Below are positions 1-64,000 of a stretch of DNA of 64,000 nucleotides, piece by piece; positions within the stretch are counted from its first letter, which is position 1, and each line of letters opens with the position of its first letter. The stretch is from an uncultured Bacilli bacterium. Its GTDB lineage: Bacteria > Bacillota_I > Bacilli_A > RFN20 > CAG-449. The notes beneath the pieces were generated by a model, which saw only the letters and a list, made by a program, of their open reading frames with translations, ran no database searches and was not told the origin of the DNA. Both the position numbers and the translations under genes were made by a program. Where the stretch lies: positions 26,193 through 90,192 of the forward strand of contig CANQAG010000004.1 in NCBI GenBank assembly GCA_947588815.1, in the 5' to 3' direction.

Positions 1-425
1 TTTTAAAACCATATTCGAAATATCTAAGAAGTAAGTATCGAAATCATATTATGGTTCCTATTCCGTCTGTAAAAGAAAGTGATGAAGCACGTGGATTCAA
101 TCACGTGAAAGCGATTTTTGAAATTTTGAATTTACCAATTTGTGATGCATTATATAAAGTGGGAAATATAAAACAAGCAAATCAGCCATTATATAAACGC
201 AAAAAAATAACAGAACATTTATTCGTCAAAAACGATGTAAATTTGACAAATCTAGACATTTTGATTGTCGATGATGTATTAACGACAGGAAATTCTGTTT
301 TTCGAGCTATTCAATTAGTGCAGAAAATGCACCCAAAATCGATAAAAATACTAGTTTTATCGATAAATTGTCGATTTTTGAAGAACTTTGACACACGAAA
401 ACTTTTGGATTTAAAAGTAAAGTAG
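1..425 (+). CDS. comFC: ComFC-like phosphoribosyltransferase-domain protein, C-terminal part (5' end lies upstream of window)
   Basis: ORF runs off the window start; PRTase signature ILIVDDVLTTGNS near C-terminus typical of ComF/ComFC family. Confidence 0.55.
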   Translation, partial: LKPYSKYLRSKYRNHIMVPIPSVKESDEARGFNHVKAIFEILNLPICDALYKVGNIKQANQPLYKRKKITEHLFVKNDVNLTNLDILIVDDVLTTGNSVFRAIQLVQKMHPKSIKILVLSINCRFLKNFDTRKLLDLKVK

Positions 426-470
426 TCAATAATCCAATTGTAGTAACAAGTAGGAAAGGTGGTAAAAAAG

Positions 471-674
471 ATGACAGGAAAAGTTAAATGGTTTAACGCC
501 GAAAAAGGGTTCGGATTCATCAACCGCGGGGAAGGAGAAGACATTTTTGTTCACTATTCTCAAATTTTGGAAGATGGATATCGTTCTCTTGAAGAAGGTC
601 AAGAAGTTAGATTTGATCTCGCGGAAACCGAACGTGGATTACAAGCGAAAAATGTTGTAAAAATTTCATTGTAA
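471..674 (+). CDS. cspA: cold-shock protein (CspA family)
   Basis: [17 protein letters not shown]... RNP motifs; ATG at 471 has AGGAAAGGTGG 8 nt upstream (the GTG at 459 in the ORF track is less likely). Confidence 0.9.
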
Positions 675-683
675 GACTATTGA

Positions 684-706
684 GCCTCGTCGTAGACGGG
701 GCTTTT
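684..706. terminator. bidirectional rho-independent terminator shared by convergent csp and aminopeptidase genes
   Basis: gcctcgtc-gta-gacggggc hairpin (8 bp incl. one G-U) followed by TTTT; A-rich on the other side. Confidence 0.6.
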
Positions 707-1946
707 AAATTGCCCAAGTACCATTTTTAAAGATAGTTACTTCGCGATGATCTTCTGTTGTCGCGATAATTTCTAGATCACCAGTTCCGATCATAAAATC
801 AACGTGAACTAAAGAATCATTACCACCATGTGCCAATAATTCCTCTTTGCTCATGGAAGTTCCGCCTTCTAAATTCATCGAGTAGCATTGACCTAAAGCC
901 AAATGACATGAGGCATTTTCATCAAAAAGAGTATTGTAAAATAGAACCCCACTTTGATAAATCGGAGAATCGCAAGGTACTAGAGCGACTTCACCTAGTC
1001 GCGAAGAACCTTCATCGGTGTTAATTAAGGATTTTAAAACGTCGATATTTTTTTCGGCGTCACAGGAAACAACTTTTCCGTCTTTAAATATAAATGAAAA
1101 ATTCTCAATCAGCTTTCCTTCATAACTTAAGGGCTTAGTTGAAACAACTTTACCATTGATGGAATTTCTTTCGGGCATCGTAAAAACTTCTTCAGTGGGC
1201 ATGTTAGGATTAAAAAGGATATCAGTATTTTCGCGATATTCAGCACCCCCTGCCCAAATATGACCTTTAGGAAGTTTGATTACAAAGTCAGTACCATTTA
1301 AAGAGCGATAATGAAGTGAAACTATCTTTAAAGCGTTAAGTATCTCACATTTATCGTGAAGGCGTTTATCGTGGACATTCCACGCTTCGATACAATCGTT
1401 ATTTTCATCGATTCTGACACATTTTAAAATTTCTTCCCAAAGAGCTTGCTTCGCGGCACGTTTAGAAAGATTCGGGAAAACTTTTTTAGCCCAAGCAACA
1501 TTTGGAACGGCTGCCACACACCATTGCAATTGACTTGCCATATAAGGATCGCTGTATTTTGATAAAGCTTTTGATGAAGCGATAGATGCGGCTTGAATTT
1601 TCTTTTGATTTAACCCTTTTAATAAATCCGGATCATTTGAACTTAAAGAGATTCTTGCAAATTGATGTTCGAGATAATATTTTTCTGATTCGATTGTCGG
1701 TTGCGGGATGGTTTTTAGTGTTTTTATGCTTTTATAGCGATAATTGGCTCTAGTGATTTTATCTGACGACCAATTGATAACAACATCTGCTGCTCCGTGT
1801 TTATAAAGTGAAGAAACAAGGATTTCGACAAATTTATATTCTTCAATTGGAGCTTTGATTCGTACCGGTTGTCCTTTTTGAACATTAACTCCTTTTACCG
1901 CGATTAAATCAGCATATTTTTTTAAAAGTTTATTTGTAATTTTCAT
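705..1946 (-). CDS. aminopeptidase, M29 (AmpS/PepS) family
   Basis: 413 aa; global similarity to thermophilic metalloaminopeptidase family incl. C-terminal HVDFMIGTGDLEI... block. Confidence 0.8.
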   Translation of the reverse strand: MKITNKLLKKYADLIAVKGVNVQKGQPVRIKAPIEEYKFVEILVSSLYKHGAADVVINWSSDKITRANYRYKSIKTLKTIPQPTIESEKYYLEHQFARISLSSNDPDLLKGLNQKKIQAASIASSKALSKYSDPYMASQLQWCVAAVPNVAWAKKVFPNLSKRAAKQALWEEILKCVRIDENNDCIEAWNVHDKRLHDKCEILNALKIVSLHYRSLNGTDFVIKLPKGHIWAGGAEYRENTDILFNPNMPTEEVFTMPERNSINGKVVSTKPLSYEGKLIENFSFIFKDGKVVSCDAEKNIDVLKSLINTDEGSSRLGEVALVPCDSPIYQSGVLFYNTLFDENASCHLALGQCYSMNLEGGTSMSKEELLAHGGNDSLVHVDFMIGTGDLEIIATTEDHREVTIFKNGTWAI

Positions 1947-2114
1947 ATCTAGTACCTCTTATTGCTAGTATAAACAAAATAGAAACTCTTTTCAAAACAA
2001 AGAAAAGAATAACTTCGACAGACCTAAGAAATTGTAACTAAAGATTTAAAAATTGAATTTATGATGATATGATAGACATAGAAACTATTTACTAATGTCG
2101 ATAGGAGGAAAGCG

Positions 2115-3224
2115 ATGGAACCAAATGCTGAAAAAAATATAAAAAAAGCGCCATATAAAAATTGGGCTTTAGCGGTTTTTGTTGCATTACTAGTCGTTCT
2201 TTTTGTATTGGGAAGAGAATTATTTTCACGTTTCACAGCGGAAAATATTTATGTCTTTATTATTGTTACAGTTTTAGTCGGTTATGGGTTTAATGCGATT
2301 ATTTATGAATTGGGTCGTTTGATTATGGGAAAGATTTGCGGCTATCGCTTAGTGTCTTTGAATCTGTTTGGTATAACTATAAGAAGAAAAGATGGCAAAT
2401 TAAAACTAGGTCTAGAAGCTTTCGAAAATTTGGGTGGAAAGACCGTGATGGCGCCTAAAAGTGATAAAGCTAAACCGATTCCATATCTTTTAGGTGGAGG
2501 AATATTATATCTTATTATTTCCTCGATTCTTTTCACAATAGCTATGGTTTACAAAAATTTGGAAGATTTCAGTTGGGGAATTGTCGTTGTTATTGCTATT
2601 GGAATGGTTTTGAATGTGTATTATCTTCTTCCTTTAAGAATGGATGTTTATACCGATGGTTTTTTAATTAGAATACTTTTGTCACAAAAAGGCGCTAAAA
2701 AAGCCTTTCATGAAAATCTTCTTCAAGAAGAAGCCTTATATGAAGATATCGAAAAATTGCAATTATATGAATACGATGATTATTACAATACTTTCGAAGC
2801 ACAAAGTTTAATTTATCGATTATATTATTTTGTTCATCGCGAACAATATGATCATGCAAAAGAGGTTGCAGATCAAATTATCGAAGTCGAATCTTATCTT
2901 CTTGACGATTCGATAATCGAAGCGTACGCTATTAAACTTTTCTTTCTTTTTCTCTCTAAAAGCGGAGAGGAAGTCGGAACATATTATTGGGATTTAAAAA
3001 AATCGATTAGAAACTCCTTGGCTTCTTCTAATAACCTCACTACGTTAAAATCAGCTTTAGGAATTGCCGGATTAGTTGATAGTAACTACGATGAATATGA
3101 ATATATTTTACATCGTTATGATAAGTTACAAAAAAAATATCCGCTTCAAACCCGTAAAGACGATGAAGTCAAAATGATCGATACTTTGATTGCAAAAATA
3201 AAAAAGGTTAACCCAAATTGGTAA
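2115..3224 (+). CDS. hypothetical polytopic membrane protein (N-terminal TM bundle, soluble C-terminal alpha-helical domain)
   Basis: 369 aa; several hydrophobic helices in first 200 aa; YELGRL where M50 site-2 proteases have HExxH, so not called a protease. Confidence 0.45.
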   Translation: MEPNAEKNIKKAPYKNWALAVFVALLVVLFVLGRELFSRFTAENIYVFIIVTVLVGYGFNAIIYELGRLIMGKICGYRLVSLNLFGITIRRKDGKLKLGLEAFENLGGKTVMAPKSDKAKPIPYLLGGGILYLIISSILFTIAMVYKNLEDFSWGIVVVIAIGMVLNVYYLLPLRMDVYTDGFLIRILLSQKGAKKAFHENLLQEEALYEDIEKLQLYEYDDYYNTFEAQSLIYRLYYFVHREQYDHAKEVADQIIEVESYLLDDSIIEAYAIKLFFLFLSKSGEEVGTYYWDLKKSIRNSLASSNNLTTLKSALGIAGLVDSNYDEYEYILHRYDKLQKKYPLQTRKDDEVKMIDTLIAKIKKVNPNW

Positions 3225-3323
3225 AGTTATTTTTATCTTAGTTTAAGCATATTTTCTAAATAGATTAGGAGCGACATTTTCTCATAATCTATTTTTTATT
3301 ATTGCCGATTTACGGAGGTAAAA

Positions 3324-5963
3324 ATGTACGAAACTAAGACCAGTGAGGAAGTTTTAAAAGAACTTAATTCGTCTTTACAAGGATTAGACGAAGCGGAGGC
3401 ACAACAGCGACTACAAAAATATGGATATAATCAATTAAAAGACAAAAAGCAAAAAAAATTTATTACCCTATTTTTTGAACAATTTCTTGATCCGATGATT
3501 TTTATTTTATTGCTTGCGGCTGCGATAAGCATCGTTTTAAATGAAGTTTACGATGCGATTATCATCATGGTAGTTGTGATAACAAATGCTCTAATAGGTT
3601 CACTACAAGAATTTAAGGCCGAAAAAGATTTGGAAGCTTTAAAAAAATTATCATCTTCAATATCGGTGGTACGTCGCGAAGATAAGCTTTTAGAGATCGA
3701 TTCCAAATTATTGGTTCCCGGGGATATCGTGATACTTGAAGAAGGAAAAATTTCTAGCGCCGATATGCGCTTAATTAAAAGCGTTTCATTATTAGTTGAC
3801 GAATCAAATTTAACCGGTGAATCCCATGCGATAGAAAAAGACGCGGGATTAATTTACGAATCACCGCAAGCGATAAGTGAATGCGGCAATATGATTTTTG
3901 CTGCGACCCCGATTGTCAAAGGACGAGCAGAAGCGATCGTTTGTAAGACGGGGATGAATACTGAAATTGGTAAAATAGCGACTTTAATAAGTGATGACCA
4001 AGAAGAAACGCCTTTACAAAAAAAATTAGCATCTCTTGGAAAATTACTCGGACTTTTTATCGTTATTATTTGTTCGGCGCTATTTTTGGTGGCTCTTTTA
4101 AAAAATAATGATCCGGGTGAAATGCTATTGACTTCGATTTCGCTTGCTGTTGCGGCGATTCCAGAAGGCCTACCGGCTGTTGTTACCATCGTGCTTGCAA
4201 TCGGTGTGCAACGAATGGTAAAGGTGAATACGATTGTAAGAAAATTACCTTCAGTTGAAACGTTAGGCTCAGTTTCCATTGTTTGTTCTGATAAAACCGG
4301 AACCATTACTTTAAATCAAATGACAGTCAAAAATGGTTATTTTTCTTTTCGCGATCAAGAAGCAAAAAATATAGAAGAAATATTAATCGAAGGTTTGACT
4401 TTGTGCAGTAATGCAACACTTGAAACCGGAGATCCTACGGAAAAAGCTCTTGTGGTACTTGCTAAAAGCCATGAAATTGATGCGGAACATTTACGAAAAA
4501 TGCATCCACGCATATTTGAAATACCATTCTCCAGTGAAAGAAAAATGATGAGTGTCGGAGTGCTCTATAAAGGTCAAAAAATGACATTTATCAAAGGAGC
4601 CTTTGATGTCTTGTTAAATAGATGTGCCTTTATATATAAAGACAATCAAGTTATTAAAATGACTGATGCATTGAAAAACAAGTTACAGAAAAAGAATGAT
4701 GAATATTCTTCGAATGCTATGCGAGTATTAGCGTTAGCAATGGATTTCAAAGAAAATAAAGAAGAACAAAACTTGATTTTTGTCGGTTTAGTAGCCATGA
4801 TTGATCCACCACGCGAAAGCGTCAAAGAAGCGGTAGCACAATTTAAAAGGTCAGGGATAAAAACAGTAATGATAACAGGAGATCATATTGAAACAGCTTA
4901 TGCGATAGCAAAAGAAGTTGGTATTTGTAAATCGCGAAACGAATGTGCCTTGGGTCATGAATTGGAGAACAAGACAAAAGAGGAATTAAACCAAATTTTA
5001 AATCGTTGCAGTGTTTTTGCAAGAGTTTCTCCGACAAATAAAGTGCAGATAGTTAAGGGTTATAAAAACATGAACAATGTCGTGGCGATGACCGGAGACG
5101 GAGTCAATGATGCGCCAAGTTTAAAAGCTGCTGACATCGGTATTTCGATGGGAATCAATGGTAGTGATGTGGCAAAAAATTCCTCAGATATGATATTGCT
5201 TGATGATAATTTTGCTTCAATTGAAAAAGCCTGTGAAGAAGGGCGAAATATTTATCGTAATATAAAAAATTCGGTAATGTTTTTATTGTCCAGCAATTTT
5301 GGAGAAGTGCTGGTGATGTTTATTGCAATTGTAATCGGATTACCAAGTCCCCTTGTTGCTATTCACATTTTATGGGTTAATCTTATTTCAGATGCTTTAC
5401 CGGCCTTGGCTTTAGGCGCAGATCAAAAAGACGACGACATTATGGATGATAAACCAAGAAAGTTTGGAGAATCTCTATTTGCTAATGGTGGCATTAAATT
5501 AAATATAATTTATTCGTTGGCGATTTTTGCGTTAAGTATGATTGCCTTTTTGATAGTCCCTTTAACCGTAATAGGGACTGAAAAAAATTTATGGGAACTT
5601 TTGTTCAATGGTTCTTTGCTTAGTGAAATAAACATTGCATTAAATCAAGAACCGATATTACTAAAATCGCGAACTTACGCTTTTACGGCTTTAGGAATGT
5701 CACAACTTTTCCATATGGTTGGAATGTCTAATGTCAAAAAGACTTTCTTTGCTGTCTTTAAAAAGAAAAATTTCTTAATGCTTTTGGCTTTTTTAGTCGG
5801 TTTACTTTTACAGATTGTCGTCACTGAAATTCCTTTTCTTATCAATTTTTTTAAAACTACTAGTTTAGATATTTATGAATGGGTGTGGCTTATTCTGTTA
5901 TCATCATTTCCTTTAGTTGTTCATGAAGTATTGGTTCCGGGATTTAAAAAAAGCAATTTTTAA
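3324..5963 (+). CDS. cation-transporting P-type ATPase, Ca2+-type (PMCA/SERCA-like, YloB-like)
   Basis: 879 aa; DKTGTIT phosphorylation motif, TGDGVNDAPSLKAADIG hinge motif, 10 predicted TM layout. Confidence 0.9.
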   Translation: MYETKTSEEVLKELNSSLQGLDEAEAQQRLQKYGYNQLKDKKQKKFITLFFEQFLDPMIFILLLAAAISIVLNEVYDAIIIMVVVITNALIGSLQEFKAEKDLEALKKLSSSISVVRREDKLLEIDSKLLVPGDIVILEEGKISSADMRLIKSVSLLVDESNLTGESHAIEKDAGLIYESPQAISECGNMIFAATPIVKGRAEAIVCKTGMNTEIGKIATLISDDQEETPLQKKLASLGKLLGLFIVIICSALFLVALLKNNDPGEMLLTSISLAVAAIPEGLPAVVTIVLAIGVQRMVKVNTIVRKLPSVETLGSVSIVCSDKTGTITLNQMTVKNGYFSFRDQEAKNIEEILIEGLTLCSNATLETGDPTEKALVVLAKSHEIDAEHLRKMHPRIFEIPFSSERKMMSVGVLYKGQKMTFIKGAFDVLLNRCAFIYKDNQVIKMTDALKNKLQKKNDEYSSNAMRVLALAMDFKENKEEQNLIFVGLVAMIDPPRESVKEAVAQFKRSGIKTVMITGDHIETAYAIAKEVGICKSRNECALGHELENKTKEELNQILNRCSVFARVSPTNKVQIVKGYKNMNNVVAMTGDGVNDAPSLKAADIGISMGINGSDVAKNSSDMILLDDNFASIEKACEEGRNIYRNIKNSVMFLLSSNFGEVLVMFIAIVIGLPSPLVAIHILWVNLISDALPALALGADQKDDDIMDDKPRKFGESLFANGGIKLNIIYSLAIFALSMIAFLIVPLTVIGTEKNLWELLFNGSLLSEINIALNQEPILLKSRTYAFTALGMSQLFHMVGMSNVKKTFFAVFKKKNFLMLLAFLVGLLLQIVVTEIPFLINFFKTTSLDIYEWVWLILLSSFPLVVHEVLVPGFKKSNF

Positions 5964-6200
5964 TTATTTCTTAGGATTTAATTGATTTTGAATAACGACG
6001 TTTTGTGAGTTAAGCGAAAGTAATACTTGGCCGAGTAATTCAAAAAAATTCCCTAAAGATCCTTGTTCATCGATATCTATTTCTTGCCCGATTACAAATC
6101 CAAGTGAAAAAGCTAGAATCGTTAATTCGTTTGCGGAAAGACCAAATAAAAAAGAACTGAAACTTTTTAATGAATGGTCATTTAAGTTATTTTGATTCAT
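5964..6200 (-). CDS. small hypothetical protein (78 aa from ATG 6200; ORF-track extension to 6263 lacks RBS)
   Basis: AAAGGAGTG 8 nt upstream of ATG at 6200 (minus strand); no recognisable domain. Confidence 0.4.
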   Translation of the reverse strand: MNQNNLNDHSLKSFSSFLFGLSANELTILAFSLGFVIGQEIDIDEQGSLGNFFELLGQVLLSLNSQNVVIQNQLNPKK

Positions 6201-6282
6201 CGTAGCGGACACTCCTTTATTTATGAGAGAAAAGTCGATAATTTTTATAAAAACATCGTACAAATTACGTAAATATGAGGTA

Positions 6283-6312
6283 TTGATTATTTTTATAAAA
6301 GCATGTTATAAT
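6283..6312 (+). promoter_or_regulatory. putative sigma-A promoter for degV pair (-35 TTGATT, 18-nt spacer, extended TGnTATAAT)
   Basis: ttgatt 6283-6288; tgt-tataat ending 6312; 23 nt upstream of degV ATG region. Confidence 0.35.
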
Positions 6313-6335
6313 TTGCATAAATATGAGGTATTATT

Positions 6336-7202
6336 ATGGGCAAGATAGCTATCGTTACCGACAGTAATAGCGGAATCACAATTGATGAAGGACGACAACA
6401 CGGCATCACGATTATTCCTATGCCTTTTATGATCGATGGCGAAGAATACTTTGAAGAACTGTCGATCTCACAAGACGAATTCTACAGACGACTCCAAAAT
6501 GACGCTAATATTATTACTTCACAACCGGCGATCGGTAAAATTTTAGAATGCTGGGATGATTTGTTGCGCGAATATGATCAAATCGTTCATATTCCGATGT
6601 CTAGTGGCTTATCGGCTTCTTGCGAAACAGCTTTGCAATTGGCTAAAGAATATCCCAATAAAGTTTATGTTGTTGATAATCAAAGAATATCCGTTACTAT
6701 GAAACAATCGGTTTATGAAGCTCGAAGTATGGCGGATAAAGGTTACGATGCTAGAGAAATACACGACGCTTTAATGCGTGAAAAATTGGACGCTAGCATT
6801 TACATTACGGTTAATACCATGAAATATTTGAAAAAAGGCGGAAGAGTAACTGCCGCCGGGGCAGCATTAGGCTCTTTATTGAAAATTAAACCTTGTTTAG
6901 AAATTCAAGGAGGCAAACTTGATGCTTTTGCAAAACCGGTTGGAATGAAACAAGCCAAAAGAATCATGATTCAAGCGATGAAAAATGATTTTGAAACTAG
7001 ATTTAAGCCAGATGAAACTCATCAATATAAGCTTCATATTGCTTACACCTATGATTTAGCTCAAGCAGAGTTATTTAAAAAAGAAGTTGAACTAGCATTT
7101 CCGGGTTATGACGTCGATATTGATCCATTATCCTTGAGCGTGGCTTGCCATATCGGTCCGGGTGCCCTTGCTTTGGCTTGTGCCAAAGTATTAAACTTTT
7201 AA
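6336..7202 (+). CDS. DegV-family fatty-acid-binding protein
   Basis: 288 aa; MGKIAIVTDSNSGI N-terminus and overall DegV/EDD fold similarity. Confidence 0.9.
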   Translation: MGKIAIVTDSNSGITIDEGRQHGITIIPMPFMIDGEEYFEELSISQDEFYRRLQNDANIITSQPAIGKILECWDDLLREYDQIVHIPMSSGLSASCETALQLAKEYPNKVYVVDNQRISVTMKQSVYEARSMADKGYDAREIHDALMREKLDASIYITVNTMKYLKKGGRVTAAGAALGSLLKIKPCLEIQGGKLDAFAKPVGMKQAKRIMIQAMKNDFETRFKPDETHQYKLHIAYTYDLAQAELFKKEVELAFPGYDVDIDPLSLSVACHIGPGALALACAKVLNF

Positions 7203-7214
7203 AAGAGGTATAAC

Positions 7215-8069
7215 ATGGAAAAAATTAAAATTATTGCTGATTCTACTTGTGATTTAACGGAAGAATATTTAAAAGACAATGACATCTCGATTATTCCGCT
7301 TCATGTGATATTCGGCGAAGAAAGTTATGATGACGGCATTAATCTTGATGTTAAAGGTCTATACGATAAAGTAGATGAAACCAAGACTTTACCGAAAACG
7401 GCCGCTTGTTCCATCGGTGAATTTAAAGATTGCTTTGAAAAGTATCTTCAAGAGGGATATGACAAAATTTTGTTCATCGGAATTTCAAGTAAATTTTCTT
7501 CCACGGTGCAAAATGCAAAAATTGCCGCGGAAGACTATGATGGTAAGATATTCGTGCACGATTCATATAATCTCTCTAGCGGTATCGGCCTTCAAGTGTT
7601 GAAAGCCGTCAAAATGAAAAATGAAGGTTTGAGCGCCACGGAAATTTTAGCTAATCTTCAAAAAATTGCACCTAATGTACGTTCGCAATTTGAAATTGAA
7701 ACATTGGACTATCTTTATAAAGGAGGACGTTGTTCTTCTTTAACGTATTTTTTTGGTCGCGGATTAAAGATAAAGCCGATTATTAGAGTGATTGATGGCG
7801 GAATGAAGGTTTTTAAAAAACCTCGAGGAAAAACGATCAATGCTTTGAATACGTTATTGGATATTTTTAAATCCGACATTACAAATTTCCAATTAGATTT
7901 AGATTGTGTGATGATTACTCATTCAATGGCGGATGAAAGTGCTAAATATCTATATGAAGAACTTTCAAAAATTATCGATCCTAAAATAATTATGATTACT
8001 AAGGCCGGATGCGTAATATCGTCTCATTGTGGAAGAGGGACTATCGGAATTCTGTATATTTTAAAATAA
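7215..8069 (+). CDS. DegV-family fatty-acid-binding protein (second, tandem paralog)
   Basis: 284 aa; MEKIKIIADSTCDL; same family as upstream gene, 12-nt spacer. Confidence 0.9.
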   Translation: MEKIKIIADSTCDLTEEYLKDNDISIIPLHVIFGEESYDDGINLDVKGLYDKVDETKTLPKTAACSIGEFKDCFEKYLQEGYDKILFIGISSKFSSTVQNAKIAAEDYDGKIFVHDSYNLSSGIGLQVLKAVKMKNEGLSATEILANLQKIAPNVRSQFEIETLDYLYKGGRCSSLTYFFGRGLKIKPIIRVIDGGMKVFKKPRGKTINALNTLLDIFKSDITNFQLDLDCVMITHSMADESAKYLYEELSKIIDPKIIMITKAGCVISSHCGRGTIGILYILK

Positions 8070-8084
8070 TTGAATCAAAATTAA

Positions 8085-8112
8085 AAAGCGATGCTTGATA
8101 CATCGCTTTTTT
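8085..8112. terminator. rho-independent terminator (bidirectional; convergent with 8132 minus-strand gene)
   Basis: aaagcgatg-cttgata-catcgcttt hairpin then TTTT. Confidence 0.6.
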
Positions 8113-8131
8113 AATGGCTGATTTTACTTAA

Positions 8132-11100
8132 TTAAGCTTTAAGAAGCATATTATCGCGTTTTAAAATTATTTGTTTTTCTGCCAATTCATCAATAATGCC
8201 GTTAAGTCGAGTTATAGAAGACATCCTAGCTTTCTGGTAACCAAGAGAAAGCAACATCATTTTAACGACCACATCAGCTTCGATTTCTTTTAAATTATTG
8301 ACGATTTTGATAATTCCGGTTTTTAATTCGATATCGGTAATGCTATCGATATCACGGAATTCTTTGGTGTTCCTTGCTACAATTCTAAATTCAATATTGT
8401 GATCGATTAAATATATAAAATCATCTTTAATCGCAATTTTTTGTTCTTTTACCATCTCTTCAAGCAAATCATTGATTTTATCTTGATTTTCGAAAAGATT
8501 TAAAAGTTCGTCTTTTTTAAGTGGTGCAGAAAGTTCAATGATTTTTTCAACGAGGTTTTCTAATGTCTTATGAGCTTTATCGTCAATCATATAGAAAACT
8601 TCGCGAGGAGAAAGATAATGCTTAAATAACACTTCCATCGCAAGTTTACTCGTGGTTTTTTTAGATGGAACGTCACCTAGCTCATCGGAGTTGATGACAA
8701 TAAAGTGTTTTAATGCCATATATTCCTCTTCATTCATATAGAAGGAAAGAGGAATTACACGATAAGGAACGTAACCTAAATCTCTGATTTCGTTATCGGT
8801 TTTTTCAATTGATTGCAAGGCGGCCTCTAAGGAGTTAGATGATAATTTATCGATAATGATACCGGTCGCCATTTTCGATTTAGCCGGGCGTACTAAAATA
8901 TCGATATAACCGCTTTTGGTTTTTGCGTCTTTTACAATTTCAAAGCCATCTTGCTCTAATCGATTGTAAAGATAAGATTTAAATTCACTTGAACGACGCT
9001 CGTTGTTCAACCCTTTAGCGTCATATGAAGTAGAAATATATTCTACTTTTTCATAACATTTCGAAGTGGCAAACAAGAAAGAGTTTTTATCAAGTAAAGG
9101 TTTTCGCGCGTCTTCAAAGTTTCCTTTTAAATAATCGTCGTCAAACACAACGAATTGGTCGCCAAGAGCAAGAATGCCAATAGCATCTTTCATTAAAGTC
9201 TCTTTACTTGGTAAAACAAAGACGCAATCGAAATGATAAATCTCATTTGTTAACAAGGAAGGAACTTCTTCAATCGGACACAAAAGTAATGATTTAAGGT
9301 TATAGATGCTTTCTCTTGCTTCATATGCGATTGTTTTTAATGGTACGCTTGAAGGATTTTCATAAGCGGAAGTTATAAATGGCAACTCATAATTTTTGAG
9401 GTTTAAACCATTGTTGTGCAAATATTTTTGAATATTGTTTACAAAGAGATTTTGCATTGCCTCAATCCGTTTGCAACTAAGTTCTTCGTTTTGCTTCATC
9501 TCTTCTAAGAAATTTGCAAACGAGAAGTCAGTTAGCATTGAATTTTGGCTAATCGTGTAGTCGATTAATTGACGATAAAAAGCTTTTAAAAATATTTGTT
9601 CACTTTCTTTGACCAAATCCAATTCGAATAATTCATCGCCTAATTTATCGATAAGTTTGTTGAGCTTAATTCTGGCTAAATAGAAATCAAGATATTCATT
9701 GATAGAGGCAAAATGCAAAGAAGCATCGACCATTTTGTTATAGAATTCTTTTAAGTCCATTTCACCGAAGTTACAAAGCTTTTTGTCGAAATAACTTTGC
9801 AAAATTTCGACACTATCTAAAGTAGTATTAAACTCACGTTGCAAGAAATATCTAAAATCTAACAAAGCCTTCATAAGGACAGTATCATCAAATTTTGTGA
9901 CATCAAACTTTGAAATATCGACATTGTGCTTAGTAAGGTATTTGACATTACGGCGGTATTCTTTGACTTGAGTCAATAATTGATCGATTTTAGTAATATC
10001 AAAATTGCGATCTGAATAATATGCTTTAAATGATAATGGCAAGTTTTGAATCTTATCTTCAATTTGTCTTTCTCTAGTGCGATAAAGATCTAAAGAAATC
10101 ATCATATCGACCATTTTGTTTTCGGCTAAACGAGAAGATTTTTTGAATTTGGTATTCACTAATGTGACATCTTTAGGAGTGTATGATGATGTGACAAACA
10201 ATTGAATCATCTCATTTGGAATTTTAAAAACATCGGAAGTGTATGTATCTTCTAATTCACGAGCAAGATTAGCGTTTTCATCAATCGCTTTTTGAATCTC
10301 TAACACTAAATTATACGATTGTTGAAGATTTTCGTCTTTAAACCAACTTAAAGGTGGAAGATTTTCATTGTCGCTTAAAATAGCAACCATATTAAATTCG
10401 GCTTTTAATTGTTTCAATGTTTTTGGCATTGGGAATCCAAAGCGGTGATGTAAATTGTTGATATGAGATTTTAAAATCTTCAATTGTTCGGAAAGAAAAA
10501 TAATGTTTTCTTGCAAAGGTTTATAATCCTCTTTGACCATTCTTTTTCTTGAAAAGCCATAGAATGGGTGATCTTTAATTGAATTCTTAATGCTTTGAGC
10601 TGAATTTTTAAAATCACCGATGGCATTTATATATTCATCGATTTTTTGATTGTCAATATGAGCGATATTGGGAATTGTTATTGAAAGATCGGGGTATTTA
10701 TTAAAACGATAATATTGCTCTAGCATTTTATTTAATGACAAATTCATCGGAGGATTGCTAACTCGAAGGCTATTAATTATCTGTTTATATTTGTTTTTAA
10801 GATCGTAATATTCTTTGATTGATTCTCCGAGATCTTCAGTAGATAAGCCTTGGCGACTACGATAACTATCGTAATCGGCGAGTGTTTTTAAAAGAACTTT
10901 CTTATCTGTGGAAACTGAGTTGAAATCTAAATAATAAGGAGCCATCGATGAATTTTCAATCGTTTCCTTCAAACGTTGATATTGCGCTTGATTTTCATAA
11001 ACGACAAGAGTTTTGCTTCCGTTTAAAAGGAAAGCTTCTAAAGAGTTCTTCAATAAGTGAAGTTCGTTAATTTTAGACGAAGTTCGGATATACAAATTGT

Positions 11101-11884
11101 CGCGATCAGCAATTTTTTTAACGATTCGATATTCATCGAAATCTGTATCTAGCAACGATAAGTAACGGGAATTAATTCTTGTTTTTTGATTTTTTCTAAA
11201 ATTAAAAAATTCACTATTGAAATAAGTGATGTTTTTAACGAGATTATTGGAAGCGATTTTTTCATTATTGTTTAAAATGAACATTCTTTTATCGTGAAAA
11301 GTTAAATCAAAGTTTGCTAAAAAACATCCATTGTTGACAGACCAACTTTGAGCTTTGATTTTAACTGCGACAAAATAGAGATATTCGCCTAATGAGAAAT
11401 TTTTATCAAGAGGATAGTTTAACGAAATTTTAAATTCTTTAAGTAATTTATGGATTAGGGCATCGTTAAGTCTGACTTCTTTATTGATACTCGAGATGTA
11501 GTAACTACCATTTTCTTTTGTGATTTTTACTGGAACAAAAACTAAAGGAGCGGTTAAAACCTTTTCTCTAGCATAGTCGCTATAGTAATCTAAAAGTCCA
11601 AAAGTAGCATATAAAGTATGAACTGAATGTGCATTGTACCACTTTTCTGATTTATCAGCTAATTTTAATAAAACCGAATCGAGATCTTTGCCTTCAAAGT
11701 AGCTGGCGGAAATCTTAATTTTTTCTTCTTTCAAAAGACTTTCGAAAATTTTTTCATAGTCTTCATTTGTTATTCTAACGGAATTTTGACTTGTCAATTT
11801 ATAGTCGACAACCATGCTATCGATGACATCTTTTTCTAATTGGTCAACCCAAGGGTTTACATTTTTGTTATCCATAATAATCAC
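8132..11884 (-). CDS. large (1250 aa) helicase-related protein with degenerate ATPase motifs and a restriction-endonuclease-like C-terminal region (DUF4011 / Upf1-like SF1 / DUF3320-type architecture suspected)
   Basis: No intact Walker A (closest LNGSKT); motif-II-like block FDCVFVLPSKET...ALGDQFVVFDDD lacks DEAS/DEAD; GYIDILV...IIIDK REase-like block; long uninterrupted ORF with good codon usage. Confidence 0.5.
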   Translation of the reverse strand: MIIMDNKNVNPWVDQLEKDVIDSMVVDYKLTSQNSVRITNEDYEKIFESLLKEEKIKISASYFEGKDLDSVLLKLADKSEKWYNAHSVHTLYATFGLLDYYSDYAREKVLTAPLVFVPVKITKENGSYYISSINKEVRLNDALIHKLLKEFKISLNYPLDKNFSLGEYLYFVAVKIKAQSWSVNNGCFLANFDLTFHDKRMFILNNNEKIASNNLVKNITYFNSEFFNFRKNQKTRINSRYLSLLDTDFDEYRIVKKIADRDNLYIRTSSKINELHLLKNSLEAFLLNGSKTLVVYENQAQYQRLKETIENSSMAPYYLDFNSVSTDKKVLLKTLADYDSYRSRQGLSTEDLGESIKEYYDLKNKYKQIINSLRVSNPPMNLSLNKMLEQYYRFNKYPDLSITIPNIAHIDNQKIDEYINAIGDFKNSAQSIKNSIKDHPFYGFSRKRMVKEDYKPLQENIIFLSEQLKILKSHINNLHHRFGFPMPKTLKQLKAEFNMVAILSDNENLPPLSWFKDENLQQSYNLVLEIQKAIDENANLARELEDTYTSDVFKIPNEMIQLFVTSSYTPKDVTLVNTKFKKSSRLAENKMVDMMISLDLYRTRERQIEDKIQNLPLSFKAYYSDRNFDITKIDQLLTQVKEYRRNVKYLTKHNVDISKFDVTKFDDTVLMKALLDFRYFLQREFNTTLDSVEILQSYFDKKLCNFGEMDLKEFYNKMVDASLHFASINEYLDFYLARIKLNKLIDKLGDELFELDLVKESEQIFLKAFYRQLIDYTISQNSMLTDFSFANFLEEMKQNEELSCKRIEAMQNLFVNNIQKYLHNNGLNLKNYELPFITSAYENPSSVPLKTIAYEARESIYNLKSLLLCPIEEVPSLLTNEIYHFDCVFVLPSKETLMKDAIGILALGDQFVVFDDDYLKGNFEDARKPLLDKNSFLFATSKCYEKVEYISTSYDAKGLNNERRSSEFKSYLYNRLEQDGFEIVKDAKTKSGYIDILVRPAKSKMATGIIIDKLSSNSLEAALQSIEKTDNEIRDLGYVPYRVIPLSFYMNEEEYMALKHFIVINSDELGDVPSKKTTSKLAMEVLFKHYLSPREVFYMIDDKAHKTLENLVEKIIELSAPLKKDELLNLFENQDKINDLLEEMVKEQKIAIKDDFIYLIDHNIEFRIVARNTKEFRDIDSITDIELKTGIIKIVNNLKEIEADVVVKMMLLSLGYQKARMSSITRLNGIIDELAEKQIILKRDNMLLKA

Positions 11885-12069
11885 CTATCTTTTTTATTAG
11901 TTTACCATAGGTAAAAAAAAAATAAAACCGCTCTAAGCAAAAAAGTTTGTCTTATTGCCAAAAGTTTTATTCAATCGATTCATTTTTTAGGAAACCAGTC
12001 ATTAAAAATGATGATGCTAGTGGTATTTTTTAAGGAGTATGGTATAATGTAAAAAACGAGGAAGTTACT

Positions 12070-12645
12070 ATGAAGCCCTTTAAAAGAAGAAGAAAAAAAG
12101 GTCTAAATCTTTCATCCCTGCAAGGGGAATTAATAAAAATTAGAAATTATAGCGTAAGAGACGCTGTTATGCTATCGGAACTTTTATCGAGCGAAAAAGT
12201 AAAACAAAGATTTTTTGCCGCTGAAAAAATCGCTGTAGATGAAATCGCAGTAAAATTAGTTGAAATGGTACCGCTATATGACAATGAAAATCTTTTGGTT
12301 TGGGCAATTGCGGATGTTAAGGACAGCAAAAAAATATTCGGTCAAATTTCTATAAAAAATTTCTATCCGGAAGATCGTATTTGTAGCATTGATTTTTGGA
12401 TAGGTGAAGAATATTGGGATAGTGACATTTTGGAAGAAACATTAAAAATTGTAACAAAATATCTGCTTGAAGATCAAAAGCTTCATCGTGTTCAAATTAA
12501 ACTAAAAACTGAAGATGAAACCTCTAAAAATATTTTAATTAAATGTGGCTTTCAGTTTGAAGGAGTTCAACGCGGTAGAAGATATTTTAACGGAAAGTAT
12601 TATGATTTAAATACTTATGCCATATTAGAAACTGATAGGAGATAA
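12070..12645 (+). CDS. GNAT-family N-acetyltransferase (RimJ/RimL-like)
   Basis: 191 aa; C-terminal HRVQIKL...ENxxSxxLLxKxGFxxEG...R pattern of Acetyltransf_3; GAGGAAG RBS. Confidence 0.75.
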   Translation: MKPFKRRRKKGLNLSSLQGELIKIRNYSVRDAVMLSELLSSEKVKQRFFAAEKIAVDEIAVKLVEMVPLYDNENLLVWAIADVKDSKKIFGQISIKNFYPEDRICSIDFWIGEEYWDSDILEETLKIVTKYLLEDQKLHRVQIKLKTEDETSKNILIKCGFQFEGVQRGRRYFNGKYYDLNTYAILETDRR

Positions 12646-12648
12646 AAA

Positions 12649-13620
12649 ATGAAATTAATATCCATTGTTGTACCGATGTACAATGAAGAAGAGATGGCAC
12701 CTATATTTTTCGAGGCTATCAATAAAGTTATCGGTGAGATTAAAAATTACCGCTTTGAATTGATGATAGTAAACGATGGGAGTCGCGATAAAACTTTAGA
12801 TATATTGAAAGCTCAAAGAGAAAAACAAAACAATATTCATATTGTATCGTTTTCTAGAAATTTTGGACATGAAGCTGCGGTTGCGGCCGGAATGAAACAT
12901 GCTAGAGGCGATGCCTTAATAGTTATGGATGCCGATTTACAAGATCCTCCTGAATTAATTATCGAACTTTTAAAGAAATATGAAGAAGGTTATGAAGTTG
13001 TAAATGCAAAACGTGTTGATCGTAAATCCGATGGATTACTTAAACGTAAAACTGCCGAGTGGTTTTATAAGATTATTTCAAAGCTTTCAGGTAAAATTAA
13101 AATTCCTGAAAATATTGGTAATTATCGATTGGTGTCTCGAAGAGTCGCTGACAAAGTCAACGAATTGAGAGAAAAAAATCACGTATTTAGAGTAGTAGTT
13201 CCATTTGCCGGATATAAAACGACCGAAGTGGAATTTGTACGCAAAAAAAGACCGGCCGGACAAACGCATTATAACTATAAAGCGATGTTTCGCTTAGCCG
13301 GAGATTCCATTACTTCTTCTTCGATTATGCCACTTAGATATGCCTTTAAATTTGGTTTTGCTTTTATGGCAATATTCGGTTTGATCTCGATTTTGTTTTT
13401 GATTTTTGAGATATTGACGTGTTGTGGAGCAACAACGGCATTCTTAAAAATGCCAAATGGTACCATCGCAATTATCGGAGCAATTGGATTTTTTGTCGGA
13501 GTGCTACTAATTTTTATCGGTATTATTGGAGAATATCTTGGAAGAGTGATGATTGAGGTTCAAGATCGCCCGTTGTATGAAGTTGACGAAGAAATTTATA
13601 GCGATCTAGAAAAAGAGTAA
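12649..13620 (+). CDS. family-2 glycosyltransferase, polyprenol-phosphate sugar transferase (GtrB/CsbB-like)
   Basis: IVVPMYNEEE, DADLQDP (DxD) motifs plus two C-terminal TM helices. Confidence 0.85.
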   Translation: MKLISIVVPMYNEEEMAPIFFEAINKVIGEIKNYRFELMIVNDGSRDKTLDILKAQREKQNNIHIVSFSRNFGHEAAVAAGMKHARGDALIVMDADLQDPPELIIELLKKYEEGYEVVNAKRVDRKSDGLLKRKTAEWFYKIISKLSGKIKIPENIGNYRLVSRRVADKVNELREKNHVFRVVVPFAGYKTTEVEFVRKKRPAGQTHYNYKAMFRLAGDSITSSSIMPLRYAFKFGFAFMAIFGLISILFLIFEILTCCGATTAFLKMPNGTIAIIGAIGFFVGVLLIFIGIIGEYLGRVMIEVQDRPLYEVDEEIYSDLEKE

Positions 13621-13688
13621 TTAAAAAAGCAGATTTTGTGAATGATGACTAATTAATAGAAATTATTCAATAATCTGCTTTTTATATT

Positions 13689-15014
13689 CTATAATCCTGA
13701 AATTGCTAGTTTTTTAATTAAGATTGAAGGGGTAGAAATCGAATTGGGTTGCAATTCAAGATTAGATGCTACATCTTTCACTTCTTTGAAAAGAGTAAAT
13801 AAATTGCCCGCGATAGTAATTAAAGAAACCGCGTCTGCTTTTTTGCCGTTTTTGATTAAGTATCCGGCCGCTTGTAAAGAAAAGTTCCCGGATTTAGGGT
13901 TCATACCGGCGTGCAACCCTTGGACATCAGTGATATATATGCCATCGATTACTTTAGCGAATAATTCTTCTTCGGTTTTGCGACCTGGTTTTAAAACTAT
14001 ATTTACTGTGCCGATTCCCACTTTTCCGATAGCGGAAGATTTATAACCATTACCGGTCGAAGAGACATTGTCTTTGGCGGCGGTAGTTAAATTATATAAA
14101 TAAGTTTTCAACACTCCTTTTTCTACAATTTTTTTGTTGTAAGTGGCGACACCTTCATCGTCAAAATATCTGAAAAAAGCGTTTTTAGTTAAAGGATTTT
14201 CTTGAATTGTAACTTTTTTCGAACAAATCAATTGATTAAGCTTATCTTTAAGAAGCGAAGTGTTTTTTTGAATCTGTTCGGCTTCAACATTGGTGAGAAA
14301 GAAACCTAATAACGAAGCGGTGACTTTTGGCGATAATACGGCTTTATATTTTCCGGAAGCACAAGGCTTACCTCCAAATTGAGATAAGGTGTTTTGAACA
14401 GCTTTTTTAATGATGGCGTCCGGATCAATATCATTGAAATTTGTAAAGATTCTGAAATCGTAACTATTTCTAATTTCGCCATTATCGTTAGCGACTGCGT
14501 CTGCGTAAATAACGACATAGTTAGATTTATTTTTGAGCTTCAAGCCATAGGAATTTAAAAGTTCAATTTCTTCAATGCTTTCTTCATAAGATACTGTCGA
14601 TTCGGTAATACGCGAATCGCTATTTTTAATTCCATTTTCAATTTCTTTTAAAAGAGCGATTTTCGTTTCAGTTGGAATTTTTACTATCGTAGGATTATAG
14701 ACATTTTTCTTAAAATATTTTTCAGAACCTTTAAAAATATTTGGCACTTCATCATTATCGATTACCTTCGCGTTTTCTTTTACTTGATCGATAAGATATT
14801 GTGGGGTTGTTCGGTCATTTTTTTCAGAATATGCATAACCCATTTTTCCATGATAAATTCCACGAATAGCGATTGTATAAGTATCTGCATTTGTAAACGA
14901 ATCTATTTGACCTTGAAACAAAGAAATCGATAAATTATATCTTTTTACGATATATAACTCTAAAGATTCAATACCTTCTTCTTCGGCTAATTCAAAATAT
15001 TTATTGTAGTTCAT
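13689..15014 (-). CDS. pmbA: PmbA/TldE-family metallopeptidase partner subunit
   Basis: 441 aa, TldD/PmbA fold without HExxxH; 4-nt overlap (ATGA) with upstream tldD. Confidence 0.8.
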   Translation of the reverse strand: MNYNKYFELAEEEGIESLELYIVKRYNLSISLFQGQIDSFTNADTYTIAIRGIYHGKMGYAYSEKNDRTTPQYLIDQVKENAKVIDNDEVPNIFKGSEKYFKKNVYNPTIVKIPTETKIALLKEIENGIKNSDSRITESTVSYEESIEEIELLNSYGLKLKNKSNYVVIYADAVANDNGEIRNSYDFRIFTNFNDIDPDAIIKKAVQNTLSQFGGKPCASGKYKAVLSPKVTASLLGFFLTNVEAEQIQKNTSLLKDKLNQLICSKKVTIQENPLTKNAFFRYFDDEGVATYNKKIVEKGVLKTYLYNLTTAAKDNVSSTGNGYKSSAIGKVGIGTVNIVLKPGRKTEEELFAKVIDGIYITDVQGLHAGMNPKSGNFSLQAAGYLIKNGKKADAVSLITIAGNLFTLFKEVKDVASNLELQPNSISTPSILIKKLAISGL

Positions 15015-16411
15015 TGCTTAATAACGCCTCCTCTACCTCCGACAGTCATTTCACTTAAACGAATAGTCGGTTGTCCGACATCAACGGGAATCGAGCCGGA
15101 ACTTGCTCCGCACATTCCTTGTGCGCGTTTTAAATCATTGCCGACCATATCGACACGTGTCAAAACATCTTTACCGGAACCGATTAAAGTTGCTCCTTTG
15201 ACGGGATAAGCAATTTTACCGTCTTTTACGATATAAGCTTCGGTACACGCAAAGTTAAAATCACCGGTGGTGGGATTAACTGAACCGCCGCCTAATGACT
15301 TGGCATAAAGACCAAATTTGGTTGCTTTAATTATTTCTTCAGGGGTTGATTTTCCAGGAAGAATGAAAGTATTAGACATTCTTGAAGTCGGTTCATAACG
15401 ATAACTTTGTCGTCTAGCACAGCCATTACCGGATCTTCCCATTCTTCTTCCTGAGAAATTGTCGACCATATAATCGTTTAATATACCATTTTTTATTAAT
15501 AAAGTTCGTTGAGTTTTATTTCCTTCATCGTCGATGTTTCCGGATCCCCAAGCGCCTTCAATCGTTCCATCGTCAACTGCCGAGACGAGGTCAGAAGCGA
15601 TTTTTTGACCTTGTTTACCTGAAAATATCGAAAGTCCACGACCGACACTGCTAGCTTCAAGAGGGTGACCGCAAGCTTCGTGGAAAATGACGCCACCAAA
15701 CCCATTCCCAATAATTACTGGCATTTTACCTGAAGGACATTCTTTAGCGTCAAGCATGATTAAGGCGGTTTTTGCGACTTCTGTAGCTAGTTCTTTTAAA
15801 TCCAATTCTTGATCGAAAAACTCCATCCCTTTTTGCGCTCCAGGACCGACACCGCTTGTTTCGATAGCGCCTTCTTTGCTTGCTATCGCAGTCATATAGA
15901 TGCGGCCTCTGGTTCTAATATCGCTAAATTGTTTGCCTTCTGAATTGAAGATAACCACTTTTTTGGTATTGTCGGCAAAACTGACCATAGTTCTTGCAAT
16001 GCGTGGATCATAGTTTTGCATGATATTTGAAGCGGATTTCATGCGCTCGATTTTTTCTTGAACAGAAATATCACTATATTTAATTTGAGGTTTATGTTTA
16101 TGAGGGACACGGACTTTATTAATGTTTGTAACTTTAAAAAGCGGTTGTCCTTCATAAGAAGCTGAAAGAGTCTTGGCCAATTTTTCTAGACCTTTTCTTG
16201 AAATATCATTAGTGTATCCATAGACACTTTGAAGTTTGTTTAAAATTCTTATTCCCGCACCATATGTGATACCAGAATTTACCATTTCAACTTTTCCATT
16301 ATCAAGCGAAATTGAGTTGGAAATATTTTCTTCAAGGTAAATTTCAGCAAAATCGCCACCTGTTTGGAGGGCGATATTCAAAACATCACGTGCTAAATTT
16401 TTGCTGATCAT
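15011..16411 (-). CDS. tldD: TldD-family metallopeptidase
   Basis: 466 aa; HEACGHPLE (HExxxH) motif and C-terminal GxC/GG-rich region. Confidence 0.85.
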   Translation of the reverse strand: MISKNLARDVLNIALQTGGDFAEIYLEENISNSISLDNGKVEMVNSGITYGAGIRILNKLQSVYGYTNDISRKGLEKLAKTLSASYEGQPLFKVTNINKVRVPHKHKPQIKYSDISVQEKIERMKSASNIMQNYDPRIARTMVSFADNTKKVVIFNSEGKQFSDIRTRGRIYMTAIASKEGAIETSGVGPGAQKGMEFFDQELDLKELATEVAKTALIMLDAKECPSGKMPVIIGNGFGGVIFHEACGHPLEASSVGRGLSIFSGKQGQKIASDLVSAVDDGTIEGAWGSGNIDDEGNKTQRTLLIKNGILNDYMVDNFSGRRMGRSGNGCARRQSYRYEPTSRMSNTFILPGKSTPEEIIKATKFGLYAKSLGGGSVNPTTGDFNFACTEAYIVKDGKIAYPVKGATLIGSGKDVLTRVDMVGNDLKRAQGMCGASSGSIPVDVGQPTIRLSEMTVGGRGGVIKQ

Positions 16412-16503
16412 ATCTTTTCCTCCTAATTTATGAAACTATATCATATTTTCTCTTATTATTAAATGATTTTGCCTTTTTTGTTATAATAAAAAAAGAGGAT
16501 ATT

Positions 16504-17040
16504 TTGATGATTTCTTACGAAGATGCAAGAGTACTTTATGAAAAACTAAAGGAAGAGAAATATTTTGAAAAATTTTCCAATAACAAAGACCAACTTTTAT
16601 TTTCACAAAAGGGTCTTTTAAGATTTCGCTATCGAAAAAAATTTAAAGTTTTATATAATGGATTTTTGGCACTAGCCAAAATACTTGACTTAAATTACAG
16701 TTTTGATGACAACAGAATTAATAGTTGTTTATATACAGTACTTTTTTGCGCTGAAAATCGTTTTATAAATGATTCTGAATTTCTGGACTCTGTTGCTGAT
16801 AATATGAGATTGCACGATGGTGATTGCGAAGAAAAAAAGTTTTGGAAAAAATTAAAAAGAACAAAGGAAAACATTACACTACTTCAAGTACCACTTAAAT
16901 ATTGCAATAATCACTTAGTCTATTTGGCAAGAATTGAAGGCGAAGATGATTGGGTCATTAATGAAGGTGAAAAATTTCTTTACGTTATTTTTAATTTTTC
17001 AGTTGAAAAACAAGTTTATATTTTGCCATTAACAAAATAA
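16504..17040 (+). CDS. hypothetical protein
   Basis: 178 aa ORF with RBS; no recognisable domain. Confidence 0.45.
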   Translation: MMISYEDARVLYEKLKEEKYFEKFSNNKDQLLFSQKGLLRFRYRKKFKVLYNGFLALAKILDLNYSFDDNRINSCLYTVLFCAENRFINDSEFLDSVADNMRLHDGDCEEKKFWKKLKRTKENITLLQVPLKYCNNHLVYLARIEGEDDWVINEGEKFLYVIFNFSVEKQVYILPLTK

Positions 17041-17117
17041 ACTGCAAGTTTTTAGAAAAGGCAATATTGTAATAAAGAATATTTCTAACTCATAAAATTT
17101 ACCGAATAGGTGATTTT

Positions 17118-18377
17118 ATGAAAAGTTTTCGTATTGATGGAGGGTATTCTTTAAGTGGTAAAGTGACAGTAGGCGGTTCTAAAAATGCTGCTTTAGCCCT
17201 TATTCCATGCGCATTACTGACCAAGCAAAAAGTCGTTTTGCATGATGTTCCACAAATAAAAGATATCTTCCAGCAAATTGAAATTTTAAAAAAACTTAAT
17301 GTGAAAGTAAAATATAAAAATCATACTTTGATCCTCGATAGCAACAATTTACATAAATGTGATTTGACTTTTGATGAAATGAAAACTTTTCGGGCTTCAT
17401 ATTATTTTTACGGAGCCTTATTGCCGATATTTAAAAGTATGAAAGTAATTGCTCCTGGAGGTTGCAAATTAGGAGTAAGACCAATTGATCTTCATCTTTT
17501 TGCTTTTGAAAAAATGGGAGTTTCAACGCGTTTAGAAGGGAAAGTTTATGATTTAGTTGCTAGTGAACCAAAGCAAGCTTATATTTGTTTCCCCAAGGTA
17601 TCGATGGGAGCAACTATTAATGCTTTGTTATATGCTAATAGTATCAATGGTACAGTCGTTATTGAAAATTATTCCCATGAGCCGGAGGTATTCGAAGTTA
17701 TCAATATGCTGTCTTTGATGGGGGAAGAAATCCATTATGATGAGAAGATGATAGTTGTTGTCGGTGGCAAAAAATTACACGGTTGCACCTATAATGTAAT
17801 CGGTGATCGTATTGAAGCTGGAACTTTTATACTTTTAGGTGCAGCCTTAGGTCAAAATTTAAGAATTCATAATGTCAATAAAGCTCATTTGGAAAGTCTT
17901 TTTAAAGTATTGGACGAACTTGAAATATCCTATTTTTATAAGGAACATTGTATAGAAATTTCTAAAGGATCTAGCAAACATTCTCTTACAATCGAGACAG
18001 GACCATATCCGGCATTTCCTAGTGATTTACAGCCATTATTGACTTCCTATCTTTTAACGATTCCTCATATTCACCTTATTAAAGAAACGATATATGCTGA
18101 TCGGTTTTCTCATATAAAAGAACTATCAAAATGTAACGCAAAAATCGAATTGATTGGTCAAAGCATCGTCATCAATGGTAATAATACATTGATACCTGCA
18201 AAGCTAGTAGGAAACGATTTAAGAGCTACTGCAGCATTAGTATTAATCGCCTTATTCATTAAAGGACGAAGTTATGTTAAAGGAGTTGAGTTTATGGAAC
18301 GAGGATATGAAGATTTTGTCAATAAAATAAACTCAATCGGTGGTCATATATCTCTTGTTGAGGAGGAATTCGAATGA
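17118..18377 (+). CDS. murA: UDP-N-acetylglucosamine 1-carboxyvinyltransferase
   Basis: 419 aa; GGSKNAALALIPCALL N-term, catalytic Cys in PGGCKLGVRPIDLH loop. Confidence 0.9.
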   Translation: MKSFRIDGGYSLSGKVTVGGSKNAALALIPCALLTKQKVVLHDVPQIKDIFQQIEILKKLNVKVKYKNHTLILDSNNLHKCDLTFDEMKTFRASYYFYGALLPIFKSMKVIAPGGCKLGVRPIDLHLFAFEKMGVSTRLEGKVYDLVASEPKQAYICFPKVSMGATINALLYANSINGTVVIENYSHEPEVFEVINMLSLMGEEIHYDEKMIVVVGGKKLHGCTYNVIGDRIEAGTFILLGAALGQNLRIHNVNKAHLESLFKVLDELEISYFYKEHCIEISKGSSKHSLTIETGPYPAFPSDLQPLLTSYLLTIPHIHLIKETIYADRFSHIKELSKCNAKIELIGQSIVINGNNTLIPAKLVGNDLRATAALVLIALFIKGRSYVKGVEFMERGYEDFVNKINSIGGHISLVEEEFE

Positions 18378-19039
18378 AAAAAATCATCGCATCATTTGGT
18401 GTTTTTTCCATTTTGCTTGTAGGATGTTCTAGTAAGCCAAGTGGAATTATTTATTTGGGGACACCTTTAAACACTGATGAAGTTACACTTGAAAGACTCT
18501 TTAAAGAAGAGCTGAATCAAGATGTAAATATGGATTTTGCTCAAAAAAGAATGACAAGCAGTTTGTTGTTTAGAACGATTGAACAAGATGCAATGGATAT
18601 GGAAAGTAAGAAACATATTCTTTCTGCAATTAAAAGTTGTGAGTCTTTGATTATTAATATCGGAGTTTATGATATCGTTAACGCTGTCAAAATCACTCAA
18701 AACGAAGTTTTGTTCGAAAAGGAAATAATAGATGATCAAATGGAATTAATGGGCTATTATGTTTATCGCACTTTAGATCAAATTCGTGAAGTAAACGAAA
18801 CTTGTACAATAGCCTTTATTCTTCCTTATAATCCGTTGAAGTTAGAAGGGGAGGCAAGTAGAACTTTTACGGCTTTATTAAACGATTCCTCAAAGATACT
18901 AGAATCTTATAAAGATGAGTTTAATTTAACTTTTGTAAACCTTGATAAAATTAACTCTTATTTGCTTTCGTCGCATCGTCTTTCAAATGATGGTGTTAAA
19001 TATTGCTACGAAAATTTAAAAGAGGCTTTAAATGGATGA
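18374..19039 (+). CDS. hypothetical lipoprotein
   Basis: signal peptide with lipobox LLVGCSS; 4-nt overlap with murA stop. Confidence 0.6.
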   Translation: MKKIIASFGVFSILLVGCSSKPSGIIYLGTPLNTDEVTLERLFKEELNQDVNMDFAQKRMTSSLLFRTIEQDAMDMESKKHILSAIKSCESLIINIGVYDIVNAVKITQNEVLFEKEIIDDQMELMGYYVYRTLDQIREVNETCTIAFILPYNPLKLEGEASRTFTALLNDSSKILESYKDEFNLTFVNLDKINSYLLSSHRLSNDGVKYCYENLKEALNG

Positions 19040-19469
19040 ATCTACTAAACTAATAAATCATATTGGATGGTTGTTTCAAGCAATTCATGATCAAATAAGA
19101 TTCATTAATGCAGATGTAAAAGTAGCTAATAATAATCCTGTTTTTCACCTTAATCCATATTTTGCAAGTTTTAGCAAGCATCTATCAATGACGATGACTT
19201 TATTTTCACAAGCACAAAAAAGTTATTTTTCATTAATTAGAAGTCAACGAATTACCAAATTTTCTTTAAATAGAGTTTACACGATTTATGTGCAAAGAGC
19301 GATTTATAATGAACAAATTGCAGTTCATAATTTAAATCAGTACAATTTCAAAAATGATTTAAATGCCACAACGATTTATAGTGTAATCTATGATAAAACT
19401 TACAAATTGGAGCACATGATCAATCAATTGACAGCGGCTTATAAGAAATTATTAACGTTATATCAATAA
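19032..19469 (+). CDS. hypothetical protein
   Basis: 145 aa ORF overlapping upstream gene by 8 nt; no domain recognised. Confidence 0.45.
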   Translation: MDESTKLINHIGWLFQAIHDQIRFINADVKVANNNPVFHLNPYFASFSKHLSMTMTLFSQAQKSYFSLIRSQRITKFSLNRVYTIYVQRAIYNEQIAVHNLNQYNFKNDLNATTIYSVIYDKTYKLEHMINQLTAAYKKLLTLYQ

Positions 19470-19471
19470 AA

Positions 19472-19500
19472 AAATCTCAGATTGAAATTTCTGAGATTTT
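19472..19500. terminator. rho-independent terminator (bidirectional)
   Basis: aaatctcag-attgaaattt-ctgagattt perfect 9-bp stem then TTTT. Confidence 0.6.
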
Positions 19501-19521
19501 AATTTTAAATAAATGATTTTA

Positions 19522-20022
19522 TTATTTTAATTTGGCACAAACGATATCGGCGACACAAGCACAAAATCCAAAACAAGCGGTAAATCCGCCAATCCAACTA
19601 CCGATGCCTAAATGAAGGTTATTTTCATACATACCGATACTTGTAAAATGTTCGTTGCAAGTAGCTAGCAAACAGCCGACATTGGAGAAAAGTAGAATTG
19701 CGGATAAAATAAATAAAAATGCTGATAAGCCAACGAAGAATTTGCTTTTGTTAGTTAATAAGAATGCCAAAACTCCAGCGATAACAGGAAGTAAATATCC
19801 TAAGAAAGATCCCCAATTAAAGTAGAAAGTCGGAGTGCTATATGGAAGTTGCGCGGAACCTCCGAAAGCAACTAAAATTCCCCACATATCTGCTCGAGTA
19901 GCGCCGAGTCCGGTTTTTATATAACTTACCGAAGGTAAAAAAATCATTAAAGTTGTTATTAATCCTAAAATTAACGTGGCAAATGAAAATATAGAAAGGC
20001 CAGTTCTCTTGGTTTTTTGCAT
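19522..20022 (-). CDS. hypothetical integral membrane protein (5-6 TM)
   Basis: 166 aa from ATG 20022 (AAGGAGA upstream); ORF track uses TTG at 20028. Confidence 0.5.
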   Translation of the reverse strand: MQKTKRTGLSIFSFATLILGLITTLMIFLPSVSYIKTGLGATRADMWGILVAFGGSAQLPYSTPTFYFNWGSFLGYLLPVIAGVLAFLLTNKSKFFVGLSAFLFILSAILLFSNVGCLLATCNEHFTSIGMYENNLHLGIGSWIGGFTACFGFCACVADIVCAKLK

Positions 20023-20171
20023 ACACAAAAATCTCCTTATCGTTTAAATATTATAATAGATAAAAAAGTATTAGACAATAACTTAGTTTAAAATATTCGC
20101 AAAAGCATATCATATTTTAGAGTAGCTTTTATGTGCATGAATAAATCGGAGGAAATTATCAAGAAACTATT

Positions 20172-21077
20172 ATGCCTTTAAAAATCGGATTAGTGTTAAG
20201 TGGTGGTGGAGCACGTGGCGCCTATCAGTTAGGTGTGATGTTTGCGATTTATAAACACGGCTTTTATCGTCATGTCCAAGCTTTAAGCGGTGCCTCAATC
20301 GGGTCTTTAATGTGCCTTGCTTTCTTAGATGGTGATTTAATTAAAACTTATAATCTTTGGAAAAAAATCTCGCCTGAATTAGTATTGGCGGCAAAAGACA
20401 ATTATCGTTCTAGAGTGCCTTTTAAAGGTCGTGGTATTTTTTCTAATTATGCCATAAAGCAATTAATAACAGACAATTATGATTTAGAACGCTTAGTGAG
20501 CACTAAAAAACCGCTTTATTTTGCTACTAGTCAAATAAAAAGAAAAATCCTAAAAAAAGAATACGAAGCAAAATATTTTTTGGTCAACTATAAGTCTGAA
20601 ATTGAAATCATCCAATATCTTTTGGCCTCAAGTGCGATTCCTTATATTTTTGATAGGGTGAATATTGAATATGAATCATATACCGACGCTCTTAAATCAG
20701 ATAGTGAACCGATAAGCCCACTTTTACAATATAATATAGATTGTATCTTTGTCATACCGCTTACATCAGCGCATATAGTTGAAAGATTTAAAGCACTGAA
20801 AATACCGATAATCGATTTTATGAGTGAAAAACTTATCGCTTCACCGATTATTAATATGATCGATTTTGATTCACGGAAGATTGACGAATATATTTCTTTA
20901 GGATATTGTATTGGTGATACGCTTCTTAAGGAAGCTATTAACAGAAATTTTTTTTCAAGAAAAAAAACGATACAATATTTATCTTTGCAAAGTTCCGGAA
21001 TTACAATCGATGTGGATCGAAAGTTATCGTTAGAAGAAATAATTAGAGATTCTAATTACAAAAGGAGACGCTTATGA
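20172..21077 (+). CDS. patatin-like phospholipase
   Basis: GLVLSGGGARGAYQLGV oxyanion motif and GASIGS (GxSxG) nucleophile motif. Confidence 0.85.
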   Translation: MPLKIGLVLSGGGARGAYQLGVMFAIYKHGFYRHVQALSGASIGSLMCLAFLDGDLIKTYNLWKKISPELVLAAKDNYRSRVPFKGRGIFSNYAIKQLITDNYDLERLVSTKKPLYFATSQIKRKILKKEYEAKYFLVNYKSEIEIIQYLLASSAIPYIFDRVNIEYESYTDALKSDSEPISPLLQYNIDCIFVIPLTSAHIVERFKALKIPIIDFMSEKLIASPIINMIDFDSRKIDEYISLGYCIGDTLLKEAINRNFFSRKKTIQYLSLQSSGITIDVDRKLSLEEIIRDSNYKRRRL

Positions 21078-21607
21078 AATTTAATGACATGACCATCAGT
21101 GAGTATTGTTTAGCTTTGAAATCAAAGACTAGCGTTCCAGGAGGTGGTTCGGCCTTGGCACTGACTTTGGAAATGGCTTGCTCTTTAGCGTTAATGACCG
21201 CTCGGTTTACAATTGATAAAAAAGGATATGAAAATTATCAAACTGAAATTAAATCGTCAATAGATAAGTTGGAAAATTTTGCGATTAAAGCTCATGAGTT
21301 AATCGATTTGGATGGTCTTGCATTTCAAGCATTGATGAAGGCATATAGTAATAAAAATCAAAATGAAATCGCTGAAAAATCGGAAGAAGCAAGCGAAATT
21401 CCGTATCTTTTATATAAATATACCAAAGATGTCGAAGATTTAGCTTCAAGATTGATGGTTATCGGAAATAAAAATGTCGCTTCGGACGCAAGTATCGCGG
21501 TCGATCTTTGCAAGGCGATTTATCCCGGTTGTATATTAAATATCAAAGCTAATATTTCCAATATTAAAAATGAGGGATTAAGAAAGAAATATTTGGATTT
21601 ATTGTAA
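21074..21607 (+). CDS. cyclodeaminase/cyclohydrolase-family protein (FtcD C-terminal-like, folate one-carbon)
   Basis: 177 aa; SVPGGGSALALTLEMACSLALMTARFT characteristic block; 4-nt overlap with upstream stop. Confidence 0.7.
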   Translation: MKFNDMTISEYCLALKSKTSVPGGGSALALTLEMACSLALMTARFTIDKKGYENYQTEIKSSIDKLENFAIKAHELIDLDGLAFQALMKAYSNKNQNEIAEKSEEASEIPYLLYKYTKDVEDLASRLMVIGNKNVASDASIAVDLCKAIYPGCILNIKANISNIKNEGLRKKYLDLL

Positions 21608-22432
21608 GTTTTTAAAAAAATTTTTTAGAAATTTGACTACTCCGTGATGATTATAATCGTGAGTTGTAATATAAGAAGTAATTTCTTTAGTCTTTTCTTT
21701 GGCATTTACCATAGCAACTCCGATTCCGGCGGCTTCAATCATATCGTTATCATTTAAATTATCTCCAAAGGCAATAGTGTGACTATGAGGAATTTGATAA
21801 TAATCTGCTAAATAAAGCATAGCTTTACCTTTACTAGAATCTAAGCTTTGAAATTGAAAGGAATATACGTCGTTAAATTTGCCCCAAAAGATCATAAAAA
21901 ATTGATCTTTGTAAAGAGGTGAATTTAACAATTCGTTAAATTGATCAATGTAATCTTCTTTTACATAAAATTCTAAGGCTAATATGTCTTCTTTAATAAT
22001 AGAATCAAGATCGCCTTCGAAAATTTGGACTTGCTTTGTATCGTGTACAATAAAAAACGGAACAAACTTGCGGTTATAAAGATAGATATGGTTTAATGAG
22101 CTTGCAAAAGCACATTTTAAATATGGTTTGGCATCATTAAAAAAACTTTTAACAAGTGCGTTTGATAATGGAAAAGTAATAGCATTTTTTATGGAGTCAT
22201 CTTTATTTAAAAATACGATTGCCGCTCCGTTATTACAAATGATGGGTTCATCATAGAGTTTTAGTTGGTGAAATTGATATAACGTTCCTTGATACGGACG
22301 ACCGGTATTAAATGAGAAATGGTGTCCTTTTTTGATTAAGCGTCGCAAAAAAATTCGTGTTTGAAACGAGATTGATTTATTTTCTTTTAATAGAGTATTG
22401 TCCATGTCAGAAGTGATTAAGTATCTATTCAT
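21599..22432 (-). CDS. Cof-type HAD-IIB family hydrolase
   Basis: ITSDMDNTLL motif I, FGDNLNDNDM motif III. Confidence 0.85.
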   Translation of the reverse strand: MNRYLITSDMDNTLLKENKSISFQTRIFLRRLIKKGHHFSFNTGRPYQGTLYQFHQLKLYDEPIICNNGAAIVFLNKDDSIKNAITFPLSNALVKSFFNDAKPYLKCAFASSLNHIYLYNRKFVPFFIVHDTKQVQIFEGDLDSIIKEDILALEFYVKEDYIDQFNELLNSPLYKDQFFMIFWGKFNDVYSFQFQSLDSSKGKAMLYLADYYQIPHSHTIAFGDNLNDNDMIEAAGIGVAMVNAKEKTKEITSYITTHDYNHHGVVKFLKNFFKNLQ

Positions 22433-22551
22433 AAGCGACTCCGTACTGCTTTTATTTTAAACTTTATTAAAAAGTTTATCAATTAGTGATTATGAAACTG
22501 TTTAATTGTTAAATAGAGTAAAAAATATTAAAATATAGATGAGGTAAATTT

Positions 22552-22893
22552 ATGAAAATTTGTGACTATTTTAATGACACGGAAATAATTAAGGATCCAA
22601 GTAATCCTTTTTCTTATTGCCTTAAAGGGGCAAACAATCATCTTATATATATTGAACCGATGTTTGAAAATCAAGTCAATTTAATTTTACTTCACCACCC
22701 GGATTGTTTAGACAAAATTGTAGCGGAAATGAAACGTATTTCACTTTTAAATGAAATTGTCATCTTTGCCGGAGATGAAGAAAATATCATCACTAAAAAA
22801 GATGGTGCTATCGAACTCACCATCTATGATCTTTTAGATAAATTACAAATTTTTGTTGAAGATAAATCACGTGGATCTGACTATGGTGATTAA
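22552..22893 (+). CDS. hypothetical protein
   Basis: 113 aa ORF with RBS; no domain recognised. Confidence 0.4.
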   Translation: MKICDYFNDTEIIKDPSNPFSYCLKGANNHLIYIEPMFENQVNLILLHHPDCLDKIVAEMKRISLLNEIVIFAGDEENIITKKDGAIELTIYDLLDKLQIFVEDKSRGSDYGD

Positions 22894-23723
22894 GCGGTAA
22901 GATGTTGAATAAGTAAAACGATAAGACCGACAATTCCTACAAGGTAGCAATAAAAGGCAAAGTAATGCAATTTGCCTTTTTTAATAATCGCAAAGATATA
23001 TTTTAAAGCAATAAAAGTGGTTAAGCCACTTATGATAATTGCGACGATATAAGCGACAATGTCATTTTGGCTGATGGAAATTGAGTCAGCTTTAAATATT
23101 TTTATAACTTCGAGAAGAAATGATCCAAAAGAAACCGGAATAAACATCAAAAAAGCGAATTTTGCCGAATCTTCATTTTTAAAGCCCCGCACTTTATTGC
23201 CGAAAATTGTGATGCCGCTACGGGAAATACCGGGCAATATACCAATTCCTTGGAAGCAGCCGATAACCAAGGCATCGACGGGCTTCATTTCTTTTAAAGT
23301 TCTTTCTTTGTTTAGCTTCTTGTTTATTAAAAGCAACGTACCTGTGATAAGAAGGAAAATAAAAACGAAAAGTAAAGACGAGAGAGTAGATTCAATAAAA
23401 TCATCAAACAATAAACCGATTATTGCCGCGGGTAAGGAAGCGATGACTAGATATAAAAACAACTTAGCATTATAAATAGTCTCTTCTTCGCGATTTTTCT
23501 TAAAGACATAAAGACATACGCCTTTTACAATATTGACAAGATCTTTAAAATAATAGGCAAGAACTGCGATCAAAGAACCAAAATGAACAAAAATTGCTAA
23601 AGTTAAATCGGTTTTCATATTCAATAAATTTTCGACTATCAAGATATGCCCTGATGACGAAATCGGTAAAATTTCACTTAGACCTTGTACTAAAGCCACG
23701 ACAATATATTTCCAAATATCCAC
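22890..23723 (-). CDS. uppP: undecaprenyl-diphosphatase
   Basis: 277 aa; LVQGLSEILPISSSGH and GISRSGITI motifs of BacA/UppP. Confidence 0.9.
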   Translation of the reverse strand: MDIWKYIVVALVQGLSEILPISSSGHILIVENLLNMKTDLTLAIFVHFGSLIAVLAYYFKDLVNIVKGVCLYVFKKNREEETIYNAKLFLYLVIASLPAAIIGLLFDDFIESTLSSLLFVFIFLLITGTLLLINKKLNKERTLKEMKPVDALVIGCFQGIGILPGISRSGITIFGNKVRGFKNEDSAKFAFLMFIPVSFGSFLLEVIKIFKADSISISQNDIVAYIVAIIISGLTTFIALKYIFAIIKKGKLHYFAFYCYLVGIVGLIVLLIQHLTA

Positions 23724-23802
23724 AACACTCCTCCTTGTTATTGATAGGAATTTATAATAAAATAAATATACTCAATTATATGTGATAAAGGAGAATTTAA
23801 CA

Positions 23803-24702
23803 ATGTCTTTCAAAGAGTTTAGCTTAATTAACAATCGCGGTGAGACACTATATGGTAATTCGTGGTTAGTGGATAAAAATACAAAAGGCAATGTAGTTAT
23901 TTCCCATGGTATGTGCGAGCATACCATGCGTTATGAACCATTAGCTAAAAAACTTAATGAAGCGGGATATAATGTTTATGGATTGGATCATATCGGGCAT
24001 AAGTTGAATTGTAGTGAAGGCTATTTGGTATGGCCGATTGATGGATTTGAAAGATGTGTCGATAACCTTTATTGCCTTTTGGATAGTTTAAAAGGGGAAC
24101 CGCTTTATTTAATTTCTCATTCGATGGGATCTTTTATTGCTCAAGCTTTAATTGAAAGAAAAGATACTTCGATTCTTTCTGGCGTAATTCTCATTGGCAC
24201 AAATGGTCCAACCCCACTTTATAAATTTGGAAAGTTTATCACGAGAACTCACGCGTTATTTGTCGACGGAAAAAAACCATCTAAATTTCTTAATAGCATC
24301 GTTTTTAGCGGATATAATAAACGCTTTAAAGACGGGAATACAAAATTAGAATGGCTTTCAGCTTCGAAAACCAATATTGAAAATTATCAAAATGACGAAT
24401 ATTGCGGGGGCATTCCTTCGACTAATTTCTTCCGTTCTTTTTTAAATAACTTAGCGAAAATTCACCGCAAAAAAGAACTTCTAAAAATTGACAAAAATAT
24501 AAAATTATTGATATTAGGCGGTGAAGATGATCCGGTTGGAAATTATGGAAAAGGAATTTTTAAATTACAAACGCTATATTCCAAATATGGTATTTCTTCA
24601 GTCGCTAAAGTGTTTCCTAAAATGAGACATGAAATATTAAATGAAGAAAATAACGAAGACGTTTATATGATAATTTTGGATTTTATTGCTGATAAAATTT
24701 AA
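23803..24702 (+). CDS. alpha/beta-hydrolase (lysophospholipase/monoacylglycerol lipase-like)
   Basis: GHSMGS nucleophile elbow; start moved to ATG 23803 with AAAGGAGA RBS (ORF-track GTG 23782 sits inside RBS). Confidence 0.75.
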   Translation: MSFKEFSLINNRGETLYGNSWLVDKNTKGNVVISHGMCEHTMRYEPLAKKLNEAGYNVYGLDHIGHKLNCSEGYLVWPIDGFERCVDNLYCLLDSLKGEPLYLISHSMGSFIAQALIERKDTSILSGVILIGTNGPTPLYKFGKFITRTHALFVDGKKPSKFLNSIVFSGYNKRFKDGNTKLEWLSASKTNIENYQNDEYCGGIPSTNFFRSFLNNLAKIHRKKELLKIDKNIKLLILGGEDDPVGNYGKGIFKLQTLYSKYGISSVAKVFPKMRHEILNEENNEDVYMIILDFIADKI

Positions 24703-24800
24703 TAAAACTTCTTTTTTGGCTGATGTTTAAAAAATAGCCATCTTGAAAAGTTTTTTTAAATATGTCACAATTATAATGATATAAGATTGGATGTGAGTTA

Positions 24801-26096
24801 ATGAAATTAACAGTTGTAGGAATGGGCTTTGTCGGCCTTGTGACCGCGGTTGGATTTGCTTCAAAGGGCAATCAAGTTTTTGCACTAGATTCTGATAAGA
24901 AAAAAATCGTTGCGCTACGTAAAAACGAAATCGAAACGATTGAACCTAAATTATATGATACTTTACTTGCTTCTGAAGCGAACATTAGGTTTACTGCGGA
25001 GACGCGAGATGCGATTTATGGCGCAGATTTAATTTTTATATGCGTTGAAACTATTGAAAAGGACAATAATCCGTGTGATACGACTGCATTATATCAAACA
25101 CTTAAAGAAATCTGTCGTTTTATTCAAAATGACGTTACGGTTGTCATTCGTTCGGCGGTTCCGGTTGGCACTTGCCAAGAAGTTCATGATTTCATGATGA
25201 CCATTACAAATAAAAAATATCGTATTGATGTTGTGAGTAATCCTGAATTCATTGCTCAAGGAACGGCGATGCGCGATATGTTAACTCCGGCGCGTGTAGT
25301 TATCGGTGTTTCTACCAAAGATTCACGCGAAAAAATGAAAGAACTTTATTCTAACTTTAAAGCACCATTACTGTTTGTTTCACCGAAAAGCGCGGAACTT
25401 ATCAAATATGCATCAAATGGATATTTAGCAGTTAAACTTTCCTACGTTAATGAACTTGCCGACTTGTGCGATGCCATTGGGGCCGATATTCAAGAAGTAA
25501 GTGTTGGTATTGGCTTAGATCCGCGTATCGGGAGTAAGTATATGTCTTCTGGTATTGGATACGGTGGACCTGCTTTGCCCCTTGATACTCAAGTTCTTTC
25601 AAATATGGCGAAGAATAACGACGTTGAACTTTCAATTCTCGATGCTGCTGTTGCAGCTAATGAAAGAAGACCGCATGCAATGATCGATAAGATGAAAAAG
25701 GAATTAGGAAGTATTGCGGGTATGCGTTTTGCGGTTCTCGGTTTGTCATATAAAGGAAATACCAATGACATTCGTCGTTCGCCGGCTTTTAGAGTTATCG
25801 AAGAATTGATTAAAGAGGATTGTCGAATTATCGCTTATGATAGTGTGGCAACGACTACCTTCCGAAAGAAAATGAAAAGTGATCAAAGAATCGCGTATGC
25901 TAATACTTTAGATGAAGCTTTAAAAACTTGCGATGCTGCCATTTTCTTAAATGATTGTGAAGAATTTAAAAATTTAACAAATGATCAAATTGTCGAATAT
26001 ATGAAAAAACCGATTGTGTTCGATGGTAAAGGAGTATTGAATCCTTATGAATTAAAGGATGTTAAATACTATGCAATCGGTAAAAAAAGGCCATAA
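24801..26096 (+). CDS. nucleotide-sugar dehydrogenase (UDP-glucose 6-dehydrogenase family)
   Basis: 431 aa; VVGMGFVGLV Rossmann N-term, catalytic Cys in GYGGPALP/SSGIGYGG region. Confidence 0.85.
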   Translation: MKLTVVGMGFVGLVTAVGFASKGNQVFALDSDKKKIVALRKNEIETIEPKLYDTLLASEANIRFTAETRDAIYGADLIFICVETIEKDNNPCDTTALYQTLKEICRFIQNDVTVVIRSAVPVGTCQEVHDFMMTITNKKYRIDVVSNPEFIAQGTAMRDMLTPARVVIGVSTKDSREKMKELYSNFKAPLLFVSPKSAELIKYASNGYLAVKLSYVNELADLCDAIGADIQEVSVGIGLDPRIGSKYMSSGIGYGGPALPLDTQVLSNMAKNNDVELSILDAAVAANERRPHAMIDKMKKELGSIAGMRFAVLGLSYKGNTNDIRRSPAFRVIEELIKEDCRIIAYDSVATTTFRKKMKSDQRIAYANTLDEALKTCDAAIFLNDCEEFKNLTNDQIVEYMKKPIVFDGKGVLNPYELKDVKYYAIGKKRP

Positions 26097-26132
26097 AAAA
26101 TTTAAATTTCGAACTTTATAAGAATTTTATTA

Positions 26133-26168
26133 ATAAGCGGTTTGTCTAAATGTCAAACCGCTTATTTT
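26133..26168 (+). terminator. rho-independent terminator after dehydrogenase gene; left boundary of defence island
   Basis: ataagcggtttg-(9 nt)-caaaccgcttat 12-bp stem then TTTT. Confidence 0.65.
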
Positions 26169-26273
26169 GTTATCTTTACTAATAATATTTAAGCTTTTTT
26201 ATTTTGACATGGATAGAATATTAGGATTTATTACTTATTTCTGTTTTTTTGGTTGCAAAATGAAATTTTTTTT

Positions 26274-26301
26274 TGACGAATTGATGCTCTGGTTGAATAA
26301 T
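26274..26301 (+). promoter_or_regulatory. putative promoter of island operon (-35 TTGACG, 17 nt, -10 AATAAT)
   Basis: hexamers read directly; position ~70 nt upstream of HTH gene; alternative AT-rich -10 candidates nearby. Confidence 0.3.
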
Positions 26302-26369
26302 TAAAAATTATTATGTATATTAAAAATGATTAATTATAAAGGTTGATATTGTTAAACGGAGGAAAGTCA

Positions 26370-26582
26370 ATGCTTATCTCATACAACAAATTGTGGAAAT
26401 TGATGATTGATAAAAACATTAATAAAACAAAGCTTCGCAAACAAGCAGGTATTTCATCGAACGCTATGGCAAAACTTGGAAAAAATGAATCTGTTCAAGT
26501 AGAGGTATTAGCGAAAATATGCAATTGCCTTGATTGTACGATGGATGAAATTATGGAAGTTTTTTCTAAAGATAAAGAATAA
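26370..26582 (+). CDS. small XRE/Cro-C1-type helix-turn-helix DNA-binding protein (possible controller of downstream R-M-like operon)
   Basis: 70 aa from ATG 26370 (ACGGAGGAAAG RBS); KTKLRKQAGISSNAMAKLGKNESVQVEVLAKICNCLDCTMDEI is a classical HTH_XRE pattern. Confidence 0.7.
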   Translation: MLISYNKLWKLMIDKNINKTKLRKQAGISSNAMAKLGKNESVQVEVLAKICNCLDCTMDEIMEVFSKDKE

Positions 26583-26636
26583 TCCCAAGGTTTAGCATAA
26601 GGCGTTATAGAATTGTTAGAAAATATGGGAGATCGT

Positions 26637-29600
26637 ATGGAACTAATAGATAATACATTAAAAACATTACGAGATGATATGGCAGGTGAAATAAAGAAAG
26701 GCAGTAAATTATCCATTGCGGCCGCTTGTTTTTCTATTTATGCATTTCAAGAGTTGAAAGAAAAATTACAAGATATAGATGAACTTCGTTTTATCTTTAC
26801 ATCACCTGCGTTTGTTACGGAAAAAGCAAAAAAGGAAAAACGAGAGTTTTATATTCCGAGACTTAATCGAGAACGTAGTCTCTATGGTACAGAATTTGAA
26901 GTGAAACTGAAAAATGAACTTAATCAAAAAGCGATAGCAAAAGAATGCGCTGACTGGATAAGAAAAAAGGTCACTTTTAAATCGAATGTCACCAATGAAA
27001 ATATGATGGGTTTTATCAACCTTGACGACAAAAACTATATGCCTATCAATGGATTTACTACTATTGATTTGGGATGTGAAAAAGGAAATAATGCTTATTG
27101 CATGATTCAAAAAACAGGTATGCCTTATGCAAAAGCGTACATGGATATTTTTGAAAAACTTTGGAACGATCAAAATAAACTTCAAGAAGTTACAGATGAA
27201 GTTATTAATAGTATTACAGCAGCATATAACGAAAATTCTCCCGATTTCATTTATTTTGTTACCCTTTACAATATCTTTAATGAATTTCTTGAAGATATAT
27301 CTGAGGACTTGTTGCCAAATGAAGCATCTGGTTTTAAGGATAGTAAGATTTGGAATATGCTTTACAATTTTCAAAGAGATGCAGCTCTTGCTATTATCAA
27401 TAAGTTGGAAAAGTTTAACGGCTGTATTCTTGCTGATAGTGTAGGGTTAGGTAAAACTTTTACGGCTCTCGCCGTTATCAAGTATTATGAAAATAGAAAT
27501 AAATCTGTTCTTGTCCTTTGCCCGAAAAAATTAGCCAACAACTGGAATACATATAAAGACAATTATGTAAATAATCCTATTGCGGAAGATAGGCTTCGCT
27601 ATGACGTCCTCTATCATACGGACTTAAACCGTACACAAGGAACTTCTAATGGCCTTGATTTAAGTAGGCTGAATTGGGGAAATTATGATCTAGTTGTAAT
27701 AGACGAATCTCATAATTTTCGTAACGGAGGAAAAGTAATAGAAAATCCTGATGATGACGATAAGGAAAATAGATATGTAAAACTTTTAAAAAAAGTTATC
27801 CGTGCCGGTGTGAAAACAAAGGTTCTTATGTTATCTGCAACACCGGTTAATAATAAATTTCTTGATTTGAAAAATCAACTTGCACTTGCCTATGAAGGCG
27901 ATACTAATTTAATTGACGAAAAATTGAATACTTCTCGAACCATTGATGAGATATTTAAAAACGCTCAAAGAGCTTTTACTACTTGGAGCAAATGGAAACC
28001 GGAAGAAAGAACTACCGAAAATTTGCTTCGGATGTTAGACTTTGATTTCTTTGAAGTTCTTGATAGCGTGACGATTGCTCGCTCCCGCAAGCACATTCAA
28101 AAATATTATGACACTACAGACATTGGTAAATTTCCTACAAGATTAAAACCAATTTCTCTTCGCCCACAACTTACTGATTTGAAATCGGCCATCAACTATA
28201 ATGAGATATTTGAACAGTTAATGCTTCTAACTCTTACAATTTATACGCCATCTCATTTTATCTTACCTAGTAGGATGGAAAAATATGCTGAAATTTTCAA
28301 AGATAACCGAGTAAATATTGGGTTTACACAAGCAAATCGTGAACAAGGTATTCAACGTTTAACAGCGATTAATTTAATGAAGCGCATGGAAAGTTCGGTA
28401 TATTCGTTTAAACTTACGCTTAATAGAATAAAAGATTTAATTAGCAGCACACTTCAATCAATAGATAATTATGACCATTCACAATCATTAACTTTTGAAT
28501 TAACCGATATTTCAAACATCGATGAATTTGATGATGAGGATCAAAATAACGATGAAATCTTTTCTATTGGAAAAAAGATTAAGATTGACATTGGTGATAT
28601 GGATTATAAATCGTGGCGCGATAGTCTTGCAAAAGACGCTGAAATTTTAGAACTTCTTTCATTAATGATTGAGGATATTACGCCTAAACATGACGCTAAA
28701 CTTCAAGAACTTTTTAGGGTGATTAAAGATAAATTTGCACAGCCTATAAACGATAACAATAAAAAAATTATTATTTTTACGGCTTTTACGGATACTGCAA
28801 AGTATTTATACGATAATGTGAGTGAATATGTTCTTTCTAATTATGGATTAAATACGGCGATGATTACCGGATCGATCGAGGGTCGTACTACGGTTCCTAA
28901 GTTGCGTTGTGATTTAAATACAGTGTTGACGTGTTTTTCCCCGATTTCAAAGAACAAACAACTTCTTATGCCAAATGACAATACCGAAATAGATATTCTG
29001 ATTGCAACGGATTGTATCTCTGAAGGACAAAATTTACAAGACTGCGACTATCTTATTAATTACGATATTCACTGGAATCCGGTACGAATTATTCAAAGAT
29101 TTGGCCGTATTGATCGTATTGGGAGTCACAATCAATATATTCAACTTGTAAATTTTTGGCCGGATGTTTCACTTGATGATTATATCAATTTAAAAGCAAG
29201 AGTTGAAACTCGTATGAAAATCGTTAATTTGACAGCAACAGGTGATGACAACATTCTTAGTGATGAAGAAAAAACAGATTTGGAATATCGTAAAGCCCAG
29301 CTTAAGCGTTTGCAAGACGAAGTTGTGGACATCGAGGATATGACAAGTGGAATATCAATAATGGATTTGGGATTAAATGAGTTTCGGTTGGATCTTTTAG
29401 AATATATGAAATATAACGATAATCTTGATAAGACTCCATTTGGGCTTCACGCCGTTGTGCCGGCAAATGATGAAATGCCGGCGGGAGTTATTTATGTCTT
29501 GAAGAATCGATCAAACAATGTAAATATCAATAATCAAAATCGGTTACATCCGTTTTATATGGTGTATATCTCTAATGAAGGTAAAGTGATATGCGATCAT

Positions 29601-29885
29601 CTTTCACCTAAAACAATGCTAGATAAGATGCGCTATCTATGCAAAGGTAAAAATGAACCTTATAAGGATCTTTGTAATAAGTTTAATCAAGAGACAAAAG
29701 ACGGGAAGGATATGCATAAATTTTCAATTCTACTCGGTAATGCAATATCCTCTATTATAGAGATAAAAGAAGAAAGCGATATCGATTCGTTCCTTAGTGG
29801 TGGACATGTTAGTTTTATCGACGCTACTATCAAAGGTTTGGATGACTTTGAACTTATTTGCTTTTTGGTTGTGAAGGAAAGATAA
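26637..29885 (+). CDS. SNF2-family (SF2) ATPase/helicase with ~270-aa N-terminal non-helicase domain
   Basis: Walker A ADSVGLGKTFTA, motif II VVIDESHNFRN, helicase-C block ILIATDCISEGQNLQDCDYLINYDIHWNPVRIIQRFGRIDRIGS; start placed at ATG 26637 (GGGAG 5 nt upstream; TTG 26613/ATG 26625 possible). Confidence 0.85.
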   Translation: MELIDNTLKTLRDDMAGEIKKGSKLSIAAACFSIYAFQELKEKLQDIDELRFIFTSPAFVTEKAKKEKREFYIPRLNRERSLYGTEFEVKLKNELNQKAIAKECADWIRKKVTFKSNVTNENMMGFINLDDKNYMPINGFTTIDLGCEKGNNAYCMIQKTGMPYAKAYMDIFEKLWNDQNKLQEVTDEVINSITAAYNENSPDFIYFVTLYNIFNEFLEDISEDLLPNEASGFKDSKIWNMLYNFQRDAALAIINKLEKFNGCILADSVGLGKTFTALAVIKYYENRNKSVLVLCPKKLANNWNTYKDNYVNNPIAEDRLRYDVLYHTDLNRTQGTSNGLDLSRLNWGNYDLVVIDESHNFRNGGKVIENPDDDDKENRYVKLLKKVIRAGVKTKVLMLSATPVNNKFLDLKNQLALAYEGDTNLIDEKLNTSRTIDEIFKNAQRAFTTWSKWKPEERTTENLLRMLDFDFFEVLDSVTIARSRKHIQKYYDTTDIGKFPTRLKPISLRPQLTDLKSAINYNEIFEQLMLLTLTIYTPSHFILPSRMEKYAEIFKDNRVNIGFTQANREQGIQRLTAINLMKRMESSVYSFKLTLNRIKDLISSTLQSIDNYDHSQSLTFELTDISNIDEFDDEDQNNDEIFSIGKKIKIDIGDMDYKSWRDSLAKDAEILELLSLMIEDITPKHDAKLQELFRVIKDKFAQPINDNNKKIIIFTAFTDTAKYLYDNVSEYVLSNYGLNTAMITGSIEGRTTVPKLRCDLNTVLTCFSPISKNKQLLMPNDNTEIDILIATDCISEGQNLQDCDYLINYDIHWNPVRIIQRFGRIDRIGSHNQYIQLVNFWPDVSLDDYINLKARVETRMKIVNLTATGDDNILSDEEKTDLEYRKAQLKRLQDEVVDIEDMTSGISIMDLGLNEFRLDLLEYMKYNDNLDKTPFGLHAVVPANDEMPAGVIYVLKNRSNNVNINNQNRLHPFYMVYISNEGKVICDHLSPKTMLDKMRYLCKGKNEPYKDLCNKFNQETKDGKDMHKFSILLGNAISSIIEIKEESDIDSFLSGGHVSFIDATIKGLDDFELICFLVVKER

Positions 29886-29888
29886 CTT

Positions 29889-30494
29889 ATGCTGGGATTA
29901 CCAAAAGCGACGGAAGTAAATAAACAGCTTCCAAAAAGTGCGATTTATTCAAAGTTCAAAATGAATATGACAGCCAAAGACCGAATTGATCGAGATATTT
30001 CACGAATTTACATCACTAATGAAGTAACTGCATCAAAAATCAACTTGAAAGATGGAGCGGAAATAAAATCCTTTTTCGTAATGTCAGTACTACTTAAACG
30101 TAAAGACTTTAATGAAAAAAATATGATTGCCCTTTCTAAGTTGATAATGCAAAATATAGTGTTAGTTCTTGAATATAAAAGTGAAGGCAAAATAATGGTG
30201 TGTCGAAATGGGAAACTTTTACAGACCGAATGGCAACCAAAGGAAAAACTTTTGCTTGAAATCAAAGGTTTGAACCTTGATATGGTATGGGATAATATCA
30301 TCATTCAAATAGGTGGATTGACTATTACATCTGGCAATACCATAGATGAACAAATAGATATTGAAGAGCAAAAAAACAAACTTCAAAAAGAGATTGATAA
30401 ACTTGAAAAACTCGCACGAGTTGAAAAACAACCTAGAAAGAAGTTTGAGATGCACCGACAAATTTTGAAATTAAAGCAGGAGGAATCGGAATGA
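29889..30494 (+). CDS. DUF4391-like small protein (helicase-associated), translationally coupled to SNF2 gene
   Basis: 201 aa; starts 3 nt after SNF2 stop with AAGGAAAG RBS; size/charge pattern and coiled-coil C-term resemble DUF4391 partners of SNF2 helicases (assignment from memory, unverified). Confidence 0.5.
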   Translation: MLGLPKATEVNKQLPKSAIYSKFKMNMTAKDRIDRDISRIYITNEVTASKINLKDGAEIKSFFVMSVLLKRKDFNEKNMIALSKLIMQNIVLVLEYKSEGKIMVCRNGKLLQTEWQPKEKLLLEIKGLNLDMVWDNIIIQIGGLTITSGNTIDEQIDIEEQKNKLQKEIDKLEKLARVEKQPRKKFEMHRQILKLKQEESE

Positions 30495-30925
30495 ATGAAA
30501 AATTTTATGAACTCTGTTATAAAATCTTGCATCGGTATTTAAATCTTCCCGATGTGGCAGATACATTTCGAAGCATACTAAAAGGAATAGATTACATAAA
30601 AAAATTTCCATGGGATATAAATGATTTTTTATGTAAAAAAAATGAAATTATCTCTTATATTCAAGATGTGCGCTGTAAAAATATAATTGATGGATATAAC
30701 GAAAATCCATATTTATTAACTCCTACACCATTTAGCAAAAAGCTTTCTGACACAAATCAAAATGAATTATATTCGAATCTAATCGGAGAAATTCCAAGAC
30801 TTATTCTTAAAGGAATGCATCAAGTTATTAAAAATTTATATAACATTAAAGATGATAATGAACTTACAGAAGAATTAGTACAAGAAAACATTACTGTTTT
30901 AATGAAATACAAACTAGTAAAATAG
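30491..30925 (+). CDS. hypothetical protein (144 aa), translationally coupled (ATGA overlap)
   Basis: AGGAGG 7 nt upstream; no recognisable domain. Confidence 0.5.
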   Translation: MNEKFYELCYKILHRYLNLPDVADTFRSILKGIDYIKKFPWDINDFLCKKNEIISYIQDVRCKNIIDGYNENPYLLTPTPFSKKLSDTNQNELYSNLIGEIPRLILKGMHQVIKNLYNIKDDNELTEELVQENITVLMKYKLVK

Positions 30926-30939
30926 GGAGGATAAAGGCG

Positions 30940-32832
30940 ATGAATAAACTTAAAATGCAAACTATAAACAAAGCAGATGAGAATTTCAAGAGATTGACGG
31001 AAATGTTTCCGAATGCTATTACAGAAACGATAGATGAAAACGGCGAAGTTGTTCGTGCTATTGACAAAGATGTTCTTATGCAAGAAATCTCTTGCAAAGT
31101 AGTTGAAGGGCGCGAAGAACGTTATCAATTTACTTGGCCGGACAAGAGAAAATCTGTTCTGCTTGCAAATGCGCCTATTAACAAAACACTCCGTCCTTGT
31201 CGTGAAGAAAGCGTGAATTTTGACAACACCGAAAACCTTTATATTGAGGGTGATAATCTTGAAGTGTTAAAGCTTTTGCAGGAAACTTATCTAGGCAAAA
31301 TTAAAATGATATATATTGATCCACCTTATAATACGGGTAATGACTTTGTGTATGAGGATAATTTTACTCAAAGCACTGATGAATATCTTGCAAATAGCGG
31401 ACAATATGACGATCAAGGCAATCGGTTATATCAAAATACAGAAAGTAATGGTAGATTTCATACTGATTGGCTGAACATGATATATCCAAGGTTGAAACTA
31501 GCAAAAGATTTGCTCCGAGAAGACGGTATGGTCTTTATTAGCATTGACGATAACGAACAAGAAAACCTAAAGAAAATTTGTGATGAAATATTTGGAAGTG
31601 CTAATTTTGTTGCTAATTTTATATGGAAAAAAACAAGCAACCCAAATTCAACAGGAAACAATATTGGTGTTGAACACGAATACATTATTTCATATTCGAA
31701 AAGTAATAAGTATATTTTAAATTCTTTACCATTGGATAAAGAAGATTTTGATAAATATATAGGTAAAGATGAATTCTTAGAAGAAAGAGGACCATATAAA
31801 CTTGTTGGTTTAAATAAGACGGGAACTGTAAATGATTTAAGAGCTAATTTAATGTATGATATTGAAGCACCAGATGGTAGTATAATTAAACCAAATCCAA
31901 GATGGAGATGGTCATTAGAAAAATTTAACAAATGCAAAACAGAAAATAGAATAGTATTTATTAAATATAATGAAAAATGGAGCGTCTCGTATAAACAATA
32001 TTTAAATGAAGATACTGAAGGCAATATTGTAGCTCGAGGAAAGTTAATTAAAACAATTTTTAGTGATAATGGTAGAACAACTGATGGTACATTGGAAATA
32101 AATAGTTTATTAGGAAAGGGTTATTTTGATTTTCCAAAACCAAAAGATTTAATAAAAAAACTACTTTTCATATCTTCGAAAAAAAATGATATTATCCTCG
32201 ATTTCTTTTCCGGCTCTGCTACAACCGCTCATGCTGTTATGCAACTCAATGCCGAAGATGGAGGCAACCGAAAGTTTATTATGGTACAGCTTCCCGAAGT
32301 ATGCGATGAAAAAAGTGAAGCCTATAAAGCAGGTTATAAGAATATTTGCGAAATCGGAAAAGAACGTATCCGTCGAGCAGGTAAAAAAATCAAGGATGAA
32401 AATCCACTTACAACGCAAGATCTTGATATTGGATTCCGTGTTTTGAAGTGTGATACATCAAATATGAAAGATGTTTACTATAATCCCAAAGATATCGAAA
32501 TTTCATTGTTTGAAAACGATGATAACAATATCAAAGAAGATCGCACACCGGAAGATTTGTTGTTCCAAGTAATGCTCGATTTAGGAGTGTTGCTTTCTTC
32601 TAAAATTGAAGAAAAAGAAATTGCCGGAAAGAAAGTATTTAATGTTGCTGATGGTTTCCTCATTGCTTGCTTTGATGAAAATGTAACAGAAGAAACGATA
32701 AAAGAAGTTGCTAAGCAAAAACCATATTATTTTGTCATGCGAGATAGTTCTATGGCAAACGACAGCGTAGCTACCAACTTTGAGCAAATTTTTGCTACAT
32801 ATAGTCCGGATACGGTAAGGAAGGTGCTGTAA
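30940..32832 (+). CDS. mod: Type III restriction-modification Mod subunit, N6-adenine DNA methyltransferase
   Basis: 630 aa; IYIDPPYNTGNDF (DPPY motif IV), FxGSGTT-like AdoMet motif FFSGSATTAHAV; GGGAGG RBS. Confidence 0.9.
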   Translation: MNKLKMQTINKADENFKRLTEMFPNAITETIDENGEVVRAIDKDVLMQEISCKVVEGREERYQFTWPDKRKSVLLANAPINKTLRPCREESVNFDNTENLYIEGDNLEVLKLLQETYLGKIKMIYIDPPYNTGNDFVYEDNFTQSTDEYLANSGQYDDQGNRLYQNTESNGRFHTDWLNMIYPRLKLAKDLLREDGMVFISIDDNEQENLKKICDEIFGSANFVANFIWKKTSNPNSTGNNIGVEHEYIISYSKSNKYILNSLPLDKEDFDKYIGKDEFLEERGPYKLVGLNKTGTVNDLRANLMYDIEAPDGSIIKPNPRWRWSLEKFNKCKTENRIVFIKYNEKWSVSYKQYLNEDTEGNIVARGKLIKTIFSDNGRTTDGTLEINSLLGKGYFDFPKPKDLIKKLLFISSKKNDIILDFFSGSATTAHAVMQLNAEDGGNRKFIMVQLPEVCDEKSEAYKAGYKNICEIGKERIRRAGKKIKDENPLTTQDLDIGFRVLKCDTSNMKDVYYNPKDIEISLFENDDNNIKEDRTPEDLLFQVMLDLGVLLSSKIEEKEIAGKKVFNVADGFLIACFDENVTEETIKEVAKQKPYYFVMRDSSMANDSVATNFEQIFATYSPDTVRKVL

Positions 32833-33854
32833 TGGAAAATAAGATACAAAGTGAGATTCTTATTTATCAAACTGAAAAAGGAAATACAAAACTTGATGTA
32901 CGTCTAGAAGATGAAACTGTTTGGCTAACGCAGGCACAACTAGTAGAACTTTATCAAACTACAAAATCGAATGTAAGTGAACATATTAAGCATATCTTTG
33001 AAGATGGTGAATTGGATGAAACATTAGTTGTTCGGAATTTCCGAACAACTGCTTCTGACGGAAAAAAATATAACACAAAATATTATAACTTAGACATGAT
33101 AATTTCACTAGGATATCGTATTCGTAGTATAACGGCAACGCATTTTAGAAAATGGGCGACAGAACGTTTAAAAGAATATATTATCAAAGGTTTCACAATG
33201 GATGATGAGCGTTTAAAAGGGAATGGCGGCGGACAATATTGGAAAGAGCTGCTTGCAAGAATTCGTGATATTCGCTCATCTGAAAAAGTACTTTATCGTC
33301 AAGTACTTGATCTTTACGCTACAAGCGTTGATTACGATCCAAATAGTGAAATATCGATTGAATTTTTCAAAATTGTGCAGAACAAATTACATTATGCAGC
33401 TCATGGTCATACTGCTGCGGAAGTGATCTATGAACGAGCTGACGCTAATAAGCCATTTATGGGGATGAAAAGTTTTAAAGGAGATTTTCCGACTCTTGCC
33501 GATGCGAAGATTGCTAAAAATTATCTTAATGAGGATGAACTAAAAGTGTTAGGTAATCTTGTTTCGGGATATTTTGATTTTGCAGAAATTCAAGCAATCC
33601 GAAAGCACCCGATGTATATGAAAGATTACATAGAGAATCTTGATTCTATTCTTTCCGCGACTGGCGAAAAACTTTTACTTAATGCTGGAAAAATCAGTCA
33701 CCAAGAAGCTATAGATAAAGCAATAGCGGAATATAGAAAATATCAAGTGCAAACCCTTTCTCCTGTCGAAGAAGTGTATCTAGAAATGGTAAAAAATACA
33801 GAAAAGACAATTAAAAAACTTACGAAAAATAGTGAAAAAGGAGAGCAAAAGTGA
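32832..33854 (+). CDS. RhuM-family (virulence protein RhuM/Fic-DOC-like) protein embedded between mod and res
   Basis: 340 aa; N-terminal EILIYQTEKGNTKLDVRLEDETVWLTQAQLVELYQTTKSNVSEHIKHIF typical of RhuM family; start overlaps mod stop (TAATG). Confidence 0.8.
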   Translation: MENKIQSEILIYQTEKGNTKLDVRLEDETVWLTQAQLVELYQTTKSNVSEHIKHIFEDGELDETLVVRNFRTTASDGKKYNTKYYNLDMIISLGYRIRSITATHFRKWATERLKEYIIKGFTMDDERLKGNGGGQYWKELLARIRDIRSSEKVLYRQVLDLYATSVDYDPNSEISIEFFKIVQNKLHYAAHGHTAAEVIYERADANKPFMGMKSFKGDFPTLADAKIAKNYLNEDELKVLGNLVSGYFDFAEIQAIRKHPMYMKDYIENLDSILSATGEKLLLNAGKISHQEAIDKAIAEYRKYQVQTLSPVEEVYLEMVKNTEKTIKKLTKNSEKGEQK

Positions 33855-36800
33855 AATTCAATTTTAAAATACAACAGTATCAAACTGACGCTGTGAATGC
33901 AGTTGTTAAAGTTTTTGCCGGTCAGGGTTTTAGGGAAAAAATAAACTATATTCGCGATACTGGAAAACAGATTGCTAATGATCATCAGCAAACACAACTT
34001 ATTTTCGATAATAATGAAAAATACGATTGGTATGATCCGTTAAACGATACTGGCTATAAAAATGCACCTTTGGAACTTTCCGATGAAGAACTTTTAAGTA
34101 ATATTAAAAACCTGCAAATCGAAAATAATATTAAACAATCGGTTTCACTGAATAAAGAATTGGGGCAATGTTCTCTTGATATAGAGATGGAAACCGGTAC
34201 TGGCAAAACATATGTGTATATTAAGACGATGTTTGAACTAAACAAGCTGTACGGATGGAGCAAGTTTATTGTCGTTGTACCCTCCATCGCTATCCGTGAA
34301 GGAGTGAAAAAGTCCTTTGAAATCACGATAGATCATTTTATGGAATATTATGGTAAAAAAGCTCGTTTTTTCGTTTACAATAGTAGTAACTTATCACAGC
34401 TAGATAACTTTTCTCAAAGTTCCGGTATCAATGTGATGATTATTAACACGCAAGCTTTTGCTTCCTCTTTAAAGGAAGACGGAAAAAGTAAAGAAGCCCG
34501 TATTATTTATTCTAAACGAGATGAATTTGGTTCCCGTCGTCCAATTGATGTAATCAAAGCAAATAGACCTATTATCATTTTGGATGAACCGCAAAAAATG
34601 GGTGGTGATGTCACACAAAAGGCACTTAAAAACTTTAATCCACTTTTTTCTCTTAATTACTCTGCTACTCACGCTAAACAACATAATCTCATATATGTGC
34701 TTGACGCTCTCGACGCTTTCAACGAGCGCCTCGTGAAGAAAATTGAAGTAAAAGGTTTTGAAGTTAAAAATTTTCGAGGAACGGATGGCTACCTCTATTT
34801 AGAGAAAATTGTCCTTTCTTCAAAAAATCCGCCGATGGCAAAAATCGAACTTGAAATCGGATATAATAAGTCCATAAAACGTGAGACGAGACTATTAGGT
34901 GTCGGGGATGATCTATATTATGTCTCGCAAAAGATGGAACAATACAAAGGGTTTACGATTTCCGAAGTAGATCAGTTGCGTGGAACTGTTACATTTACTA
35001 ATGGTAATGTCATAGCTGTTGGGGAAATAGTAAACGATGTGTCTGAGAAAGATATGCGTCGTATTCAAATAAGAGAAACGATACTTTCTCATTTCGAAAA
35101 AGAAGAAAAGCTTTTTAATATGGGAATTAAATCTTTGTCGTTATTTTTTATAGATGAAGTAGCTAAATATCGCCAATATGATGAAGATGGTAACGAGATA
35201 TTAGGCGAATATGGAAAAATATTTGAACAAGAATATATTAATGTTCTCAATGAGTACATCACCATATTTGATACACCTTATCAAAAATATCTCCGCTCTA
35301 CTTGTAGCGATGTTTCATCTGTACATAAAGGTTATTTCAGTATTGATAAAAAGACCGGCAGAAGTATTGATAGTCAATTAAAAAGAGGCAGTGAGTTTTC
35401 AGATGATATTTCTGCTTATGATTTGATACTCAAAAACAAAGAACGTTTGCTGTCATTTGACGAACCTACAAGGTTTATCTTTTCTCACTCAGCGCTCCGT
35501 GAAGGTTGGGATAATCCCAATGTGTTCCAAATTTGCACTTTGAAACATTCTGATAGTAATACCACAAAGCGTCAGGAAGTTGGTAGAGGACTGAGACTTT
35601 GTGTCAATCAATTCGGCAACCGAATGGATGTTGAAACTCTTGGAGACAATGTTCACGACGTGAACCTCCTTACCGTAATTGCTAGTGAAAGTTATAAGAC
35701 CTTTGTGTCTGATTTACAAAGTGACATCAAGGCGGTTCTTTATGATAGACCGACAGTAGCAACGAGTGAATATTTTGCTGGGAAATGTGTAAAAGTTGGT
35801 GATTGTTTCACTACTATTGACGATAAAATTGCTAATAAACTTGAATATTATCTCATACAAAACAAGTATGTTAATATAGAACGCAAGGTGACAGATAAAT
35901 ATCGCGAAGATGTGGCAAACGGAACATTAGTACCACTTCCAGATGATCTTGCTCCAATGGCAGAGGGTATTCATAAGCTTATTCAATCCGTCTATGACGA
36001 CAGTATGTTGGAAAGTATGTTTACTGATGGTCACGAGTCTAAAATTATGGACAATCCGCTGAATGAAAATTTTGCTAAAAAAGAATTTCAGGCACTTTGG
36101 AATGAAATCAATCGTAAGTATGCCTATACAGTTAGCTTTGATAGTGAGGAACTGATAAAAAAAGCGATCGACTACATCGATCAGAAACTATTTGTTTCTG
36201 AATTACAATACACAACGACTATCGGAAGGCAGAAAGACAAGATGAACGAAAATGAAATTGAAAACCTAACTTCGTTCAGCAACGAAAAAACGAGAACCCA
36301 AACGTTGAAACATACTGAAGCAAGCAACGTAAAATATGATCTTATTGGAAAAGTAGCGGAAGGTACTATTCTTACAAGAAAAACTGTAGCAAGGATATTG
36401 AAAGGAATTAGGAAAGATAAGCTTAAGATGTTTAGCTATAATCCTGAAGAATTTATATCAAAAATAATAAAACTCATTAAAGAGCAGAAAGCTACAATGA
36501 TTGTTGAACACATTTCCTACAATCAAATTGATGGAAAGTATGATAGCACGATTTTTACTGCTGAAAAAACTACAGTTAGATTTGATAAGGCATATCTTGC
36601 CAAAAAAGCGATTCAAGATTATGTATTTATAGATGGAACGGCAGAAAATAGTATTGAAAGAAGATTCGCTAAAAGTTTAGATGAAGCTGATGAAGTTTGT
36701 GTCTATGCTAAGCTACCGAGAACTTTCCAAATACCGACACCAGTGGGTAACTATTCCCCTGATTGGGCGATAGCTTTTTATGAAGGTAAAGTAAAACATA

Positions 36801-36973
36801 TTTTCTTTATTGCTGAAACGAAAGGTACAATGGAAAGCTTGAATCTGCGACCAATTGAACAGGCTAAGATTTCATGTGCAAAAAAGTTGTTTAACGAAAT
36901 GTCTACAAGCAAGGTAAAGTATCATGAAGTTGATAGTTATACAAAATTGCTTAATGTAATAGAGATGCTTTAA
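33851..36973 (+). CDS. res: Type III restriction enzyme Res subunit (SF2 helicase + C-terminal PD-(D/E)xK nuclease)
   Basis: 1040 aa; Walker A ETGTGKTYV, DEPQ (motif II ILDEPQK), C-terminal PDWAIAF...IAETKG nuclease block; GTG start at 33851 with AAGGAGAG RBS overlapping RhuM stop (GTGA). Confidence 0.9.
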   Translation: MKFNFKIQQYQTDAVNAVVKVFAGQGFREKINYIRDTGKQIANDHQQTQLIFDNNEKYDWYDPLNDTGYKNAPLELSDEELLSNIKNLQIENNIKQSVSLNKELGQCSLDIEMETGTGKTYVYIKTMFELNKLYGWSKFIVVVPSIAIREGVKKSFEITIDHFMEYYGKKARFFVYNSSNLSQLDNFSQSSGINVMIINTQAFASSLKEDGKSKEARIIYSKRDEFGSRRPIDVIKANRPIIILDEPQKMGGDVTQKALKNFNPLFSLNYSATHAKQHNLIYVLDALDAFNERLVKKIEVKGFEVKNFRGTDGYLYLEKIVLSSKNPPMAKIELEIGYNKSIKRETRLLGVGDDLYYVSQKMEQYKGFTISEVDQLRGTVTFTNGNVIAVGEIVNDVSEKDMRRIQIRETILSHFEKEEKLFNMGIKSLSLFFIDEVAKYRQYDEDGNEILGEYGKIFEQEYINVLNEYITIFDTPYQKYLRSTCSDVSSVHKGYFSIDKKTGRSIDSQLKRGSEFSDDISAYDLILKNKERLLSFDEPTRFIFSHSALREGWDNPNVFQICTLKHSDSNTTKRQEVGRGLRLCVNQFGNRMDVETLGDNVHDVNLLTVIASESYKTFVSDLQSDIKAVLYDRPTVATSEYFAGKCVKVGDCFTTIDDKIANKLEYYLIQNKYVNIERKVTDKYREDVANGTLVPLPDDLAPMAEGIHKLIQSVYDDSMLESMFTDGHESKIMDNPLNENFAKKEFQALWNEINRKYAYTVSFDSEELIKKAIDYIDQKLFVSELQYTTTIGRQKDKMNENEIENLTSFSNEKTRTQTLKHTEASNVKYDLIGKVAEGTILTRKTVARILKGIRKDKLKMFSYNPEEFISKIIKLIKEQKATMIVEHISYNQIDGKYDSTIFTAEKTTVRFDKAYLAKKAIQDYVFIDGTAENSIERRFAKSLDEADEVCVYAKLPRTFQIPTPVGNYSPDWAIAFYEGKVKHIFFIAETKGTMESLNLRPIEQAKISCAKKLFNEMSTSKVKYHEVDSYTKLLNVIEML

Positions 36974-37317
36974 TTATTAAAAATTTCATTTTATCTAAAT
37001 ATTTTCATAATAATATAATAAAAAGCTCGATAAAGGTATGAGATTGATTAGGGAGTAAAATTTAACTTTTATCAAAATATAAATAAGTATTTTCTGTATG
37101 TAATGTGAGTGTAATTTTTTGTTCTTTGCATTGCAAAGTATAGATAATATTTATGTTTTTCATTTTGAAAAAAGGGAAAGCAGCACTTGAAAAAAATACG
37201 GAATAGAATTATAATTAAAATACGAATTAGGATTTAAAATTCGGATTATGAATGAACTAAACTTTTAACAGAATCGCAATAGAAGCACACAAAAAATTAG
37301 ATGGGAGGTATAAATAT

Positions 37318-37878
37318 ATGAAAATTGTTGTTTTAACGGGTAGTCCGCAAAAGCATGGCTCTTCAAATTTACTTGTAGAGCAATTTGCTAAAGGAGCAAG
37401 TGAATCTGGAAATATTATTTCTATCATCGATACAGCACGAATAAATGTCAATCCGTGCATTGGGTGTGTTAAATGTGGATATGGTGGTCCTTGTGTGCAA
37501 GATGACGATATGGGTTCTACAAAATCTGAAAAAGGTAAGATTAAATCTAAAATTCTCGATGCGGATATGATTGTTTTTGCAACACCACTTTATTACTATG
37601 GAACGACTTCCCAGCTCAAGACGGTCATAGATCGTTTTTGTGCATTTAATGGCGAAATTCAACGAAAACACATGAAGTCTGCACTTATTTCTGTCGCGTG
37701 GAACGCTGACGATTGGACTTTTGATGCATTAGTAGCGCACTATAAAACCCTTGTGAAATATCTTAATTTTGTAGATATGGGAATTATTCTCGGTAAGGGC
37801 TGTGGAACGGTTGATATGACGATACGTTCTCAGTATCCAAAAAAAGCTTATGAATTTGGTAAAAGCCTAAAAAGGTAA
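37318..37878 (+). CDS. iron-sulfur flavoprotein (Isf-like, NADPH-dependent FMN reductase fold)
   Basis: 186 aa; flavodoxin-like MKIVVLTGSPQKHGSS N-term plus compact CxxCxxCx5C cluster motif (CIGCVKCGYGGPC). Confidence 0.7.
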   Translation: MKIVVLTGSPQKHGSSNLLVEQFAKGASESGNIISIIDTARINVNPCIGCVKCGYGGPCVQDDDMGSTKSEKGKIKSKILDADMIVFATPLYYYGTTSQLKTVIDRFCAFNGEIQRKHMKSALISVAWNADDWTFDALVAHYKTLVKYLNFVDMGIILGKGCGTVDMTIRSQYPKKAYEFGKSLKR

Positions 37879-37911
37879 TAAATAATACTTTTAACATTAA
37901 GGAGATAAAAC

Positions 37912-38211
37912 ATGGCAATTACAATCAATATCTACTATACAGGAATGAATGGCAATGCACGTAAATTTGCGGAAGAAATGAAATCAAGTGGAGTTGTCGA
38001 ACAGATTCGTACGGAAAAAGGCAATCTCCGTTATGAATATTTTTTTCCTATGGACGATCAAGAAATGGTTTTACTAATCGATGCTTGGGAAAGTGAAGAA
38101 GCACTTGATTTTCATCATAAAAGTCCAATGATGAAACAGATTGCCGCTCTTCGCAATAAATATAAACTCAAAATGAGAGTTCAAAAATTTAGGGAAATTA
38201 TTAAGGAGTAA
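37912..38211 (+). CDS. antibiotic-biosynthesis-monooxygenase (ABM) domain protein
   Basis: 99 aa; ABM-like ferredoxin fold signature (LLIDAWESEEALDFHHKSP). Confidence 0.65.
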   Translation: MAITINIYYTGMNGNARKFAEEMKSSGVVEQIRTEKGNLRYEYFFPMDDQEMVLLIDAWESEEALDFHHKSPMMKQIAALRNKYKLKMRVQKFREIIKE

Positions 38212-38215
38212 TAAA

Positions 38216-38818
38216 ATGGAAAGAAAAAACAGGATGTCGTTTCTATTCGTAATTATAAGTTTCTTAACCTTTAGTCTTTCTGCTTGTAGTGAAGTAAGTA
38301 ATGACAAAGAAAAATATGATACCTCTAATTCGTCAAAAATTCTTGTTGCTTATTTTTCTTGCACAAATCATACCGAAAATGTTGCACAAAAAATTGCCGA
38401 CATTACTGGTGGGACACTTTATGAAATTATACCGGCAGAGCCTTATACGGATGCTGATTTGAATTATAACGATAATAGCAGTCGTTCGTCCGAAGAACAA
38501 AACGATGATTTGGCACGTCCTGCAATTAGTGATATGAATATAAATATGGCGAATTATGAAGTCGTTTATCTTGGTTATCCCATTTGGTGGGGAAAAGCAC
38601 CGAAAATAATTTATACTTTTCTTGAAAGTTACGACTTTTCTAATAAAGTGATTGCTCCATTTTGCACTTCTGGAGGCAGTGGAATTTCTCAAAGCGTAGA
38701 AGATTTAAAAAAGCTCAATAGTGGAGCAACTTGGTTAAGTGGAAACAGATTTTCTTCTTCAGCTTCACAAGTAGAAGTGGAGAACTGGATAAACGAATTA
38801 AAAGATGAGGTATATTAG
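38216..38818 (+). CDS. flavodoxin-like lipoprotein
   Basis: lipobox LSACSE after signal peptide; flavodoxin_4-like KILVAYFSCTNHTENVAQKIA and YLGYPIWWG motifs. Confidence 0.7.
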   Translation: MERKNRMSFLFVIISFLTFSLSACSEVSNDKEKYDTSNSSKILVAYFSCTNHTENVAQKIADITGGTLYEIIPAEPYTDADLNYNDNSSRSSEEQNDDLARPAISDMNINMANYEVVYLGYPIWWGKAPKIIYTFLESYDFSNKVIAPFCTSGGSGISQSVEDLKKLNSGATWLSGNRFSSSASQVEVENWINELKDEVY

Positions 38819-38819
38819 A

Positions 38820-39410
38820 ATGATAGATTTTCATGGACATATTATAACCGCTGAATACAAACGGGGAATTAAATCTTTAGGTATCGATCTTATTGATGTC
38901 GATGGATTTCCTTTACCTAAATGGAGCGCAAAAGCACATCTTGATTTTATGCAAGAAGCAGGTATAGATCATACCATACTATCATCTCCTACTCTGCGTC
39001 TTTGGGGTAACGATGTATTGCTTACTGCACAAGTTCATAGATAAGTAAATTCTTCTATATCGGAATTTTGTAAAGAACATTCCGATAAATTTTCATTTGT
39101 TGCTTCTGTTCCGCTTCCGTATGTAGATGCGGCAATCGAAGAATATTATTATGCAAAAAATAATCTTGGCGCTATCGGTGTGAAACTTACGACAAATGTA
39201 AACGGAATTTATTTAGGGGATCCTTTGCTCGATAATTTTATGGTAGAGCTTAATAAAAATCATGCGCTTGTAATCATACATCCGCAAAGAGCAATAAACT
39301 ATCCTAAAAATCCGATTACGGGAACAGTTGCCGCAATTTTTAAATACAAAAACCTTCTCCGTAAAATTTATGGAGAAAACGGGAAAAACTGCTTCGTGAA
39401 TAGAGAGTAA
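38820..39410 (+). pseudogene. amidohydrolase-2 (ACMSD-like) family gene remnant: single in-frame TAA at 39042-39044 and truncated C-terminus
   Basis: ORFs 38805-39044 and 39180-39410 are in the same frame and the intervening 45 codons are open except the TAA; combined product (~195 aa) starts MIDFHGHI (metal-binding HxH) but is ~100 aa shorter than family members. Confidence 0.55.
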
Positions 39411-39421
39411 TTTGAATATAA

Positions 39422-39456
39422 AAAACAGCAAGAAAATTTTCTTGCTGTTTTTTTTA
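39422..39456. terminator. rho-independent terminator (bidirectional)
   Basis: perfect palindrome aaaacagcaagaaaa/ttttcttgctgtttt then T8. Confidence 0.7.
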
Positions 39457-39492
39457 AATTTTAATACCTTAAAGAAAATGTTTAATTTTTAA

Positions 39493-40470
39493 TTATTTGC
39501 TATTTGCTGGTTGTGAAGATATCTTCATACCAAGCCAAGTAGTTCTAAGACCGATAAATAATACAAATCCGATAGATTGCAACATGGTTAATAAGAAACC
39601 GCTTATTAGAGTTAATAAAGCAGGAGACAAGGCTGCTAATAAAACCATTCTTAGAGATTCTGAATACTTTAAGCGAATACCGTTAACATTACTCTTAGTT
39701 CTTGAAAGAGCGAAGAGAGTCAACGATAAAATCAATGCAATTACCGCATTCAATCCTGTCATCCACAAAGTTGTGATTAATACGGTGCTGACTTTGATGC
39801 TATTATAAGCATCATTCATAAAAGTCGACCACTTTAAGATTGAGAAGTTAAAATCTTTAGTACTATCGTAGAAAGCATTGATTGAAATTCCGTCTAATTC
39901 ACTAAAAGTTCCTACATAAGTGTTAACCGGTGTTGCCATCGTCTCTTGCGATACATCGTTTACAGCACCGATTTCATACATTTTTAAATACATATAAGAT
40001 GGTGTAAATAAGACATAAGAATTGACGATGTTATTAGTGCCTTGTTCGATTTCTTTTTGTTTAGCATTGATTTGTTCGTTATCATCGCTATTTAAAAAAT
40101 ATACGGAAAAGACTTTTTTGCTTTCTTCACTTTCAATGCCATTTGCGTTTATCTCTTTAAAAGTTTTAAAATAATCAAATGTAGTGCTCGATGAAACATC
40201 CATTTTTCCGTTTTTAATTACTAAATTTGGTTGCGATTTGCTGAAAGCATATAATCCTTCATCGACACAATAAGTGAGATTAGAAGCGGTGGGATATAAA
40301 ATGTTTCCTGGGGTAACGGAAGAATAAGTAACAACCATAGGAATGATCGCTATAATTAGAGATAGGATGCCGATTAATATACAAAGCCACCATTTTGACT
40401 TGCGGTTATCGATAATTACTTGGTTTGAAAAAAGGCCTCTTAATAAAGTTTTTATGGTATTCATTTTCAA
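39493..40470 (-). CDS. hypothetical membrane protein (N-terminal TM, large extracytoplasmic domain, C-terminal TM pair)
   Basis: 325 aa; hydrophobic segments at residues ~25-50 and ~230-310. Confidence 0.5.
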   Translation of the reverse strand: MKMNTIKTLLRGLFSNQVIIDNRKSKWWLCILIGILSLIIAIIPMVVTYSSVTPGNILYPTASNLTYCVDEGLYAFSKSQPNLVIKNGKMDVSSSTTFDYFKTFKEINANGIESEESKKVFSVYFLNSDDNEQINAKQKEIEQGTNNIVNSYVLFTPSYMYLKMYEIGAVNDVSQETMATPVNTYVGTFSELDGISINAFYDSTKDFNFSILKWSTFMNDAYNSIKVSTVLITTLWMTGLNAVIALILSLTLFALSRTKSNVNGIRLKYSESLRMVLLAALSPALLTLISGFLLTMLQSIGFVLFIGLRTTWLGMKISSQPANSK

Positions 40471-40658
40471 ACTCCTTTCTTTAGTATAATAATGTTTTTA
40501 TCGTTTAATTTCAACAATTTATCAAATGATAGAGACTATTTAAAAAGCGACTTGAAGTGGCACTTAGAGATTAAATGGAATTATGGTGCTTTTTGTCTTA
40601 ACAAATCAAAATAGATAATATATAATGAGTGTAGTCATAACTAGGAGGAAAATTATCA

Positions 40659-41294
40659 ATGGAAGAGAAAATGCCACGTTATGTGAAGATTGCCCACGAT
40701 ATTTGTGGACGTATTTTAACTGGTGAATTCCCAGAAGGAACTATCCTAAAAGGAAGATCGATGTTAGCTTCGGTATACAATGTTTCGCCGGAAACCATCC
40801 GTAAAGCTGTGAACATCTTGGCGGAAGAAAAGATCATTGAGGTAAAACATGGAGTAGGAATTTTTGTCGACTCAGCTTTAAGAGCTCAACAATATGCTGA
40901 AAAATGGAAATCCAAAAATACGGTTAAAGAAAATTATTTAGCTGTTTCAGCTTTGATGGAAGAAGCAAAAAATATCAATCAAAAAATTGAAAAAGCCGTC
41001 GCCGAAATGCTCGATAACTTTAAATATCAAACTAATGAATCGATTATTTTCTCAGAGGTTGAAATTCCAACTGATTCATGGGTTAACGGAAAAACCATCG
41101 GTGAAGTTTACTTTTGGAACTACACTGAAGCGACGATCGTTGCCGTTGTTTCGAAAGATGATCATACAGCCCAAGCTTCTCCAGGACCGGATTTCCCATT
41201 ACGCGGAGGCGACAGATTAATTCTTGTTGGTAAGGATGATTTGTCATTCGAAAGAGTCTTAAGTTTCTTAACTTACGGCGTAGTTGAAGAATAA
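40659..41294 (+). CDS. GntR-family transcriptional regulator with C-terminal TrkA-C (RCK_C) ligand-binding domain
   Basis: N-terminal wHTH (GxxLPSERxL-like: EGTILKGRSMLASVYNVSPETIRKAV) and C-terminal GKTIGEV...RGGDRLILVG block. Confidence 0.7.
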   Translation: MEEKMPRYVKIAHDICGRILTGEFPEGTILKGRSMLASVYNVSPETIRKAVNILAEEKIIEVKHGVGIFVDSALRAQQYAEKWKSKNTVKENYLAVSALMEEAKNINQKIEKAVAEMLDNFKYQTNESIIFSEVEIPTDSWVNGKTIGEVYFWNYTEATIVAVVSKDDHTAQASPGPDFPLRGGDRLILVGKDDLSFERVLSFLTYGVVEE

Positions 41295-41304
41295 ATTATG
41301 AAAC

Positions 41305-41338
41305 AAAATCGCAACTTATTGAAAGTTGCGATTTTTTT
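41305..41338. terminator. rho-independent terminator overlapping the last codons of convergent trmH-like gene
   Basis: aaaatcgcaact-tattgaa-agttgcgatttt then T7. Confidence 0.6.
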
Positions 41339-42041
41339 GTTTGGCAAATTCGTAAAGGGCAATACTTACAGCATTTGGAAGGTTGAGAGAATCGATTGCT
41401 TGACTATGAGATATCAATAGACTGTGTTCATCGAGAAGTTCTTCAGGTAATCCGGTGGCTTCGTTTCCAAAAATAAGAGCGGTTTTAACATTTTCGAAAC
41501 GTTTGTTTTGTAAAGTTTCTTTTGCTTTAAGCATAAAAGTTATTTTTTGATGGTCGGGAAATTTTGTTAGATATTGTTCATAACTATCAAAGTATTCAAT
41601 ATTTAAAGAAAAGAAAGCTCCCATGGCACTTCTTAGAACTTTAGGATCGAAAATATCGACTCCCGGTTTTATAATAGCGACATCTTTGATGTTGAACCCT
41701 AAAGCGCTTCTTAAAATAGTTCCTACGTTGCCCATATTTGATGGATTGTATAAAACGATGTGGTCATTATTAATATCTAAGTGCGAACTATATTTTTTAA
41801 ATATTCCAACAATATAACAATTATCCTTTTGACATAATTTATTGATTAATTTATCGTTGATTATCATTTCTTTATTGCCTTTAAGGTCAGCGATTAAATT
41901 TAAAATCTCTTGATTTTTAAAAGAAGAATGAACGATGATTTTCAAAACATCTTGAGGATGATGTTTTAAAAGTTCGATAGTTGGAAAAGCTCCAAGAGTA
42001 TAAGAATAATAAGCATCTTTACGATATATTTTCAAATCCAT
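41316..42041 (-). CDS. TrmH/SpoU-family RNA 2'-O-methyltransferase
   Basis: 241 aa; SPOUT motifs YNPSNMGNVGTILRSA and ALIFGNEATGL. Confidence 0.8.
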   Translation of the reverse strand: MDLKIYRKDAYYSYTLGAFPTIELLKHHPQDVLKIIVHSSFKNQEILNLIADLKGNKEMIINDKLINKLCQKDNCYIVGIFKKYSSHLDINNDHIVLYNPSNMGNVGTILRSALGFNIKDVAIIKPGVDIFDPKVLRSAMGAFFSLNIEYFDSYEQYLTKFPDHQKITFMLKAKETLQNKRFENVKTALIFGNEATGLPEELLDEHSLLISHSQAIDSLNLPNAVSIALYEFAKQKNRNFQ

Positions 42042-42068
42042 ATTATCACCTTTCTAATTATAATATAA

Positions 42069-42106
42069 AAAAGTGGTTTAAGAAAAGTTAAGCCACTTTT
42101 TGTTTA
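42069..42106. terminator. probable terminator for yolD-like/uvrX operon
   Basis: aaaaaagtggtttaa-gaaaag-ttaagccactttttg hairpin (one G-U) flanked by A and T runs. Confidence 0.45.
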
Positions 42107-42234
42107 TTAGGGAATCGGAGAGAGAGCATTGTAGAGTTTTGATAAGTAAAGGGAATTAATTTAAATCTCTTTCTCCGAGTAGATTTAAATCTCTACGAAT
42201 ACATTAAAGCACAATTTAACATTTTTTCAAATAT

Positions 42235-42537
42235 TTAATTTATATTTAAAATATTTTCGTAAGAAATGATGATATTATCTACTTGAACCGCATTTAGATT
42301 TTTAAGCAAATGACAATAACCTTTAACCGTTTCAATAAAACCATCTTGGTAGTAAGTTATCGTTTTAAAGGTATTTTCGCAATTATTAAGTTGATAATTA
42401 ATTTCTGAAATTTGTTCGTCACTTAAAAGAGGCTTACTAATTTTCTGCTTATTTTTGATTGCTTTACGATATGTAGCATTCATATTATCGAGAGCAAAAA
42501 AAGGATTCCATTTTTTCATTCCGCGTTCATCATTCAT
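42235..42537 (-). CDS. YolD-like protein (accessory to Y-family polymerase)
   Basis: 100 aa; conserved KKWNPF motif; 4-nt overlap with upstream polymerase gene as in B. subtilis uvrX-yolD / yqjW-yqjX. Confidence 0.7.
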   Translation of the reverse strand: MNDERGMKKWNPFFALDNMNATYRKAIKNKQKISKPLLSDEQISEINYQLNNCENTFKTITYYQDGFIETVKGYCHLLKNLNAVQVDNIIISYENILNIN

Positions 42538-43784
42538 TTTCGATTGTGACCTCCTAATTTTTCATGTCTGCTTTTAGCAGTCGATGCTTTAGTTAAATCT
42601 TTTAGTCGTAAGACGCTTGAAGGACCATATTTCTTTTTAATAGAGTAAATCGCTCTTTGCAGAGCATATTTTTTTTCTAATTCTTCATATGTATGAAAAA
42701 GATCTAGTTGATAATGTGTTAATGGAATGAGACTTCCGATTGCTATCGATATTTTTCTAATTGGAGAACCATCGTAATATTTTAAAAATAACTGTTTAAA
42801 ACCTTCAAAAATAATTTCGTAATCAAAAGTCGGTTTATCAAGTTTTTGTTGTCGAGAAAAGCCACCGCCACAATCTTTTGAGTAATGAATATTAAGATGC
42901 AATGTTTGACCCATTAAATGTGAGAGTATCATCTTTAAAATTAAATCATCAGTCATTTCTTGAATTACCACCAAAATATCTTCTTGAAAATAATCTTCTA
43001 ATAAAACCTGTCCTATTGAAATAGAGCGGTCACAGGGAGAGTATTTTTCACGAATATCGCTATAGTCTAATCCATTCGCGTGATTGTAAATTTCTAAACC
43101 GATAATGCCAAGATGTTCTTTTAAAAATTGCTTGTTCGCTTTTTGAATATCACCCAATGAGAAAAAACCTAGGGCATTCAATCGCTTTTCCAAACGTTTT
43201 CCGATTCCCCATGTATTACTAAGCGGAGTGATTTTTGCCAATTTTTCTTTAACGATGGCACTTGGCCAATAAGCGATTCCGTCGGTGTTTTGTTTTGCTT
43301 CAGTGTCTAATGCAACTTTAGATGAAAATAATGAGTTGCTAATACCAATAGTAGCATATAATCCAGTATTTTTATTAAGCGATTTTAAAAGAGCTTTAGC
43401 GATTTCCAAGGGACTTTGTCGATAATATGAAAGATAATGCGTGAAATCTAAAAACGATTCATCGATTGAGTAAATATGAATGTCGTCATCGCCGACAAAA
43501 TCCAAAAAAACCTCAATTATTTTGCTAGAAATATTTAAATATCTTTCCATACGCGGTTTGGCATAGATGATATCATTTCTTTTAGGAAGTTCATATAAAC
43601 GTAAACGTGAAAGAATACCTTGTTCTTTAAGAAAAGGGGTTACTGAAAGAATTATTGTGCCACTACCGCGAGTTTTATCGCAGACAACTAAAGGAGTGTT
43701 TAATGGGTCAAAGCCACGATCTACACATTCCACAGAAGCGTAAAAAGCTTTGATATCGACACAAAAAATCACTTTTTCTTTCAT
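42534..43784 (-). CDS. Y-family DNA polymerase (UmuC/DinB/UvrX-like)
   Basis: 416 aa; N-terminal FCVDIKAFYASVE (catalytic D/E), little-finger C-terminal region. Confidence 0.9.
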   Translation of the reverse strand: MKEKVIFCVDIKAFYASVECVDRGFDPLNTPLVVCDKTRGSGTIILSVTPFLKEQGILSRLRLYELPKRNDIIYAKPRMERYLNISSKIIEVFLDFVGDDDIHIYSIDESFLDFTHYLSYYRQSPLEIAKALLKSLNKNTGLYATIGISNSLFSSKVALDTEAKQNTDGIAYWPSAIVKEKLAKITPLSNTWGIGKRLEKRLNALGFFSLGDIQKANKQFLKEHLGIIGLEIYNHANGLDYSDIREKYSPCDRSISIGQVLLEDYFQEDILVVIQEMTDDLILKMILSHLMGQTLHLNIHYSKDCGGGFSRQQKLDKPTFDYEIIFEGFKQLFLKYYDGSPIRKISIAIGSLIPLTHYQLDLFHTYEELEKKYALQRAIYSIKKKYGPSSVLRLKDLTKASTAKSRHEKLGGHNRK

Positions 43785-43884
43785 AAACCTAGTGTTTGAA
43801 GTTTTATTGATAATATTCTTTGCAAAATATTTAAAAAAAAATATAATTTAGTAAGTGTTAATAAACTAAAAGGAGAAGTAAATC

Positions 43885-44535
43885 ATGGGTAAAATGCTTT
43901 TAAAAAATATATGTCGAACATTGCTAAATGCTTTTTTGGCAGGAATGATGATCTCCTTAGGAGGAATTGTTTATTTAGCGACTGACAACAAACTTTTAGG
44001 CGCGTTTTTATTTTCAATCGGATTATTGACAATACTTCTTTATGGATATGATCTTTTTACCGGAAAAGTCGGTTACTTGTTAGAAAATAAAGCAGATTTT
44101 TTGTTTGAAACGATCATCACTTGGTTTGGTAACTTACTAGGAGCTTATGCGATGGGTGGGTTAGTAAGACTTACACGTCTTAACGAATTAGAAACATTCA
44201 AATCTACTTTAGTAACTATCGAAGCGACGAAATTTCATGATAATTATTTGTCGTTGTTGGTGATGGGATTTTTTTGTGGAATTTGCATTTATTTTGCTGT
44301 CAATTCTTATAAAAAAGCCGAACAACCGATAGCCCGTTTTCTTTTAGTGATCATGGGAGTAATGGTGTTTGTGGTTTGTGGTTTTGAACACTGCGTGGCC
44401 GACATGTTTTATTTTTCGTTGATTAATCCATTTTCAGGAGATACTATCGGTCGTCTTCTAACGATAACTTTAGGTAATACTTTAGGTGGTTTAATTATTC
44501 CGACATTAAGATTATTGCGAGGTAAATTAAGATGA
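43885..44535 (+). CDS. formate/nitrite transporter (FNT) family protein, short form
   Basis: 216 aa, 6 TM; FNT-like blocks LAGMMISLGG and GFEHCVADMFYF. Confidence 0.6.
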   Translation: MGKMLLKNICRTLLNAFLAGMMISLGGIVYLATDNKLLGAFLFSIGLLTILLYGYDLFTGKVGYLLENKADFLFETIITWFGNLLGAYAMGGLVRLTRLNELETFKSTLVTIEATKFHDNYLSLLVMGFFCGICIYFAVNSYKKAEQPIARFLLVIMGVMVFVVCGFEHCVADMFYFSLINPFSGDTIGRLLTITLGNTLGGLIIPTLRLLRGKLR

Positions 44536-45251
44536 AAATATACATGGAAAACGAATTGAAACTTCGTTCCTCTGATTACGATACTTATGATGAATTAACA
44601 CCCTATGCGATCCTCGATATTTTTCAAGATATTGCCGGAGAGCACGCGACTAAATTAGGATTAGGATTTCACGATATGATTTCTAAAAATCTTCTATGGG
44701 TTTTGCTTCGTACCAAATATGAAGTCGTGAAAATGCCACAGATGTATGAAAACGTCATCGTGAGCACTTGGCCGGAGGTTAAAGGTCGAGCAGATATGAA
44801 TCGTGATTACTTGATTAAAAATGATAAAGGTGAAGTACTTATAAAAGGAAAATCAAAATGGGTAGTTATCGATTTAAATAGCCGTCGTTTAGTAAGAGCC
44901 AGTAATGTTAATTATCCGGACGGTGAATATATTTTGGAGAATACTTTTGATGAACTTTATAAATTAGATGATTTTGATATTGAAAATTTAACTCCCCATC
45001 TAGTTCGCACTTCTTTTTCCGATCTTGATCATAACGGACATGTTAATAATGCCAGTTATGCTAATTACATAGTTGATGTTTTAAATTTGAAAAGGGAAGA
45101 AAAAATTAAAACTTTTGAAATAAATTACGAAAAAGAATTAATGCAAAATCAATGTTTCGAAGTATATGTTAAAAGAGACGACAAAGTAATTTTATTAAAA
45201 GGTTTAAAAGAAGACACTTTAATTTTTAAGGCAAAACTAGAATTAGTCTAA
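44532..45251 (+). CDS. acyl-ACP thioesterase
   Basis: 239 aa; tandem hot-dog layout with N-terminal YEVxxxD-like start and HVNNAxY block (DLDHNGHVNNASYANY). Confidence 0.8.
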   Translation: MKIYMENELKLRSSDYDTYDELTPYAILDIFQDIAGEHATKLGLGFHDMISKNLLWVLLRTKYEVVKMPQMYENVIVSTWPEVKGRADMNRDYLIKNDKGEVLIKGKSKWVVIDLNSRRLVRASNVNYPDGEYILENTFDELYKLDDFDIENLTPHLVRTSFSDLDHNGHVNNASYANYIVDVLNLKREEKIKTFEINYEKELMQNQCFEVYVKRDDKVILLKGLKEDTLIFKAKLELV

Positions 45252-45318
45252 TTTTTTAAAAAGTGAATCAAGTATCCTTGAATTATTTGGGCTAATCAAT
45301 TAATATAGATTAGCCAAT

Positions 45319-45394
45319 GGGGCTGTAGCTCACCTGGGAGAGCGCCTGATTTGCATTCAGGAGGTAGCGAGTTCGATCCTCGTCAGCTCCACCA
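45319..45394 (+). tRNA. tRNA-Ala (anticodon TGC)
   Basis: 76 nt cloverleaf: acceptor GGGGCUG/CAGCUCC with G3:U70 Ala identity pair, anticodon loop cuUGCau, T-arm GGTTCGATCC, encoded CCA. Confidence 0.9.
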
Positions 45395-45408
45395 ATTGCG
45401 ATAAAAAT

Positions 45409-45456
45409 AACCTCCGAATACGAACTGATGATAGTACCATATTTCGGAGGTTTTTT
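45409..45456 (+). terminator. terminator after tRNA-Ala
   Basis: aacctccgaa ... ttcggaggtt stem then T6. Confidence 0.55.
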
Positions 45457-45528
45457 AATATAGTAAATTCACTAGAAGACAAACATAGTTATGTGAATTT
45501 TTCAAAAAGTATAAAAGTATTCTTATAA

Positions 45529-46311
45529 CTAAGAATTTTTATTTTTTTCGGCAATCTGATCTAGTTCATATAAATAATCGATGCTCCAATCATAGCTTTT
45601 ACAAAACTCACCATGATAAGAACCGGTACCGGTTTTTAAATAATCCCAATAGTCGCATTGGATATGTGTTTTATCCAAAGTCAGCAAGGCTCTTTTAAAT
45701 CCCACGCAGTTTACACCGATATCGGTCAAGGTTTTTCGAAGTCTAAACACTGCGTTTCGATATAATATTTTAGCTTTTTCGATATCGGAATCTGCCCATA
45801 AACAAGTAATAGCGTCAGACATCGTTAAACTTTTTCCATTATAGGTTATTAGTAAGGCAAAAAGTTCTTTTGATTTTGAAGATGAAAATAAAACGAGGTT
45901 ACCATCAACAAAACAATCGAAACTATCGAACATTTTTACTGTAAGCAAGGGAACTCGTTTTTTGATAATATTTAAAAATTCCATAAGTTGTAGATTATCA
46001 TATGGTTTGTATAAAAAGCCAATCGTATTGGCTCGAATTCTTTCGCTTAAATCCTCGATAGTCACGGCCATTCCGGTAATAAAAACAATAGCAATATCTG
46101 GAATTATATCCAAAACTTTATTAGCTAAATCGATGCCGTTAATATTTGGCATACCAATGTCAGTAAAAATGGCATCTATTGGATTCTTGGAAATATATTC
46201 TAAGGCTAATTGAGAATCTTTAAAGAATTGGCATTCGATATCACAATCGATGACGTCATTTAAAAAGTATTGCAAAGATATAATTTCATCATCAATTACT
46301 ACTATTTTCAT
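45529..46311 (-). CDS. two-component response regulator: receiver + OmpR-like winged-helix (Trans_reg_C-like) + short C-terminal extension
   Basis: IVVIDDE...FTDIGMP receiver Asp pocket; C-terminal SKSKELFALLITYNGKSLTMSDAITCLW...FRLRKTL matches wHTH pattern. Confidence 0.75.
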   Translation of the reverse strand: MKIVVIDDEIISLQYFLNDVIDCDIECQFFKDSQLALEYISKNPIDAIFTDIGMPNINGIDLANKVLDIIPDIAIVFITGMAVTIEDLSERIRANTIGFLYKPYDNLQLMEFLNIIKKRVPLLTVKMFDSFDCFVDGNLVLFSSSKSKELFALLITYNGKSLTMSDAITCLWADSDIEKAKILYRNAVFRLRKTLTDIGVNCVGFKRALLTLDKTHIQCDYWDYLKTGTGSYHGEFCKSYDWSIDYLYELDQIAEKNKNS

Positions 46312-47674
46312 CTTCTACCTCCGTCTTATCGGTACTTAATATAATTTGTATACTTGTTCCTTTTCCTATGACACTTTTTATTGTTGGATCTACTCCAAGA
46401 AGTAGCGAAAACCTTTCGCAGGCATTTTTAATTCCGTGTGAATTGGAGAAAACTTTGTTTACGTCAAATCCTTTTCCGTTATCGTTAATTTCGATAAAGA
46501 CTTTTCCGTTTCGTTTGTAAGTAGAAATGATGATATATCCATTATCTTTTTTTTCGATGCCACTGTATTTTAGGGCATTTTCCACAAAGGGTTGAATAGA
46601 AAAAGGAGGAACTTTGAAGTCTGTATAATCGATATCATAGATAATTTCAATAGGATCTTTCTTTCCTAGATTTCTCAATTCCGCATAGGAGAAGACATTA
46701 TTCAATTCGGTTTCAAAAGGAATCAAATTATCATCAAAAGAATTAAGATTTCCGCGTAAAAAATTAGCAAAAAGATTGATACCTTTATCACCTAAAGCAA
46801 GGCTTTCGTGATAAAGTTCCCTAATTGATTCTAAAGAATTAAAAATAAAGTGAGGTTTAATTTGTTCTGATAAAAACTTTTTTTCATATAATTCTGCTTG
46901 TAATTTATAGACATTTGATTGTACAGCTTTTTTGTCAGTACGAATAGAAAATAATAGATAAACAATAATAAACATTAAATCAGATAAACTTGCATAGGTA
47001 AGAGAAAAACCGATAACTGATTCAAACGGCCCATTATATGAAAGAGTGTTGATATTTTGTACACCAAGGCCAAGACAAAATACCACGGTGGTAAAATAAG
47101 CGGTTAAAGTAAGATCTCCTTTTTTTCTACTGTTATAAAAAACGGCACAAAAATCAAGTACTAGCATAACAGCAATTATAAAATGAACAATATAACCATA
47201 GTTAAAATAACTGGAGATGGTGTAAATAGGTACAAAAAGAAAAGAGATTAAAAAAGAAAGTCGTAACCAATTTTTAAAATTGGAAAGACGATTTAAATAC
47301 ATTATATACTCGATACAACAAAAAGAGACAAGCACAAAGAAGGTCTCACTCAGTAAGCCAAAGACAATCTCTGGGATATAAATATCAAAGTTCCTAAGGA
47401 ATAATTGCATGTCGGTAGAAAATAAATAAAGGCCGAGAAGACATACAGCTAAAAAAACCGTGTGAATGGTTGAATCGTCAATTTTAAAGACCGAAACAAT
47501 TTCCACAATCAAAATAATTAATAGCAATAATAAAGAAGCAAAATAGAGACAACCTTCGGCAAAATTCGGAGAAGTACCGATATTTGCCGAAAAAAGTAGG
47601 TATTGAATCAAAATACTAATTAATCCAGGTAATATGATTGCTGAAATTAAAAGTGGTAATGTTCTCTTTTTCAT
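46292..47674 (-). CDS. sensor histidine kinase, multi-TM sensor + His_kinase (PF06580, LytS/YesM-type) + HATPase_c
   Basis: ~8 N-terminal TM helices; H-box HFIFNSLESI; G-box NDNGKGF; 20-nt overlap with RR gene. Confidence 0.8.
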   Translation of the reverse strand: MKKRTLPLLISAIILPGLISILIQYLLFSANIGTSPNFAEGCLYFASLLLLLIILIVEIVSVFKIDDSTIHTVFLAVCLLGLYLFSTDMQLFLRNFDIYIPEIVFGLLSETFFVLVSFCCIEYIMYLNRLSNFKNWLRLSFLISFLFVPIYTISSYFNYGYIVHFIIAVMLVLDFCAVFYNSRKKGDLTLTAYFTTVVFCLGLGVQNINTLSYNGPFESVIGFSLTYASLSDLMFIIVYLLFSIRTDKKAVQSNVYKLQAELYEKKFLSEQIKPHFIFNSLESIRELYHESLALGDKGINLFANFLRGNLNSFDDNLIPFETELNNVFSYAELRNLGKKDPIEIIYDIDYTDFKVPPFSIQPFVENALKYSGIEKKDNGYIIISTYKRNGKVFIEINDNGKGFDVNKVFSNSHGIKNACERFSLLLGVDPTIKSVIGKGTSIQIILSTDKTEVEDENSSN

Positions 47675-47954
47675 AGAAGTATTATAACATAATTTTTTGC
47701 ATTATTGATTTTTAATGTGTTTAAGATATTAAAAGTATGAAATATTATTTGCCAATTCTTAGGTATCATAATTTTTTACGATTAAACAAAATGAATTAAT
47801 GTTAAAAAAAGAAGCTGTTATCTGCTTGTTTTAACATAATTTTATTGATTTTTTGTCTTAATAACCGCAGGTAAATAGTGATTTTTATTGAGTCATAAAT
47901 TACTTTTTGATAAACTACACTTAGTTAGTATTAGATGTAGAAAGGTTTTATAAT

Positions 47955-48428
47955 ATGGAGACTGACAAACAAAAATTTGATGAATTATCAGCTTACATCG
48001 ATGAGATTGGGGCTACATCTCACGAATTGATCGCGGTTTTACACCGAGCGCAGCACATCTTTGGATACCTTCCTCGTGAAGTTCAAGAATTTGTCGCTGA
48101 CAAGTTGCACATTCCGGTTTCTAAAGTTTACGGTGTAGTTACCTTCTATTCTTTCTTTACGATGGAAAAGAAAGGGAAATATGTTATTAATGTTTGCTTA
48201 GGAACTGCATGTTTTGTTCGTGGCGCCGATAAAATTATGAAGGAGTTTGAAACGCGTTTAGGAATCAAAAACGGTGAAACTACCGAAGATGGAAAGTTCA
48301 CTTTATCTTCCTTACGCTGTGTTGGAGCTTGTGGATTAGCGCCGGTAGTTCAAGTGAATGGTAAAACTTACGGTAATGCGACAGTAGAAACCGTAAGTGA
48401 AATATTGAAAGAATACGGAGGAGAATAG
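47955..48428 (+). CDS. [FeFe]-hydrogenase-associated NuoE-like [2Fe-2S] thioredoxin-fold subunit (HydC/HndA-type)
   Basis: 157 aa; CxxxxC...CxxxC pattern (CLGTACF...CVGACGLAP). Confidence 0.85.
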   Translation: METDKQKFDELSAYIDEIGATSHELIAVLHRAQHIFGYLPREVQEFVADKLHIPVSKVYGVVTFYSFFTMEKKGKYVINVCLGTACFVRGADKIMKEFETRLGIKNGETTEDGKFTLSSLRCVGACGLAPVVQVNGKTYGNATVETVSEILKEYGGE

Positions 48429-48429
48429 A

Positions 48430-50331
48430 ATGTGCCTTCATAAAGTAAATACAATTAAAGAATTATATGATTTATATGATAATATAAAAGGATTATTAGA
48501 TATAAAAAAAGGCATGGCTGATGTTTCACGAAAAATTGAAATTTCAGTTTGTGGTGGAACCGGCTGCCATGCATCGCAAAGCGAAAAATTAAAAGATGAA
48601 TTGATTCGCTACGCTAAAGAATATGGCGTTGAGGATAAAGTTAAAATCTCTATCACGGGATGCTTTGGATTTTGTGAAAAGGGTCCGATTGTAAAGATCT
48701 CTCCAGATCATACCTTTTATATTAAAATTCATCCAGAAGATGCAGAACGAATCATTAAAGAGCATGTGGTTGAAGGAAAATTAATTGAAGATTTCCTTTA
48801 TGTTAATCCGGCAACTTCCGAAAAAATACGTTCGCAAGATAATATTCCCTTTTATAAGAAACAACATCGTGTTGCCTTACGAAATTGTGGCTTAATAAAT
48901 CCTGAAGTGATTCAAGAATATATTGCCAATCGTGGCTTTTTAGCATTAGCCAAAGTATTAGAAACGATGACGCCACAACAAGTGATTGACGAAATGAAAA
49001 AATCAGGACTTCGTGGCCGTGGCGGTGGCGGATTCTTAACTGGCATGAAGTGGGAATTTGCTTCTAAATACCAAAATGAAAAAAAATATGTGATATGTAA
49101 CGCTGATGAAGGAGATCCCGGAGCTTTTATGGATCGTTCGATTCTTGAAGGAGATCCATATAGTGTCGTTGAAGCGATGATTATTGCCGGTTACGCTATC
49201 GGCGCTAATGAGGGAAATGTCTACATTAGAGCAGAATATCCATTGGCGATTGAAAGATTATCGATTGCTATCGCTCAAGCAAGAAAGATGGGATTCTTAG
49301 GAAAAAATATTTTAGGAACTAATCATAGTTTTGATATTTTCATTAAATATGGCGCTGGAGCGTTTGTTTGCGGTGAAGAAACAGCATTGATTTCTTCGAT
49401 TGAAGGCAATCGTGGTGAACCGAATGTAAAACCGCCTTTTCCGGCAGAAGCAGGTCTTTATAAAAAACCGACGATTGTCAACAATGTTGAAACTTTAGCC
49501 AATGTTCCGGTAATTTTTCTTGATGGCGCAGAAGAGTTTGCAAAGATTGGAACCGAAAAATCAAAAGGAACAAAAGTTTTCGCTTTAGCTGGTAAAATCA
49601 ATAATGTCGGTCTTGTTGAAGTACCGATGGGAATTACTTTAAGAGAAATCATATATGATGTCGGTGGCGGTATTAAAGACGGACACGAATTTAAAGCCGC
49701 TCAAACCGGAGGCCCTTCGGGTGGTTGTATCACTAAAGAACATCTTGATATTCCAATCGACTTTGATAACTTATCTGCGATTGGATCGATGATGGGATCA
49801 GGCGGACTTATTATTATGGATGACCGCAACTGTATGGTTGATATCGCTAAATTCTATTTGGAATTTACGGTCGAAGAATCTTGTGGTAAATGTACTCCAT
49901 GTCGTATCGGTAATAAGCGTTTGTTAGAAATTTTAACAAAAATTACTAAAGGTGAAGCCGACTTATCTGATTTGGATCGCCTAGAGGAACTTTCCAATAT
50001 CATTAAGGATACTTCCTTATGTGGTTTAGGACAAAGTGCTCCTAATCCGGTATTATCAACCCTTAACTATTTCCGCGATGAATATATTGCTCACGTAAAG
50101 AACAAATATTGTCCTGCTAAAGTTTGTCGTGCTTTAACTAAATATGAAATCGATGAATCAAAGTGTATCGGATGTGGCAACTGTGCGCGTAATTGTCCGG
50201 TAAGTGCGATTGAAAAAACTGATAAGCCGGCAAAAAATCCGCGATTATTCGTATATAAAATCAAGGGCAACGATTGTATTAAGTGTGGCACTTGCGAATC
50301 TAAGTGTCCGGTTAAGGCAATTTCGCTTTAA
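48430..50331 (+). CDS. NuoF-like NAD(P)H-binding flavoprotein subunit with extra Fe-S domains (HydB/HndC-type)
   Basis: 633 aa; GRGGGGF FMN/NADH motif, C-terminal 2x CxxCxxCxxxCP ferredoxin motifs. Confidence 0.9.
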   Translation: MCLHKVNTIKELYDLYDNIKGLLDIKKGMADVSRKIEISVCGGTGCHASQSEKLKDELIRYAKEYGVEDKVKISITGCFGFCEKGPIVKISPDHTFYIKIHPEDAERIIKEHVVEGKLIEDFLYVNPATSEKIRSQDNIPFYKKQHRVALRNCGLINPEVIQEYIANRGFLALAKVLETMTPQQVIDEMKKSGLRGRGGGGFLTGMKWEFASKYQNEKKYVICNADEGDPGAFMDRSILEGDPYSVVEAMIIAGYAIGANEGNVYIRAEYPLAIERLSIAIAQARKMGFLGKNILGTNHSFDIFIKYGAGAFVCGEETALISSIEGNRGEPNVKPPFPAEAGLYKKPTIVNNVETLANVPVIFLDGAEEFAKIGTEKSKGTKVFALAGKINNVGLVEVPMGITLREIIYDVGGGIKDGHEFKAAQTGGPSGGCITKEHLDIPIDFDNLSAIGSMMGSGGLIIMDDRNCMVDIAKFYLEFTVEESCGKCTPCRIGNKRLLEILTKITKGEADLSDLDRLEELSNIIKDTSLCGLGQSAPNPVLSTLNYFRDEYIAHVKNKYCPAKVCRALTKYEIDESKCIGCGNCARNCPVSAIEKTDKPAKNPRLFVYKIKGNDCIKCGTCESKCPVKAISL

Positions 50332-50345
50332 GGAGGTAGTAAAAA

Positions 50346-52079
50346 ATGGTTAAAATTCGAATTAACGATATTCCACTTGAAGTAGATGAGGATATGAGCA
50401 TCCTTCAAGCCGCTCGATTAGTAAATATCTATATTCCTACTTTATGCTATTTGTCGCTTCATATCGTTCATGAACATAAGATTAATGCTTCATGCCGTGT
50501 TTGCGTGGTTGAAGTAAAAGGGAGAAGAAATTTAGCACCTGCTTGTTCAACTAAGTGCACCGAAGGTATGGAAATTTATACAAATACCAAAAGAGTGATT
50601 CGTGCTCGACGTACTGTTGTGGAGTTGCTTCTATCAGATCACCCACAAGAATGCGCCATGTGTGAAAAGAATACGAAATGTCAATTACAACGAATCGCCG
50701 CTAAAATGAACATTCGCGATATCCCCTATCGAGGCGAAATTTCACGGCCGAATATTTATATTGAATCGGCGGCGATCAAAAGAGACAAAGCAAAATGTAT
50801 TTTATGCGGTAATTGCATCGAAGCTTGCAGTAAGGTTCAAGATGTCAATGTCTTAACATACACTCACCGTGGTTTTAAAACTTTTGTCGGTCCGGCCTTT
50901 GATGTCAATCTCGATACGACTAAATGTGTATCGTGTGGTCAATGTGTGATGGTTTGTCCAACGGGTTCACTTTCACAAACAGTAGTGACCAATGAAGTTT
51001 GGAATATGATCCATGATCCTACAAAACATGTTGTAGTTCAAATTGCGCCTGCTGTTCGCGTGGCTTTAGGCGAAGAATTTGGATATGAAATCGGTGTCGC
51101 TACTACCGGTAAAATTGTAACTGCCTTAAGAAAATTGGGATTTGATCGTGTTTTTGATACTAATTTTGGTGCAGATTTAACGATTATGGAAGAAAGCAAT
51201 GAGCTTATTGAAAGACTTTCAAGCGGAGAGAATTTACCGCTTATTACTTCTTGTTGCCCGGGGTGGGTTAAGTTCATTGAAAATGAGTATCCTGAATATT
51301 TAAATCTTCCGTCAAGTTGTAAATCGCCACATGAAATGTTTGGTGCCATCGCCAAAAGTTTTTATGCTCAAAAAGTTGGAATCGATCCCAAAGACATCGT
51401 TGTAGTTTCAGTGATGCCTTGCTTAGCTAAAAAGAAAGAGGCAAATCGTGAAGAATTGCAAAATGGCGGCTTTAAAAACGTTGACTATGTTTTAACTACT
51501 CGAGAATTAGCGGATATGATTCAAGAAATAGGCTTGAATTTTGATTCGTTGGAAAATGGAGTATTCGATAATCCGTTAGGTGAATCTACCGGTGCTGCTG
51601 ACATTTTTGGAGTTTCGGGTGGTGTTTTGGAAGCTGCTTTAAGAAATGCGATTTTAACATTAGAAGGTAAGTGTCCGACATTGGAATTTAAAAATGTTCG
51701 TGGATATGAAGGATTTAAAGAAGCTGAAGTATCTATTAACGGCACTAAGTTAAAAGTTGCAGCGGTAAATGGCCTTAAAAATGCGCGTAAAATTATGGAA
51801 GCAATAAAAAACGGAACTTGTGAATATCAAGCGATTGAAGTTATGGCTTGCCCTGGTGGTTGTATTAATGGCGGAGGGCAACCTTTCCATAAAAGAAAGA
51901 TGTCTAGAACGGTCATCGGTAAACGTATCGAAGGTTTGTATATGCAAGATCGATCTAAAAAACAAAGAGTTTCATCACAAAATACCTCGATTATCCAATT
52001 ATACGATCAATTCCTTGAAAGACCGGGTAGTGAAAAAGCACATGAACTTTTGCATACCACTTTTAAAAGCAGTAAGTAA
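50346..52079 (+). CDS. hydA: [FeFe]-hydrogenase catalytic subunit
   Basis: 577 aa; H-cluster motifs L1 TSCCPGWV, L2 MPCLAKKKE, L3 EVMACPGGCINGGGQP; N-terminal 2Fe-2S and 4Fe-4S ferredoxin domains. Confidence 0.9.
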   Translation: MVKIRINDIPLEVDEDMSILQAARLVNIYIPTLCYLSLHIVHEHKINASCRVCVVEVKGRRNLAPACSTKCTEGMEIYTNTKRVIRARRTVVELLLSDHPQECAMCEKNTKCQLQRIAAKMNIRDIPYRGEISRPNIYIESAAIKRDKAKCILCGNCIEACSKVQDVNVLTYTHRGFKTFVGPAFDVNLDTTKCVSCGQCVMVCPTGSLSQTVVTNEVWNMIHDPTKHVVVQIAPAVRVALGEEFGYEIGVATTGKIVTALRKLGFDRVFDTNFGADLTIMEESNELIERLSSGENLPLITSCCPGWVKFIENEYPEYLNLPSSCKSPHEMFGAIAKSFYAQKVGIDPKDIVVVSVMPCLAKKKEANREELQNGGFKNVDYVLTTRELADMIQEIGLNFDSLENGVFDNPLGESTGAADIFGVSGGVLEAALRNAILTLEGKCPTLEFKNVRGYEGFKEAEVSINGTKLKVAAVNGLKNARKIMEAIKNGTCEYQAIEVMACPGGCINGGGQPFHKRKMSRTVIGKRIEGLYMQDRSKKQRVSSQNTSIIQLYDQFLERPGSEKAHELLHTTFKSSK

Positions 52080-52096
52080 ATCTTTGAATTGAAACA

Positions 52097-52135
52097 AAAA
52101 GGGCATGGTATTTATAGATTACCATGTCTTTTTAT
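52097..52135. terminator. terminator after hydrogenase operon
   Basis: aaaagggcatggta-(9)-taccatgtcttttt. Confidence 0.5.
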
Positions 52136-52171
52136 TATGATTTAATTTTTAAATGAAAAATTTTTATATCT

Positions 52172-52573
52172 TTAAATATTTAAGTTTTTGGTGGCGAAAA
52201 ATAATAATACTAATTCAGCAAATATAGATAGAGTAATCAATATGCCGATAAGCGAAAAATAATCGAGACCATAAAGTAAAGGGCATAAAGATAGTATCAA
52301 AGCGATTAAAAGTAATGTTTTTACTATCGATATTATTCGATCTTTATCTATAAATAAATAGATTATAAGTAAGATAATAACACCACAACTTATTATCGCT
52401 GTGAGTAATGGTGCAAAATTAGCGTATCCAAAGGGAGTTAAATCAAAGTAAGAATATGTCACGCGATGAATTTTATTATAGCCATCAGCAAAATTGCATA
52501 CTGCTCCATAGGGTAATATCTCTAAAACAAGAGTAATAAGCGGAAGTATTAAATATAATAACTTTCTTTTCAT
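52172..52573 (-). CDS. small hypothetical membrane protein (4 TM)
   Basis: 133 aa, almost entirely hydrophobic helices. Confidence 0.5.
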   Translation of the reverse strand: MKRKLLYLILPLITLVLEILPYGAVCNFADGYNKIHRVTYSYFDLTPFGYANFAPLLTAIISCGVIILLIIYLFIDKDRIISIVKTLLLIALILSLCPLLYGLDYFSLIGILITLSIFAELVLLFFATKNLNI

Positions 52574-52741
52574 ATCTTTACCTTAAACATATTATAGTTA
52601 AATTTGAAAGCCATTGAAAGTGGGTAAATATCAATATGCCCATTATCTAGTGAAGTTGTGATAAAGTTTTGTTTTTATATAACAAAAAAGGTGTAGCGAT
52701 AAAGCCACACCTAATTTTTTGAGTAAATTAATTAATCTTAA

Positions 52742-53773
52742 TTAAGCTCTTTTGTTGGTCATGCCTTCTTGGATAGCCGCAACAAAATCTCCGACCGACA
52801 TGGTACAACCGGTGATGTTGTCAACCCATTCTTCCGTATGAGTATTACCATCTGGTTCAGCAACATTAAAGCCATTTAATTCTTCAGAAGTCTTGCCCTT
52901 GGTCCATTCTTGGAATTTTTCAGCTTGGACATACCATTCTGTAGTATGAGCAAATTGAGCCATACCATAGTTTTCTTTAAGTTCAAACTTAGAAGCAAAT
53001 TCGGTACCTGTTAATTTGTTTTTAACAGCCTTGTTATCGGCATCTAAAACCCCGGCTTTTAAAGGAATTTGATAAACATCAACAACACTTGCGGCTGCTT
53101 TGTTACCAACGTTAGCAACTGAAGCAAAGTTGACATCGATTTGACTACCAGCAGCACCGACAAGAACACCGACCCCGGCCTTTGGAGCTTCATCAGAGCT
53201 GAAATCAACACTGTGTTTTTTGGCGTTTTTCATCGCGGTGACGAAATCGTCAACTAAAATAGTACAACCGGTGACGTTATTAGTCCATTCTTCAGTATGA
53301 CCATCATCGCCTGCTTCGCCTTTGGTAACGGTTAATTCGTCAAATGTTTTACCGGTAGCCCATTCTTCAAATTTATCGGCTTGGACATACCATTCTGTAG
53401 TGTTAGCAAATTGAGCCATACCATAACGTTCTTTAAGTTCTTTCTTTGTTTCAACATTTTTAGTTCCGGCGTTTTTGACTTGATTTGCATCAGGTTTGTA
53501 AGCATAGCTTTCTTCAGTATCACCGTCAGCGGCAGTGTAGACGATTGGGAGTTGTACTACATCGATGTAGGTACTAACAACTTTTTCATCTTGGTAAACC
53601 ACAGAAGCAAAGGTAATATCAATTTGAGTTATGATATCATTGTCTCCTTTTGTAAGACTAATCGCTTGTCCTAAGCCTAATTTGTAATCAGCAGTAGTAG
53701 TGTTTCCACCACATGAAGCAAGAGTTCCGACGACTCCTAAGAGTGCTAAAGCACATAATACATTCTTCTTCAT
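52742..53773 (-). CDS. lipoprotein with two tandem FMN_bind-like domains (probable flavinylation substrate, PplA-like)
   Basis: lipobox LASCGG; two ~70-aa repeats each ending xVTGCTxxVxDFV, resembling the SGAT flavinylation motif of FMN_bind domains; adjacent to ApbE-like gene. Confidence 0.55.
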   Translation of the reverse strand: MKKNVLCALALLGVVGTLASCGGNTTTADYKLGLGQAISLTKGDNDIITQIDITFASVVYQDEKVVSTYIDVVQLPIVYTAADGDTEESYAYKPDANQVKNAGTKNVETKKELKERYGMAQFANTTEWYVQADKFEEWATGKTFDELTVTKGEAGDDGHTEEWTNNVTGCTILVDDFVTAMKNAKKHSVDFSSDEAPKAGVGVLVGAAGSQIDVNFASVANVGNKAAASVVDVYQIPLKAGVLDADNKAVKNKLTGTEFASKFELKENYGMAQFAHTTEWYVQAEKFQEWTKGKTSEELNGFNVAEPDGNTHTEEWVDNITGCTMSVGDFVAAIQEGMTNKRA

Positions 53774-53861
53774 TAAAATATTTCCTCCTTAATGAATGCG
53801 TCTATATTTTATATAGATAATCTTAGTTTGTAAACAAATTTAAAATTAAAATCAAAAATTT

Positions 53862-54383
53862 CTAATTAATAAATAATTTTGTTTTTTCTAATTGCTTTAT
53901 CAAAAGTGAGGATAAAAAAGCAACTAAAATTCCGGTTATTAGTCCGCTTAAGACGATAATAGGTGTGTAAGCCATCATGTAAATTGAAGAATATAAAATT
54001 GCCGAACAAGCAACTTGACCTATCCCATGTAAAATTGCCGAACAAGCGGATAAGCTATAAATAGAGAAAACTTTAAAATTAGAAAGTATTAACACTATTA
54101 ATGTCGATAAAAGCCATCCCGAAAACGAAATAAAAAAACCACTTGTAAAAATTCCGGTAGTTAAAAGACCGACAAGCATTACTCTTAGAAAACCGATGGC
54201 AACAAAATCTCTTCGATTAAAAAAGTATAAGACAATTAATCCCATGGTATTGGCTAAACCAAGTTTAACACCCGGAATAGGTACGATGACTGGCAATAAT
54301 GATTCTAAATAATGGAGAAGAACGGATAAAGCCAGAAACATTGCCAATGTAGTGATTCTTCTAATTTGTTTTGAACTACCCAT
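53862..54383 (-). CDS. Gx-transporter family membrane protein (heptaprenyl-diphosphate-synthase-component-I-like, PF07456)
   Basis: 173 aa, 5 TM, TLAMFLALSVLLHYLES start typical of family. Confidence 0.65.
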   Translation of the reverse strand: MGSSKQIRRITTLAMFLALSVLLHYLESLLPVIVPIPGVKLGLANTMGLIVLYFFNRRDFVAIGFLRVMLVGLLTTGIFTSGFFISFSGWLLSTLIVLILSNFKVFSIYSLSACSAILHGIGQVACSAILYSSIYMMAYTPIIVLSGLITGILVAFLSSLLIKQLEKTKLFIN

Positions 54384-54822
54384 TAAATCTCACTCCAATC
54401 GGCACGATAAAATCATTATCTTCTCGACTTTCAATGATTACCAATACAGAATTAGGTTCACATAAGACCGGAAGATTAGGAGTTGTAAACCATCCGCGTT
54501 GTGAACAAATATGACGTGGAGATTGTTCTTTTTCAACGCGCACTGAACGTCCGTCAATTTCAATCGTCATATCCGCTTGCAAACAGTCAAACCATTTTGT
54601 TTCTCCATGTTGTTTTGCGGATTCTTCAGTTTTATACAGATAAATCTTTTTAGAGACGGGAAGTTTTTCACTATACTCTAATTTACCTTGAACATAAACA
54701 CAAACAGCACTTGGTGTATCGCTATTGCCAAAAAATACAACTAGCGAAAGAATTAAAGACGCAATTAAGACGATGGGAATAAAAAAAATATCGACTTTGC
54801 TTAATTTAGTTTTAAACTTCAT
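54376..54822 (-). CDS. NusG-domain-II (DUF1312) membrane-anchored protein
   Basis: 148 aa; single N-terminal TM then beta-rich domain; conserved operon partner of Gx transporter/ApbE. Confidence 0.6.
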   Translation of the reverse strand: MKFKTKLSKVDIFFIPIVLIASLILSLVVFFGNSDTPSAVCVYVQGKLEYSEKLPVSKKIYLYKTEESAKQHGETKWFDCLQADMTIEIDGRSVRVEKEQSPRHICSQRGWFTTPNLPVLCEPNSVLVIIESREDNDFIVPIGVRFNG

Positions 54823-56155
54823 AAGTTTTTACCTGAAGATTTAAATTTTGATTGTTGCTATAATATTGATAAAGCTCTTGATCAATCAAAACACTATTAA
54901 CATCTTGAACATTTTCTTGAATGAAAATTGCATGTAAATCATTTGTTTTACGAATTTTTTTGATAAAAGCTTTGGCTTCATCAAAAGGCATATTGAAAAC
55001 GATAGTTGAATAAGCGTCTAAATATCCAGCATCAATATCGTTCGAAAAAAGGGTGACAGTGCGATAATAGTTGTTTGGGATACCGGTATCAGTGTTTACA
55101 ATATGGTGTCTTCGTCTAATAACAGAATCATTAGGATTATTAAAGTAATAACCACGTTCCACGTCCCCGGAAGTAGAAACATTAAAAACTCCGTTCAACT
55201 TAACATTACCAATGTAGTTTTTATCAGCATCAAAACTGTAATAATTGTTAAAAGTATTTGGATTTTGCGGTGCGATATACCAAGCGTCGGTAAATGTTGC
55301 ATCCCCTAAAGATTCTAAAGAGCTGGTACCACCATTGATAATTCCTTTATTGAATCCGGCAGCATTTAAATTTTTGGCCAAAATATCGATAGCGTACCCT
55401 TTGGCGATTCCGCCTAAAGTCAATGATAATTTGTCGACATTTTTAAATTTATTGAATTTTACGGTTTTATGAACGCGATCGATTTCTAAGATTTTATTTT
55501 CGATAATTTCTTCATAGGTTGGAATACTGGCGACCAATTCGTTAATTTTGTTTAAAGAAGTTTCCCTATTAGGATTATCGGGGTTAAGAGGATCGTTAAA
55601 ATGATCACTATCATCAATAATCGAATCCCAATAATCTGAAAGTTCGCCAACGAAAGGATTGAATTTATTGTTACCTATTTTTGTGGATTCTAAAGCCATT
55701 TCAAGCATATTTAAAAGATCATCATCAACATTTTCTATTACCTTATTTGTTCCATAAGAATCATTTATGACTTTGATATTATTAATTAAAGATTCGCTAT
55801 TATCATCAGTATAATAATAATTTCTATCGGCAATTTTATGCAAATGAATCAAAGTGTCTCCGATAATATTTTCCATTTGCGTAATCTCTTGCGTTGTAAC
55901 GGATGCGTCATATCTTAAATAAATCAAGGTGTCAAACGGATTTGATGAATGAGATTTATTATGATTAAAAATTTTTGACTGACTTGTGGCGCAAACATTG
56001 ATAACCTTAGCTTTAGAAGAATGAAGTGAAGAACTTTCACTAGAGCAAAAAGAACTCGGAGTATAATCCGGGTGAGGATCATATTCATTTTGACATGCTC
56101 CTAAGGTGCAAGTCGCTATTAGGGCACTTAGGATAATTAAAATTCTTTTCATCAT
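54812..56155 (-). CDS. apbE: FAD:protein FMN transferase (ApbE family) lipoprotein with ~100-aa N-terminal extension
   Basis: GGIAKGYA motif; lipobox TLGAC; start set at ATG 56155 preceded by GGTGGTGG (ORF-track start 56221 adds 22 aa without RBS). Confidence 0.75.
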   Translation of the reverse strand: MMKRILIILSALIATCTLGACQNEYDPHPDYTPSSFCSSESSSLHSSKAKVINVCATSQSKIFNHNKSHSSNPFDTLIYLRYDASVTTQEITQMENIIGDTLIHLHKIADRNYYYTDDNSESLINNIKVINDSYGTNKVIENVDDDLLNMLEMALESTKIGNNKFNPFVGELSDYWDSIIDDSDHFNDPLNPDNPNRETSLNKINELVASIPTYEEIIENKILEIDRVHKTVKFNKFKNVDKLSLTLGGIAKGYAIDILAKNLNAAGFNKGIINGGTSSLESLGDATFTDAWYIAPQNPNTFNNYYSFDADKNYIGNVKLNGVFNVSTSGDVERGYYFNNPNDSVIRRRHHIVNTDTGIPNNYYRTVTLFSNDIDAGYLDAYSTIVFNMPFDEAKAFIKKIRKTNDLHAIFIQENVQDVNSVLIDQELYQYYSNNQNLNLQVKTYEV

Positions 56156-56332
56156 TGCCACCACCACTAGATTATACTTACTATTCAATAAAAAATCAAA
56201 AATTATTAAAATATGCGACAAATTTGACTGATTCCTTATTTAATAAGGATATAGTAAATTTAAAACTATAGGGTTAATTAAAAAGGTCTAATTAAAATTT
56301 TACAACTTTATTACAAAAATAAAAAATCTTTG

Positions 56333-56362
56333 TTGACTAGAGCCTATAAAGTTTTGTATAAT
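56333..56362 (+). promoter_or_regulatory. S10 operon promoter (-35 TTGACT, 18-nt spacer, extended -10 TGTATAAT) followed by ~130-nt leader
   Basis: hexamers at 56333-56338 and 56357-56362; first gene rpsJ starts at 56495. Confidence 0.55.
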
Positions 56363-56494
56363 GCCAAAGTCGACGCTTTTTATACTGCGCGCGTTGAAGT
56401 GGAAGATTGCTAAACACCGACACTCGTTGTCTGTGATTTAGGTAACTTACACCGAGCGTAAATGTCTAGCCAAGATTTAGACAAGGAGGAAATT

Positions 56495-56806
56495 ATGGCA
56501 AAAAGTAAAAAGATTAGAATTCGCTTAAAAGCTTACGATCACAATATTCTCGATCTTTCTGTTTCGAAGATCGTTCAAGCGGCGAAAAACACAGGTGCTT
56601 CAATTGTTGGACCCGTACCGCTTCCAACAGAAAAGCAAGTTTACACAATTTTAAGAGCAGTCCACAAATATAAGGATGCAAGAGAACAGTTCGAAATTAG
56701 AACACATAAGAGATTAATCGATATTATCAATCCTACAAAGCAAACCATCGATACTTTAACTCGTTTGGATTTGCCAAGTGGTGTAGATATCGAAATCAAG
56801 TTATAA
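56495..56806 (+). CDS. rpsJ: 30S ribosomal protein S10
   Basis: [16 protein letters not shown]...; AAGGAGGA RBS. Confidence 0.95.
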
Positions 56807-56819
56807 GGAGGCAGGAACG

Positions 56820-57512
56820 ATGAAATCAATCGTAGGACGTAAAATGGGGATGACCCAGGTGTTCGGTAAAGATGGCAAAATGTATCCTGTTACCGTTATT
56901 GAAGTGCTACCAAATGTGGTTACTCAAGTAAAAACTAAAGAAAAAGATGGATATGATGCGGTTCAAGTCGGTTATGAAGATAAAAAGGAACAACGGTGCA
57001 ATAAAGCAGAGTTAGGAATTTTTAAAAAAGCCGGCGTTGCCCCAAAATATGAACTTAAAGAATTAACCGGCGATGAGATGAAATATGGAGTCGGTGAAGA
57101 AATCAAAGCTGATATTTTTAAAGCCGGTGATATCATTGATGTAATCGGCGTCAGCAAAGGTAAAGGATTTAGTGGTGCAATCAAACGTTATCACTACACG
57201 ATAGGCCCAAAAGGACATGGTTCAGGATATCATAGAGGCCCGGGTTCCTTTGCTACCAATGGTAGATGTAATAACCGTGTGCATCTAGGTAAGAAAATGG
57301 CCGGTCATCACGGCAATCAAAGTGCGACGATTCTTAATTTACTCGTTGTCGCAGTCGATGCTGAAAAGAACGCCATATTAGTAAAAGGTGCTGTCCCTGG
57401 AGCTAAGAAATCAATTGTGACTTTAAGAAGCGCCGTTAAAACGCAAAAAAATGTCGAAAAAGTTCACGAACTTGTCAATTATGCTGCTTCCGGCAGTGAA
57501 AATAATCAATAG
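56820..57512 (+). CDS. rplC: 50S ribosomal protein L3
   Basis: MKSIVGRKMGMTQVF N-terminus. Confidence 0.95.
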   Translation: MKSIVGRKMGMTQVFGKDGKMYPVTVIEVLPNVVTQVKTKEKDGYDAVQVGYEDKKEQRCNKAELGIFKKAGVAPKYELKELTGDEMKYGVGEEIKADIFKAGDIIDVIGVSKGKGFSGAIKRYHYTIGPKGHGSGYHRGPGSFATNGRCNNRVHLGKKMAGHHGNQSATILNLLVVAVDAEKNAILVKGAVPGAKKSIVTLRSAVKTQKNVEKVHELVNYAASGSENNQ

Positions 57513-57537
57513 CCTGTAACGGAAAGGAGAAATAAAG

Positions 57538-58182
57538 ATGGCAGAAAAGGCAAATAAAGTTACTTTGCCGGTCGTTAATCAAACCGGTGAAGAAGTTAAC
57601 AAAGTTAGCTTAAGCGGTGAAGTGTTCGCTTGCGAAGTTAACAACCAAGTAATGTTCGACGCCGTTCAGGTTTATCAAGCCAATATGCGTCAAGCGACAG
57701 CAAAAACAAAAACTAGAGCCGAAGTTTCTGGTGGCGGTAAAAAACCATTCCGTCAAAAAGGAACCGGACGTGCAAGAGCGGGTTCAACTCGTTCCCCATT
57801 ATGGAGACATGGTGGAATCGTATTCGGCCCCAAAGGTAATCAAAATTTTAAATTATCGATGAATAAAAAGGCTCATGATGTCGCGATGAGATCAGCTTTA
57901 TCGATGAAAGTCGCTGAAAAAGACTTAATCGTAGTTGACGCTTTCAACTTTGAAACCCCGAAAACAAAATCGATGGTTGAAGTAATGCAAAAAGTCAATA
58001 TGAAAACTAAATCTTTGATTGTAATCGCGGAAGATAACGACAATCTCGTTGCTTCAAGCCGCAATATTCCGGGAGTTATCGTAACCGGAATTGACAATTT
58101 AAGTGTTTACGATATCTTAAATACACAAAGTTTAGTGATGACTTTAGAAGCGATTAAAGCAGTTGAGGAGGTGCTCAAATAA
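57538..58182 (+). CDS. rplD: 50S ribosomal protein L4
   Basis: 214 aa, conserved order and sequence. Confidence 0.95.
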   Translation: MAEKANKVTLPVVNQTGEEVNKVSLSGEVFACEVNNQVMFDAVQVYQANMRQATAKTKTRAEVSGGGKKPFRQKGTGRARAGSTRSPLWRHGGIVFGPKGNQNFKLSMNKKAHDVAMRSALSMKVAEKDLIVVDAFNFETPKTKSMVEVMQKVNMKTKSLIVIAEDNDNLVASSRNIPGVIVTGIDNLSVYDILNTQSLVMTLEAIKAVEEVLK

Positions 58183-58529
58183 TGGCAAGAGCAAAGAAAG
58201 CTGTTGAAGAAGTCGTTGAAGAAAGAAAATTTGCGGCACCTAAAGCCGAAGACTTCGATGTGATCATCAAACCGATCGTCACTGAAAAGACGATGAATCT
58301 TCAAAAAGAACAAAAGAAAATTACTGTTGTTGTTAAAAAAGATGCTAACAAAGCGCAAATCAAAATTGCGTTTGAAGCGATCTTCAATGTTAAAGTCATT
58401 GATGTAAAAGTCATGAATGTGGCTCCGAAAGCCAAGAGAGTCGGACGATATGAAGGTAATGTCAGCGGATACAAGAAAGCGATTGTAACTCTTGATCCAA
58501 GTGAAAACCTCGATGTCCTCAGTGAATAG
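58182..58529 (+). CDS. rplW: 50S ribosomal protein L23 (with ~20-aa Lys/Ala/Glu-rich N-terminal extension)
   Basis: 115 aa; conserved core KPIVTEKTM... Confidence 0.9.
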   Translation: MARAKKAVEEVVEERKFAAPKAEDFDVIIKPIVTEKTMNLQKEQKKITVVVKKDANKAQIKIAFEAIFNVKVIDVKVMNVAPKAKRVGRYEGNVSGYKKAIVTLDPSENLDVLSE

Positions 58530-58572
58530 CCCGAATGCGGCGATCTAAAAAATAAATATAGGAGAAAAAAAT

Positions 58573-59406
58573 ATGCCAATTAGAAGTTATAAGCCGACGA
58601 CACCATCCCGTCGTCACATGACTAACTCTACGTTTAGCGAAATTACTACTAGTACTCCTGAGAAAAGCTTATTAGTTTCACTTTCAAAAACTGGAGGTCG
58701 TAATAATACTGGAATGATTACGACTCGCCATATCGGCGGTGGTCATAAAAGAAAATATCGTATCATCGATTTCAAAAGAAATAAAGATGGTATTCCAGGC
58801 AAAGTAAAAACGGTCGAATACGATCCGAATAGAAATGCTAACATCTGCTTAATCAATTATGTAGATGGTGAAAAAAGATATATTTTAGCCCCTAAAGGAT
58901 TGGAAGTTGGAGATACCGTCGTTTCTGGCGAAGAAGTCGACATTAAAGTCGGTAACGCCTTAGAATTAGGAAATATTCCAGAAGGTACTATGGTTCACAA
59001 TGTGGAACTTTCACCAGGTAAAGGCGGACAACTCTGTCGCGCTGCTGGAACTTCCGCGCAAGTCCTTGGTAAAGAAGGAAAATACGTTTTGGTTCGTCTT
59101 GCTTCTGGGGAAGTAAGAAAAGTGTTAGCCAAATGTCGTGCAACTATCGGTGTTGTCGGAAATGAAGATTACAATTTGATTAATTTCGGCAAGGCCGGTA
59201 AATCGAGATGGTTAGGTGTTCGTCCGACTGTTCGTGGTTCTGTTATGAATCCGAATGACCACCCACATGGCGGCGGTGAAGGTAAATCGCCTGTCGGCCG
59301 TAGCGCACCACGTACTCCGTGGGGCAAGAAAGCTCTTGGTGTTAAGACTCGCGACACTAAGAAAGCCAGCAATAAATTAATCGTCAGAAGACGTAATGGT
59401 AAATAG
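58573..59406 (+). CDS. rplB: 50S ribosomal protein L2
   Basis: 277 aa; HIGGGHKR..., GGGEGK motifs. Confidence 0.95.
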
Positions 59407-59426
59407 AGAAAGAGAGGAAAGGAAAT

Positions 59427-59723
59427 ATGGCACGTAGTTTAAAAAAGGGTCCCTTCGTTGATGAACATTTAATGAAGAAAGTGGAAGCCCTTAATGCAGC
59501 TAACAAAAAAGAGTTGATCAAAACTTGGTCACGTAGATCAACTATCTTCCCACAATTCATCGAACACTCTTTCGCTGTTTACAATGGTCATGAATTTATC
59601 ACCGTTTATGTGACGGAAGATATGGTAGGACATAAGTTAGGAGAATTTGCTCCAACTCGTACCTACAAGGGACATACCGGTCATACTGCTGAAGATAAAG
59701 CAGCCGCGGCCGCTCGGAGGTAA
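59427..59723 (+). CDS. rpsS: 30S ribosomal protein S19
   Basis: [15 protein letters not shown]. Confidence 0.95.
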
Positions 59724-59728
59724 TTAGA

Positions 59729-60061
59729 ATGCAAGCTATCGCAAAAGTTACTGGAGTTCGCGTTACTCCAAGAAAAGCTCGCTTGGTAATTGACCTTGTA
59801 AGAGGCAAGGATGTTGCTGAAGCTCTTGGAATTTTAGCCAATGTCAATAAATCGGCAACTACACCTGTTGTCAAATTAATAAAAAGCGCTGCTGCAAACG
59901 CAGTTAACAACAATAAGATGGATGAATCAAAGCTCTACATCGCCGAAATTTACGCTGGTGATGGACCACGTCTTAAAAGATTTCTTCCTCGTGCGAAGGG
60001 ATCTGCTTCATCACTTGTTAAAAGAACTTGCCACATCACTTGTGTGGTTAAAGAAAGGTAG
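59729..60061 (+). CDS. rplV: 50S ribosomal protein L22
   Basis: 110 aa, conserved. Confidence 0.95.
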   Translation: MQAIAKVTGVRVTPRKARLVIDLVRGKDVAEALGILANVNKSATTPVVKLIKSAAANAVNNNKMDESKLYIAEIYAGDGPRLKRFLPRAKGSASSLVKRTCHITCVVKER

Positions 60062-60069
60062 GAGAGCAT

Positions 60070-60759
60070 ATGGGACAAAAAGTTAATCCAGTAGGAATGA
60101 GAATCGGCATTAGCCGTGATTGGAATTCTAGATGGTATGCTAACAAAAAAGATTATGCTGCTTTCTTAAAAGAAGATATCCAAATCAGAAAGTATTTAAC
60201 TGCACAATTGAAAGACTCGCTGCTTTCTCACATTGAGATTGAAAGAATCAAAGAAACCATCAATGCGATGATCTTCACCGCTCGTCCTGGAATGGTTCTC
60301 GGTCAAGACGGAGCAAGAATTAAAGAGTTAAATAAAGCGGTTAATAAGTTAGTCAATAAAGACAAAAAAGTTAAAAAAGACGTTAAATTAGTCGTCGTTG
60401 AAGTCAAAAATCCTTCTTTAGACGCTAATATTATCGCGCAAGATATCGCTAAACAACTCGAAGATCGTGCTTCGTTTAGAAATGTTCAAAAGAAAGCGAT
60501 TCAAAGAGTTCTTAAAGCGGGTGCTGTCGGATGTAAGACGATGGTTTCGGGACGTTTGGCCGGTGCTGATATCGCACGTAGCGAAGGTTACAAAGAAGGA
60601 GTCGTTTCTTTACATACCTTGCGTCAAGATGTCGATTATGCTTTGGCTGAAGCTCATACCACATACGGAAGATTAGGCTGTAAAGTTTGGATCTCCCGCG
60701 GGGTTGTCAATTTAAAAGCCAAACCCGAAGAAACGAAAGAAGAAAAGAAAGGAGAGTAA
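60070..60759 (+). CDS. rpsC: 30S ribosomal protein S3 (acidic/lysine-rich C-terminal tail)
   Basis: MGQKVNPVGMRIGI, KH domain. Confidence 0.95.
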   Translation: MGQKVNPVGMRIGISRDWNSRWYANKKDYAAFLKEDIQIRKYLTAQLKDSLLSHIEIERIKETINAMIFTARPGMVLGQDGARIKELNKAVNKLVNKDKKVKKDVKLVVVEVKNPSLDANIIAQDIAKQLEDRASFRNVQKKAIQRVLKAGAVGCKTMVSGRLAGADIARSEGYKEGVVSLHTLRQDVDYALAEAHTTYGRLGCKVWISRGVVNLKAKPEETKEEKKGE

Positions 60760-60765
60760 TTCCAA

Positions 60766-61182
60766 ATGTTACAACCAAAGAGAGTTAAATACAGAAGACC
60801 TCATGGAATCAAATACGAAGGCTTGTCCAAAGCCGGTAATGAAGTATCATTCGGTGAATTCGGTCTCCAAGCTATCTCCGGTAACGAGATTAACTCCCGT
60901 CAAATTGAAGCGGCGCGTATTGTGTTATCCCGTTACACTAAAAGAACCGGGCAGATTTGGATTAGAATCTTCCCACATTTGGCCAAAACCAAGAAACCTG
61001 CAGAAGTTCGTATGGGTTCTGGTAAAGGTAGCCCAGATTCTTGGGTTGCAATCGTTAAAACTGGTCGTGTGATGTTTGAAATCGGTGGTGTTCCTGAAGA
61101 AGTGGCTCGTGAAGCTTTACGCTTGGCAAGCTACAAACTTCCGATTAAAACTCGCATTATCGCGAAAGGAAAAGGTGAGTAG
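60766..61182 (+). CDS. rplP: 50S ribosomal protein L16
   Basis: [13 protein letters not shown]. Confidence 0.95.
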
Positions 61183-61184
61183 TT

Positions 61185-61382
61185 ATGAAATTAAGTGAAA
61201 TCAGAGAGCTTTCAACTGAAGAACTCAACGAAAAAGCTTATGAATTAAAACAAGAGTTGCTCACACTTCGCTTCCAACACGCGACAGGACAACTCGATAA
61301 AGGCAAAAAATTAACTGAAATTCGTAAGACAATCGCTCGCATTTACACGGTGCTTAAAGAGCGTGAATTAGGATTAAATTAA
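61185..61382 (+). CDS. rpmC: 50S ribosomal protein L29
   Basis: 65 aa; [10 protein letters not shown]. Confidence 0.9.
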
Positions 61383-61396
61383 GGAGGAACTAAATC

Positions 61397-61663
61397 ATGG
61401 AAGAAAGAAATTCAAGAAGAGTCCTACAAGGTGTAGTTGTCTCCGATAAAATGGACAAAACCATCACGGTTTTGGTTGAAACTCATAAACGCCATCCGAT
61501 GTATGGTAAACGTGTTAAATATTCAAAGAAATACAAAGCCCACGATGAACAAAACGAAGCGAAGATGGGAGATGTTGTTACCATTATGGAAACTCGTCCG
61601 CTTTCCGCAACTAAACGCTTCCGTTTATTGAAAGTAGTCGCTAAAGCTGAAGAAGTTAAATAA
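61397..61663 (+). CDS. rpsQ: 30S ribosomal protein S17
   Basis: 88 aa; [14 protein letters not shown]. Confidence 0.95.
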
Positions 61664-61680
61664 AAGGAGGATTTACGAAT

Positions 61681-62055
61681 ATGGTTCAAACTGAAACAAA
61701 TTTAGTGGTAGCCGACAATTCGGGTGCCAAATCGGTTCGTATCTTCCGTTTGTACGGCGGAAGTCACCGCAAATCTTCTTCGATCGGCGATATCGTTCTT
61801 TGTGCAGTTAAATCTGCCATTCCAAACGGTAAGGTCAAGAAGGGTGATGTCGTAAAAGGCGTCATTGTCAGAACAAAAAAAGGTATCAACAGACCAGATG
61901 GTTCCTATGTCCGCTTTGATGATAATGCAATCGTTTTAATTAACGATGACGGATCTCCTCGCGGTACGAGAGTTTTTGGGCCCATCGCCCGTGAACTTCG
62001 TGACAAAGGTGAAGGATTTATGAAAATTATTTCCTTAGCACCTGAGGTCTTATAA
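61681..62055 (+). CDS. rplN: 50S ribosomal protein L14
   Basis: [17 protein letters not shown]. Confidence 0.95.
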
Positions 62056-62066
62056 GGAGGTTTATC

Positions 62067-62375
62067 ATGAAGATTAAAAAAGGTGATAAAGTTATCGTTA
62101 TCGCAGGTGCGGATAAAGGAAAGGTCGGAGTTGTTCAAAGAGCTTTCCCAAAATTAAACAGAGTCGTTGTCGATGGAGTTAACACCGTCATCAAACACCG
62201 CAAACCCAAACAAAACAACGCCGAAGGTTCACGTGTTGAAATGTATGCTCCAATCGATGTTTCCAATGTCGCTATTTACGATGCCAAGACTAAAAAAGCG
62301 ACTAGAGTTTCATATCAATTTGTCGATGGCAAAAAGGTTCGTGTTACTAAAAAGAGCAACACGAAATTAGATTAA
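62067..62375 (+). CDS. rplX: 50S ribosomal protein L24
   Basis: MKIKKGDKVIVIAG. Confidence 0.95.
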   Translation: MKIKKGDKVIVIAGADKGKVGVVQRAFPKLNRVVVDGVNTVIKHRKPKQNNAEGSRVEMYAPIDVSNVAIYDAKTKKATRVSYQFVDGKKVRVTKKSNTKLD

Positions 62376-62389
62376 GGAGGTAGTGAGTA

Positions 62390-63064
62390 ATGGCAACAGC
62401 AAAAAAAGAACCAGCAACCACTGAAGAAGTGAAAAAGCCGGCAGCCAAGAAAACGGCTCCTAAGGCAAAAGCTGAAGTTAAAAAAGAAACTCCAAAAACT
62501 AGTAAAGTATCAAGCGATAAATATGTCGCTCGATTAAAGAAAAAATATGATGAGGAAGTTGTCAAGGCTTTGATTGAAAAATATCAATACAAATCAGTGA
62601 TGCAAGTACCTCACATTGAAAAAATCGTCGTTAATGTCGGAGTCGGAGACGCAACTTCAAATTCTAAATTGCTCGATGATTCGGTTCGCGAATTAAGCGA
62701 AATTACCGGTCAAAAACCAGTAGTTACCAAATCTAAGAAATCAATTGCATCTTTTAAATTAAGAGAAGGAATGCCAATCGGATGCAAAGTTACTTTAAGA
62801 GGAACGAGAATGTATGAATTCCTTGATAAACTTGTTACGATTTCCCTTCCGCGTGTAAGAGATTTCCGCGGTGTCAGCAAAAATGCTTTTGACGGACGAG
62901 GAAATTATACATTAGGTGTCAAAGAACAATTGATTTTCCCGGAAATTGACTTTGACAAAGTTTCAAAGACTAGAGGAATGGACATCGTTATCGTTACGAC
63001 CGCTAACACCGATGAAGAAGCTTACACCCTTCTCGAGATGTTAGGAATGCCGTTCCATAAATAA
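62390..63064 (+). CDS. rplE: 50S ribosomal protein L5 with ~44-aa Lys/Ala/Pro-rich N-terminal extension
   Basis: 224 aa; conserved core from [11 protein letters not shown]...[16 protein letters not shown]; GGAGG RBS 9 nt before ATG 62390; no in-frame start codon at canonical position. Confidence 0.9.
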
Positions 63065-63078
63065 GGAGGATAGAGAAA

Positions 63079-63264
63079 ATGGCAAAGAAATCAATTATCG
63101 CTCGCTGCAATCGTCCTCAGAAATTCAAAGTCAGAGAATATACTCGCTGTGAACGTTGTGGACGTCCGCATTCAGTCATTAGAAAATTCGGCTTATGCCG
63201 TATTTGCCTTAGAGAACTCGCTTATAAAGGTGAGATTCCCGGCATGAAAAAATCCAGTTGGTAG
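63079..63264 (+). CDS. rpsN: 30S ribosomal protein S14 type Z (zinc-binding)
   Basis: 61 aa; CxxC...CxxC (CERCGRP...CRIC). Confidence 0.95.
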
Positions 63265-63282
63265 AATAGGAGGAATGAAAAA

Positions 63283-63675
63283 ATGATGACAGATCCAATC
63301 GCCGATATGCTTACAAGAATTCGTAATGCAAATCAAAATCGCGATGAAAACGTCTCGATGCCTTCTTCTACCATGAAAGTTCGGATTGCTGAAATTTTAA
63401 AAGAAGAAGGTTTCATTGTCGACTATAAAGTCGAAGGCGAAATAAAAAAGGTTTTAACCATTAACCTTAAATATGGTTATAAAGGAGCAAGAGCGATTTC
63501 CGGTTTAAAGAAAATCTCTAAACCAGGTCTTCGCGTGAATGTTCCAGCCGATAAACTTCCGCGCGTTCTTAATGGCTTAGGCATCGCCGTTGTTTCAACT
63601 TCAAAAGGTGTGATGACAGATAAACAAGCCCGCAAAAATGGCGTTGGCGGAGAAGTTATCGCTTATGTGTGGTAG
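63283..63675 (+). CDS. rpsH: 30S ribosomal protein S8
   Basis: [16 protein letters not shown]. Confidence 0.95.
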
Positions 63676-63685
63676 GAGGTAGCGT

Positions 63686-64000
63686 ATGTCAAGAGTTGGT
63701 AAAAAACCGATTGTACTCCCGGAAGGAGTTAGCATTACTATCGATGGCCACGTGGTCGAAGTCAAAGGACCGAAAGGTACTTTAAAAAGAGAATTTCCGA
63801 AAGAGCTTAAAATCGAATTAGAAGGCAATGTATTGACTGTTACTCGTCCCGATGATTCGATTAGAATGAAGGAACTTCACGGAACTTGCAGAGCTAATCT
63901 CAACAATATGGTTGTCGGAGTTAGCCAAGGGTTCAAAAAAGAACTTGAAATCGTCGGTATCGGTTATCGTGCCGTGATGAGAGGTGAAGACATCGTTCTC
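63686..64000 (+). CDS. rplF: 50S ribosomal protein L6 (N-terminal part; continues past window end)
   Basis: ATG 63686 after GGAGG; MSRVGKKPIVLPEGV...; no stop before window end. Confidence 0.9.
   Translation, partial: MSRVGKKPIVLPEGVSITIDGHVVEVKGPKGTLKREFPKELKIELEGNVLTVTRPDDSIRMKELHGTCRANLNNMVVGVSQGFKKELEIVGIGYRAVMRGEDIVL

Follow-up and report, generated by a model that had tools for sequence, protein, structure and literature searches.

A gene on the minus strand of the window (the whole 64,000-nucleotide stretch of DNA that was analysed, from an uncultured Bacilli bacterium) was found to encode a protein clearly descended from a PDC-S37-type DUF4011 / SF1B helicase / Vsr-like nuclease / winged-helix protein, which in our judgement is probably a pseudo-helicase and pseudo-nuclease that now acts as a non-enzymatic binding, scaffold or sensor protein. 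The first-pass annotation of this DNA had described degenerate ATPase motifs within a helicase-like architecture; the degeneration extends beyond that description, as the whole of the RecA2 domain is also gone.

The reading frame at 8132..11884 on the minus strand was confirmed to be uninterrupted, so that the intact ORF first reported stands, but its length was revised from 1250 aa to 1247 aa plus stop (coding sequence 8132..11875, minus strand), because the true start is the ATG at 11875-11873 and not the GTG listed at 11884. This GTG falls within the AGGTGA ribosome-binding site (11881..11886, minus strand, read from the sequence), which lies 5 nt upstream of the ATG, and homologues begin at the same Met as the ATG at 11875. 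With a promoter region and a terminator of its own, the gene forms a unit of one gene. The divergent intergenic region (11876..12069), which the gene shares with a GNAT gene on the plus strand (12070-12645), contains a promoter-like site TTTACA-17-AAAAAT (12053-12025, minus strand) and an extended -10-like element TGGTAAACT (11907-11899, minus strand), both being putative assignments. At the other end, a bidirectional intrinsic terminator hairpin AAAAAGCGATG...CATCGCTTTTT (8083..8111) serves both this gene and the convergent DegV gene ending at 8069. Terminators had been suggested on both sides of the gene; the 3' hairpin bears this out, whereas on the 5' side no terminator was found in the intergenic region, which is instead the divergent promoter region. 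Codon usage was normal, as had been supposed, with a CAI-like index of 0.700 (0.713 +/- 0.024 in other genes) and a GC3 of 0.295 (0.281 +/- 0.030 in other genes).

Descent from the DUF4011 / Upf1-like SF1 helicase / nuclease family, proposed at first sight of the sequence, was upheld by profile comparison. Pfam DUF4011 (PF13195) matched aa 26-147 with 57.7 bits, above the gathering cutoff of 22.2, and the DUF4011 signature residues W, FG, P..P and E..N are held in common with active members. The same Pfam scan of the protein gave no match to AAA_11 or AAA_12, and the nuclease family MTES_1575 scored 30.9 bits, below its gathering threshold of 38.2. The best profile match was to PDC-S37 (E 2.8e-52, 176 bits, profile positions 100-969), and hhalign against active relatives was collinear from the N- to the C-terminus (probability 100%, E 4e-95). 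The closest relatives that are still active proved to be PDC-S37 proteins of full length (~1550 aa), which score 1096-1574 bits across profile positions 1-1544. PDB sequence searches with a clade profile and with a DUF4011-only profile returned no significant match. The current database label of the protein is just 'DUF4011 domain-containing protein'.

The encoded domains were mapped on the minus strand. The DUF4011 domain (11246..11875; ORF aa 4-213) carries the signature FGxLxY / APLxxxPV / ExxLN as in active relatives, and is followed by a clade-specific Y-x-N-S-E-F motif (11207..11224; aa 221-226; dN = 0 relative to L001) within a linker for which disorder is predicted (pLDDT <50). The N-terminal half of a RecA1-like alpha/beta domain (10886..11170; aa 239-333) then leads into an all-helical insertion of ~525 aa with long coiled-coil-like helices (9302..10885; aa 334-861), after which comes the C-terminal half of the RecA1-like domain (9131..9301; aa 862-918), with a motif II remnant VFVLPSKE (9200-9223) and a motif III remnant FDDDYL. 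A linker of 47 aa (8990..9130; aa 919-965) stands in place of the deleted RecA2/AAA_12, and beyond it lie a Vsr/DUF559-like PD-(D/E)xK fold with a degenerate active site (8681..8989; aa 966-1068) and a C-terminal tandem winged-helix region (8135..8680; aa 1069-1250) homologous to the C-terminus of active relatives.

Alignment with active relatives (MAFFT, hhalign) confirmed the loss of the motor motifs, Walker A and Walker B both being absent. The equivalent of Walker A is TSSKINEL (T268-L275), opposite GPPGTGKS in 45/45 active relatives; in this P-loop remnant (RTSSKINELH, R267-H276, 11057..11086, minus strand, aligned to QGPPGTGKSQ) 3/3 glycines are gone and the Walker Lys is replaced by Glu in this protein. 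Walker A had already been called degenerate, and is so, but it had been placed at LNGSKT (11009..11026, minus strand; aa 287-292). The homologous counterpart of this segment in active proteins is the A(D/N)GKK turn preceding the next beta-strand, and in the alignment the segment falls on their conserved A(D/N)GKKVLFVS strand, with TSSKINEL sitting 19 residues upstream of it. The earlier placing of LPSKE at motif II was correct: VFVLPSKE stands where 45/45 active relatives have (V/I)(I/V)FDEASQ, and column by column LPSKE falls opposite DEASQ, with FD opposite the GD of motif III. Tabulated in this way, GPPGTGKS, DEASQ and GD were present in 45/45 active proteins and in 0/20 clade members, and searching by regular expression found neither Walker A nor DE[AS] in any clade member (P0001-P0013, P0024-P0037). 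Walker A was retained in every more distant homologue spanning the P-loop region, and the catalytic losses were common to all 20+ clade members.

The RecA2 domain with motifs IV-VI is missing through a deletion of ~215 aa, with 47 aa between motif III and the nuclease fold where active relatives have 261 aa on average; the helicase layout that had been recognised is not that of a complete helicase, RecA2/AAA_12 being absent. No RecA2-coding fragment was found elsewhere in the window; that a split gene supplies RecA2 in trans could be dismissed both for the window and for the neighbouring genes at 17 loci. In an AlphaFold2 model (pLDDT 86.6) the RecA1-like core is six-stranded alpha/beta, interrupted by the helical insertion, and beta1 is followed by a two-residue loop and then a helix, so that there is no phosphate-binding loop. 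Foldseek matched SETX, Sen1 and UPF1 with probabilities of 0.87-0.97, the TM-scores being only ~0.15 owing to the multidomain query. Coiled-coil matches (dynein, SMC) dominated Foldseek with the N-terminal model; these were judged generic and were not taken as a sign of kinship with SMC proteins. With RecA2, the P-loop, motif III and the DE pair of Walker B all gone, the protein can on this evidence neither hydrolyse ATP canonically nor translocate on nucleic acid.

Purifying selection on the gene is strong. The dN/dS among orthologues was 0.046-0.050 overall, as in housekeeping neighbours (0.03-0.07), and 0-0.09 in every domain, the linker and the helical arm having the smallest values, which substantiates the view that selection maintains the gene. 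ORFs were intact in >25 orthologues with identity down to 29%, and the 15 members listed of the 63 in one 90%-identity cluster were all intact at 1265 aa. Conserved residues were found in all domains, some of them newly invariant within the clade, among them H276, Y296, K969, E1020 and the YxNSEF peptide. The position of the gene among housekeeping genes is conserved in ~20 species-level lineages, with GT2, DegV and P-type ATPase synteny kept even at loci where the protein is only ~30% identical; there GT2 and DegV are 56-61% identical, an evolution of the protein ~2x faster than that of its neighbours. No defence, integrase or transposase neighbours were found at family loci, the family was absent from viral contigs in a viral-contig scan, and the restriction-modification cluster of the window lies 15 kb away from the gene. 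Among the neighbours there was neither a partner gene nor an operon mate kept across loci that would point to what the protein binds. Two syntenic genomes (L020 and L023) have neither the gene nor a relic of it, so its function is not essential. Inheritance of the gene is vertical, at a single place in the chromosome, and some lineages can do without it.

The protein is collinear with PDC-S37 (a PADLOC phage-defence candidate) over DUF4011, RecA1, the helical insertion, the nuclease fold and the C-terminal winged helices, but it matches positions 100-969 of 1550 only, at 176 bits versus 1100-1570, is without the P-loop, DEAS, GD and RecA2, has its nuclease residues replaced, and has a fixed housekeeping context that is not embedded in defence systems. 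With ProA (NF058533) and Hhe (NF042953 / PDLC02194) it has in common the DUF4011 domain and the helical insertion region, profile positions 688-1334 of ProA matching aa 285-915 and positions 360-736 of Hhe matching aa 280-649. Its scores of 159.7 bits for ProA and 73.9 bits for Hhe compare with curated NCBIfam cutoffs of 1500 and 2000, and these two anti-phage proteins, unlike ours, are of 1800-1900 aa with complete motors and nucleases. Nothing usable was found in the literature on ProA and PDC-S37.

As all of the named relatives are defence or defence-candidate families, the protein could still be an anti-phage defence protein without a motor, such as an infection sensor or decoy acting via another effector. 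Its ~2x faster evolution than that of its neighbours would suit such a role, as would its loss in some lineages, typical of accessory or immune genes, and Hhe appears responsive to consequences of phage functions rather than to one phage protein (10.1101/2024.10.10.617714). However, the fixed housekeeping position in ~20 lineages without defence, integrase or transposase neighbours, the real restriction-modification cluster lying 15 kb off, and a search nearby that found no conserved effector partner make this rather unlikely in our estimation; furthermore, PDC-S37 is a candidate defence system only, and DUF4011 genes can be core, for example in all P. aeruginosa isolates.

The nuclease fold was examined for residual catalytic potential. 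A Vsr-like fold is present, with pLDDT mostly >80 across it and a domain dN/dS of 0.05, but relative to the Vsr / DUF559 / I-Bth0305I fold (Pfam MTES_1575, sub-threshold score) the Glu, His, Arg and Trp positions that active DUF4011 proteins conserve are replaced, and the original description of a degenerate nuclease block was accurate. The replacements are E to K969, which stands at the alpha1 Glu, E to I1010, H to N1017, K/R to E1020 and R to L1023; the beta3 Glu has become hydrophobic, and the RxR motif and the Trp are also lost. D995 is kept in 20/20 clade members and D1012 in 17/20, and S1018 and E1020 are invariant in the clade. On these residues the protein is a probable pseudo-nuclease, and cutting of DNA in the manner predicted for its relatives would be very unlikely. 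Residual, metal-dependent and ATP-independent nuclease activity with the two retained acidic residues, D995 and D1012, is possible; that the protein works as an ATP-independent nuclease through a remodelled Vsr-like site formed by these two with S1018 and E1020 has the intact, confidently modelled fold, the conservation of these residues and the low dN/dS of the domain on its side. We consider such an enzyme improbable, as the alpha1 and beta3 Glu, the His, the RxR motif and the Trp are replaced or lost, the match to MTES_1575 (30.9) is under threshold, and the two opposite changes of charge (E to K969, K/R to E1020) would suit the exchange of a structural salt bridge better than a catalytic function.

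Invariant residues of the clade, such as HPFYGF and F.SIN.Y, are most numerous in the helical insertion, whose dN/dS is the lowest among the folded domains. As the most constrained large region, and with its resemblance to long coiled coils, it would fit a structural role unrelated to nucleic acids, in which the protein is coiled-coil cytoskeletal or envelope-associated in these Bacilli with reduced genomes, perhaps linked to the divergent GT2 glycosyltransferase whose pairing with the gene is retained at many loci. The pairing is missing, however, at L004, L006, L008, L010-L014 and L016, and because there are many such gene-carrying loci without it, it is most likely ancestral synteny. Inspection of the sequence by eye gave no sign of a signal peptide or membrane segment, and folds of DNA-binding type (Vsr-like, winged helix) have been kept under selection; a purely structural role seems improbable to us. 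The notions of a decaying relic, which would fit the L017 (Firmicutes bacterium CAG:449) member split into ORFs of 758 and 406 aa, or of a normal helicase with overlooked motifs can be set aside as scarcely credible, a pseudogene being rejected on the dN/dS of 0.05 and the >25 intact orthologues (with all 15 listed of the 63 cluster members at 1265 aa), and profile-profile alignment placing the motifs unambiguously and showing their loss.

We therefore infer a non-catalytic mode of action from the catalytic losses together with the domains kept by selection. In the ancestor of a small uncultured gut Bacilli clade, the P-loop and motif III disappeared together with the DE pair of Walker B and all of RecA2, as did most of the nuclease-fold residues conserved in active relatives. 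Selection would have kept DUF4011, the RecA1 scaffold, the 525-aa helical arm, the Vsr-like fold and the tandem winged helices, and likewise the invariant YxNSEF linker peptide, which is new in the clade. Through its retained recognition surfaces the protein would most likely bind nucleic acid and/or a protein partner and so serve as scaffold or sensor; the net charge of the individual domains, none of them markedly positive, gave no sign of DNA binding. The non-enzymatic role, such as a scaffold or sensor, put forward in the first-pass annotation gains support from the lost catalytic motifs and the strong selection, with a scaffold or sensor as its putative form.

There is precedent for the principle. 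RecC of RecBCD, and in part AddB of AddAB, retains dead SF1 helicase and PD-(D/E)xK nuclease folds as a DNA-recognising scaffold. By analogy only, the clade protein may likewise use dead helicase and nuclease folds as a scaffold, but RecC has both RecA-like domains and belongs to an operon-encoded complex, whereas this protein is without RecA2 and without a conserved neighbour, and Foldseek gave only a weak match to AddA (4cei_A; E 6.4e-4, TM 0.11). We tentatively suggest, as one possible history, that an immune-type DUF4011 helicase-nuclease was domesticated once in the gut Bacilli ancestor to become a motor-less non-catalytic factor working via DUF4011, the helical arm and YxNSEF. If so, the clade protein would be a natural separation-of-function variant, and the core activity of DUF4011 would be the recognition of a nucleic-acid structure or partner, with helicase and nuclease as output modules.

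DUF4011 helicase-nucleases (Hhe, ProA, PDC-S37 and the P. aeruginosa core gene) are widespread. An annotation in the style of defence-finder tools could take the clade protein for an active system. The protein offers a clean bacterial case of pseudoenzyme evolution from a defence-type ancestor. With DUF4011, the helical arm and the winged helices kept at a dN/dS of ~0.05, the clade reveals which of the parts are functional in their own right, and its protein provides a simpler system for studying what the DUF4011 family recognises.

Alignment of the clade, a small group of homologues in uncultured gut Bacilli with the same motif losses, to active relatives (~1550-aa PDC-S37-type DUF4011 / SF1 helicase / Vsr-like nuclease proteins) gave 1259 collinear columns (hhalign, probability 100%, E 4e-95), and motifs were assigned by MAFFT and hhalign, which agreed, with a column table of 20 non-redundant clade members and 45 active proteins. 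The P-loop, GPPGTGKS in 45/45 active proteins, was found to be lost: the counterpart of the active QGPPGTGKSQ is RTSSKINELH (R267-H276), the clade residues at the GPPGTGKS columns being T/C/A, N/D/S, S/N/D, x, x, N, K and x, with Glu at the Walker lysine position in the window's protein. The first-pass annotation had recognised a degenerate Walker A but placed it at LNGSKT (aa 287-292), the turn ahead of the next beta-strand (A(D/N)GKKVLFVS in active proteins), which is conserved in clade and active proteins alike and so is not Walker A. Its degenerate motif II, LPSKE (L891-E895), does align with the DEASQ of 45/45 active proteins, and at motif III the active GD is FD in the window's protein; the proposed alignment with active members thus confirmed the losses of P-loop, motif II and motif III. 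The RecA2 domain (motifs IV-VI, WHYRSR to RRLNVAxTRA) has no counterpart in the clade, where the segment from motif III to the nuclease fold is 47 aa against a mean of 261 aa in active proteins, and tblastn with active proteins as queries found no RecA2-coding sequence across the whole 64 kb. A canonical ATPase or helicase role is impossible for this protein, and the reading of an overlooked active helicase was refuted.

AlphaFold2 models of two fragments, from an alignment of 20-21 sequences, had mean pLDDT values of 86.6 (aa 4-960) and 83.8 (aa 900-1250). In the N-terminal model, DUF4011 is predicted as an alpha/beta domain, the invariant YFNSEF motif is located in a disordered linker and an all-helical insertion of ~525 aa contains very long helices; beta1 (LYIRT) of the six-stranded RecA1-like core enters its helix after just two residues, which would leave no phosphate-binding loop. 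Foldseek returned weak but specific matches to SETX/Sen1, UPF1 and AddA, and generic coiled-coil matches also.

The 1250-codon ORF (8132..11884, minus strand) is intact, as first annotated, but its listed GTG start falls within an AGGTGA Shine-Dalgarno sequence; as the ATG at 11875 lies 5 nt after AGGTGA and the same Met is the start in all homologues, the protein has 1247 aa (numbering here follows the 1250-codon ORF, making the real start Met4). Codon usage was normal, as claimed, with a CAI-like index of 0.700 (0.713 +/- 0.024 for other genes in the window) and GC3 of 0.295 (0.281 +/- 0.030). Terminators had been reported on both sides: an intrinsic hairpin is present at 8083-8111, in the 62-nt spacer shared with a convergent DegV gene, but none was detected in the 5' flank, where the gene and a divergent GNAT gene share a putative promoter region.

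The suggested dN/dS analysis gave 0.046 and 0.050 against two 93%-identical orthologues (flanking housekeeping genes, 0.03-0.07) and 0-0.09 per domain, lowest in the YFNSEF linker and helical insertion, upholding the claim of selection. Conserved positions are scattered across all domains, and new clade invariants include YxNSEF, H276, Y296, K969 and E1020. The gene is functional and under selection, and a pseudogene reading was refuted. Divergence was ~2x that of its neighbours, with 58% identity where neighbours had 71-82%, and ~30% where GT2 and DegV had 56-61%. Its dS against the two closest orthologues was also higher (0.65-0.76; most flanking genes 0.14-0.59, GNAT up to 0.75) despite equal dN/dS; recombination in the past, low expression or a looser constraint at codon level may account for this.

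Clade members form a single, small, well-separated clade. By phmmer against 1.84 billion representatives, only 17 proteins matched at E <=1e-30 (13 full or near-full length, 1144-1306 aa, and 4 fragments), with a sharp fall beyond them to 1e-27, where 1500-2100-aa proteins start. Walker A and DE[AS] were absent from every clade member, whereas Walker A was present in every more distant homologue covering the P-loop region. Further genomic members all had intact ORFs without a P-loop. Public annotation says only 'DUF4011 domain-containing protein', and members come from uncultured gut Bacilli recorded as 'Mollicutes', Erysipelotrichaceae MAGs or Firmicutes bacterium CAG:449, two records being labelled instead 'Azospirillum sp. 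CAG:239' and 'Acutalibacteraceae bacterium'. The Firmicutes bacterium CAG:449 orthologue (L017:8010-11623) is broken into 758-aa and 406-aa ORFs, which reflects either a real frameshift or pseudogene, or faulty assembly of an old scaffold.

The gene is flanked on one side by a P-type ATPase and two DegV genes, and on the other by GNAT, GT2, a pair of TldD/PmbA genes and EPSP synthase. These neighbours recur over 17 species-level loci (GT2 divergent upstream, DegV downstream and ATPase in 8/17 each), the remainder also being housekeeping genes, and no integrase, transposase, defence gene or constant partner adjoined the gene at these loci. In sampling anchored on the GT2 orthologue, unbiased as to the gene's presence, it adjoined GT2 in L019, L021/L022 and L025; L020 and L023 kept GT2-TldD/PmbA-EPSP synteny with neither gene nor relic by hmmsearch, and L024 was non-syntenic. 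No family member turned up in viral contigs. The overall picture is of a single acquisition or degeneration long ago, then prolonged vertical inheritance at one locus, with occasional loss.

Other features were noted around these loci. In L020:1-5697 (-), four consecutive genes without Pfam match (530, 568, 243 and >=852 aa) occupy the place beside GT2, and hmmsearch linked none of them to the clade. L010 and L013 also carry, upstream of the DUF4011-clade gene, a 527-aa gene without Pfam match. In the window, a 99-aa ORF at 5964-6263 (-), between the P-type ATPase and first DegV gene, is conserved in 5 loci, with 99-100% identity in the two closest genomes, above its neighbours, and may be a real small protein. 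A 369-aa protein without Pfam match at 2115-3224 (+) is conserved beside the ATPase in 7 loci (25-27% identity in distant loci). A genuine restriction/defence cluster lies ~15 kb from the DUF4011-clade gene, at 26613-36973 (+), encoding an SNF2-type helicase (1090 aa), DUF4391, a 144-aa ORF, an N6/N4 DNA methylase (630 aa), a RhuM-family protein and a ResIII + RE_endonuc restriction subunit (1040 aa). A NuoF-like subunit and [FeFe]-hydrogenase form a bifurcating-hydrogenase-type pair at 48430-52079 (+), and small plus-strand ORFs of higher GC (0.38-0.41) at 56462-63675 (+) are probably a ribosomal-protein operon.

Among alternative functions, a motor-less defence sensor ranked first, a remodelled, ATP-independent nuclease second and an unrelated structural role last. 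As to family, PADLOC matched PDC-S37 (E 2.8e-52), but of its 1550 profile positions only 100-969 were covered, whereas P0015 and P0038-P0040, the nearest active homologues, matched end to end (1096-1574 bits); PDC systems are candidates from guilt-by-embedding, still untested (bioRxiv 10.1101/2024.01.29.577857). The anti-phage NCBIfam models ProA and Hhe matched partially and far below threshold. DUF4011 proteins need not be mobile defence genes: in all P. aeruginosa isolates examined, one belongs to the core genome and borders a defence hotspot.

Of the domains put forward by the first-pass annotation, Pfam found DUF4011 (aa 26-147, 57.7 bits), MTES_1575 nuclease below threshold (aa 968-1056, 30.9 bits against 38.2) and neither AAA_11 nor AAA_12. 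The nuclease block proved degenerate, as proposed: Lys replaces the alpha1 Glu in 20/20 clade members (K969), I/M/F replaces the beta3 Glu, and an invariant Glu (E1020) stands in for a conserved K/R; the clade has also lost the His, the AR.RD Arg and the RIWS Trp, with Asp kept in beta2 (D995, 20/20) and beta3 (D1012, 17/20). The protein lacks most residues conserved in the active relatives' nuclease.

Pseudoenzymes, dead helicase scaffolds and the DUF4011 superfamily are already known; in the searchable literature, where DUF4011 itself is named in six papers only, no account of a DUF4011 clade that is degenerate and without RecA2 was found. RecC combines a dead helicase with a dead nuclease and serves DNA recognition inside RecBCD, and by analogy only would be the best-known precedent for a scaffold. 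We infer a non-catalytic role for the protein, that of a scaffold or sensor whose binding would rely on the new linker peptide and on the parts it has retained: DUF4011 domain, helical arm, Vsr-like fold and winged helices.

What the first reader, a model, noticed from the sequence alone, without database searches (positions are those of the whole stretch)
26097..37317. Ten-kb translationally coupled defence operon: Type III R-M core extended by an SNF2 ATPase, two small proteins and an embedded RhuM gene
Seven ORFs run head-to-tail from 26370 to 36973 with 0-30 nt gaps or 1-4 nt overlaps (ATGA, TAATG, GTGA), so they form a single transcription/translation unit. The Mod (DPPY) and Res (helicase + PD-ExK) pair is a canonical Type III R-M. 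The same operon also contains an SNF2-family ATPase of ~1080 aa, a DUF4391-like 201-aa protein, a 144-aa unknown protein and a RhuM-family protein, none of which belong to described Type III systems. The block sits between a strong terminator (26133-26168) and a 345-nt AT-rich spacer. It lacks the components required for DISARM (no DUF1998/DrmA/B), BREX (no PglZ/BrxC) or Dnd. Read this way it is a composite, possibly under-described multi-component R-M-like defence system, and the strongest candidate in the window.
Basis: partly seen in the sequence, partly recalled or inferred. Interest (0 to 1): 0.75.

Follow-up and report, generated by a model that had tools for sequence, protein, structure and literature searches.

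The report
Type III restriction operon with SNF2–DUF4391 add-on
This is a restriction-modification (anti-phage) operon in which the classic two Type III genes are always accompanied by an extra motor protein and a small protein of unknown fold; the other two "extra" genes are swappable passenger defence genes, and the four-gene design is widespread but apparently undescribed.

Summary
The seven co-directional, tightly coupled ORFs are real. They are not one seven-part machine.

**Conserved core.** SNF2 ATPase → DUF4391 → Mod → Res, often preceded by a small Xre-type HTH.
- In 80 loci seeded on DUF4391 (mainly Clostridia, some Bacteroidota and spirochaetes), 68 of 69 evaluable loci have the SNF2 gene upstream, and 51 of 56 have Mod then Res downstream.
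- The same order recurs on 10 of 10 inspected plasmids, including one from an archaeon.
- Identities of the four proteins co-vary (r 0.64–0.90).

**Cargo.** The 144-aa gene and RhuM occur in 2 and 9 of the 80 loci. They occupy intra-operon slots that elsewhere hold TIR, AbiJ, KAP NTPase, SLOG, SIR2–HerA, AbiE, Shedu and others.

**Component properties.**
- Mod and Res are EcoP15I homologues with intact catalytic motifs.
- The DUF4391 model (pLDDT 90) matches no solved structure.

**Naming.** PADLOC and NCBIfam have no DUF4391 model and no system-level match, and I found no paper describing the architecture.

**Most likely reading.** A Type III-derived, dual-ATPase R-M system carrying embedded second-line effectors. 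The role of SNF2–DUF4391 is inferred, not shown.

The parts
26132..26166 (+). Intrinsic terminator hairpin of the upstream gene (24801-26096); marks the 5' boundary of the block
   Evidence: 13-bp perfect inverted repeat with a 9-nt loop. RNA fold -18.6 kcal/mol, z -6.1.
26273..26321 (+). Two overlapping sigma-70-like promoter matches upstream of the HTH gene, overlapping AT-rich direct and inverted repeats (26250-26337). Candidate operon promoter and operator.
   Evidence: TTGACG-17-AATAAT (10/12) and TTGAAT-17-TATATT (9/12). Repeats D1, D2 and I1. Many related loci have TGnTATAAT about 60-70 nt upstream of the HTH start. Function not shown.
26370..26582 (+). 70-aa Xre/Cro-type HTH protein; likely transcriptional controller of the operon (C-protein-like)
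   Evidence: PF13443 HTH_26, E 2.7e-18. Homologue directly upstream of SNF2 in 21 of 80 loci by tblastn, in L097/L098 and on the E. faecium plasmid.
26637..29885 (+). 1082-aa SNF2-family ATPase. It has an N-terminal catalytically dead PLD-fold domain (about residues 1-200, nt 26637-27240), a helicase core (GLGKT 27444-27458, DESH 27702-27713, SATP 27834-27845, QRFGRIDR 29094-29117) and an unassigned C-terminal region of about 230 aa.
29889..30494 (+). 201-aa DUF4391 protein: an N-terminal alpha/beta domain (about 1-145) plus a C-terminal helical hairpin (152-200). Conserved partner of SNF2/Mod/Res and the fastest-evolving core component.
30491..30925 (+). 144-aa protein of unknown function ('p144'); variable cargo in the slot between DUF4391 and Mod
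   Evidence: No Pfam, PADLOC or NCBIfam hit. Only 13 clusters at 90% identity in 5.8 billion proteins. Present in 2 of 80 loci. Same slot in L097, L098, L100 and L101. GC 0.253 against about 0.33 for its neighbours.
30940..32832 (+). 630-aa Type III Mod (N6-adenine DNA methyltransferase): DPPY 31318-31329, AdoMet motif FFSGS 32203-32217
   Evidence: PF01555. PADLOC MTase_III 2.1e-232. EcoP15I Mod 1.7e-67 and 6k0w Mod 3e-74. Motifs.
32832..33854 (+). 340-aa RhuM-family protein; variable cargo in the slot between Mod and Res; candidate second-line toxin or effector
   Evidence: PF13310, 354 bits. PADLOC candidate PDC-S05 9.7e-162. Present in 9 of 80 loci, 8 clustered ORFs of them in this slot. 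RhuM was proposed as a toxin embedded in R-M operons (PMC3710099).
33851..36973 (+). 1040-aa Type III Res: SF2 helicase-like ATPase (GTGKT 34196-34210, DEPQ 34583-34594, QEVGRGLR 35573-35596) plus a C-terminal PD-(D/E)xK nuclease (PD…ETK 36758-36823)
   Evidence: PF04851 and PF19778 RE_endonuc. PADLOC REase_III 6.6e-290. EcoP15I Res 1.5e-78. Motifs.
36974..37317 (.). AT-rich spacer (GC 0.224); 3' boundary. Contains a promoter-like site for the downstream gene (37187-37215).
   Evidence: No stable terminator hairpin.

Best explanation
The block is a Type III-derived restriction-modification operon. Its conserved core is HTH regulator – SNF2 ATPase (with a dead PLD-fold N-terminal domain) – DUF4391 – Mod – Res. 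Two unrelated passenger genes, p144 and RhuM, sit in slots that vary between genomes.

**Shown.**
- Mod and Res are full-length EcoP15I-type homologues with intact methyltransferase, ATPase and PD-ExK nuclease motifs.
- SNF2 and DUF4391 are co-inherited with them, in the same order and on the same strand, across bacterial phyla and one archaeal plasmid.
- p144 and RhuM are not co-inherited with the core.

**Inferred from the EcoP15I family.** Mod recognises a short asymmetric site and hemimethylates adenine to mark self. Res, loaded by Mod, uses ATP and cuts unmethylated foreign DNA.

**Inferred, lower confidence.** SNF2–DUF4391 is a second ATP-driven, DNA-bound sub-complex that works with Mod–Res and is not a separate nuclease. 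The most likely roles are loading or regulating Mod/Res on DNA, or providing translocation that widens what can be restricted, for example beyond strictly inverted site pairs. This would parallel the dual-ATPase logic of MANTIS (MtsA/MtsB/MtsC/MtsD).

**Other components.** The HTH probably controls operon transcription, as R-M controller proteins do. RhuM and p144 are co-transcribed second-line effectors of the PrrC/Abi-in-R-M kind.

**My estimates.** Anatomy and core-versus-cargo split about 0.9. Functional integration of SNF2–DUF4391 with Mod–Res about 0.75. The specific loader/second-motor role about 0.3.
For: **Gene layout and families:**

**Conservation.**
- 80 DUF4391-seeded genome loci: SNF2 upstream in 68 of 69 evaluable, and Mod then Res downstream in 51 of 56. 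The exceptions are deletion-decayed loci or a locus whose cargo pushes Res beyond the fetched stretch.
- The same four genes occur on Acinetobacter, Citrobacter, Listeria, B. cereus, E. faecium, Shewanella, Weissella, Phaeobacter and Methanomethylovorans plasmids.
- Co-evolution: identity correlations 0.64-0.90. Window versus Acinetobacter: SNF2 53%, DUF4391 25%, Mod 52%, Res 48%.

**Cargo.**
- Three slots, 166 ORFs, about 90 clusters, 160 of 166 co-directional.
- Contents: TIR/PDC-S66, Abi_C/AbiJ, AbiJ-NTD/PDC-S32, KAP NTPase/PDC-S20, SLOG, SIR2, HerA, AbiEi/Eii, SduA, AbiH, AbiGi and PDDEXK nucleases.

**SNF2 and DUF4391 properties.**
- PLD fold without a catalytic His.
- A DUF4391–ASCH fusion in 2 loci parallels the DUF3780(MtsB)–ASCH fusions of BR type 2 (PMC12839542).

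**Precedents in the literature.** Embedded effectors in R-M operons (PMC3710099) and in the Hma operon (PMC11232893). Dual-ATPase methylation defence (MANTIS preprint).
Against: - No experiment or complex prediction here links SNF2/DUF4391 physically to Mod/Res.
- Related full-length Res/Mod pairs (31-33% identity) exist as plain two-gene systems (L. crispatus and Aeromonas plasmids). Mod–Res is therefore in principle self-sufficient.
- The DUF4391 fold gave no functional clue.
- The loci were seeded on DUF4391, so the sample cannot show how often this Res clade lacks the add-on. Plasmid counts give only a rough 108 SNF2-positive against 144 Res-positive records.
- The literature library lacks most subscription journals, so a prior description could have been missed.
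Confidence: 0.7

Rival explanations
1. Two independent systems happen to be adjacent: a canonical, self-sufficient Type III R-M (Mod+Res) and a separate SNF2–DUF4391 defence or DNA-remodelling module, kept together only by defence-island clustering and co-transfer.
For: Two-gene Mod–Res relatives with the same Res architecture exist. Cargo genes can sit between DUF4391 and Mod, so the two halves are not always contiguous. No physical interaction was tested.
Against: Order and strand are preserved in 51 of 56 and 68 of 69 loci and on 10 of 10 inspected plasmids, including an archaeal one. The four proteins co-evolve. In the DUF4391-seeded sample the pair is not found away from Mod/Res except in visibly decayed loci. 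Junctions are translationally coupled in the compact versions.
Confidence: 0.15
2. One reading: all seven genes, including the 144-aa protein and RhuM, are integral parts of one composite multi-component system.
For: All seven are translationally coupled in the window. p144 recurs in the same slot in several lineages.
Against: p144 is in 2 of 80 loci and RhuM in 9 of 80. The same slots hold about 90 other gene clusters, many of them stand-alone defence genes. The plasmid versions have no cargo at all. RhuM is a PADLOC single-gene candidate and is also found in Type I R-M operons.
Confidence: 0.04
3. It is a DISARM-like system: the SNF2 protein is a DrmD equivalent and the PLD-like domain stands in for DrmC, with Res replacing DrmA/B.
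For: The SNF2 protein hits DrmD profiles (PADLOC 1.2e-38; NCBIfam 3.1e-45). On a B. cereus plasmid, DrmA and a DUF1998 protein lie directly upstream of SNF2–DUF4391–Mod–Res on the same strand.
Against: The DrmD hits cover only the C-terminal helicase lobe and score 155 bits against a cut-off of 610. The window has no DrmA, DUF1998 or DrmC. None of the other 9 inspected plasmids has DrmAB. The methyltransferase is a Type III Mod, not the different methyltransferase class that I recall DISARM using (from memory, not checked here).
Confidence: 0.05
4. SNF2–DUF4391 is a guard or trigger: it senses phage interference with Mod–Res (or phage DNA) and licenses the embedded Abi-type cargo, rather than taking part in restriction itself.
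For: The slots are filled with abortive-infection-type effectors. A SLOG ligand-binding domain is the commonest slot-0 insert and is sometimes fused to SNF2. The PrrC–EcoprrI precedent is described in PMC3710099. DUF4391 evolves fast, as a sensor or inhibitor target would.
Against: The compact plasmid versions keep SNF2–DUF4391 with no cargo, so the pair must have a cargo-independent role. The cargo is too heterogeneous for one dedicated trigger.
Confidence: 0.06

Closest known systems
Type III restriction-modification systems (EcoP15I, EcoP1I, StyLTI)
   Same: Mod and Res are sequence homologues of EcoP15I Mod (1.7e-67) and Res (1.5e-78). They have the DPPY/AdoMet motifs, the SF2 ATPase motifs and a C-terminal PD-ExK nuclease, and mod lies upstream of res. 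The Res also aligns end to end with the StyLTI-type NCBIfam model (398 bits).
   Different: Classical systems are two genes. Here two further large conserved genes (an SNF2 ATPase with a dead PLD domain, and DUF4391) and often an HTH regulator are co-inherited, and the operon has three cargo slots. The Res score is below the NCBIfam equivalog cut-off (398 against 564).
MANTIS / Gao_RL / BREX-related type 2 (MtsA–D)
   Same: A four-gene, methylation-based, dual-ATPase organisation: a PLD-fold + SF2 helicase protein whose closest solved relative is SauUSI (here; the same is reported for MtsD), a small enigmatic protein between the ATPase and the methyltransferase, an N6-adenine methyltransferase, and sometimes a small repressor. 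The small protein is occasionally fused to ASCH in both.
   Different: There is no DUF499 AAA+ ATPase and no DUF3780; Res and DUF4391 take those places. The methyltransferase belongs to the Type III Mod family. The PLD domain here lacks the catalytic His (MtsD uses H122), so the nuclease is the PD-ExK domain of Res.
DISARM class 1 (DrmD SNF2 + DrmMI + DrmA/B/C)
   Same: It combines an SNF2 ATPase, an adenine methyltransferase, a second helicase and a PLD-type domain. One B. cereus plasmid has DrmA–DrmB directly upstream of the module.
   Different: The defining DrmA/DUF1998 pair is absent from the window and from 9 of the 10 inspected plasmids. The SNF2 protein scores far below the DrmD cut-offs.
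R-M operons with embedded second-line effectors (EcoprrI–PrrC; Type I operons with RloC, Abi, Doc or RhuM; Hma operon insertion hotspot)
   Same: Abi- or toxin-type genes, including RhuM, are inserted co-directionally between the subunits of a methylation-based system (PMC3710099; PMC11232893). The cargo spectrum here is of the same kind.
   Different: The scaffold is a Type III-derived four-gene system with three distinct slots. I found no description of such slots for Type III systems.
SauUSI, and the R subunit of NgoAVII (ATP-dependent restriction systems built on a PLD nuclease)
   Different: Those enzymes use an active HKD site. Here residues 1-235 contain no histidine.

Membership tests
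Type III R-M (EcoP15I-like) | Mod subunit: N6-adenine methyltransferase with DPPY and AdoMet-binding motifs, homologous to known Mod proteins | tested here: met
   PF01555; PADLOC MTase_III 2.1e-232; EcoP15I Mod 1.7e-67; DPPY at residues 127-130 and FFSGS at 422-426.
Type III R-M (EcoP15I-like) | Res subunit: SF2 helicase-like ATPase plus a PD-(D/E)xK nuclease, homologous to known Res proteins | tested here: met
   PF04851 and PF19778; PADLOC REase_III 6.6e-290; EcoP15I Res 1.5e-78; GTGKT, DEPQ, QxxGRGxR and PD…ETK motifs.
Type III R-M (EcoP15I-like) | A two-gene system: Mod and Res alone make up the enzyme | tested here: inconclusive
   SNF2 and DUF4391 are co-inherited in 68 of 69 and 51 of 56 loci. 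Whether they are subunits is untested. Two-gene relatives exist.
Type III R-M (EcoP15I-like) | Hemimethylation of an asymmetric site; ATP-dependent cleavage needing two inversely oriented unmethylated sites | not testable with these tools
   Needs methylome sequencing and cleavage assays.
DUF4391 (PF14335) | Match to the Pfam model above the gathering score | tested here: met
   94 bits against a cut-off of 29.9, covering model positions 1-231 of 232.
SNF2 family ATPases | SNF2-related N-lobe, Helicase_C lobe and conserved motifs I, II, III and VI | tested here: met
   PF00176 1.3e-12 and PF00271 8.6e-16. GLGKT, DESH, SATP and QRFGRIDR. The best PDB sequence matches are mainly SNF2-family remodellers and RapA.
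HKD/PLD nucleases | PLD fold | tested here: met
HKD/PLD nucleases | Catalytic HxK…D motif with a nucleophilic histidine | tested here: not met
   No His in residues 1-235 of the window protein. No invariant His in 18- and 50-sequence alignments. Judging by eye, since no active PLD sequence was aligned, the conserved FK(S/T)N sits where HxK would be expected, preceded by a variable residue.
DISARM | DrmA helicase plus DrmB (DUF1998) core | tested here: not met
   No such genes among the seven proteins of the operon. They were seen next to the module only on one B. cereus plasmid.
DISARM | DrmD equivalog | tested here: not met
   NF038317 scores 155 bits against a cut-off of 610, and only residues 565-846 match.
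MANTIS / BR type 2 (Gao_RL) | DUF499 AAA+ ATPase (MtsA) and DUF3780 (MtsB) | tested here: not met
   No Pfam, PADLOC or NCBIfam hit of that kind in any of the seven proteins. Defining features taken.
BREX | PglZ and BrxC | tested here: not met
   No such hits. Only partial BrxH helicase-lobe similarity.
RhuM family (PF13310) / PADLOC candidate PDC-S05 | Full-length profile match | tested here: met
   354 bits against a cut-off of 33.7; PDC-S05 9.7e-162. Any defence function of the family is only a candidate and has not been demonstrated.
R-M controller (C) proteins | Small Xre-type HTH gene at the head of the operon, with palindromic operator boxes in its own promoter | tested here: inconclusive
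   HTH_26 match and a conserved position. AT-rich repeats overlap the promoter-like sites, but no operator motif is shared across loci.

The most novel reading that the evidence does not exclude
SNF2(dead-PLD)–DUF4391 is an obligate second ATPase module. It changes how a Type III enzyme is loaded, regulated or allowed to cut, for example through ATP-dependent loading or activation of Mod as in MANTIS, or by relaxing the strict inverted-site rule that lets strand-biased phages escape. That would define a distinct, widespread class of methylation-based defence. Its three intra-operon slots would also act as an exchange platform for Abi, TIR and SIR2-type effectors.
Probability: 0.35. Interest if true: 0.8.

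Novelty: new variant of a known kind. Interest (0 to 1): 0.62.

Why it matters
- **Scale of the gap.** Type III R-M is treated as a settled two-subunit paradigm. A large clade instead carries two further conserved genes that nobody appears to have studied. DUF4391 alone has 1660 clusters at 50% identity, and the module sits on Listeria, Enterococcus, E. coli, Citrobacter and Acinetobacter plasmids, in gut Clostridia and Bacteroidota, and on an archaeal plasmid.
- **Practical consequences.** If SNF2–DUF4391 is part of the enzyme, current annotation tools mislabel these loci as plain Type III. Their specificity rules, escape routes and barriers to plasmid transfer may then differ from the textbook.
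- **Timing.** The MANTIS work shows that a second ATPase and a small protein can control methylation itself. This operon offers an independent, evolutionarily separate test of that idea.
- **Discovery resource.** The cargo slots hold many unannotated genes next to TIR, Abi, SIR2–HerA and Shedu genes, so they are a ready source of candidate new defence genes.

Tried and rejected
- **Literature.** 'DUF4391' gave two irrelevant papers, one of them apparently a typo for DUF7941. 'PF14335' and 'COG3587+COG0553' gave nothing. Broader SNF2/Type III searches found only analogues: BR systems, Hma, MANTIS and HEPN/RhuM.
- **PLD domain by sequence.** Pfam at E up to 10 and a profile search of the PDB found nothing. 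Only the structure search worked.
- **Horizontal acquisition by composition.** No GC difference from the flanks. Only p144 is lower, at 0.253.
- **Phase variation of mod.** No simple-sequence repeats.
- **Shared HTH operator motif across loci.** None found.
- **Organism identity.** Exact-sequence look-ups returned unnamed records only. Rfam found just one tRNA.
- **DISARM membership.** Considered because of the DrmD hits and the B. cereus DrmAB adjacency. Rejected because DrmA/B are missing here and on the other plasmids.
- **RhuM structure.** No solved relative.

Full report
**1. Observation**

The + strand between 26370 and 36973 carries seven ORFs.

| Gene | Coordinates | Length |
|---|---|---|
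| HTH | 26370-26582 | 70 aa |
| SNF2 ATPase | 26637-29885 | 1082 aa |
| DUF4391 | 29889-30494 | 201 aa |
| p144 (unknown) | 30491-30925 | 144 aa |
| Mod | 30940-32832 | 630 aa |
| RhuM | 32832-33854 | 340 aa |
| Res | 33851-36973 | 1040 aa |

- The SNF2 start is ATG 26637, chosen because homologues begin MELIDN/MKLIDN.
The exception is the HTH→SNF2 gap, which is 54 nt.
- The hairpin at 26132-26166 is a strong terminator of the upstream gene (-18.6 kcal/mol, z -6.1).
- The 344-nt spacer after res has GC 0.224 and no good terminator.
- GC content of the block (0.333) equals that of the flanks (0.322 and 0.324), so composition gives no sign of recent acquisition.

**2. What the proteins are**

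*Mod and Res*
- They are bona fide Type III subunits: PADLOC MTase_III 2.1e-232 and REase_III 6.6e-290, and EcoP15I Mod 1.7e-67 and Res 1.5e-78.
- All expected motifs are present: DPPY, FFSGS, GTGKT, DEPQ, QEVGRGLR and PD…ETK.

*SNF2 protein*
- It has SNF2-rel_dom and Helicase_C and motifs GLGKT, DESH, SATP and QRFGRIDR.
- Its best PADLOC match is C3a139, 'HKD+Snf2' (1.7e-123). This is a cluster of type III CRISPR-neighbouring genes from Shah et al. 2018 and not a named system.
- DrmD, BrxH, ZorD, DpdE and HmaA hits are partial and far below NCBIfam cut-offs.
- The N-terminal 235 residues gave nothing by sequence.
- The region contains no histidine at all, and no His is invariant in the family. 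It therefore has a PLD fold but cannot be a canonical HKD nuclease.

*DUF4391*
- It matches PF14335 (94 bits) but has no PADLOC or NCBIfam model.
- A confident model (pLDDT 89.9) shows an alpha/beta domain (about residues 1-145) plus a helical hairpin.

*The remaining three*
- p144 has no family.
- RhuM matches PF13310 and the PADLOC single-gene candidate PDC-S05.
- The HTH is an Xre/Cro-type HTH_26 protein.

**3.

*Genome loci*
- An alignment of DUF4391 homologues was used to scan one genome per GTDB species. This gave 80 loci, mainly Clostridia with some Bacteroidota and spirochaetes.
- tblastn with the seven window proteins shows SNF2→DUF4391→Mod→Res in the same order and on the same strand.
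- 68 of 69 loci with enough upstream sequence have a full SNF2 gene. 51 of 56 with at least 9.5 kb downstream have Mod then Res.
- The exceptions are internally deleted loci (L017, L058, L029, L023), one locus without SNF2 (L025), and one whose 6-kb cargo pushes Res off the fetched stretch (L040).

*Plasmids*
- Annotated plasmids give the same picture. 'Helicase-related/SNF2-related protein – DUF4391 – site-specific DNA-methyltransferase – DEAD/DEAH box helicase' occurs in Acinetobacter, Citrobacter, B. cereus, E. faecium, Shewanella, Weissella and Phaeobacter, and on a plasmid of the archaeon Methanomethylovorans.
- In Listeria the gene in the DUF4391 position is annotated only as 'hypothetical protein'.

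*Co-evolution and family size*
- Identities to the window co-vary (r 0.64-0.90).
- Against Acinetobacter the values are SNF2 53%, DUF4391 25%, Mod 52% and Res 48%. DUF4391 is by far the fastest-evolving member.
- The DUF4391 family has 1660 clusters at 50% identity with E ≤ 1e-3.

*Two-gene relatives*
- More distant Res/Mod pairs with the same Res architecture occur as ordinary two-gene systems in L. crispatus and Aeromonas (the latter with an IS directly upstream).
- SNF2–DUF4391 is therefore an add-on of large clades and not a universal Type III feature.

**4. The other two 'extra' genes are cargo**

- Gaps between core genes fall into three slots:
  - SNF2|DUF4391: occupied in about 24 of 76 loci.
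  - DUF4391|Mod: occupied in 56 of 62 loci, with up to 6 kb of insert.
  - Mod|Res: occupied in 53 of 58 loci.
- The slots hold 166 ORFs in about 90 BLAST clusters, and 160 of the 166 are co-directional with the operon.
- Annotated cargo includes the following:
  - TIR (PDC-S66/ThsB-like), ThsB_TIR
  - Abi_C/AbiJ, AbiJ-NTD (PDC-S32), AbiEi/AbiEii, AbiH, AbiGi
  - KAP NTPase (PDC-S20), AAA_13
  - SLOG
  - SIR2 and HerA
  - Shedu SduA
  - PDDEXK nucleases, HicB
- Many cargo genes have no hit at all.
- RhuM occurs in 9 of 80 loci, and p144 in 2 of 80.
- p144 is a tiny family of 13 clusters at 90% identity. It recurs in the same slot with overlapping starts (L097, L098, L100, L101). One distant member lies outside the system, next to a KAP NTPase.
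- Its GC of 0.253 against about 0.33 for its neighbours fits a foreign insert.
- The plasmid versions are usually cargo-free.
- Embedded effectors in methylation-based operons are a known theme:
  - PrrC, RloC, Abi, Doc and RhuM occur in R-M operons, and RhuM was proposed to be a toxin (PMC3710099).
  - About 66% of Hma operons carry insertions (PMC11232893).

**5. Regulator**

- An HTH_26 gene heads the operon in 21 of 80 loci by tblastn, in L097/L098 and on the E. faecium plasmid.
- Many loci show a TGnTATAAT promoter about 60-70 nt upstream of it.
- In the window, promoter-like sites at 26273-26321 overlap AT-rich repeats.
- No operator motif is shared across loci, so a C-protein-like role is inferred only.

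**6. Mechanism**

*Shown*
- The motifs, folds, gene order and co-inheritance described above.

*Inferred from the EcoP15I family*
- Mod recognises an asymmetric site and hemimethylates adenine.
- Res, loaded by Mod, hydrolyses ATP and cuts unmodified DNA with its PD-ExK domain.

*Inferred for the add-on*
- SNF2 is a DNA-dependent motor whose PLD-like domain can bind or dimerise but cannot cut.
- DUF4391 is probably its partner or adaptor. The evidence is the tight coupling of the two genes, the coiled-coil hairpin, and the highest identity correlation being with SNF2 (0.84).
- Two hints bear on its role:
  - DUF4391 is fused to an ASCH domain in two loci. This resembles DUF3780/MtsB of BR type 2, which has been read as a modification 'reader'.
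  - A SLOG domain is the commonest slot-0 insert (11 loci) and is fused to SNF2 in L040 and L058.
- In the MANTIS preprint, a second ATPase plus a small protein are needed to load and activate the methyltransferase, and a SauUSI-like PLD–helicase is the effector.
- By analogy I favour a dual-ATPase complex in which SNF2–DUF4391 loads or regulates Mod/Res, or supplies translocation that broadens restriction. This step is speculative, at about 0.3.

**7. Comparison and novelty**

- Mod and Res pass the sequence-level Type III tests. The two-gene composition is in question, and the biochemical criteria are untestable here.
- DISARM, BREX and MANTIS memberships fail on their defining genes. A single B. 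cereus plasmid has DrmA–DrmB immediately upstream of the module, an unexplained link.
- I found no paper, PADLOC model or NCBIfam model that treats SNF2–DUF4391–Mod–Res as a unit. The library lacks most subscription journals, and I could not run the current DefenseFinder.
- Verdict: a real, widespread and apparently unnamed variant of Type III R-M with passenger defence genes.

Noticed in passing
L088:2-15001 and L090:1-3983 (B. cereus plasmid NZ_AP022904.1, 66240-79982): DISARM DrmA and a DUF1998 (DrmB-like) gene lie directly upstream of SNF2–DUF4391–Mod–Res on the same strand with small gaps. It could be a hybrid or merely a juxtaposition. This was not seen on the other 9 inspected plasmids.
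   Followed up: partly
L023:5070-6194 and L029:9992-11104: DUF4391 is fused to a C-terminal ASCH (PUA-like) domain. Both loci lack an intact Mod/Res (L029 keeps a 52-aa Mod remnant). This echoes the DUF3780–ASCH fusions reported for BR type 2/MANTIS.
   Followed up: partly
L040:6355-9966 and L058:6344-9985; slot-0 ORFs such as L043:9584-9976: A YAcAr/SLOG domain is the commonest insert between SNF2 and DUF4391 (11 loci). In two loci it is fused to the C-terminus of the SNF2 protein, which suggests a ligand-sensing accessory.
   Followed up: partly
P0342, P0178; L017:7991-11663; L058:11153-12531: Deletion chimeras join the DUF4391 or SNF2 N-terminus to the Res C-terminal nuclease domain. They look like decayed loci formed by internal deletions.
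   Followed up: no
L040:16825-20599: Two Mod genes in tandem (661 aa, and at least 588 aa at the end of the fetched stretch) follow a 6-kb cargo region of six genes.
   Followed up: no
L079:10364-12160 (cluster of 13 ORFs), L004:10597-11238, L025:10714-11856, L040:15948-16820, L030:9526-9993: Several recurrent cargo families in the slots have no Pfam or PADLOC hit, including the commonest slot-1 family (180-613 aa). They are candidate unknown defence genes.
   Followed up: partly
L096:7284-8939 (Phaeobacter plasmid) and L089:7865-8602 (Methanomethylovorans plasmid): Cargo also occurs outside gut bacteria. An 'RNA-binding domain-containing protein' sits between Mod and Res in Phaeobacter, and a hypothetical gene sits between DUF4391 and Mod in the archaeal plasmid.
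   Followed up: no
PMC7784981 (Table in section 16): In a comparative study of Actinomyces hosts of the epibiont TM7x, DUF4391 was enriched in non-permissive strains (3 of 3, against 1 of 10 in each of the other two groups), alongside HsdM. This is a correlation only.
   Followed up: no
window 45319-45391: The single tRNA gene is the only Rfam match in the window.
   Followed up: no
window 15001-16000 and 57001-64000: These stretches have higher GC (0.42, and about 0.38-0.44) than the window average of about 0.34. A 1250-aa ORF on the - strand at 8132-11884 was not examined.
   Followed up: no
L086:12612-14951 (Citrobacter plasmid NZ_AP026943.1): A LAGLIDADG homing endonuclease gene lies immediately downstream of the four-gene module, on the opposite strand.
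   Followed up: no

What the first reader, a model, noticed from the sequence alone, without database searches (positions are those of the whole stretch)
26637..29885. SNF2-family ATPase with a ~270-aa N-terminal domain of unknown function heading the R-M operon
Helicase motifs I (GLGKT), II (DESH) and the helicase-C block are intact, which predicts an active translocase. The first ~270 residues (SIAAACFSIYAF...TIDLGCEKGNN...) precede motif I and match nothing I can name. There is no HxK PLD motif, and a possible D...EK pair is too weakly spaced to call PD-(D/E)xK. Type III Res already supplies a translocase. A second ATPase in the same operon therefore suggests a distinct role, such as sensor, anti-anti-restriction, or a DISARM/BREX-like exclusion step.
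Basis: partly seen in the sequence, partly recalled or inferred. Interest (0 to 1): 0.6.

Follow-up and report, generated by a model that had tools for sequence, protein, structure and literature searches.

The report
SNF2 motor in four-gene restriction system
The gene encodes an intact SNF2-type DNA motor whose N-terminal domain is a catalytically dead copy of a phospholipase-D nuclease, and it is one of four genes (with DUF4391, a methylase and a cutting enzyme) inherited together in hundreds of bacterial species as an uncharacterised, expanded relative of Type III restriction-modification.

Summary
An intact 1082-aa SNF2 ATPase lies at 26637-29885 (+). Motifs I, II, III and VI are present, and there is no histidine at all in its first 326 residues.

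The gene is not a loose neighbour of the R-M genes. In 58 genome loci with at least 8 kb downstream, DUF4391 follows in 57, Mod in 58 and Res in 57, always in the same order, across five phyla. The cassette also sits on 117 plasmids and in a few phage records.

Res belongs to a clade distinct from EcoP1/EcoP15-type Res. In a Bacillus cereus plasmid the cassette is fused to DISARM drmA-drmB. Gaps inside the cassette carry variable defence genes.

My best reading is that SNF2 and DUF4391 form the motor/adaptor module of a four-component Type III-derived R-M system. This role is inferred, not shown.

I found no paper describing the cassette. I rate it a new variant of a known kind, of moderate interest.

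The parts
26273..26321 (+). Two overlapping sigma-70-like promoter matches upstream of the HTH gene. The evidence is weak: these are consensus matches only.
   Evidence: The region as a whole has fewer promoter-like matches than its shuffles.
26300..26338 (.). A 19-bp tandem repeat (2.1 copies) between the promoter-like site and the HTH gene. It is a possible operator for the HTH regulator.
   Evidence: The function is inferred.
26370..26582 (+). A 70-aa Cro/C1-type HTH (HTH_26). It is a likely controller-type regulator.
   Evidence: E 2.7e-18. Homologues lie upstream of SNF2 in 9 of 77 loci. HTH, 'transcription factor' or WYL genes are annotated upstream on plasmids.
26637..29885 (+). SNF2-family ATPase, 1082 aa. 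This is the finding.
26637..27236 (+). Pseudo-PLD domain (aa 1-200). It has the phospholipase-D fold without the HKD catalytic motif. It includes a conserved insert, aa 62-93, that was modelled with low confidence.
27444..27458 (+). Helicase motif I, GLGKT (Walker A).
   Evidence: Invariant in 69 homologues.
27702..27713 (+). Helicase motif II, DESH (Walker B).
28746..29123 (+). Helicase_C lobe (aa 704-829), including motif VI QRFGRIDR.
29409..29882 (+). Conserved C-terminal domain (about aa 925-1082). Its fold is unknown and it has no nuclease-like motif.
   Evidence: Conservation 0.63-0.73 per 40-aa block, with the near-invariant residues listed. No Pfam hit. Not modelled.
29889..30494 (+). 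DUF4391 protein (201 aa), the obligate partner of the SNF2 gene. It has an alpha/beta domain plus a C-terminal helical hairpin.
   Evidence: Pfam 94 bits. Present in 57 of 58 loci. AF2 pLDDT 86.4. No significant structural match.
30491..30925 (+). orf144, a variable cargo gene in the DUF4391|Mod slot. It belongs to no known family.
   Evidence: Searches gave no hit. A homologue occurs only in L074.
30940..32832 (+). Mod, a Type III-like N6-adenine methyltransferase. DPPY is at aa 127 and FSGSATT at aa 423.
   Evidence: PF01555 at 127.7 bits; PADLOC MTase_III at 771 bits.
32832..33854 (+). RhuM-family gene, variable cargo in the Mod|Res slot.
   Evidence: PF13310 at 354 bits; PADLOC PDC-S05. 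Present in 9 of 58 loci.
33851..36973 (+). Res, an SF2 helicase-like domain (GTGKT aa 116, DEPQ aa 245) plus a C-terminal PD...ExK endonuclease (PDWAI aa 970, ETKG aa 989).
   Evidence: ResIII and RE_endonuc. PADLOC REase_III at 962 bits. Motif positions. Distinct clade.

Best explanation
The ORF encodes a functional-looking SNF2-family dsDNA-dependent ATPase. Its N-terminal ~200 residues are a phospholipase-D-fold domain that has lost the HKD catalytic residues, making it a pseudo-nuclease.

It is the first structural gene of a conserved, horizontally mobile four-gene cassette: SNF2, DUF4391, Mod, Res. This cassette is an expanded relative of Type III restriction-modification.

Proposed working (inferred):
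- Mod marks host DNA by adenine methylation.
- Res cuts unmarked DNA with its PD...ExK domain.
- SNF2, tethered through DUF4391, supplies ATP-driven translocation or remodelling on dsDNA. This links site recognition to cleavage, or clears the DNA for it.
- The dead PLD domain no longer cuts. It serves as a dimerisation, DNA-binding or partner-binding scaffold left over from an ancestral PLD-SNF2 restriction subunit.

What is shown: the domain identities, the intact motifs, the loss of HKD, and the obligate four-gene linkage.

What is inferred: physical association of the four proteins, the motor role, and the scaffold role.
For: Identity and family:
- Pfam SNF2-rel_dom and Helicase_C pass their cut-offs.
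- The PADLOC model 'HKD+Snf2' matches full length at E 1.7e-123.
- 278 of 1082 positions are at least 97% conserved in 69 homologues at 43-88% identity, including all ATPase motifs.

PLD fold without catalysis:
- There is no conserved H or K in the family alignment, and no His before residue 327.
- The hhalign register against Nuc-type PLD replaces H, K, S and N with M, G, G and T.

Linkage:
- Of 58 loci with at least 8 kb downstream, 57 have DUF4391, 58 Mod and 57 Res, in the same order, across Bacillota, Bacteroidota, Spirochaetota, Synergistota and Fibrobacterota.
- The bare contiguous four-gene form occurs in L014, L067 and L077.
- The same order holds on E. coli, Listeria, L. brevis, Vibrio and B. 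cereus plasmids and in an Erysipelothrix phage record.
- In the window the start and stop codons touch or overlap, and no + strand terminator-like site lies inside the cassette.
- Identities to the window co-vary between SNF2 and Res (r = 0.79).
- The N-terminal domain occurs only on this helicase in plasmids: 117 records in both the domain search and the full-length search.

Analogies from papers:
- In ARMADA II, which is an SNF2, a methylase and a helicase-nuclease, deleting the SNF2 gene armA abolishes defence (10.1101/2025.09.22.677730).
- In CglI, a PLD-nuclease subunit depends on a separate helicase-like subunit that translocates dsDNA (PMC5861437 abstract).
- A Lactococcus plasmid encodes a PLD+SNF2 protein next to a methylase, proposed there as the restriction subunit (PMC6098607).
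Against: - No experiment or complex prediction links the four proteins physically.
- DUF4391 gave no informative structural match, so its adaptor role is a guess.
- Res carries its own intact ATPase motifs, and canonical Type III enzymes work without any SNF2. The SNF2 could therefore act in methylation control, sensing or counter-defence instead.
- The C-terminal ~160 aa of SNF2 were not modelled.
- The N-terminal model is only moderately confident (pLDDT 74.7), and aa 62-93 are unmodelled although conserved.
- Sequence-level support for the PLD relationship is weak (hhalign E 0.028).
Confidence: 0.55

Rival explanations
1. SNF2 and DUF4391 control modification or self/non-self discrimination rather than cleavage. 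For example, they may be needed for Mod to methylate, or they may license Res only on unmethylated DNA, as accessory proteins do in BREX- or DISARM-like systems.
For: The best partial HMM hits among named systems are DrmD models. A B. cereus plasmid has drmA-drmB fused to this cassette. SNF2 and DUF4391 always lie upstream of Mod.
Against: Nothing here distinguishes a role in methylation from a role in restriction. Mod has all its catalytic motifs and resembles self-sufficient Type III Mod.
Confidence: 0.2
2. SNF2 acts as a counter-counter-defence. It strips phage DNA-binding proteins or DNA mimics that block Res/Mod, or it senses their presence.
For: SNF2 enzymes in general remove proteins from DNA (general knowledge). 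DUF4391 is the fastest-evolving component, with median identity 43% against 70% for SNF2, as expected for a protein that contacts phage factors.
Against: SNF2 itself is the most conserved component, and there is no evidence of any phage ligand. Obligate linkage in 57 of 58 loci suggests a core role rather than an optional one.
Confidence: 0.13
3. SNF2-DUF4391 is an independent two-gene defence module that merely shares a defence island with a Type III R-M system.
For: Unrelated defence genes do sit inside the cassette. PADLOC's model for the family came from a survey of genes found next to type III CRISPR-cas cassettes (PMC6546367).
Against: The order is fixed and co-occurrence is 57 of 58 across five phyla. 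The Res clade is dedicated: even Res relatives at 33-35% identity keep SNF2 and DUF4391. The four genes are contiguous in minimal loci. No locus was seen with SNF2-DUF4391 alone.
Confidence: 0.08
4. It is a housekeeping RapA-like transcription factor or an ordinary SNF2_N extension.
For: One database record annotates a homologue as rapA (H141).
Against: The RapA equivalog scores 47.4 bits against a cut-off of 576. The N-terminus has a PLD fold. The gene has a patchy, plasmid-borne, cross-phylum distribution at 64-88% identity.
Confidence: 0.02

Closest known systems
Canonical Type III restriction-modification (EcoP1I, EcoP15I, StyLTI)
   Same: Both have a Mod N6-adenine methylase and a Res with an SF2 ATPase plus a C-terminal PD...ExK nuclease, with mod placed before res.
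   Different: Two further obligate genes are present, SNF2 and DUF4391. Res is a separate clade: the NCBIfam equivalog scores 398 bits against a cut-off of 564, and EcoP-type Res on plasmids aligns only over aa 70-591 at about 35% identity.
Class 1 DISARM (DrmD SNF2, DrmMI methylase, DrmA/DrmB, DrmC PLD) and ARMADA (ArmA SNF2, ArmB methylase, ArmC helicase-nuclease)
   Same: The logic is the same: an SNF2 ATPase, an adenine methylase and a second helicase-nuclease. PLD-type and SNF2 parts occur in both. The cassette is fused to drmA-drmB in B. cereus pJ39_1.
   Different: The DrmD equivalogs score 155 against 610 and 91 against 950. No DrmA or DUF1998 is found in the window or in 80 loci. The second helicase here is a Type III Res. 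The PLD part is fused to SNF2 and is inactive. DUF4391 is not a listed DISARM or ARMADA component.
SauUSI (Type IV ATP-dependent restriction enzyme, PDB 7CLG)
   Different: SauUSI is a stand-alone nuclease that cuts modified DNA (PMC3141236 abstract). Here the HKD motif is absent, the ATPase is SNF2-type, and the protein is tied to Mod/Res.
PLD-SNF2 fusion proteins next to methylases (Lactococcus plasmid orf33/orf34; PADLOC 'PLD_Helicase'; NCBIfam 'phospholipase D-like domain-containing anti-phage protein')
   Same: Both have an N-terminal PLD-type domain fused to an SNF2/helicase core and are linked to a methylase (PMC6098607).
   Different: Those proteins carry a Pfam-detectable PLD domain that was proposed to be the nuclease. 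Their models match only the helicase C-terminal part of this protein. This family has lost the catalytic residues and relies on Res for cutting.
FAM83 DUF1669 pseudo-PLD domains; CglI/NgoAVII PLD nucleases with a separate helicase subunit
   Different: The FAM83 proteins are human. That FAM83 is non-catalytic is from my own knowledge and was not tested here. CglI and NgoAVII keep an active PLD and have no Type III Mod/Res.

Membership tests
SNF2 family (SF2 ATPases) | SNF2-related N-lobe and Helicase_C lobe score above the Pfam gathering cut-offs. | tested here: met
   47.8 bits against 24.9, and 58.6 bits against 23.5.
SNF2 family (SF2 ATPases) | Intact motifs I (GxGKT), II (DExH), III and VI. 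| tested here: met
   GLGKT at 270, DESH at 356, SATP at 400, QRFGRIDR at 820. All are at least 97% conserved in 69 homologues.
Phospholipase D / HKD superfamily | PLD fold. | tested here: met
Phospholipase D / HKD superfamily | Catalytic HxK(x)4D(x)6GSxN motif. | tested here: not met
   No His lies in aa 1-326 and no HxK in the whole protein. No conserved H or K in 24 family members down to 37% identity. The aligned positions are M123, G125, G139 and T141.
DISARM DrmD | NCBIfam equivalog score at or above the cut-off. | tested here: not met
   NF038317 scores 154.9 against 610. NF038318 scores 91 against 950.
DISARM DrmD | DrmA and DrmB (DUF1998) present in the same locus. | tested here: not met
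   tblastn found no hit in the window or in 80 loci. They are present only in the B. cereus relative.
Type III restriction-modification (the cassette) | Mod is an N6-adenine methylase of the Type III kind. | tested here: met
   PF01555 at 127.7 bits; PADLOC MTase_III at 771 bits full length; DPPY lies before FxGxG.
Type III restriction-modification (the cassette) | Res has an SF2 ATPase and a C-terminal PD...ExK nuclease. | tested here: met
   ResIII and RE_endonuc; PADLOC REase_III at 962 bits; the motifs are present.
Type III restriction-modification (the cassette) | Res reaches the curated 'type III R-M endonuclease' equivalog cut-off. | tested here: not met
   398 bits against 564. It forms a separate clade on plasmids.
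Type III restriction-modification (the cassette) | Two-gene composition (mod and res only). | tested here: not met
   Four genes are conserved together in 57 of 58 loci.
RapA (housekeeping SNF2) | NCBIfam equivalog score at or above the cut-off. | tested here: not met
   47.4 bits against 576, and the match is local only.
Zorya ZorD / BREX BrxHII | Model score and partner genes (ZorA/B; PglZ, BrxC). | tested here: not met
   ZorD scores 32 bits against 1500. BrxHI|BrxHII scores 97.7 bits, local only. None of the operon genes matches those partners.
SauUSI-like Type IV enzymes | Active PLD nuclease and a modified-base-reading C-terminal domain. | tested here: not met
   The HKD motif is absent. 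The C-terminal domain was not modelled, so that part is untested.

The most novel reading that the evidence does not exclude
The SNF2(pseudo-PLD)-DUF4391-Mod-Res cassette is an unnamed, widespread class of ATP-dependent restriction-modification system. Two different SF2 ATPases cooperate in it, and SNF2 and DUF4391 are essential, which would make it mechanistically distinct from canonical Type III enzymes. It would form a bridge between Type III R-M and DISARM/ARMADA. Its internal gaps would also serve as landing sites for other defence genes.
Probability: 0.4. Interest if true: 0.7.

Novelty: new variant of a known kind. Interest (0 to 1): 0.52.

Why it matters
[quoted passage not shown] This includes loci on Listeria, Enterococcus, Bacillus, Acinetobacter and E. 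coli plasmids and in many gut anaerobes. Their host-range barriers and methylomes would then depend on two genes that current tools ignore.

It would also give a tractable case of a dead nuclease domain kept under strong selection inside a defence motor. It would provide an evolutionary link between Type III R-M and DISARM-like systems, whose SNF2 subunits are still not understood mechanistically.

Tried and rejected
- Active PLD nuclease: rejected, because the catalytic residues are absent family-wide.
- PD-(D/E)xK in SNF2: the conserved C-terminal residues (D1070, E1072, K992 and others) do not form a D...ExK pattern. I did not pursue this further.
- RapA, DrmD, ZorD, BrxHII, DpdE and HmaA membership: all fall far below their cut-offs or match the helicase core only.
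- PDB sequence search with the N-terminal profile: no hit at E = 10.
- Exact-contig look-up of the window's SNF2 protein: not on record.
I rebuilt it from a protein search.
- Phase-variation repeats or flanking island repeats: none convincing.
- Literature: ten searches found no paper on this cassette. The only two papers mentioning DUF4391 are irrelevant, and one appears to be a typo for DUF7941. Many subscription-journal papers are outside the library, so absence is not proof.
Full report
**1. The observation**

An ORF runs 26613..29885 on the + strand. The ATG at 26637 is preceded by GGAG and gives a 1082-aa product. A protein of identical length and 100% identity is in NCBI (P0001).

- SIAAACFSIYAF at aa 26-37 and TIDLGCEKGNN at aa 142-152.
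- Motif I GLGKT at aa 270-274 and motif II DESH at aa 356-359.
- Motif III SATP at aa 400-403 and motif VI QRFGRIDR at aa 820-827.

Pfam SNF2-rel_dom and Helicase_C pass their gathering scores. The protein contains no HxK anywhere, and its first histidine is residue 327.

One detail needs correcting. A 70-aa Cro/C1-type HTH gene (26370-26582) lies just upstream. A 19-bp tandem repeat (26300-26338) and promoter-like matches lie in front of that gene.

**2. The N-terminal domain**

Sequence methods see nothing in this region. No Pfam or NCBIfam family covers aa 1-240. A profile of 24 family members finds no PDB sequence even at E = 10.

The domain is nevertheless a large family. A search of 1.84 billion cluster representatives found 2074 relatives at E <= 0.001.

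An alignment down to 37% identity has 13 invariant positions: N6, F32, L40, F52, F59, E88, C104, W107, G146, F172, W176, Y206 and F214. None is a histidine or lysine.

To place the catalytic residues, I fetched five real Nuc-type PLD proteins from plasmids and compared the profiles. The match is weak (hhalign E 0.028), but it falls in the register the structure predicts. It puts Nuc H85, K87, S100 and N102 opposite M123, G125, G139 and T141. Across the family these columns hold M/I/L/T/S/A and G/S/N/Q/P/E, never H or K.

More distant members also lack the motif: B. cereus at 45% identity and a Deinococcus fragment at 22%. The domain is therefore a PLD fold without PLD chemistry.

PADLOC already holds a full-length model for the family, 'C3a139, HKD+Snf2' (E 1.7e-123). 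It was taken from a survey of genes found next to type III CRISPR-cas cassettes (PMC6546367).

**3. The rest of the protein**

In 69 full-length homologues at 43-88% identity, 278 of 1082 positions are at least 97% conserved. These include every ATPase motif and about 40 positions in the pseudo-PLD domain. Some of those positions fall in the poorly modelled insert aa 62-93: R69, E79, G84, E88 and N93.

A conserved C-terminal domain (about aa 925-1082) has no family match and no nuclease-like motif. I could not model it.

**4. Genomic context**

In the window the genes run HTH, SNF2, DUF4391 (29889-30494), orf144, Mod (30940-32832), RhuM, Res (33851-36973). Gaps are 3 to 14 nt or the genes overlap, and no + strand terminator-like site lies inside.

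Mod has DPPY and FSGSATT. Res has GTGKT, DEPQ and a PD...ETK nuclease motif. Both match PADLOC Type III models over their full length.

Among the 58 loci with at least 8 kb downstream, DUF4391 follows in 57, Mod in 58 and Res in 57, always in this order. These loci span Bacillota, Bacteroidota, Spirochaetota, Synergistota and Fibrobacterota. The one exception has a truncated SNF2 gene.

L014, L067 and L077 carry the four genes back to back.

Median identity to the window is 70% for SNF2, 59% for Res, 55% for Mod and 43% for DUF4391. The SNF2 and Res identities co-vary (r = 0.79).

The cassette is also on 117 plasmids, including Listeria, Enterococcus, Bacillus, E. coli and Acinetobacter. It occurs in 10 of 5426 complete E. 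coli genomes and in five phage records, among them Erysipelothrix phi1605.

The N-terminal domain occurs on exactly the same 117 plasmids as the full-length protein.

Res belongs to its own clade. [quoted passage not shown] EcoP-type 'type III restriction-modification system endonuclease' genes align only over aa 70-591 at about 35% identity. Even Res relatives at 33-35% identity sit in the same four-gene order.

**5. Link to DISARM**

The best partial hits among named systems are DrmD models, but they lie far below their cut-offs: 155 bits against 610, and 91 against 950. No DrmA or DUF1998 occurs in the window or in 80 loci.

In B. cereus pJ39_1, however, drmA, a DUF1998 gene, SNF2, DUF4391, Mod and Res are contiguous and overlapping. 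The protein is not DrmD, but the module can be combined with DISARM parts.

**6. DUF4391**

A model with pLDDT 86.4 shows an alpha/beta domain (aa 12-142) and a helical hairpin (152-178 and 182-200). The family-wide invariant residues E179 and Q181 sit at the hairpin turn.

**7. Mechanism**

Shown:
- The ATPase is intact and strongly constrained.
- The nuclease domain is dead but conserved.
- The four genes are obligately linked.
- Mod and Res have intact catalytic motifs.

Inferred: SNF2 with DUF4391 is the motor/adaptor module of a four-component R-M machine. Cutting is done by Res and marking by Mod. The pseudo-PLD domain acts as a dimerisation or binding scaffold.

Single-HKD PLD nucleases work as dimers; this is general knowledge, not tested here. 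A retained dimer face would pair two motors.

Support by analogy comes from three papers:
- In ARMADA II, loss of the SNF2 gene armA abolishes defence (10.1101/2025.09.22.677730).
- In CglI, a helicase-like subunit translocates dsDNA to activate a PLD nuclease (PMC5861437).
- A Lactococcus plasmid encodes a PLD+SNF2 protein beside a methylase, which the authors proposed as the restriction subunit (PMC6098607). This suggests an ancestor in which the PLD domain still cut.

For EcoP15I, ATP is described as triggering long-range diffusion (PMC4490356). A processive SNF2 motor would therefore add something rather than duplicate Res.

The rivals I could not exclude are a role in methylation control, a role in removing phage proteins, and (least likely) an independent module.

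**8. Novelty**

Ten literature searches and several full-text checks found no description of this cassette, and nothing on DUF4391 function. Public records name its genes generically.

The parts are known kinds, and the overall logic resembles DISARM and ARMADA. I therefore class it as a new variant of a known kind. It is widespread and experimentally tractable. My confidence in the motor role is moderate only.

Noticed in passing
window 30491-30925 and 32832-33854; loci L001-L080: The gaps DUF4391|Mod and Mod|Res are variable cargo slots of 0 to 3.3 kb. In the window they hold orf144 (no known family; a homologue only in L074) and a RhuM gene. In other loci they hold unrelated defence-type genes: AAA_21/AbiEii, Schlafen AlbA_2, ThsA_Macro, GmrSD_N, AbiJ, AbiH, KAP NTPase and YhcG PDDEXK.
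   Followed up: partly
L086 (B. cereus pJ39_1, NZ_AP022953.1 223811-237544): drmA, a DUF1998 gene (drmB-like), SNF2, DUF4391, Mod and Res are contiguous and overlapping. This is a DISARM/Type III hybrid of six genes.
   Followed up: partly
window 26300-26338: A 19-bp tandem repeat (2.1 copies, 85% match) lies between promoter-like sites and the HTH gene. It may be an operator for a controller-type regulator.
   Followed up: no
window 26820-26915 (SNF2 aa 62-93): This segment is strongly conserved (KREFYIP..RE.SLYG.EFE..L.N; R69, E79, G84, E88 and N93 are near-invariant) yet was modelled with pLDDT below 50. It is an insert relative to plain PLD domains and may be an interaction motif.
   Followed up: no
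window 29889-30494 (DUF4391 aa 179-182): The residues E179 and Q181, invariant across the whole family (P182 invariant among the closer relatives), lie at the turn of the C-terminal helical hairpin. This placement suggests a probe-like tip.
   Followed up: no
window 8132-11884 (- strand): A 1250-aa protein carries DUF4011 and a weak REase_MTES_1575 match (30.9 bits against a cut-off of 38.2). It is a second defence-like helicase-nuclease candidate about 15 kb upstream.
   Followed up: no
proteins P0037, P0058, P0061, P0076: Some close SNF2 homologues (82% identity, 1208-1210 aa) carry an extra N-terminal PF10686 domain ahead of the pseudo-PLD domain.
   Followed up: no
L093 (Erysipelothrix phage phi1605, 75033-83913); MW265923.1: The cassette is carried in a 90-kb phage record next to mef(A)/msr(D). 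There the DUF4391 gene is annotated 'methyl-accepting chemotaxis protein'. A Latilactobacillus sakei homologue is annotated 'rapA'. Both are likely misannotations.
   Followed up: no
window 20172-26096 and 37318-52079: The cassette sits among ordinary chromosomal genes of a low-GC anaerobe: UDP-glucose dehydrogenase, BacA, flavodoxins and an Fe-only hydrogenase. No integrase or transposase is adjacent and no flanking repeats were found.
   Followed up: partly

Follow-up and report, generated by a model that had tools for sequence, protein, structure and literature searches.

Our analysis placed ORF1 and ORF2, two small adjoining open reading frames of the window (the whole 64,000-nucleotide stretch of DNA that was analysed), within a five-to-seven-gene operon. 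The operon is composed of a constant set of genes, coding for an SNF2-family ATPase, a DUF4391 protein (ORF1), Mod and Res, which is often accompanied by a gene for a helix-turn-helix (HTH) protein, and of two hypervariable slots. The linkage of SNF2, DUF4391, Mod and Res is conserved from Clostridia to Acinetobacter and E. coli. We read the operon, with a probability of roughly 0.7, as a Type III restriction-modification system to which a conserved pair, SNF2 and DUF4391, has been added, and in which DUF4391 would serve as an adaptor and ORF2 would be interchangeable cargo of the first slot (slot 1, between the DUF4391 gene and mod). A preliminary description of this DNA had proposed both small proteins as partners of the helicase; the comparison of related loci upheld this partnership for DUF4391 and not for ORF2.

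The genes of the window follow the order HTH – SNF2 – DUF4391 – ORF2 – mod – RhuM – res (Table 1). Housekeeping genes are found on both flanks of the operon and the locus is therefore chromosomal. The stop codon of the SNF2 gene (TAA, 29883–29885) is followed by “ctt” and then by the ATG of ORF1 at 29889, which leaves a gap of 3 nt, and inspection of the sequence identified GAAGGAAAG upstream of this start. The ATGA at 30491–30494 doubles as the start of ORF2 and the stop of ORF1, with an AGGAGG positioned 8 nt upstream. ORF2 ends with a TAG (30923–30925), from which the ATG of mod at 30940 is separated by 14 nt containing a GGAGG. The two small ORFs, the 3-nt gap, the ATGA overlap and the good ribosome-binding sites given in the preliminary description were thus all confirmed in the sequence. 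A consensus scan of the plus strand between 26000 and 37400 revealed no terminator-like site, the matches being not above shuffle expectation; the best promoter-like site on the same strand, at 26273–26301, was likewise not above this expectation. Weak as they are, both scans agree with a single operon. In 24 of 69 related loci tblastn located a homologue of the HTH protein directly 5′ of SNF2, one is also found there in L001 and L003, and HTH regulators are also positioned 5′ of the helicase in the E. coli loci.

Table 1. Features of the operon in the window, with the evidence for each.
Feature	Position	Strand	Length and start	Evidence or remark
HTH gene, Cro/C1-type, at the operon head (probable controller)	26343..26582	+	79 aa	PF13443 HTH_26, E 3.9e-18
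SNF2-family ATPase	26613..29885	+	1090 aa	SNF2-rel_dom, Helicase_C and ResIII matches
ORF1, DUF4391 protein	29889..30494	+	201 aa, ATG start	PF14335 match
ORF2, orphan helical protein “S144”	30491..30925	+	144 aa, ATG start	Cargo of the DUF4391-to-mod slot
mod, Type III methyltransferase	30940..32832	+	630 aa	N6_N4_Mtase, E 8.3e-37; PADLOC MTase_III, E 2.1e-232
Central segment of mod not aligning with locus L007	31577..32189			blastn, window vs L007
RhuM-family gene, cargo of the second slot (mod-to-res)	32832..33854	+		PF13310, E 5.3e-106; PADLOC PDC-S05, E 9.7e-162
res, Type III helicase-nuclease	33851..36973	+		ResIII and RE_endonuc; PADLOC REase_III, E 6.6e-290

The SNF2 gene is listed with a TTG start at 26613. 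Alignments to its relatives begin at residue 9, and the real start is therefore probably the ATG at 26637. The ATPase carries an N-terminal domain of ~240 aa and a C-terminal domain of ~190 aa, and a Pfam search returned no match for either of them (237 aa were searched for the N-terminal one). Over its full length the protein matched the PADLOC model C3a139, “HKD+Snf2”, with an E-value of 1.3e-123. There is no histidine in residues 1–334, the first being residue 335, so that, its PADLOC label notwithstanding, the SNF2 protein cannot contain an HKD nuclease centre. A PLD/HKD nuclease (HxK(x)4D motif) at its N-terminus was rejected on the missing histidine and the negative Pfam search.

By their membership in Pfam and PADLOC families, Mod and Res are Type III proteins; Res scored 398 bits against the NCBIfam Type III equivalog, the cutoff of which is 564. 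Variation within these genes was seen in locus L007, which aligned with the window by blastn at 98.8% identity over 26044–31576 and at 99.0% identity over 32190–37400, with no alignment between. As judged from this alignment, the comparison captures a swap of the target-recognition region of mod, and specificity variation maps to this region. The preliminary description had considered that such small partners may act as specificity subunits, a role that found no support for either protein.

ORF1 matched PF14335 with an E-value of 1.7e-26 and 94 bits (gathering cutoff 29.9), its residues 2–198 covering positions 1–231 of the 232 in the profile. This HMM search bears out the earlier assignment of the 201-aa protein as DUF4391-like, and a database search retrieved 2178 DUF4391 homologues of it. 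The AlphaFold2 model of ORF1 (pLDDT 86.8, pTM 0.74) is composed of an alpha/beta domain, spanning residues 12–142, and a long C-terminal helical hairpin formed by helices 152–178 and 182–200. The hairpin corresponds to the lysine/glutamate-rich “coiled coil” of the preliminary description, the text of which, IDIEEQKNKLQKEIDKLEKLARVEKQPRKK, is present in the ORF1 translation. No sequence relative of ORF1 was found in the PDB, and a Foldseek search of the model against the PDB gave a best match of only E 0.2. Residues P5, P15, K16, L110, W115, Q140, I141, E179 and Q181 are invariant from Clostridia to Acinetobacter, and an E-K-Q motif is localised at the turn of the hairpin. These invariant residues form no recognisable catalytic set, from which we infer that DUF4391 acts as a structural component or adaptor and not as an enzyme. 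DUF4391 is a constant component, probably a non-enzymatic subunit, of the extended Type III system, and both its conserved residues and its predicted structure point to an adaptor. In the literature searched we found no functional statement about DUF4391 and no mention of PF14335. One literature mention of “DUF4391” is apparently a slip for DUF7941.

For the analysis of gene linkage, 80 species-level loci were fetched by DUF4391 peptide patterns alone and the six proteins of the window were located in them by tblastn. An SNF2 orthologue (65–99% identity) lies directly 5′ of DUF4391 in 69 of the 70 loci having enough upstream DNA, and mod and res are found 3′ of DUF4391 in 57 of the 61 loci having at least 9 kb downstream. 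The co-occurrence of SNF2 and DUF4391 beside Type III mod and res, which the preliminary description had proposed to look for, is thus conserved, and the linkage of DUF4391 therefore excludes the case of unlinked homologues that it had named as its refutation. The gap between the SNF2 and DUF4391 genes has a median of 19 bp across related loci, with 3 nt in the window. About 17 loci have an apparent gap of ~400 bp, which corresponds to a C-terminal YspA/SLOG domain fused to SNF2. The exceptions to the linkage, namely L031 without SNF2, L035 and L071 with fragments of mod/res only, and L048 with Res beyond the fetched DNA, look like decay or truncation. Locus L029 carries SNF2 and a fusion of DUF4391 with an ASCH domain without mod/res; this one fusion hints, weakly, at a site of action of DUF4391 near nucleic acid.

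The same arrangement extends to distant lineages. On Acinetobacter plasmids, where DUF4391 is 22–25% identical, genes for a helicase-related protein, DUF4391, a methyltransferase and a DEAD/DEAH helicase are separated by gaps of 3–17 nt. The helicase is carried by 88 of 5426 complete E. coli genomes, and the three E. coli lineages that we opened, including CFT073 (leuX island), contain, in this order, genes for an HTH regulator, the helicase, DUF4391, a methyltransferase and a Type III endonuclease. DUF4391 was present alongside the helicase in every lineage examined. Across 51 loci the pairwise divergences of SNF2, DUF4391 and Res are correlated (r 0.74–0.78), the correlation being weaker for Mod (r 0.43–0.50). 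With a mean distance of 0.41, compared with 0.22 for SNF2 and Res, DUF4391 evolves about twice as fast. In a mirror-tree analysis the partial correlations of DUF4391 were 0.36 with SNF2 and 0.42 with Res; all core genes co-diverge and these values do not discriminate the partner of DUF4391.

In contrast to this constant core, the content of slot 1 is highly variable. Its length ranges from 7 to 6234 bp with a median of 960 bp and is below 100 bp in only 7 of 73 loci. In the 66 occupied loci, sequence clustering of the 110 same-strand ORFs with a length of 60 aa or more gave 60 clusters, and same-strand ORFs fill 98% of the slot length. As judged from sequence, many of the occupants are known or candidate anti-phage genes. 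They include TIR proteins (PDC-S66/ThsB-like) in nine loci, a ThsB-TIR and PDC-M50A pair, DUF6680, a 598-aa DUF4365 protein in eight loci, SIR2+HerA, AAA_13/PDC-S06, a KAP NTPase/PDC-S20 and HATPase_c+DUF4325. The E. coli slot is occupied by an OLD-family nuclease with DUF2130 or by a UvrD-like protein of 900 aa, and a slot gene is absent in several Acinetobacter and E. coli loci. The second slot, between mod and res, has a median length of 721 bp and 45 clusters; RhuM is found in 7 of the 80 loci, and elsewhere this slot holds AbiJ-like, DUF3644+REase-like and other genes.

The median distance between the DUF4391 stop and the start of the first cargo ORF of slot 1 is 0 nt, based on mechanical calls of the ORF starts. 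The distance is within 30 nt in 61 of 65 cases and takes the form of an exact ATGA overlap in 17. The tight stop/start junction is a property of the slot and not of ORF2. The preliminary description had taken the overlaps to argue for stoichiometric co-expression with the helicase, an argument that does not hold because this coupling is general to the slot.

ORF2 had been described as a protein with no recognisable motif, and this agrees with our remote-homology search, which gave no match in Pfam, PADLOC, NCBIfam or PHROGs. Among 5.8 billion clusters we identified 13 full-length homologues at 40–99% identity, and a profile search of 1.84 billion representatives yielded no more than 47 relatives, 28 scoring below 1e-10. 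Homologue pairs with unsaturated dS showed dN/dS values of 0.16–0.26, which corresponds to purifying selection. Based on these homologues and values, ORF2 encodes a real protein of a rare family; together with the homologues of DUF4391, this establishes both small ORFs as genes, in keeping with the preliminary description.

The ORF2 model (pLDDT 89.6, pTM 0.86) is all-helical, with predicted helices at residues 3–15, 20–37, 43–62, 90–116, 122–130 and 134–139. Close members of the family share the sequence EIPRLILKGxHQxIKH, which contains an R-x6-H. When distant relatives are aligned as well (30 members), only I57, R61 and G108 are invariant, N64, L93, L97, E100, K107, K114 and Y140 are nearly so, and R103 and H110 are unconserved. 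In the model, E100, K107 and K114 follow one another at intervals of seven residues along the long helix and lie beside R61 and N64, which suggests that these residues make up a conserved binding face. The ORF2 proteins are soluble and mildly acidic, with a pI of 6.7 and a net charge of about 0 for the copy in the window and a pI of 4.5–7.8 in the family. We found no fold match for ORF2, no helix-turn-helix or known regulator fold in it, and no copy in viral contigs or plasmids.

Several identities were considered for ORF2 and rejected. A HEPN assignment, which calls for a conserved Rx4-6H motif in the last core helix of a four-helix bundle, was rejected because no member of the ORF2 family matches any HEPN family, and R103 and H110 are unconserved. 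A DNA-mimic anti-restriction protein of the Ocr/ArdA type was rejected on charge and for lack of a viral, plasmid or PHROG match. Homology to other slot cargo was rejected by hhalign comparison with all cargo clusters, in which the ORF2 cluster itself was the sole match.

Only 4 of the 80 DUF4391 loci contain a homologue of ORF2, and in the other loci that carry ORF2 in slot 1 it overlaps DUF4391 by 4–8 nt. Its relatives are also found in several unrelated settings. In L089 a relative is located between a radical SAM gene and an SLFN-like helicase, MazG and AAA_15/21 genes being close by. In L004 its neighbours are a DUF4365-like gene of 531 aa on one side and a KAP NTPase on the other, and an Eco57I-like gene is found next to them. 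In L094 and L097 it follows an Eco57I-type IIG enzyme, M.Eco57I and an LlaJI-like fragment and precedes a split AAA_13 gene and GmrSD, and in L093 it follows an M.Eco57I fragment and precedes a TPR protein. The slot copy of L091 and the copy in the radical SAM context of L089 share 72% amino-acid identity, which indicates recent movement of ORF2 between contexts. The part of the preliminary description that made ORF2 a partner of the helicase is accordingly at odds with its presence in so few loci and with the ~60 unrelated families in its position. ORF2 does not belong to the conserved machinery and is a rare orphan carried as cargo in a variable slot. By guilt by association, it may be a small non-enzymatic auxiliary defence protein that acts as a binder or a sensor.

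The existence of the two genes, their families, the conserved linkage and the variability and geometry of the slot are observed here, whereas the biochemical roles of DUF4391 and ORF2, and any physical contact between the proteins, are what we infer. In the proposed mechanism, Mod2Res would perform ordinary Type III restriction, and the SNF2 protein, with DUF4391 serving as adaptor, would translocate along DNA or remodel it. The C-terminal hairpin of DUF4391 may dock or oligomerise the SNF2 motor, and DUF4391 might also link SNF2 to Mod/Res or to the product of the next gene. The cargo would be read from the operon transcript and be translationally coupled to DUF4391. By analogy with PrrC in the EcoprrI locus, cargo of the ORF2 type could represent a second defence layer that is co-expressed with the restriction enzyme.

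A different division of the operon deserves to be taken seriously, though we regard it as unlikely. In this alternative SNF2 and DUF4391 form a self-contained defence or DNA-remodelling module, which shares an operon with mod and res without entering a complex with them, and the slot genes travel along independently, profiting from the transcription of the operon. The main argument for this alternative is that the extra helicase of other Type III systems did not co-purify with Mod/Res and that neither methylation nor in vitro cleavage required it (Murray et al, 2021; PMC8259958). Such a separation is also in line with L029, where SNF2 and the DUF4391–ASCH fusion are kept in the absence of mod/res, and with the complete stand-alone systems, such as SIR2+HerA, among the slot cargo. 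However, mod and res accompany the SNF2/DUF4391 pair in 57 of 61 loci and across phyla, SNF2, DUF4391 and Res co-diverge, and the exceptions look like decay, L031 having lost SNF2 and L035 and L071 retaining fragments of mod/res. We give hardly any credence to the proposal that the two small proteins belong, in stoichiometric amounts, to a single SNF2 complex, with the 144-aa protein as its specificity or effector subunit. The tight stop/start junctions and the overlaps of 4–8 nt between ORF2 and DUF4391 elsewhere would fit it, but 76 of 80 loci retain SNF2, DUF4391, mod and res and have no ORF2, and seven loci as well as several from Acinetobacter and E. coli are devoid of any slot gene. Furthermore, unrelated cargo is equally tightly coupled to DUF4391, and the relatives of ORF2 occur in contexts without SNF2 or DUF4391. 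The reading of an extended Type III system with a constant SNF2/DUF4391 pair and exchangeable cargo is the one we retain.

Two further alternatives concern the function of ORF2 itself. Rather than being directly anti-phage, ORF2 could regulate or temper restriction, for example in self-protection or as a Mod assembly factor. In favour of this, the protein is small, soluble and mildly acidic, no catalytic motif is recognised in it, and in most of its contexts it adjoins a gene for an N6-adenine methyltransferase (mod in the window, M.Eco57I-type genes in L093, L094 and L097). We nonetheless find this decidedly improbable, as no methyltransferase is immediately adjacent in L089 and L004, the protein has no HTH or known regulator fold, and most loci do without ORF2. 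It is very unlikely that ORF2 is a minimal RNase toxin of the HEPN type, serving as an abortive-infection effector when restriction fails; the R-x6-H of the close family would suit this activity, but in the wider alignment neither R103 nor H110 is conserved and there is no match to a HEPN family. Interchangeable slot-1 cargo is what we continue to take ORF2 to be. An extension of this reading, in which the SNF2–DUF4391 pair is a general docking and activation platform and DUF4391 binds whichever protein is coupled to its stop codon, appears improbable to us. If it were true, the operon would connect dozens of unrelated effectors (TIR, SIR2+HerA, OLD, KAP, AAA_13 and the 144-aa protein) with a single DNA-surveillance motor and a single Type III enzyme. 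The 144-aa family would then be a new minimal sensor or effector plugging into several restriction systems, and the operon a modular “restriction-guarded” immune chassis found from Clostridia to E. coli CFT073.

Two points emerge from this comparison. A second conserved protein, DUF4391, stands alongside the extra helicase in every lineage examined, and immediately 3′ of DUF4391 lies a hot spot, translationally coupled to it, for the exchange of known and candidate anti-phage genes. These observations bear on whether restriction enzymes serve as chassis for layered immunity beyond the single PrrC example. The 144-aa family, a small orphan predicted to be well folded that recurs in restriction and defence operons, is a candidate new defence-associated protein. 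Because E. coli CFT073 and ABU 83972 carry the same operon, deletion experiments and challenge with phages or plasmids are practical.

The operon was compared with the known systems that come closest to it. As in Class 1 DISARM, which combines the SNF2 helicase DrmD and the methyltransferase DrmMI with DrmA/B/C, an SNF2-family ATPase is encoded beside an adenine methyltransferase, and partial matches to DrmD were obtained. The operon differs from Class 1 DISARM in its DrmD score, 154.8 bits compared with a cutoff of 610, and in having a canonical Type III Res as nuclease partner. We found no DrmA, DrmB (DUF1998) or DrmC in the operon, and DUF1998 and PLD matches are absent from its six proteins; membership in Class 1 DISARM was rejected on the DrmD score and the absence of DrmA, DrmB and DrmC. 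The SNF2 protein resembles PADLOC C3a139, “HKD+Snf2”, in that it matches this model end to end, and differs from it in that no HKD motif is possible in the protein of the window. PADLOC contains no model for DUF4391 or ORF2.

In BspHIV and Eco86II, both of them Type III systems, mod is preceded on its 5′ side by an extra gene for an SF2 helicase-like protein (Murray et al, 2021, PLoS One; PMC8259958). The same authors reported this extra helicase in more than 500 genomes and called its role unknown; it was unneeded for methylation or partial in vitro cleavage and was undetected in the purified enzyme (PMC8259958). That the helicase is dispensable and does not co-purify argues against a stable holoenzyme. 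The operon of the window likewise has an SF2 helicase-like gene without a nuclease motif 5′ of Type III mod and res, a layout shared by the E. coli and Acinetobacter loci analysed here. This likeness to Eco86II and BspHIV is one of architecture only, and E. coli NCTC86, the strain of Eco86II, is not among the E. coli matches listed. Murray et al mention neither DUF4391 nor genes inserted between the helicase and mod (PMC8259958), whereas the loci described here have DUF4391 alongside the helicase and a variable cargo slot after it.

The slot cargo finds a parallel in the anticodon nuclease PrrC, which, as summarised in PMC12707154, is embedded in the Type IC EcoprrI locus as a back-up layer triggered by T4 Stp. 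Both cases feature an accessory defence gene inside a restriction operon and co-expressed with it, and AAA_13/PrrC-like proteins are among the slot cargo that we identified. Compared with PrrC, which is a single defined protein with a known trigger and activity, the slot holds ~60 unrelated families, and ORF2 has no recognisable catalytic domain. Our finding extends two known themes, that of helicase-extended Type III systems and that of accessory defence genes within restriction operons.

The interval between mod and res constitutes a second variable slot of the system, with a median length of 721 bp and 45 ORF clusters (56 loci). In the window it is occupied by a RhuM-family gene, whose start and stop codons overlap those of the flanking mod and res genes. 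Cargo at this position in other related loci includes AbiJ-like genes, a DUF3644 gene together with an EC042_2821 nuclease-like gene, and genes for membrane proteins.

The operon of locus L007, from an uncultured Bacilli MAG of rabbit gut, shares 98.8–99.0% DNA identity with the window over its entire length, except for a central stretch of mod, ~610 bp long, where the two do not align. Near-identical operons thus appear to differ by an exchanged target-recognition region, through which specificity would appear to have changed as well. An additional C-terminal domain of ~120 aa, belonging to the YspA/cpYpsA-related SLOG family (PF10686), was identified in SNF2 from ~17 of the 80 loci (L008, L013, L041, L050, L083, L057 and ~11 others) and is missing from the SNF2 protein of the window. 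The predicted ligands of this family are nucleotides or molecules derived from them. In the Ruminococcus locus L029, an ASCH (PUA-like) domain is joined to the C-terminal side of DUF4391, and an SNF2 gene and an additional 153-aa ORF lie upstream of the fusion; neither mod nor res was found in the 9 kb downstream of it.

In two database proteins, P0149 and P0156, the C-terminal half of the 144-aa slot 1 protein family (from approximately residue 70–88 onward) follows unrelated N-termini, one of which resembles, by eye, a DUF1016/YhcG-type nuclease. These proteins are probably recombination or deletion chimeras located in defence islands.

Coordinates of features in the window and in related loci
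Feature	Location	Remark
Small Cro/C1-type HTH gene	window 26343-26582	directly 5' of SNF2
SNF2 ORF 5' end	window 26613-26637	listed start TTG 26613; candidate start ATG 26637
mod central segment	window 31577-32189	non-aligning in DNA comparison with L007
RhuM-family gene	window 32832-33854	PADLOC PDC-S05; between mod and res
DUF4391-ASCH fusion gene	L029 5070-6197	Ruminococcus MAG
TIR-domain gene	L099 4702-5451	A. baumannii plasmid pYFY27.1
E. coli CFT073 operon	L102 = NC_004431.1 5116943-5127508	leuX island

Because SNF2 alignments to relatives start only at residue 9 (MELIDN...) of the listed ORF, the candidate ATG is probably the real start, which would place the SNF2 start 54 nt downstream of the HTH gene. 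The latter, with homologues detectable in 24 of 69 related loci, may encode a controller protein of the operon; in E. coli the helicase is preceded by larger HTH regulators.

On the A. baumannii plasmid the operon is compact apart from the TIR-domain gene. As this gene lies directly upstream of the helicase, the 5' boundary of the system may be a further site where defence cargo accumulates. The uropathogenic model strains E. coli CFT073 and ABU 83972 both have the same operon of HTH, helicase, DUF4391, methyltransferase and Type III endonuclease genes, adjoining BrxA and phosphorothioate-restriction gene remnants in the leuX island. The slot in CFT073 spans 587 bp and contains solely a small hypothetical ORF on the opposite strand.
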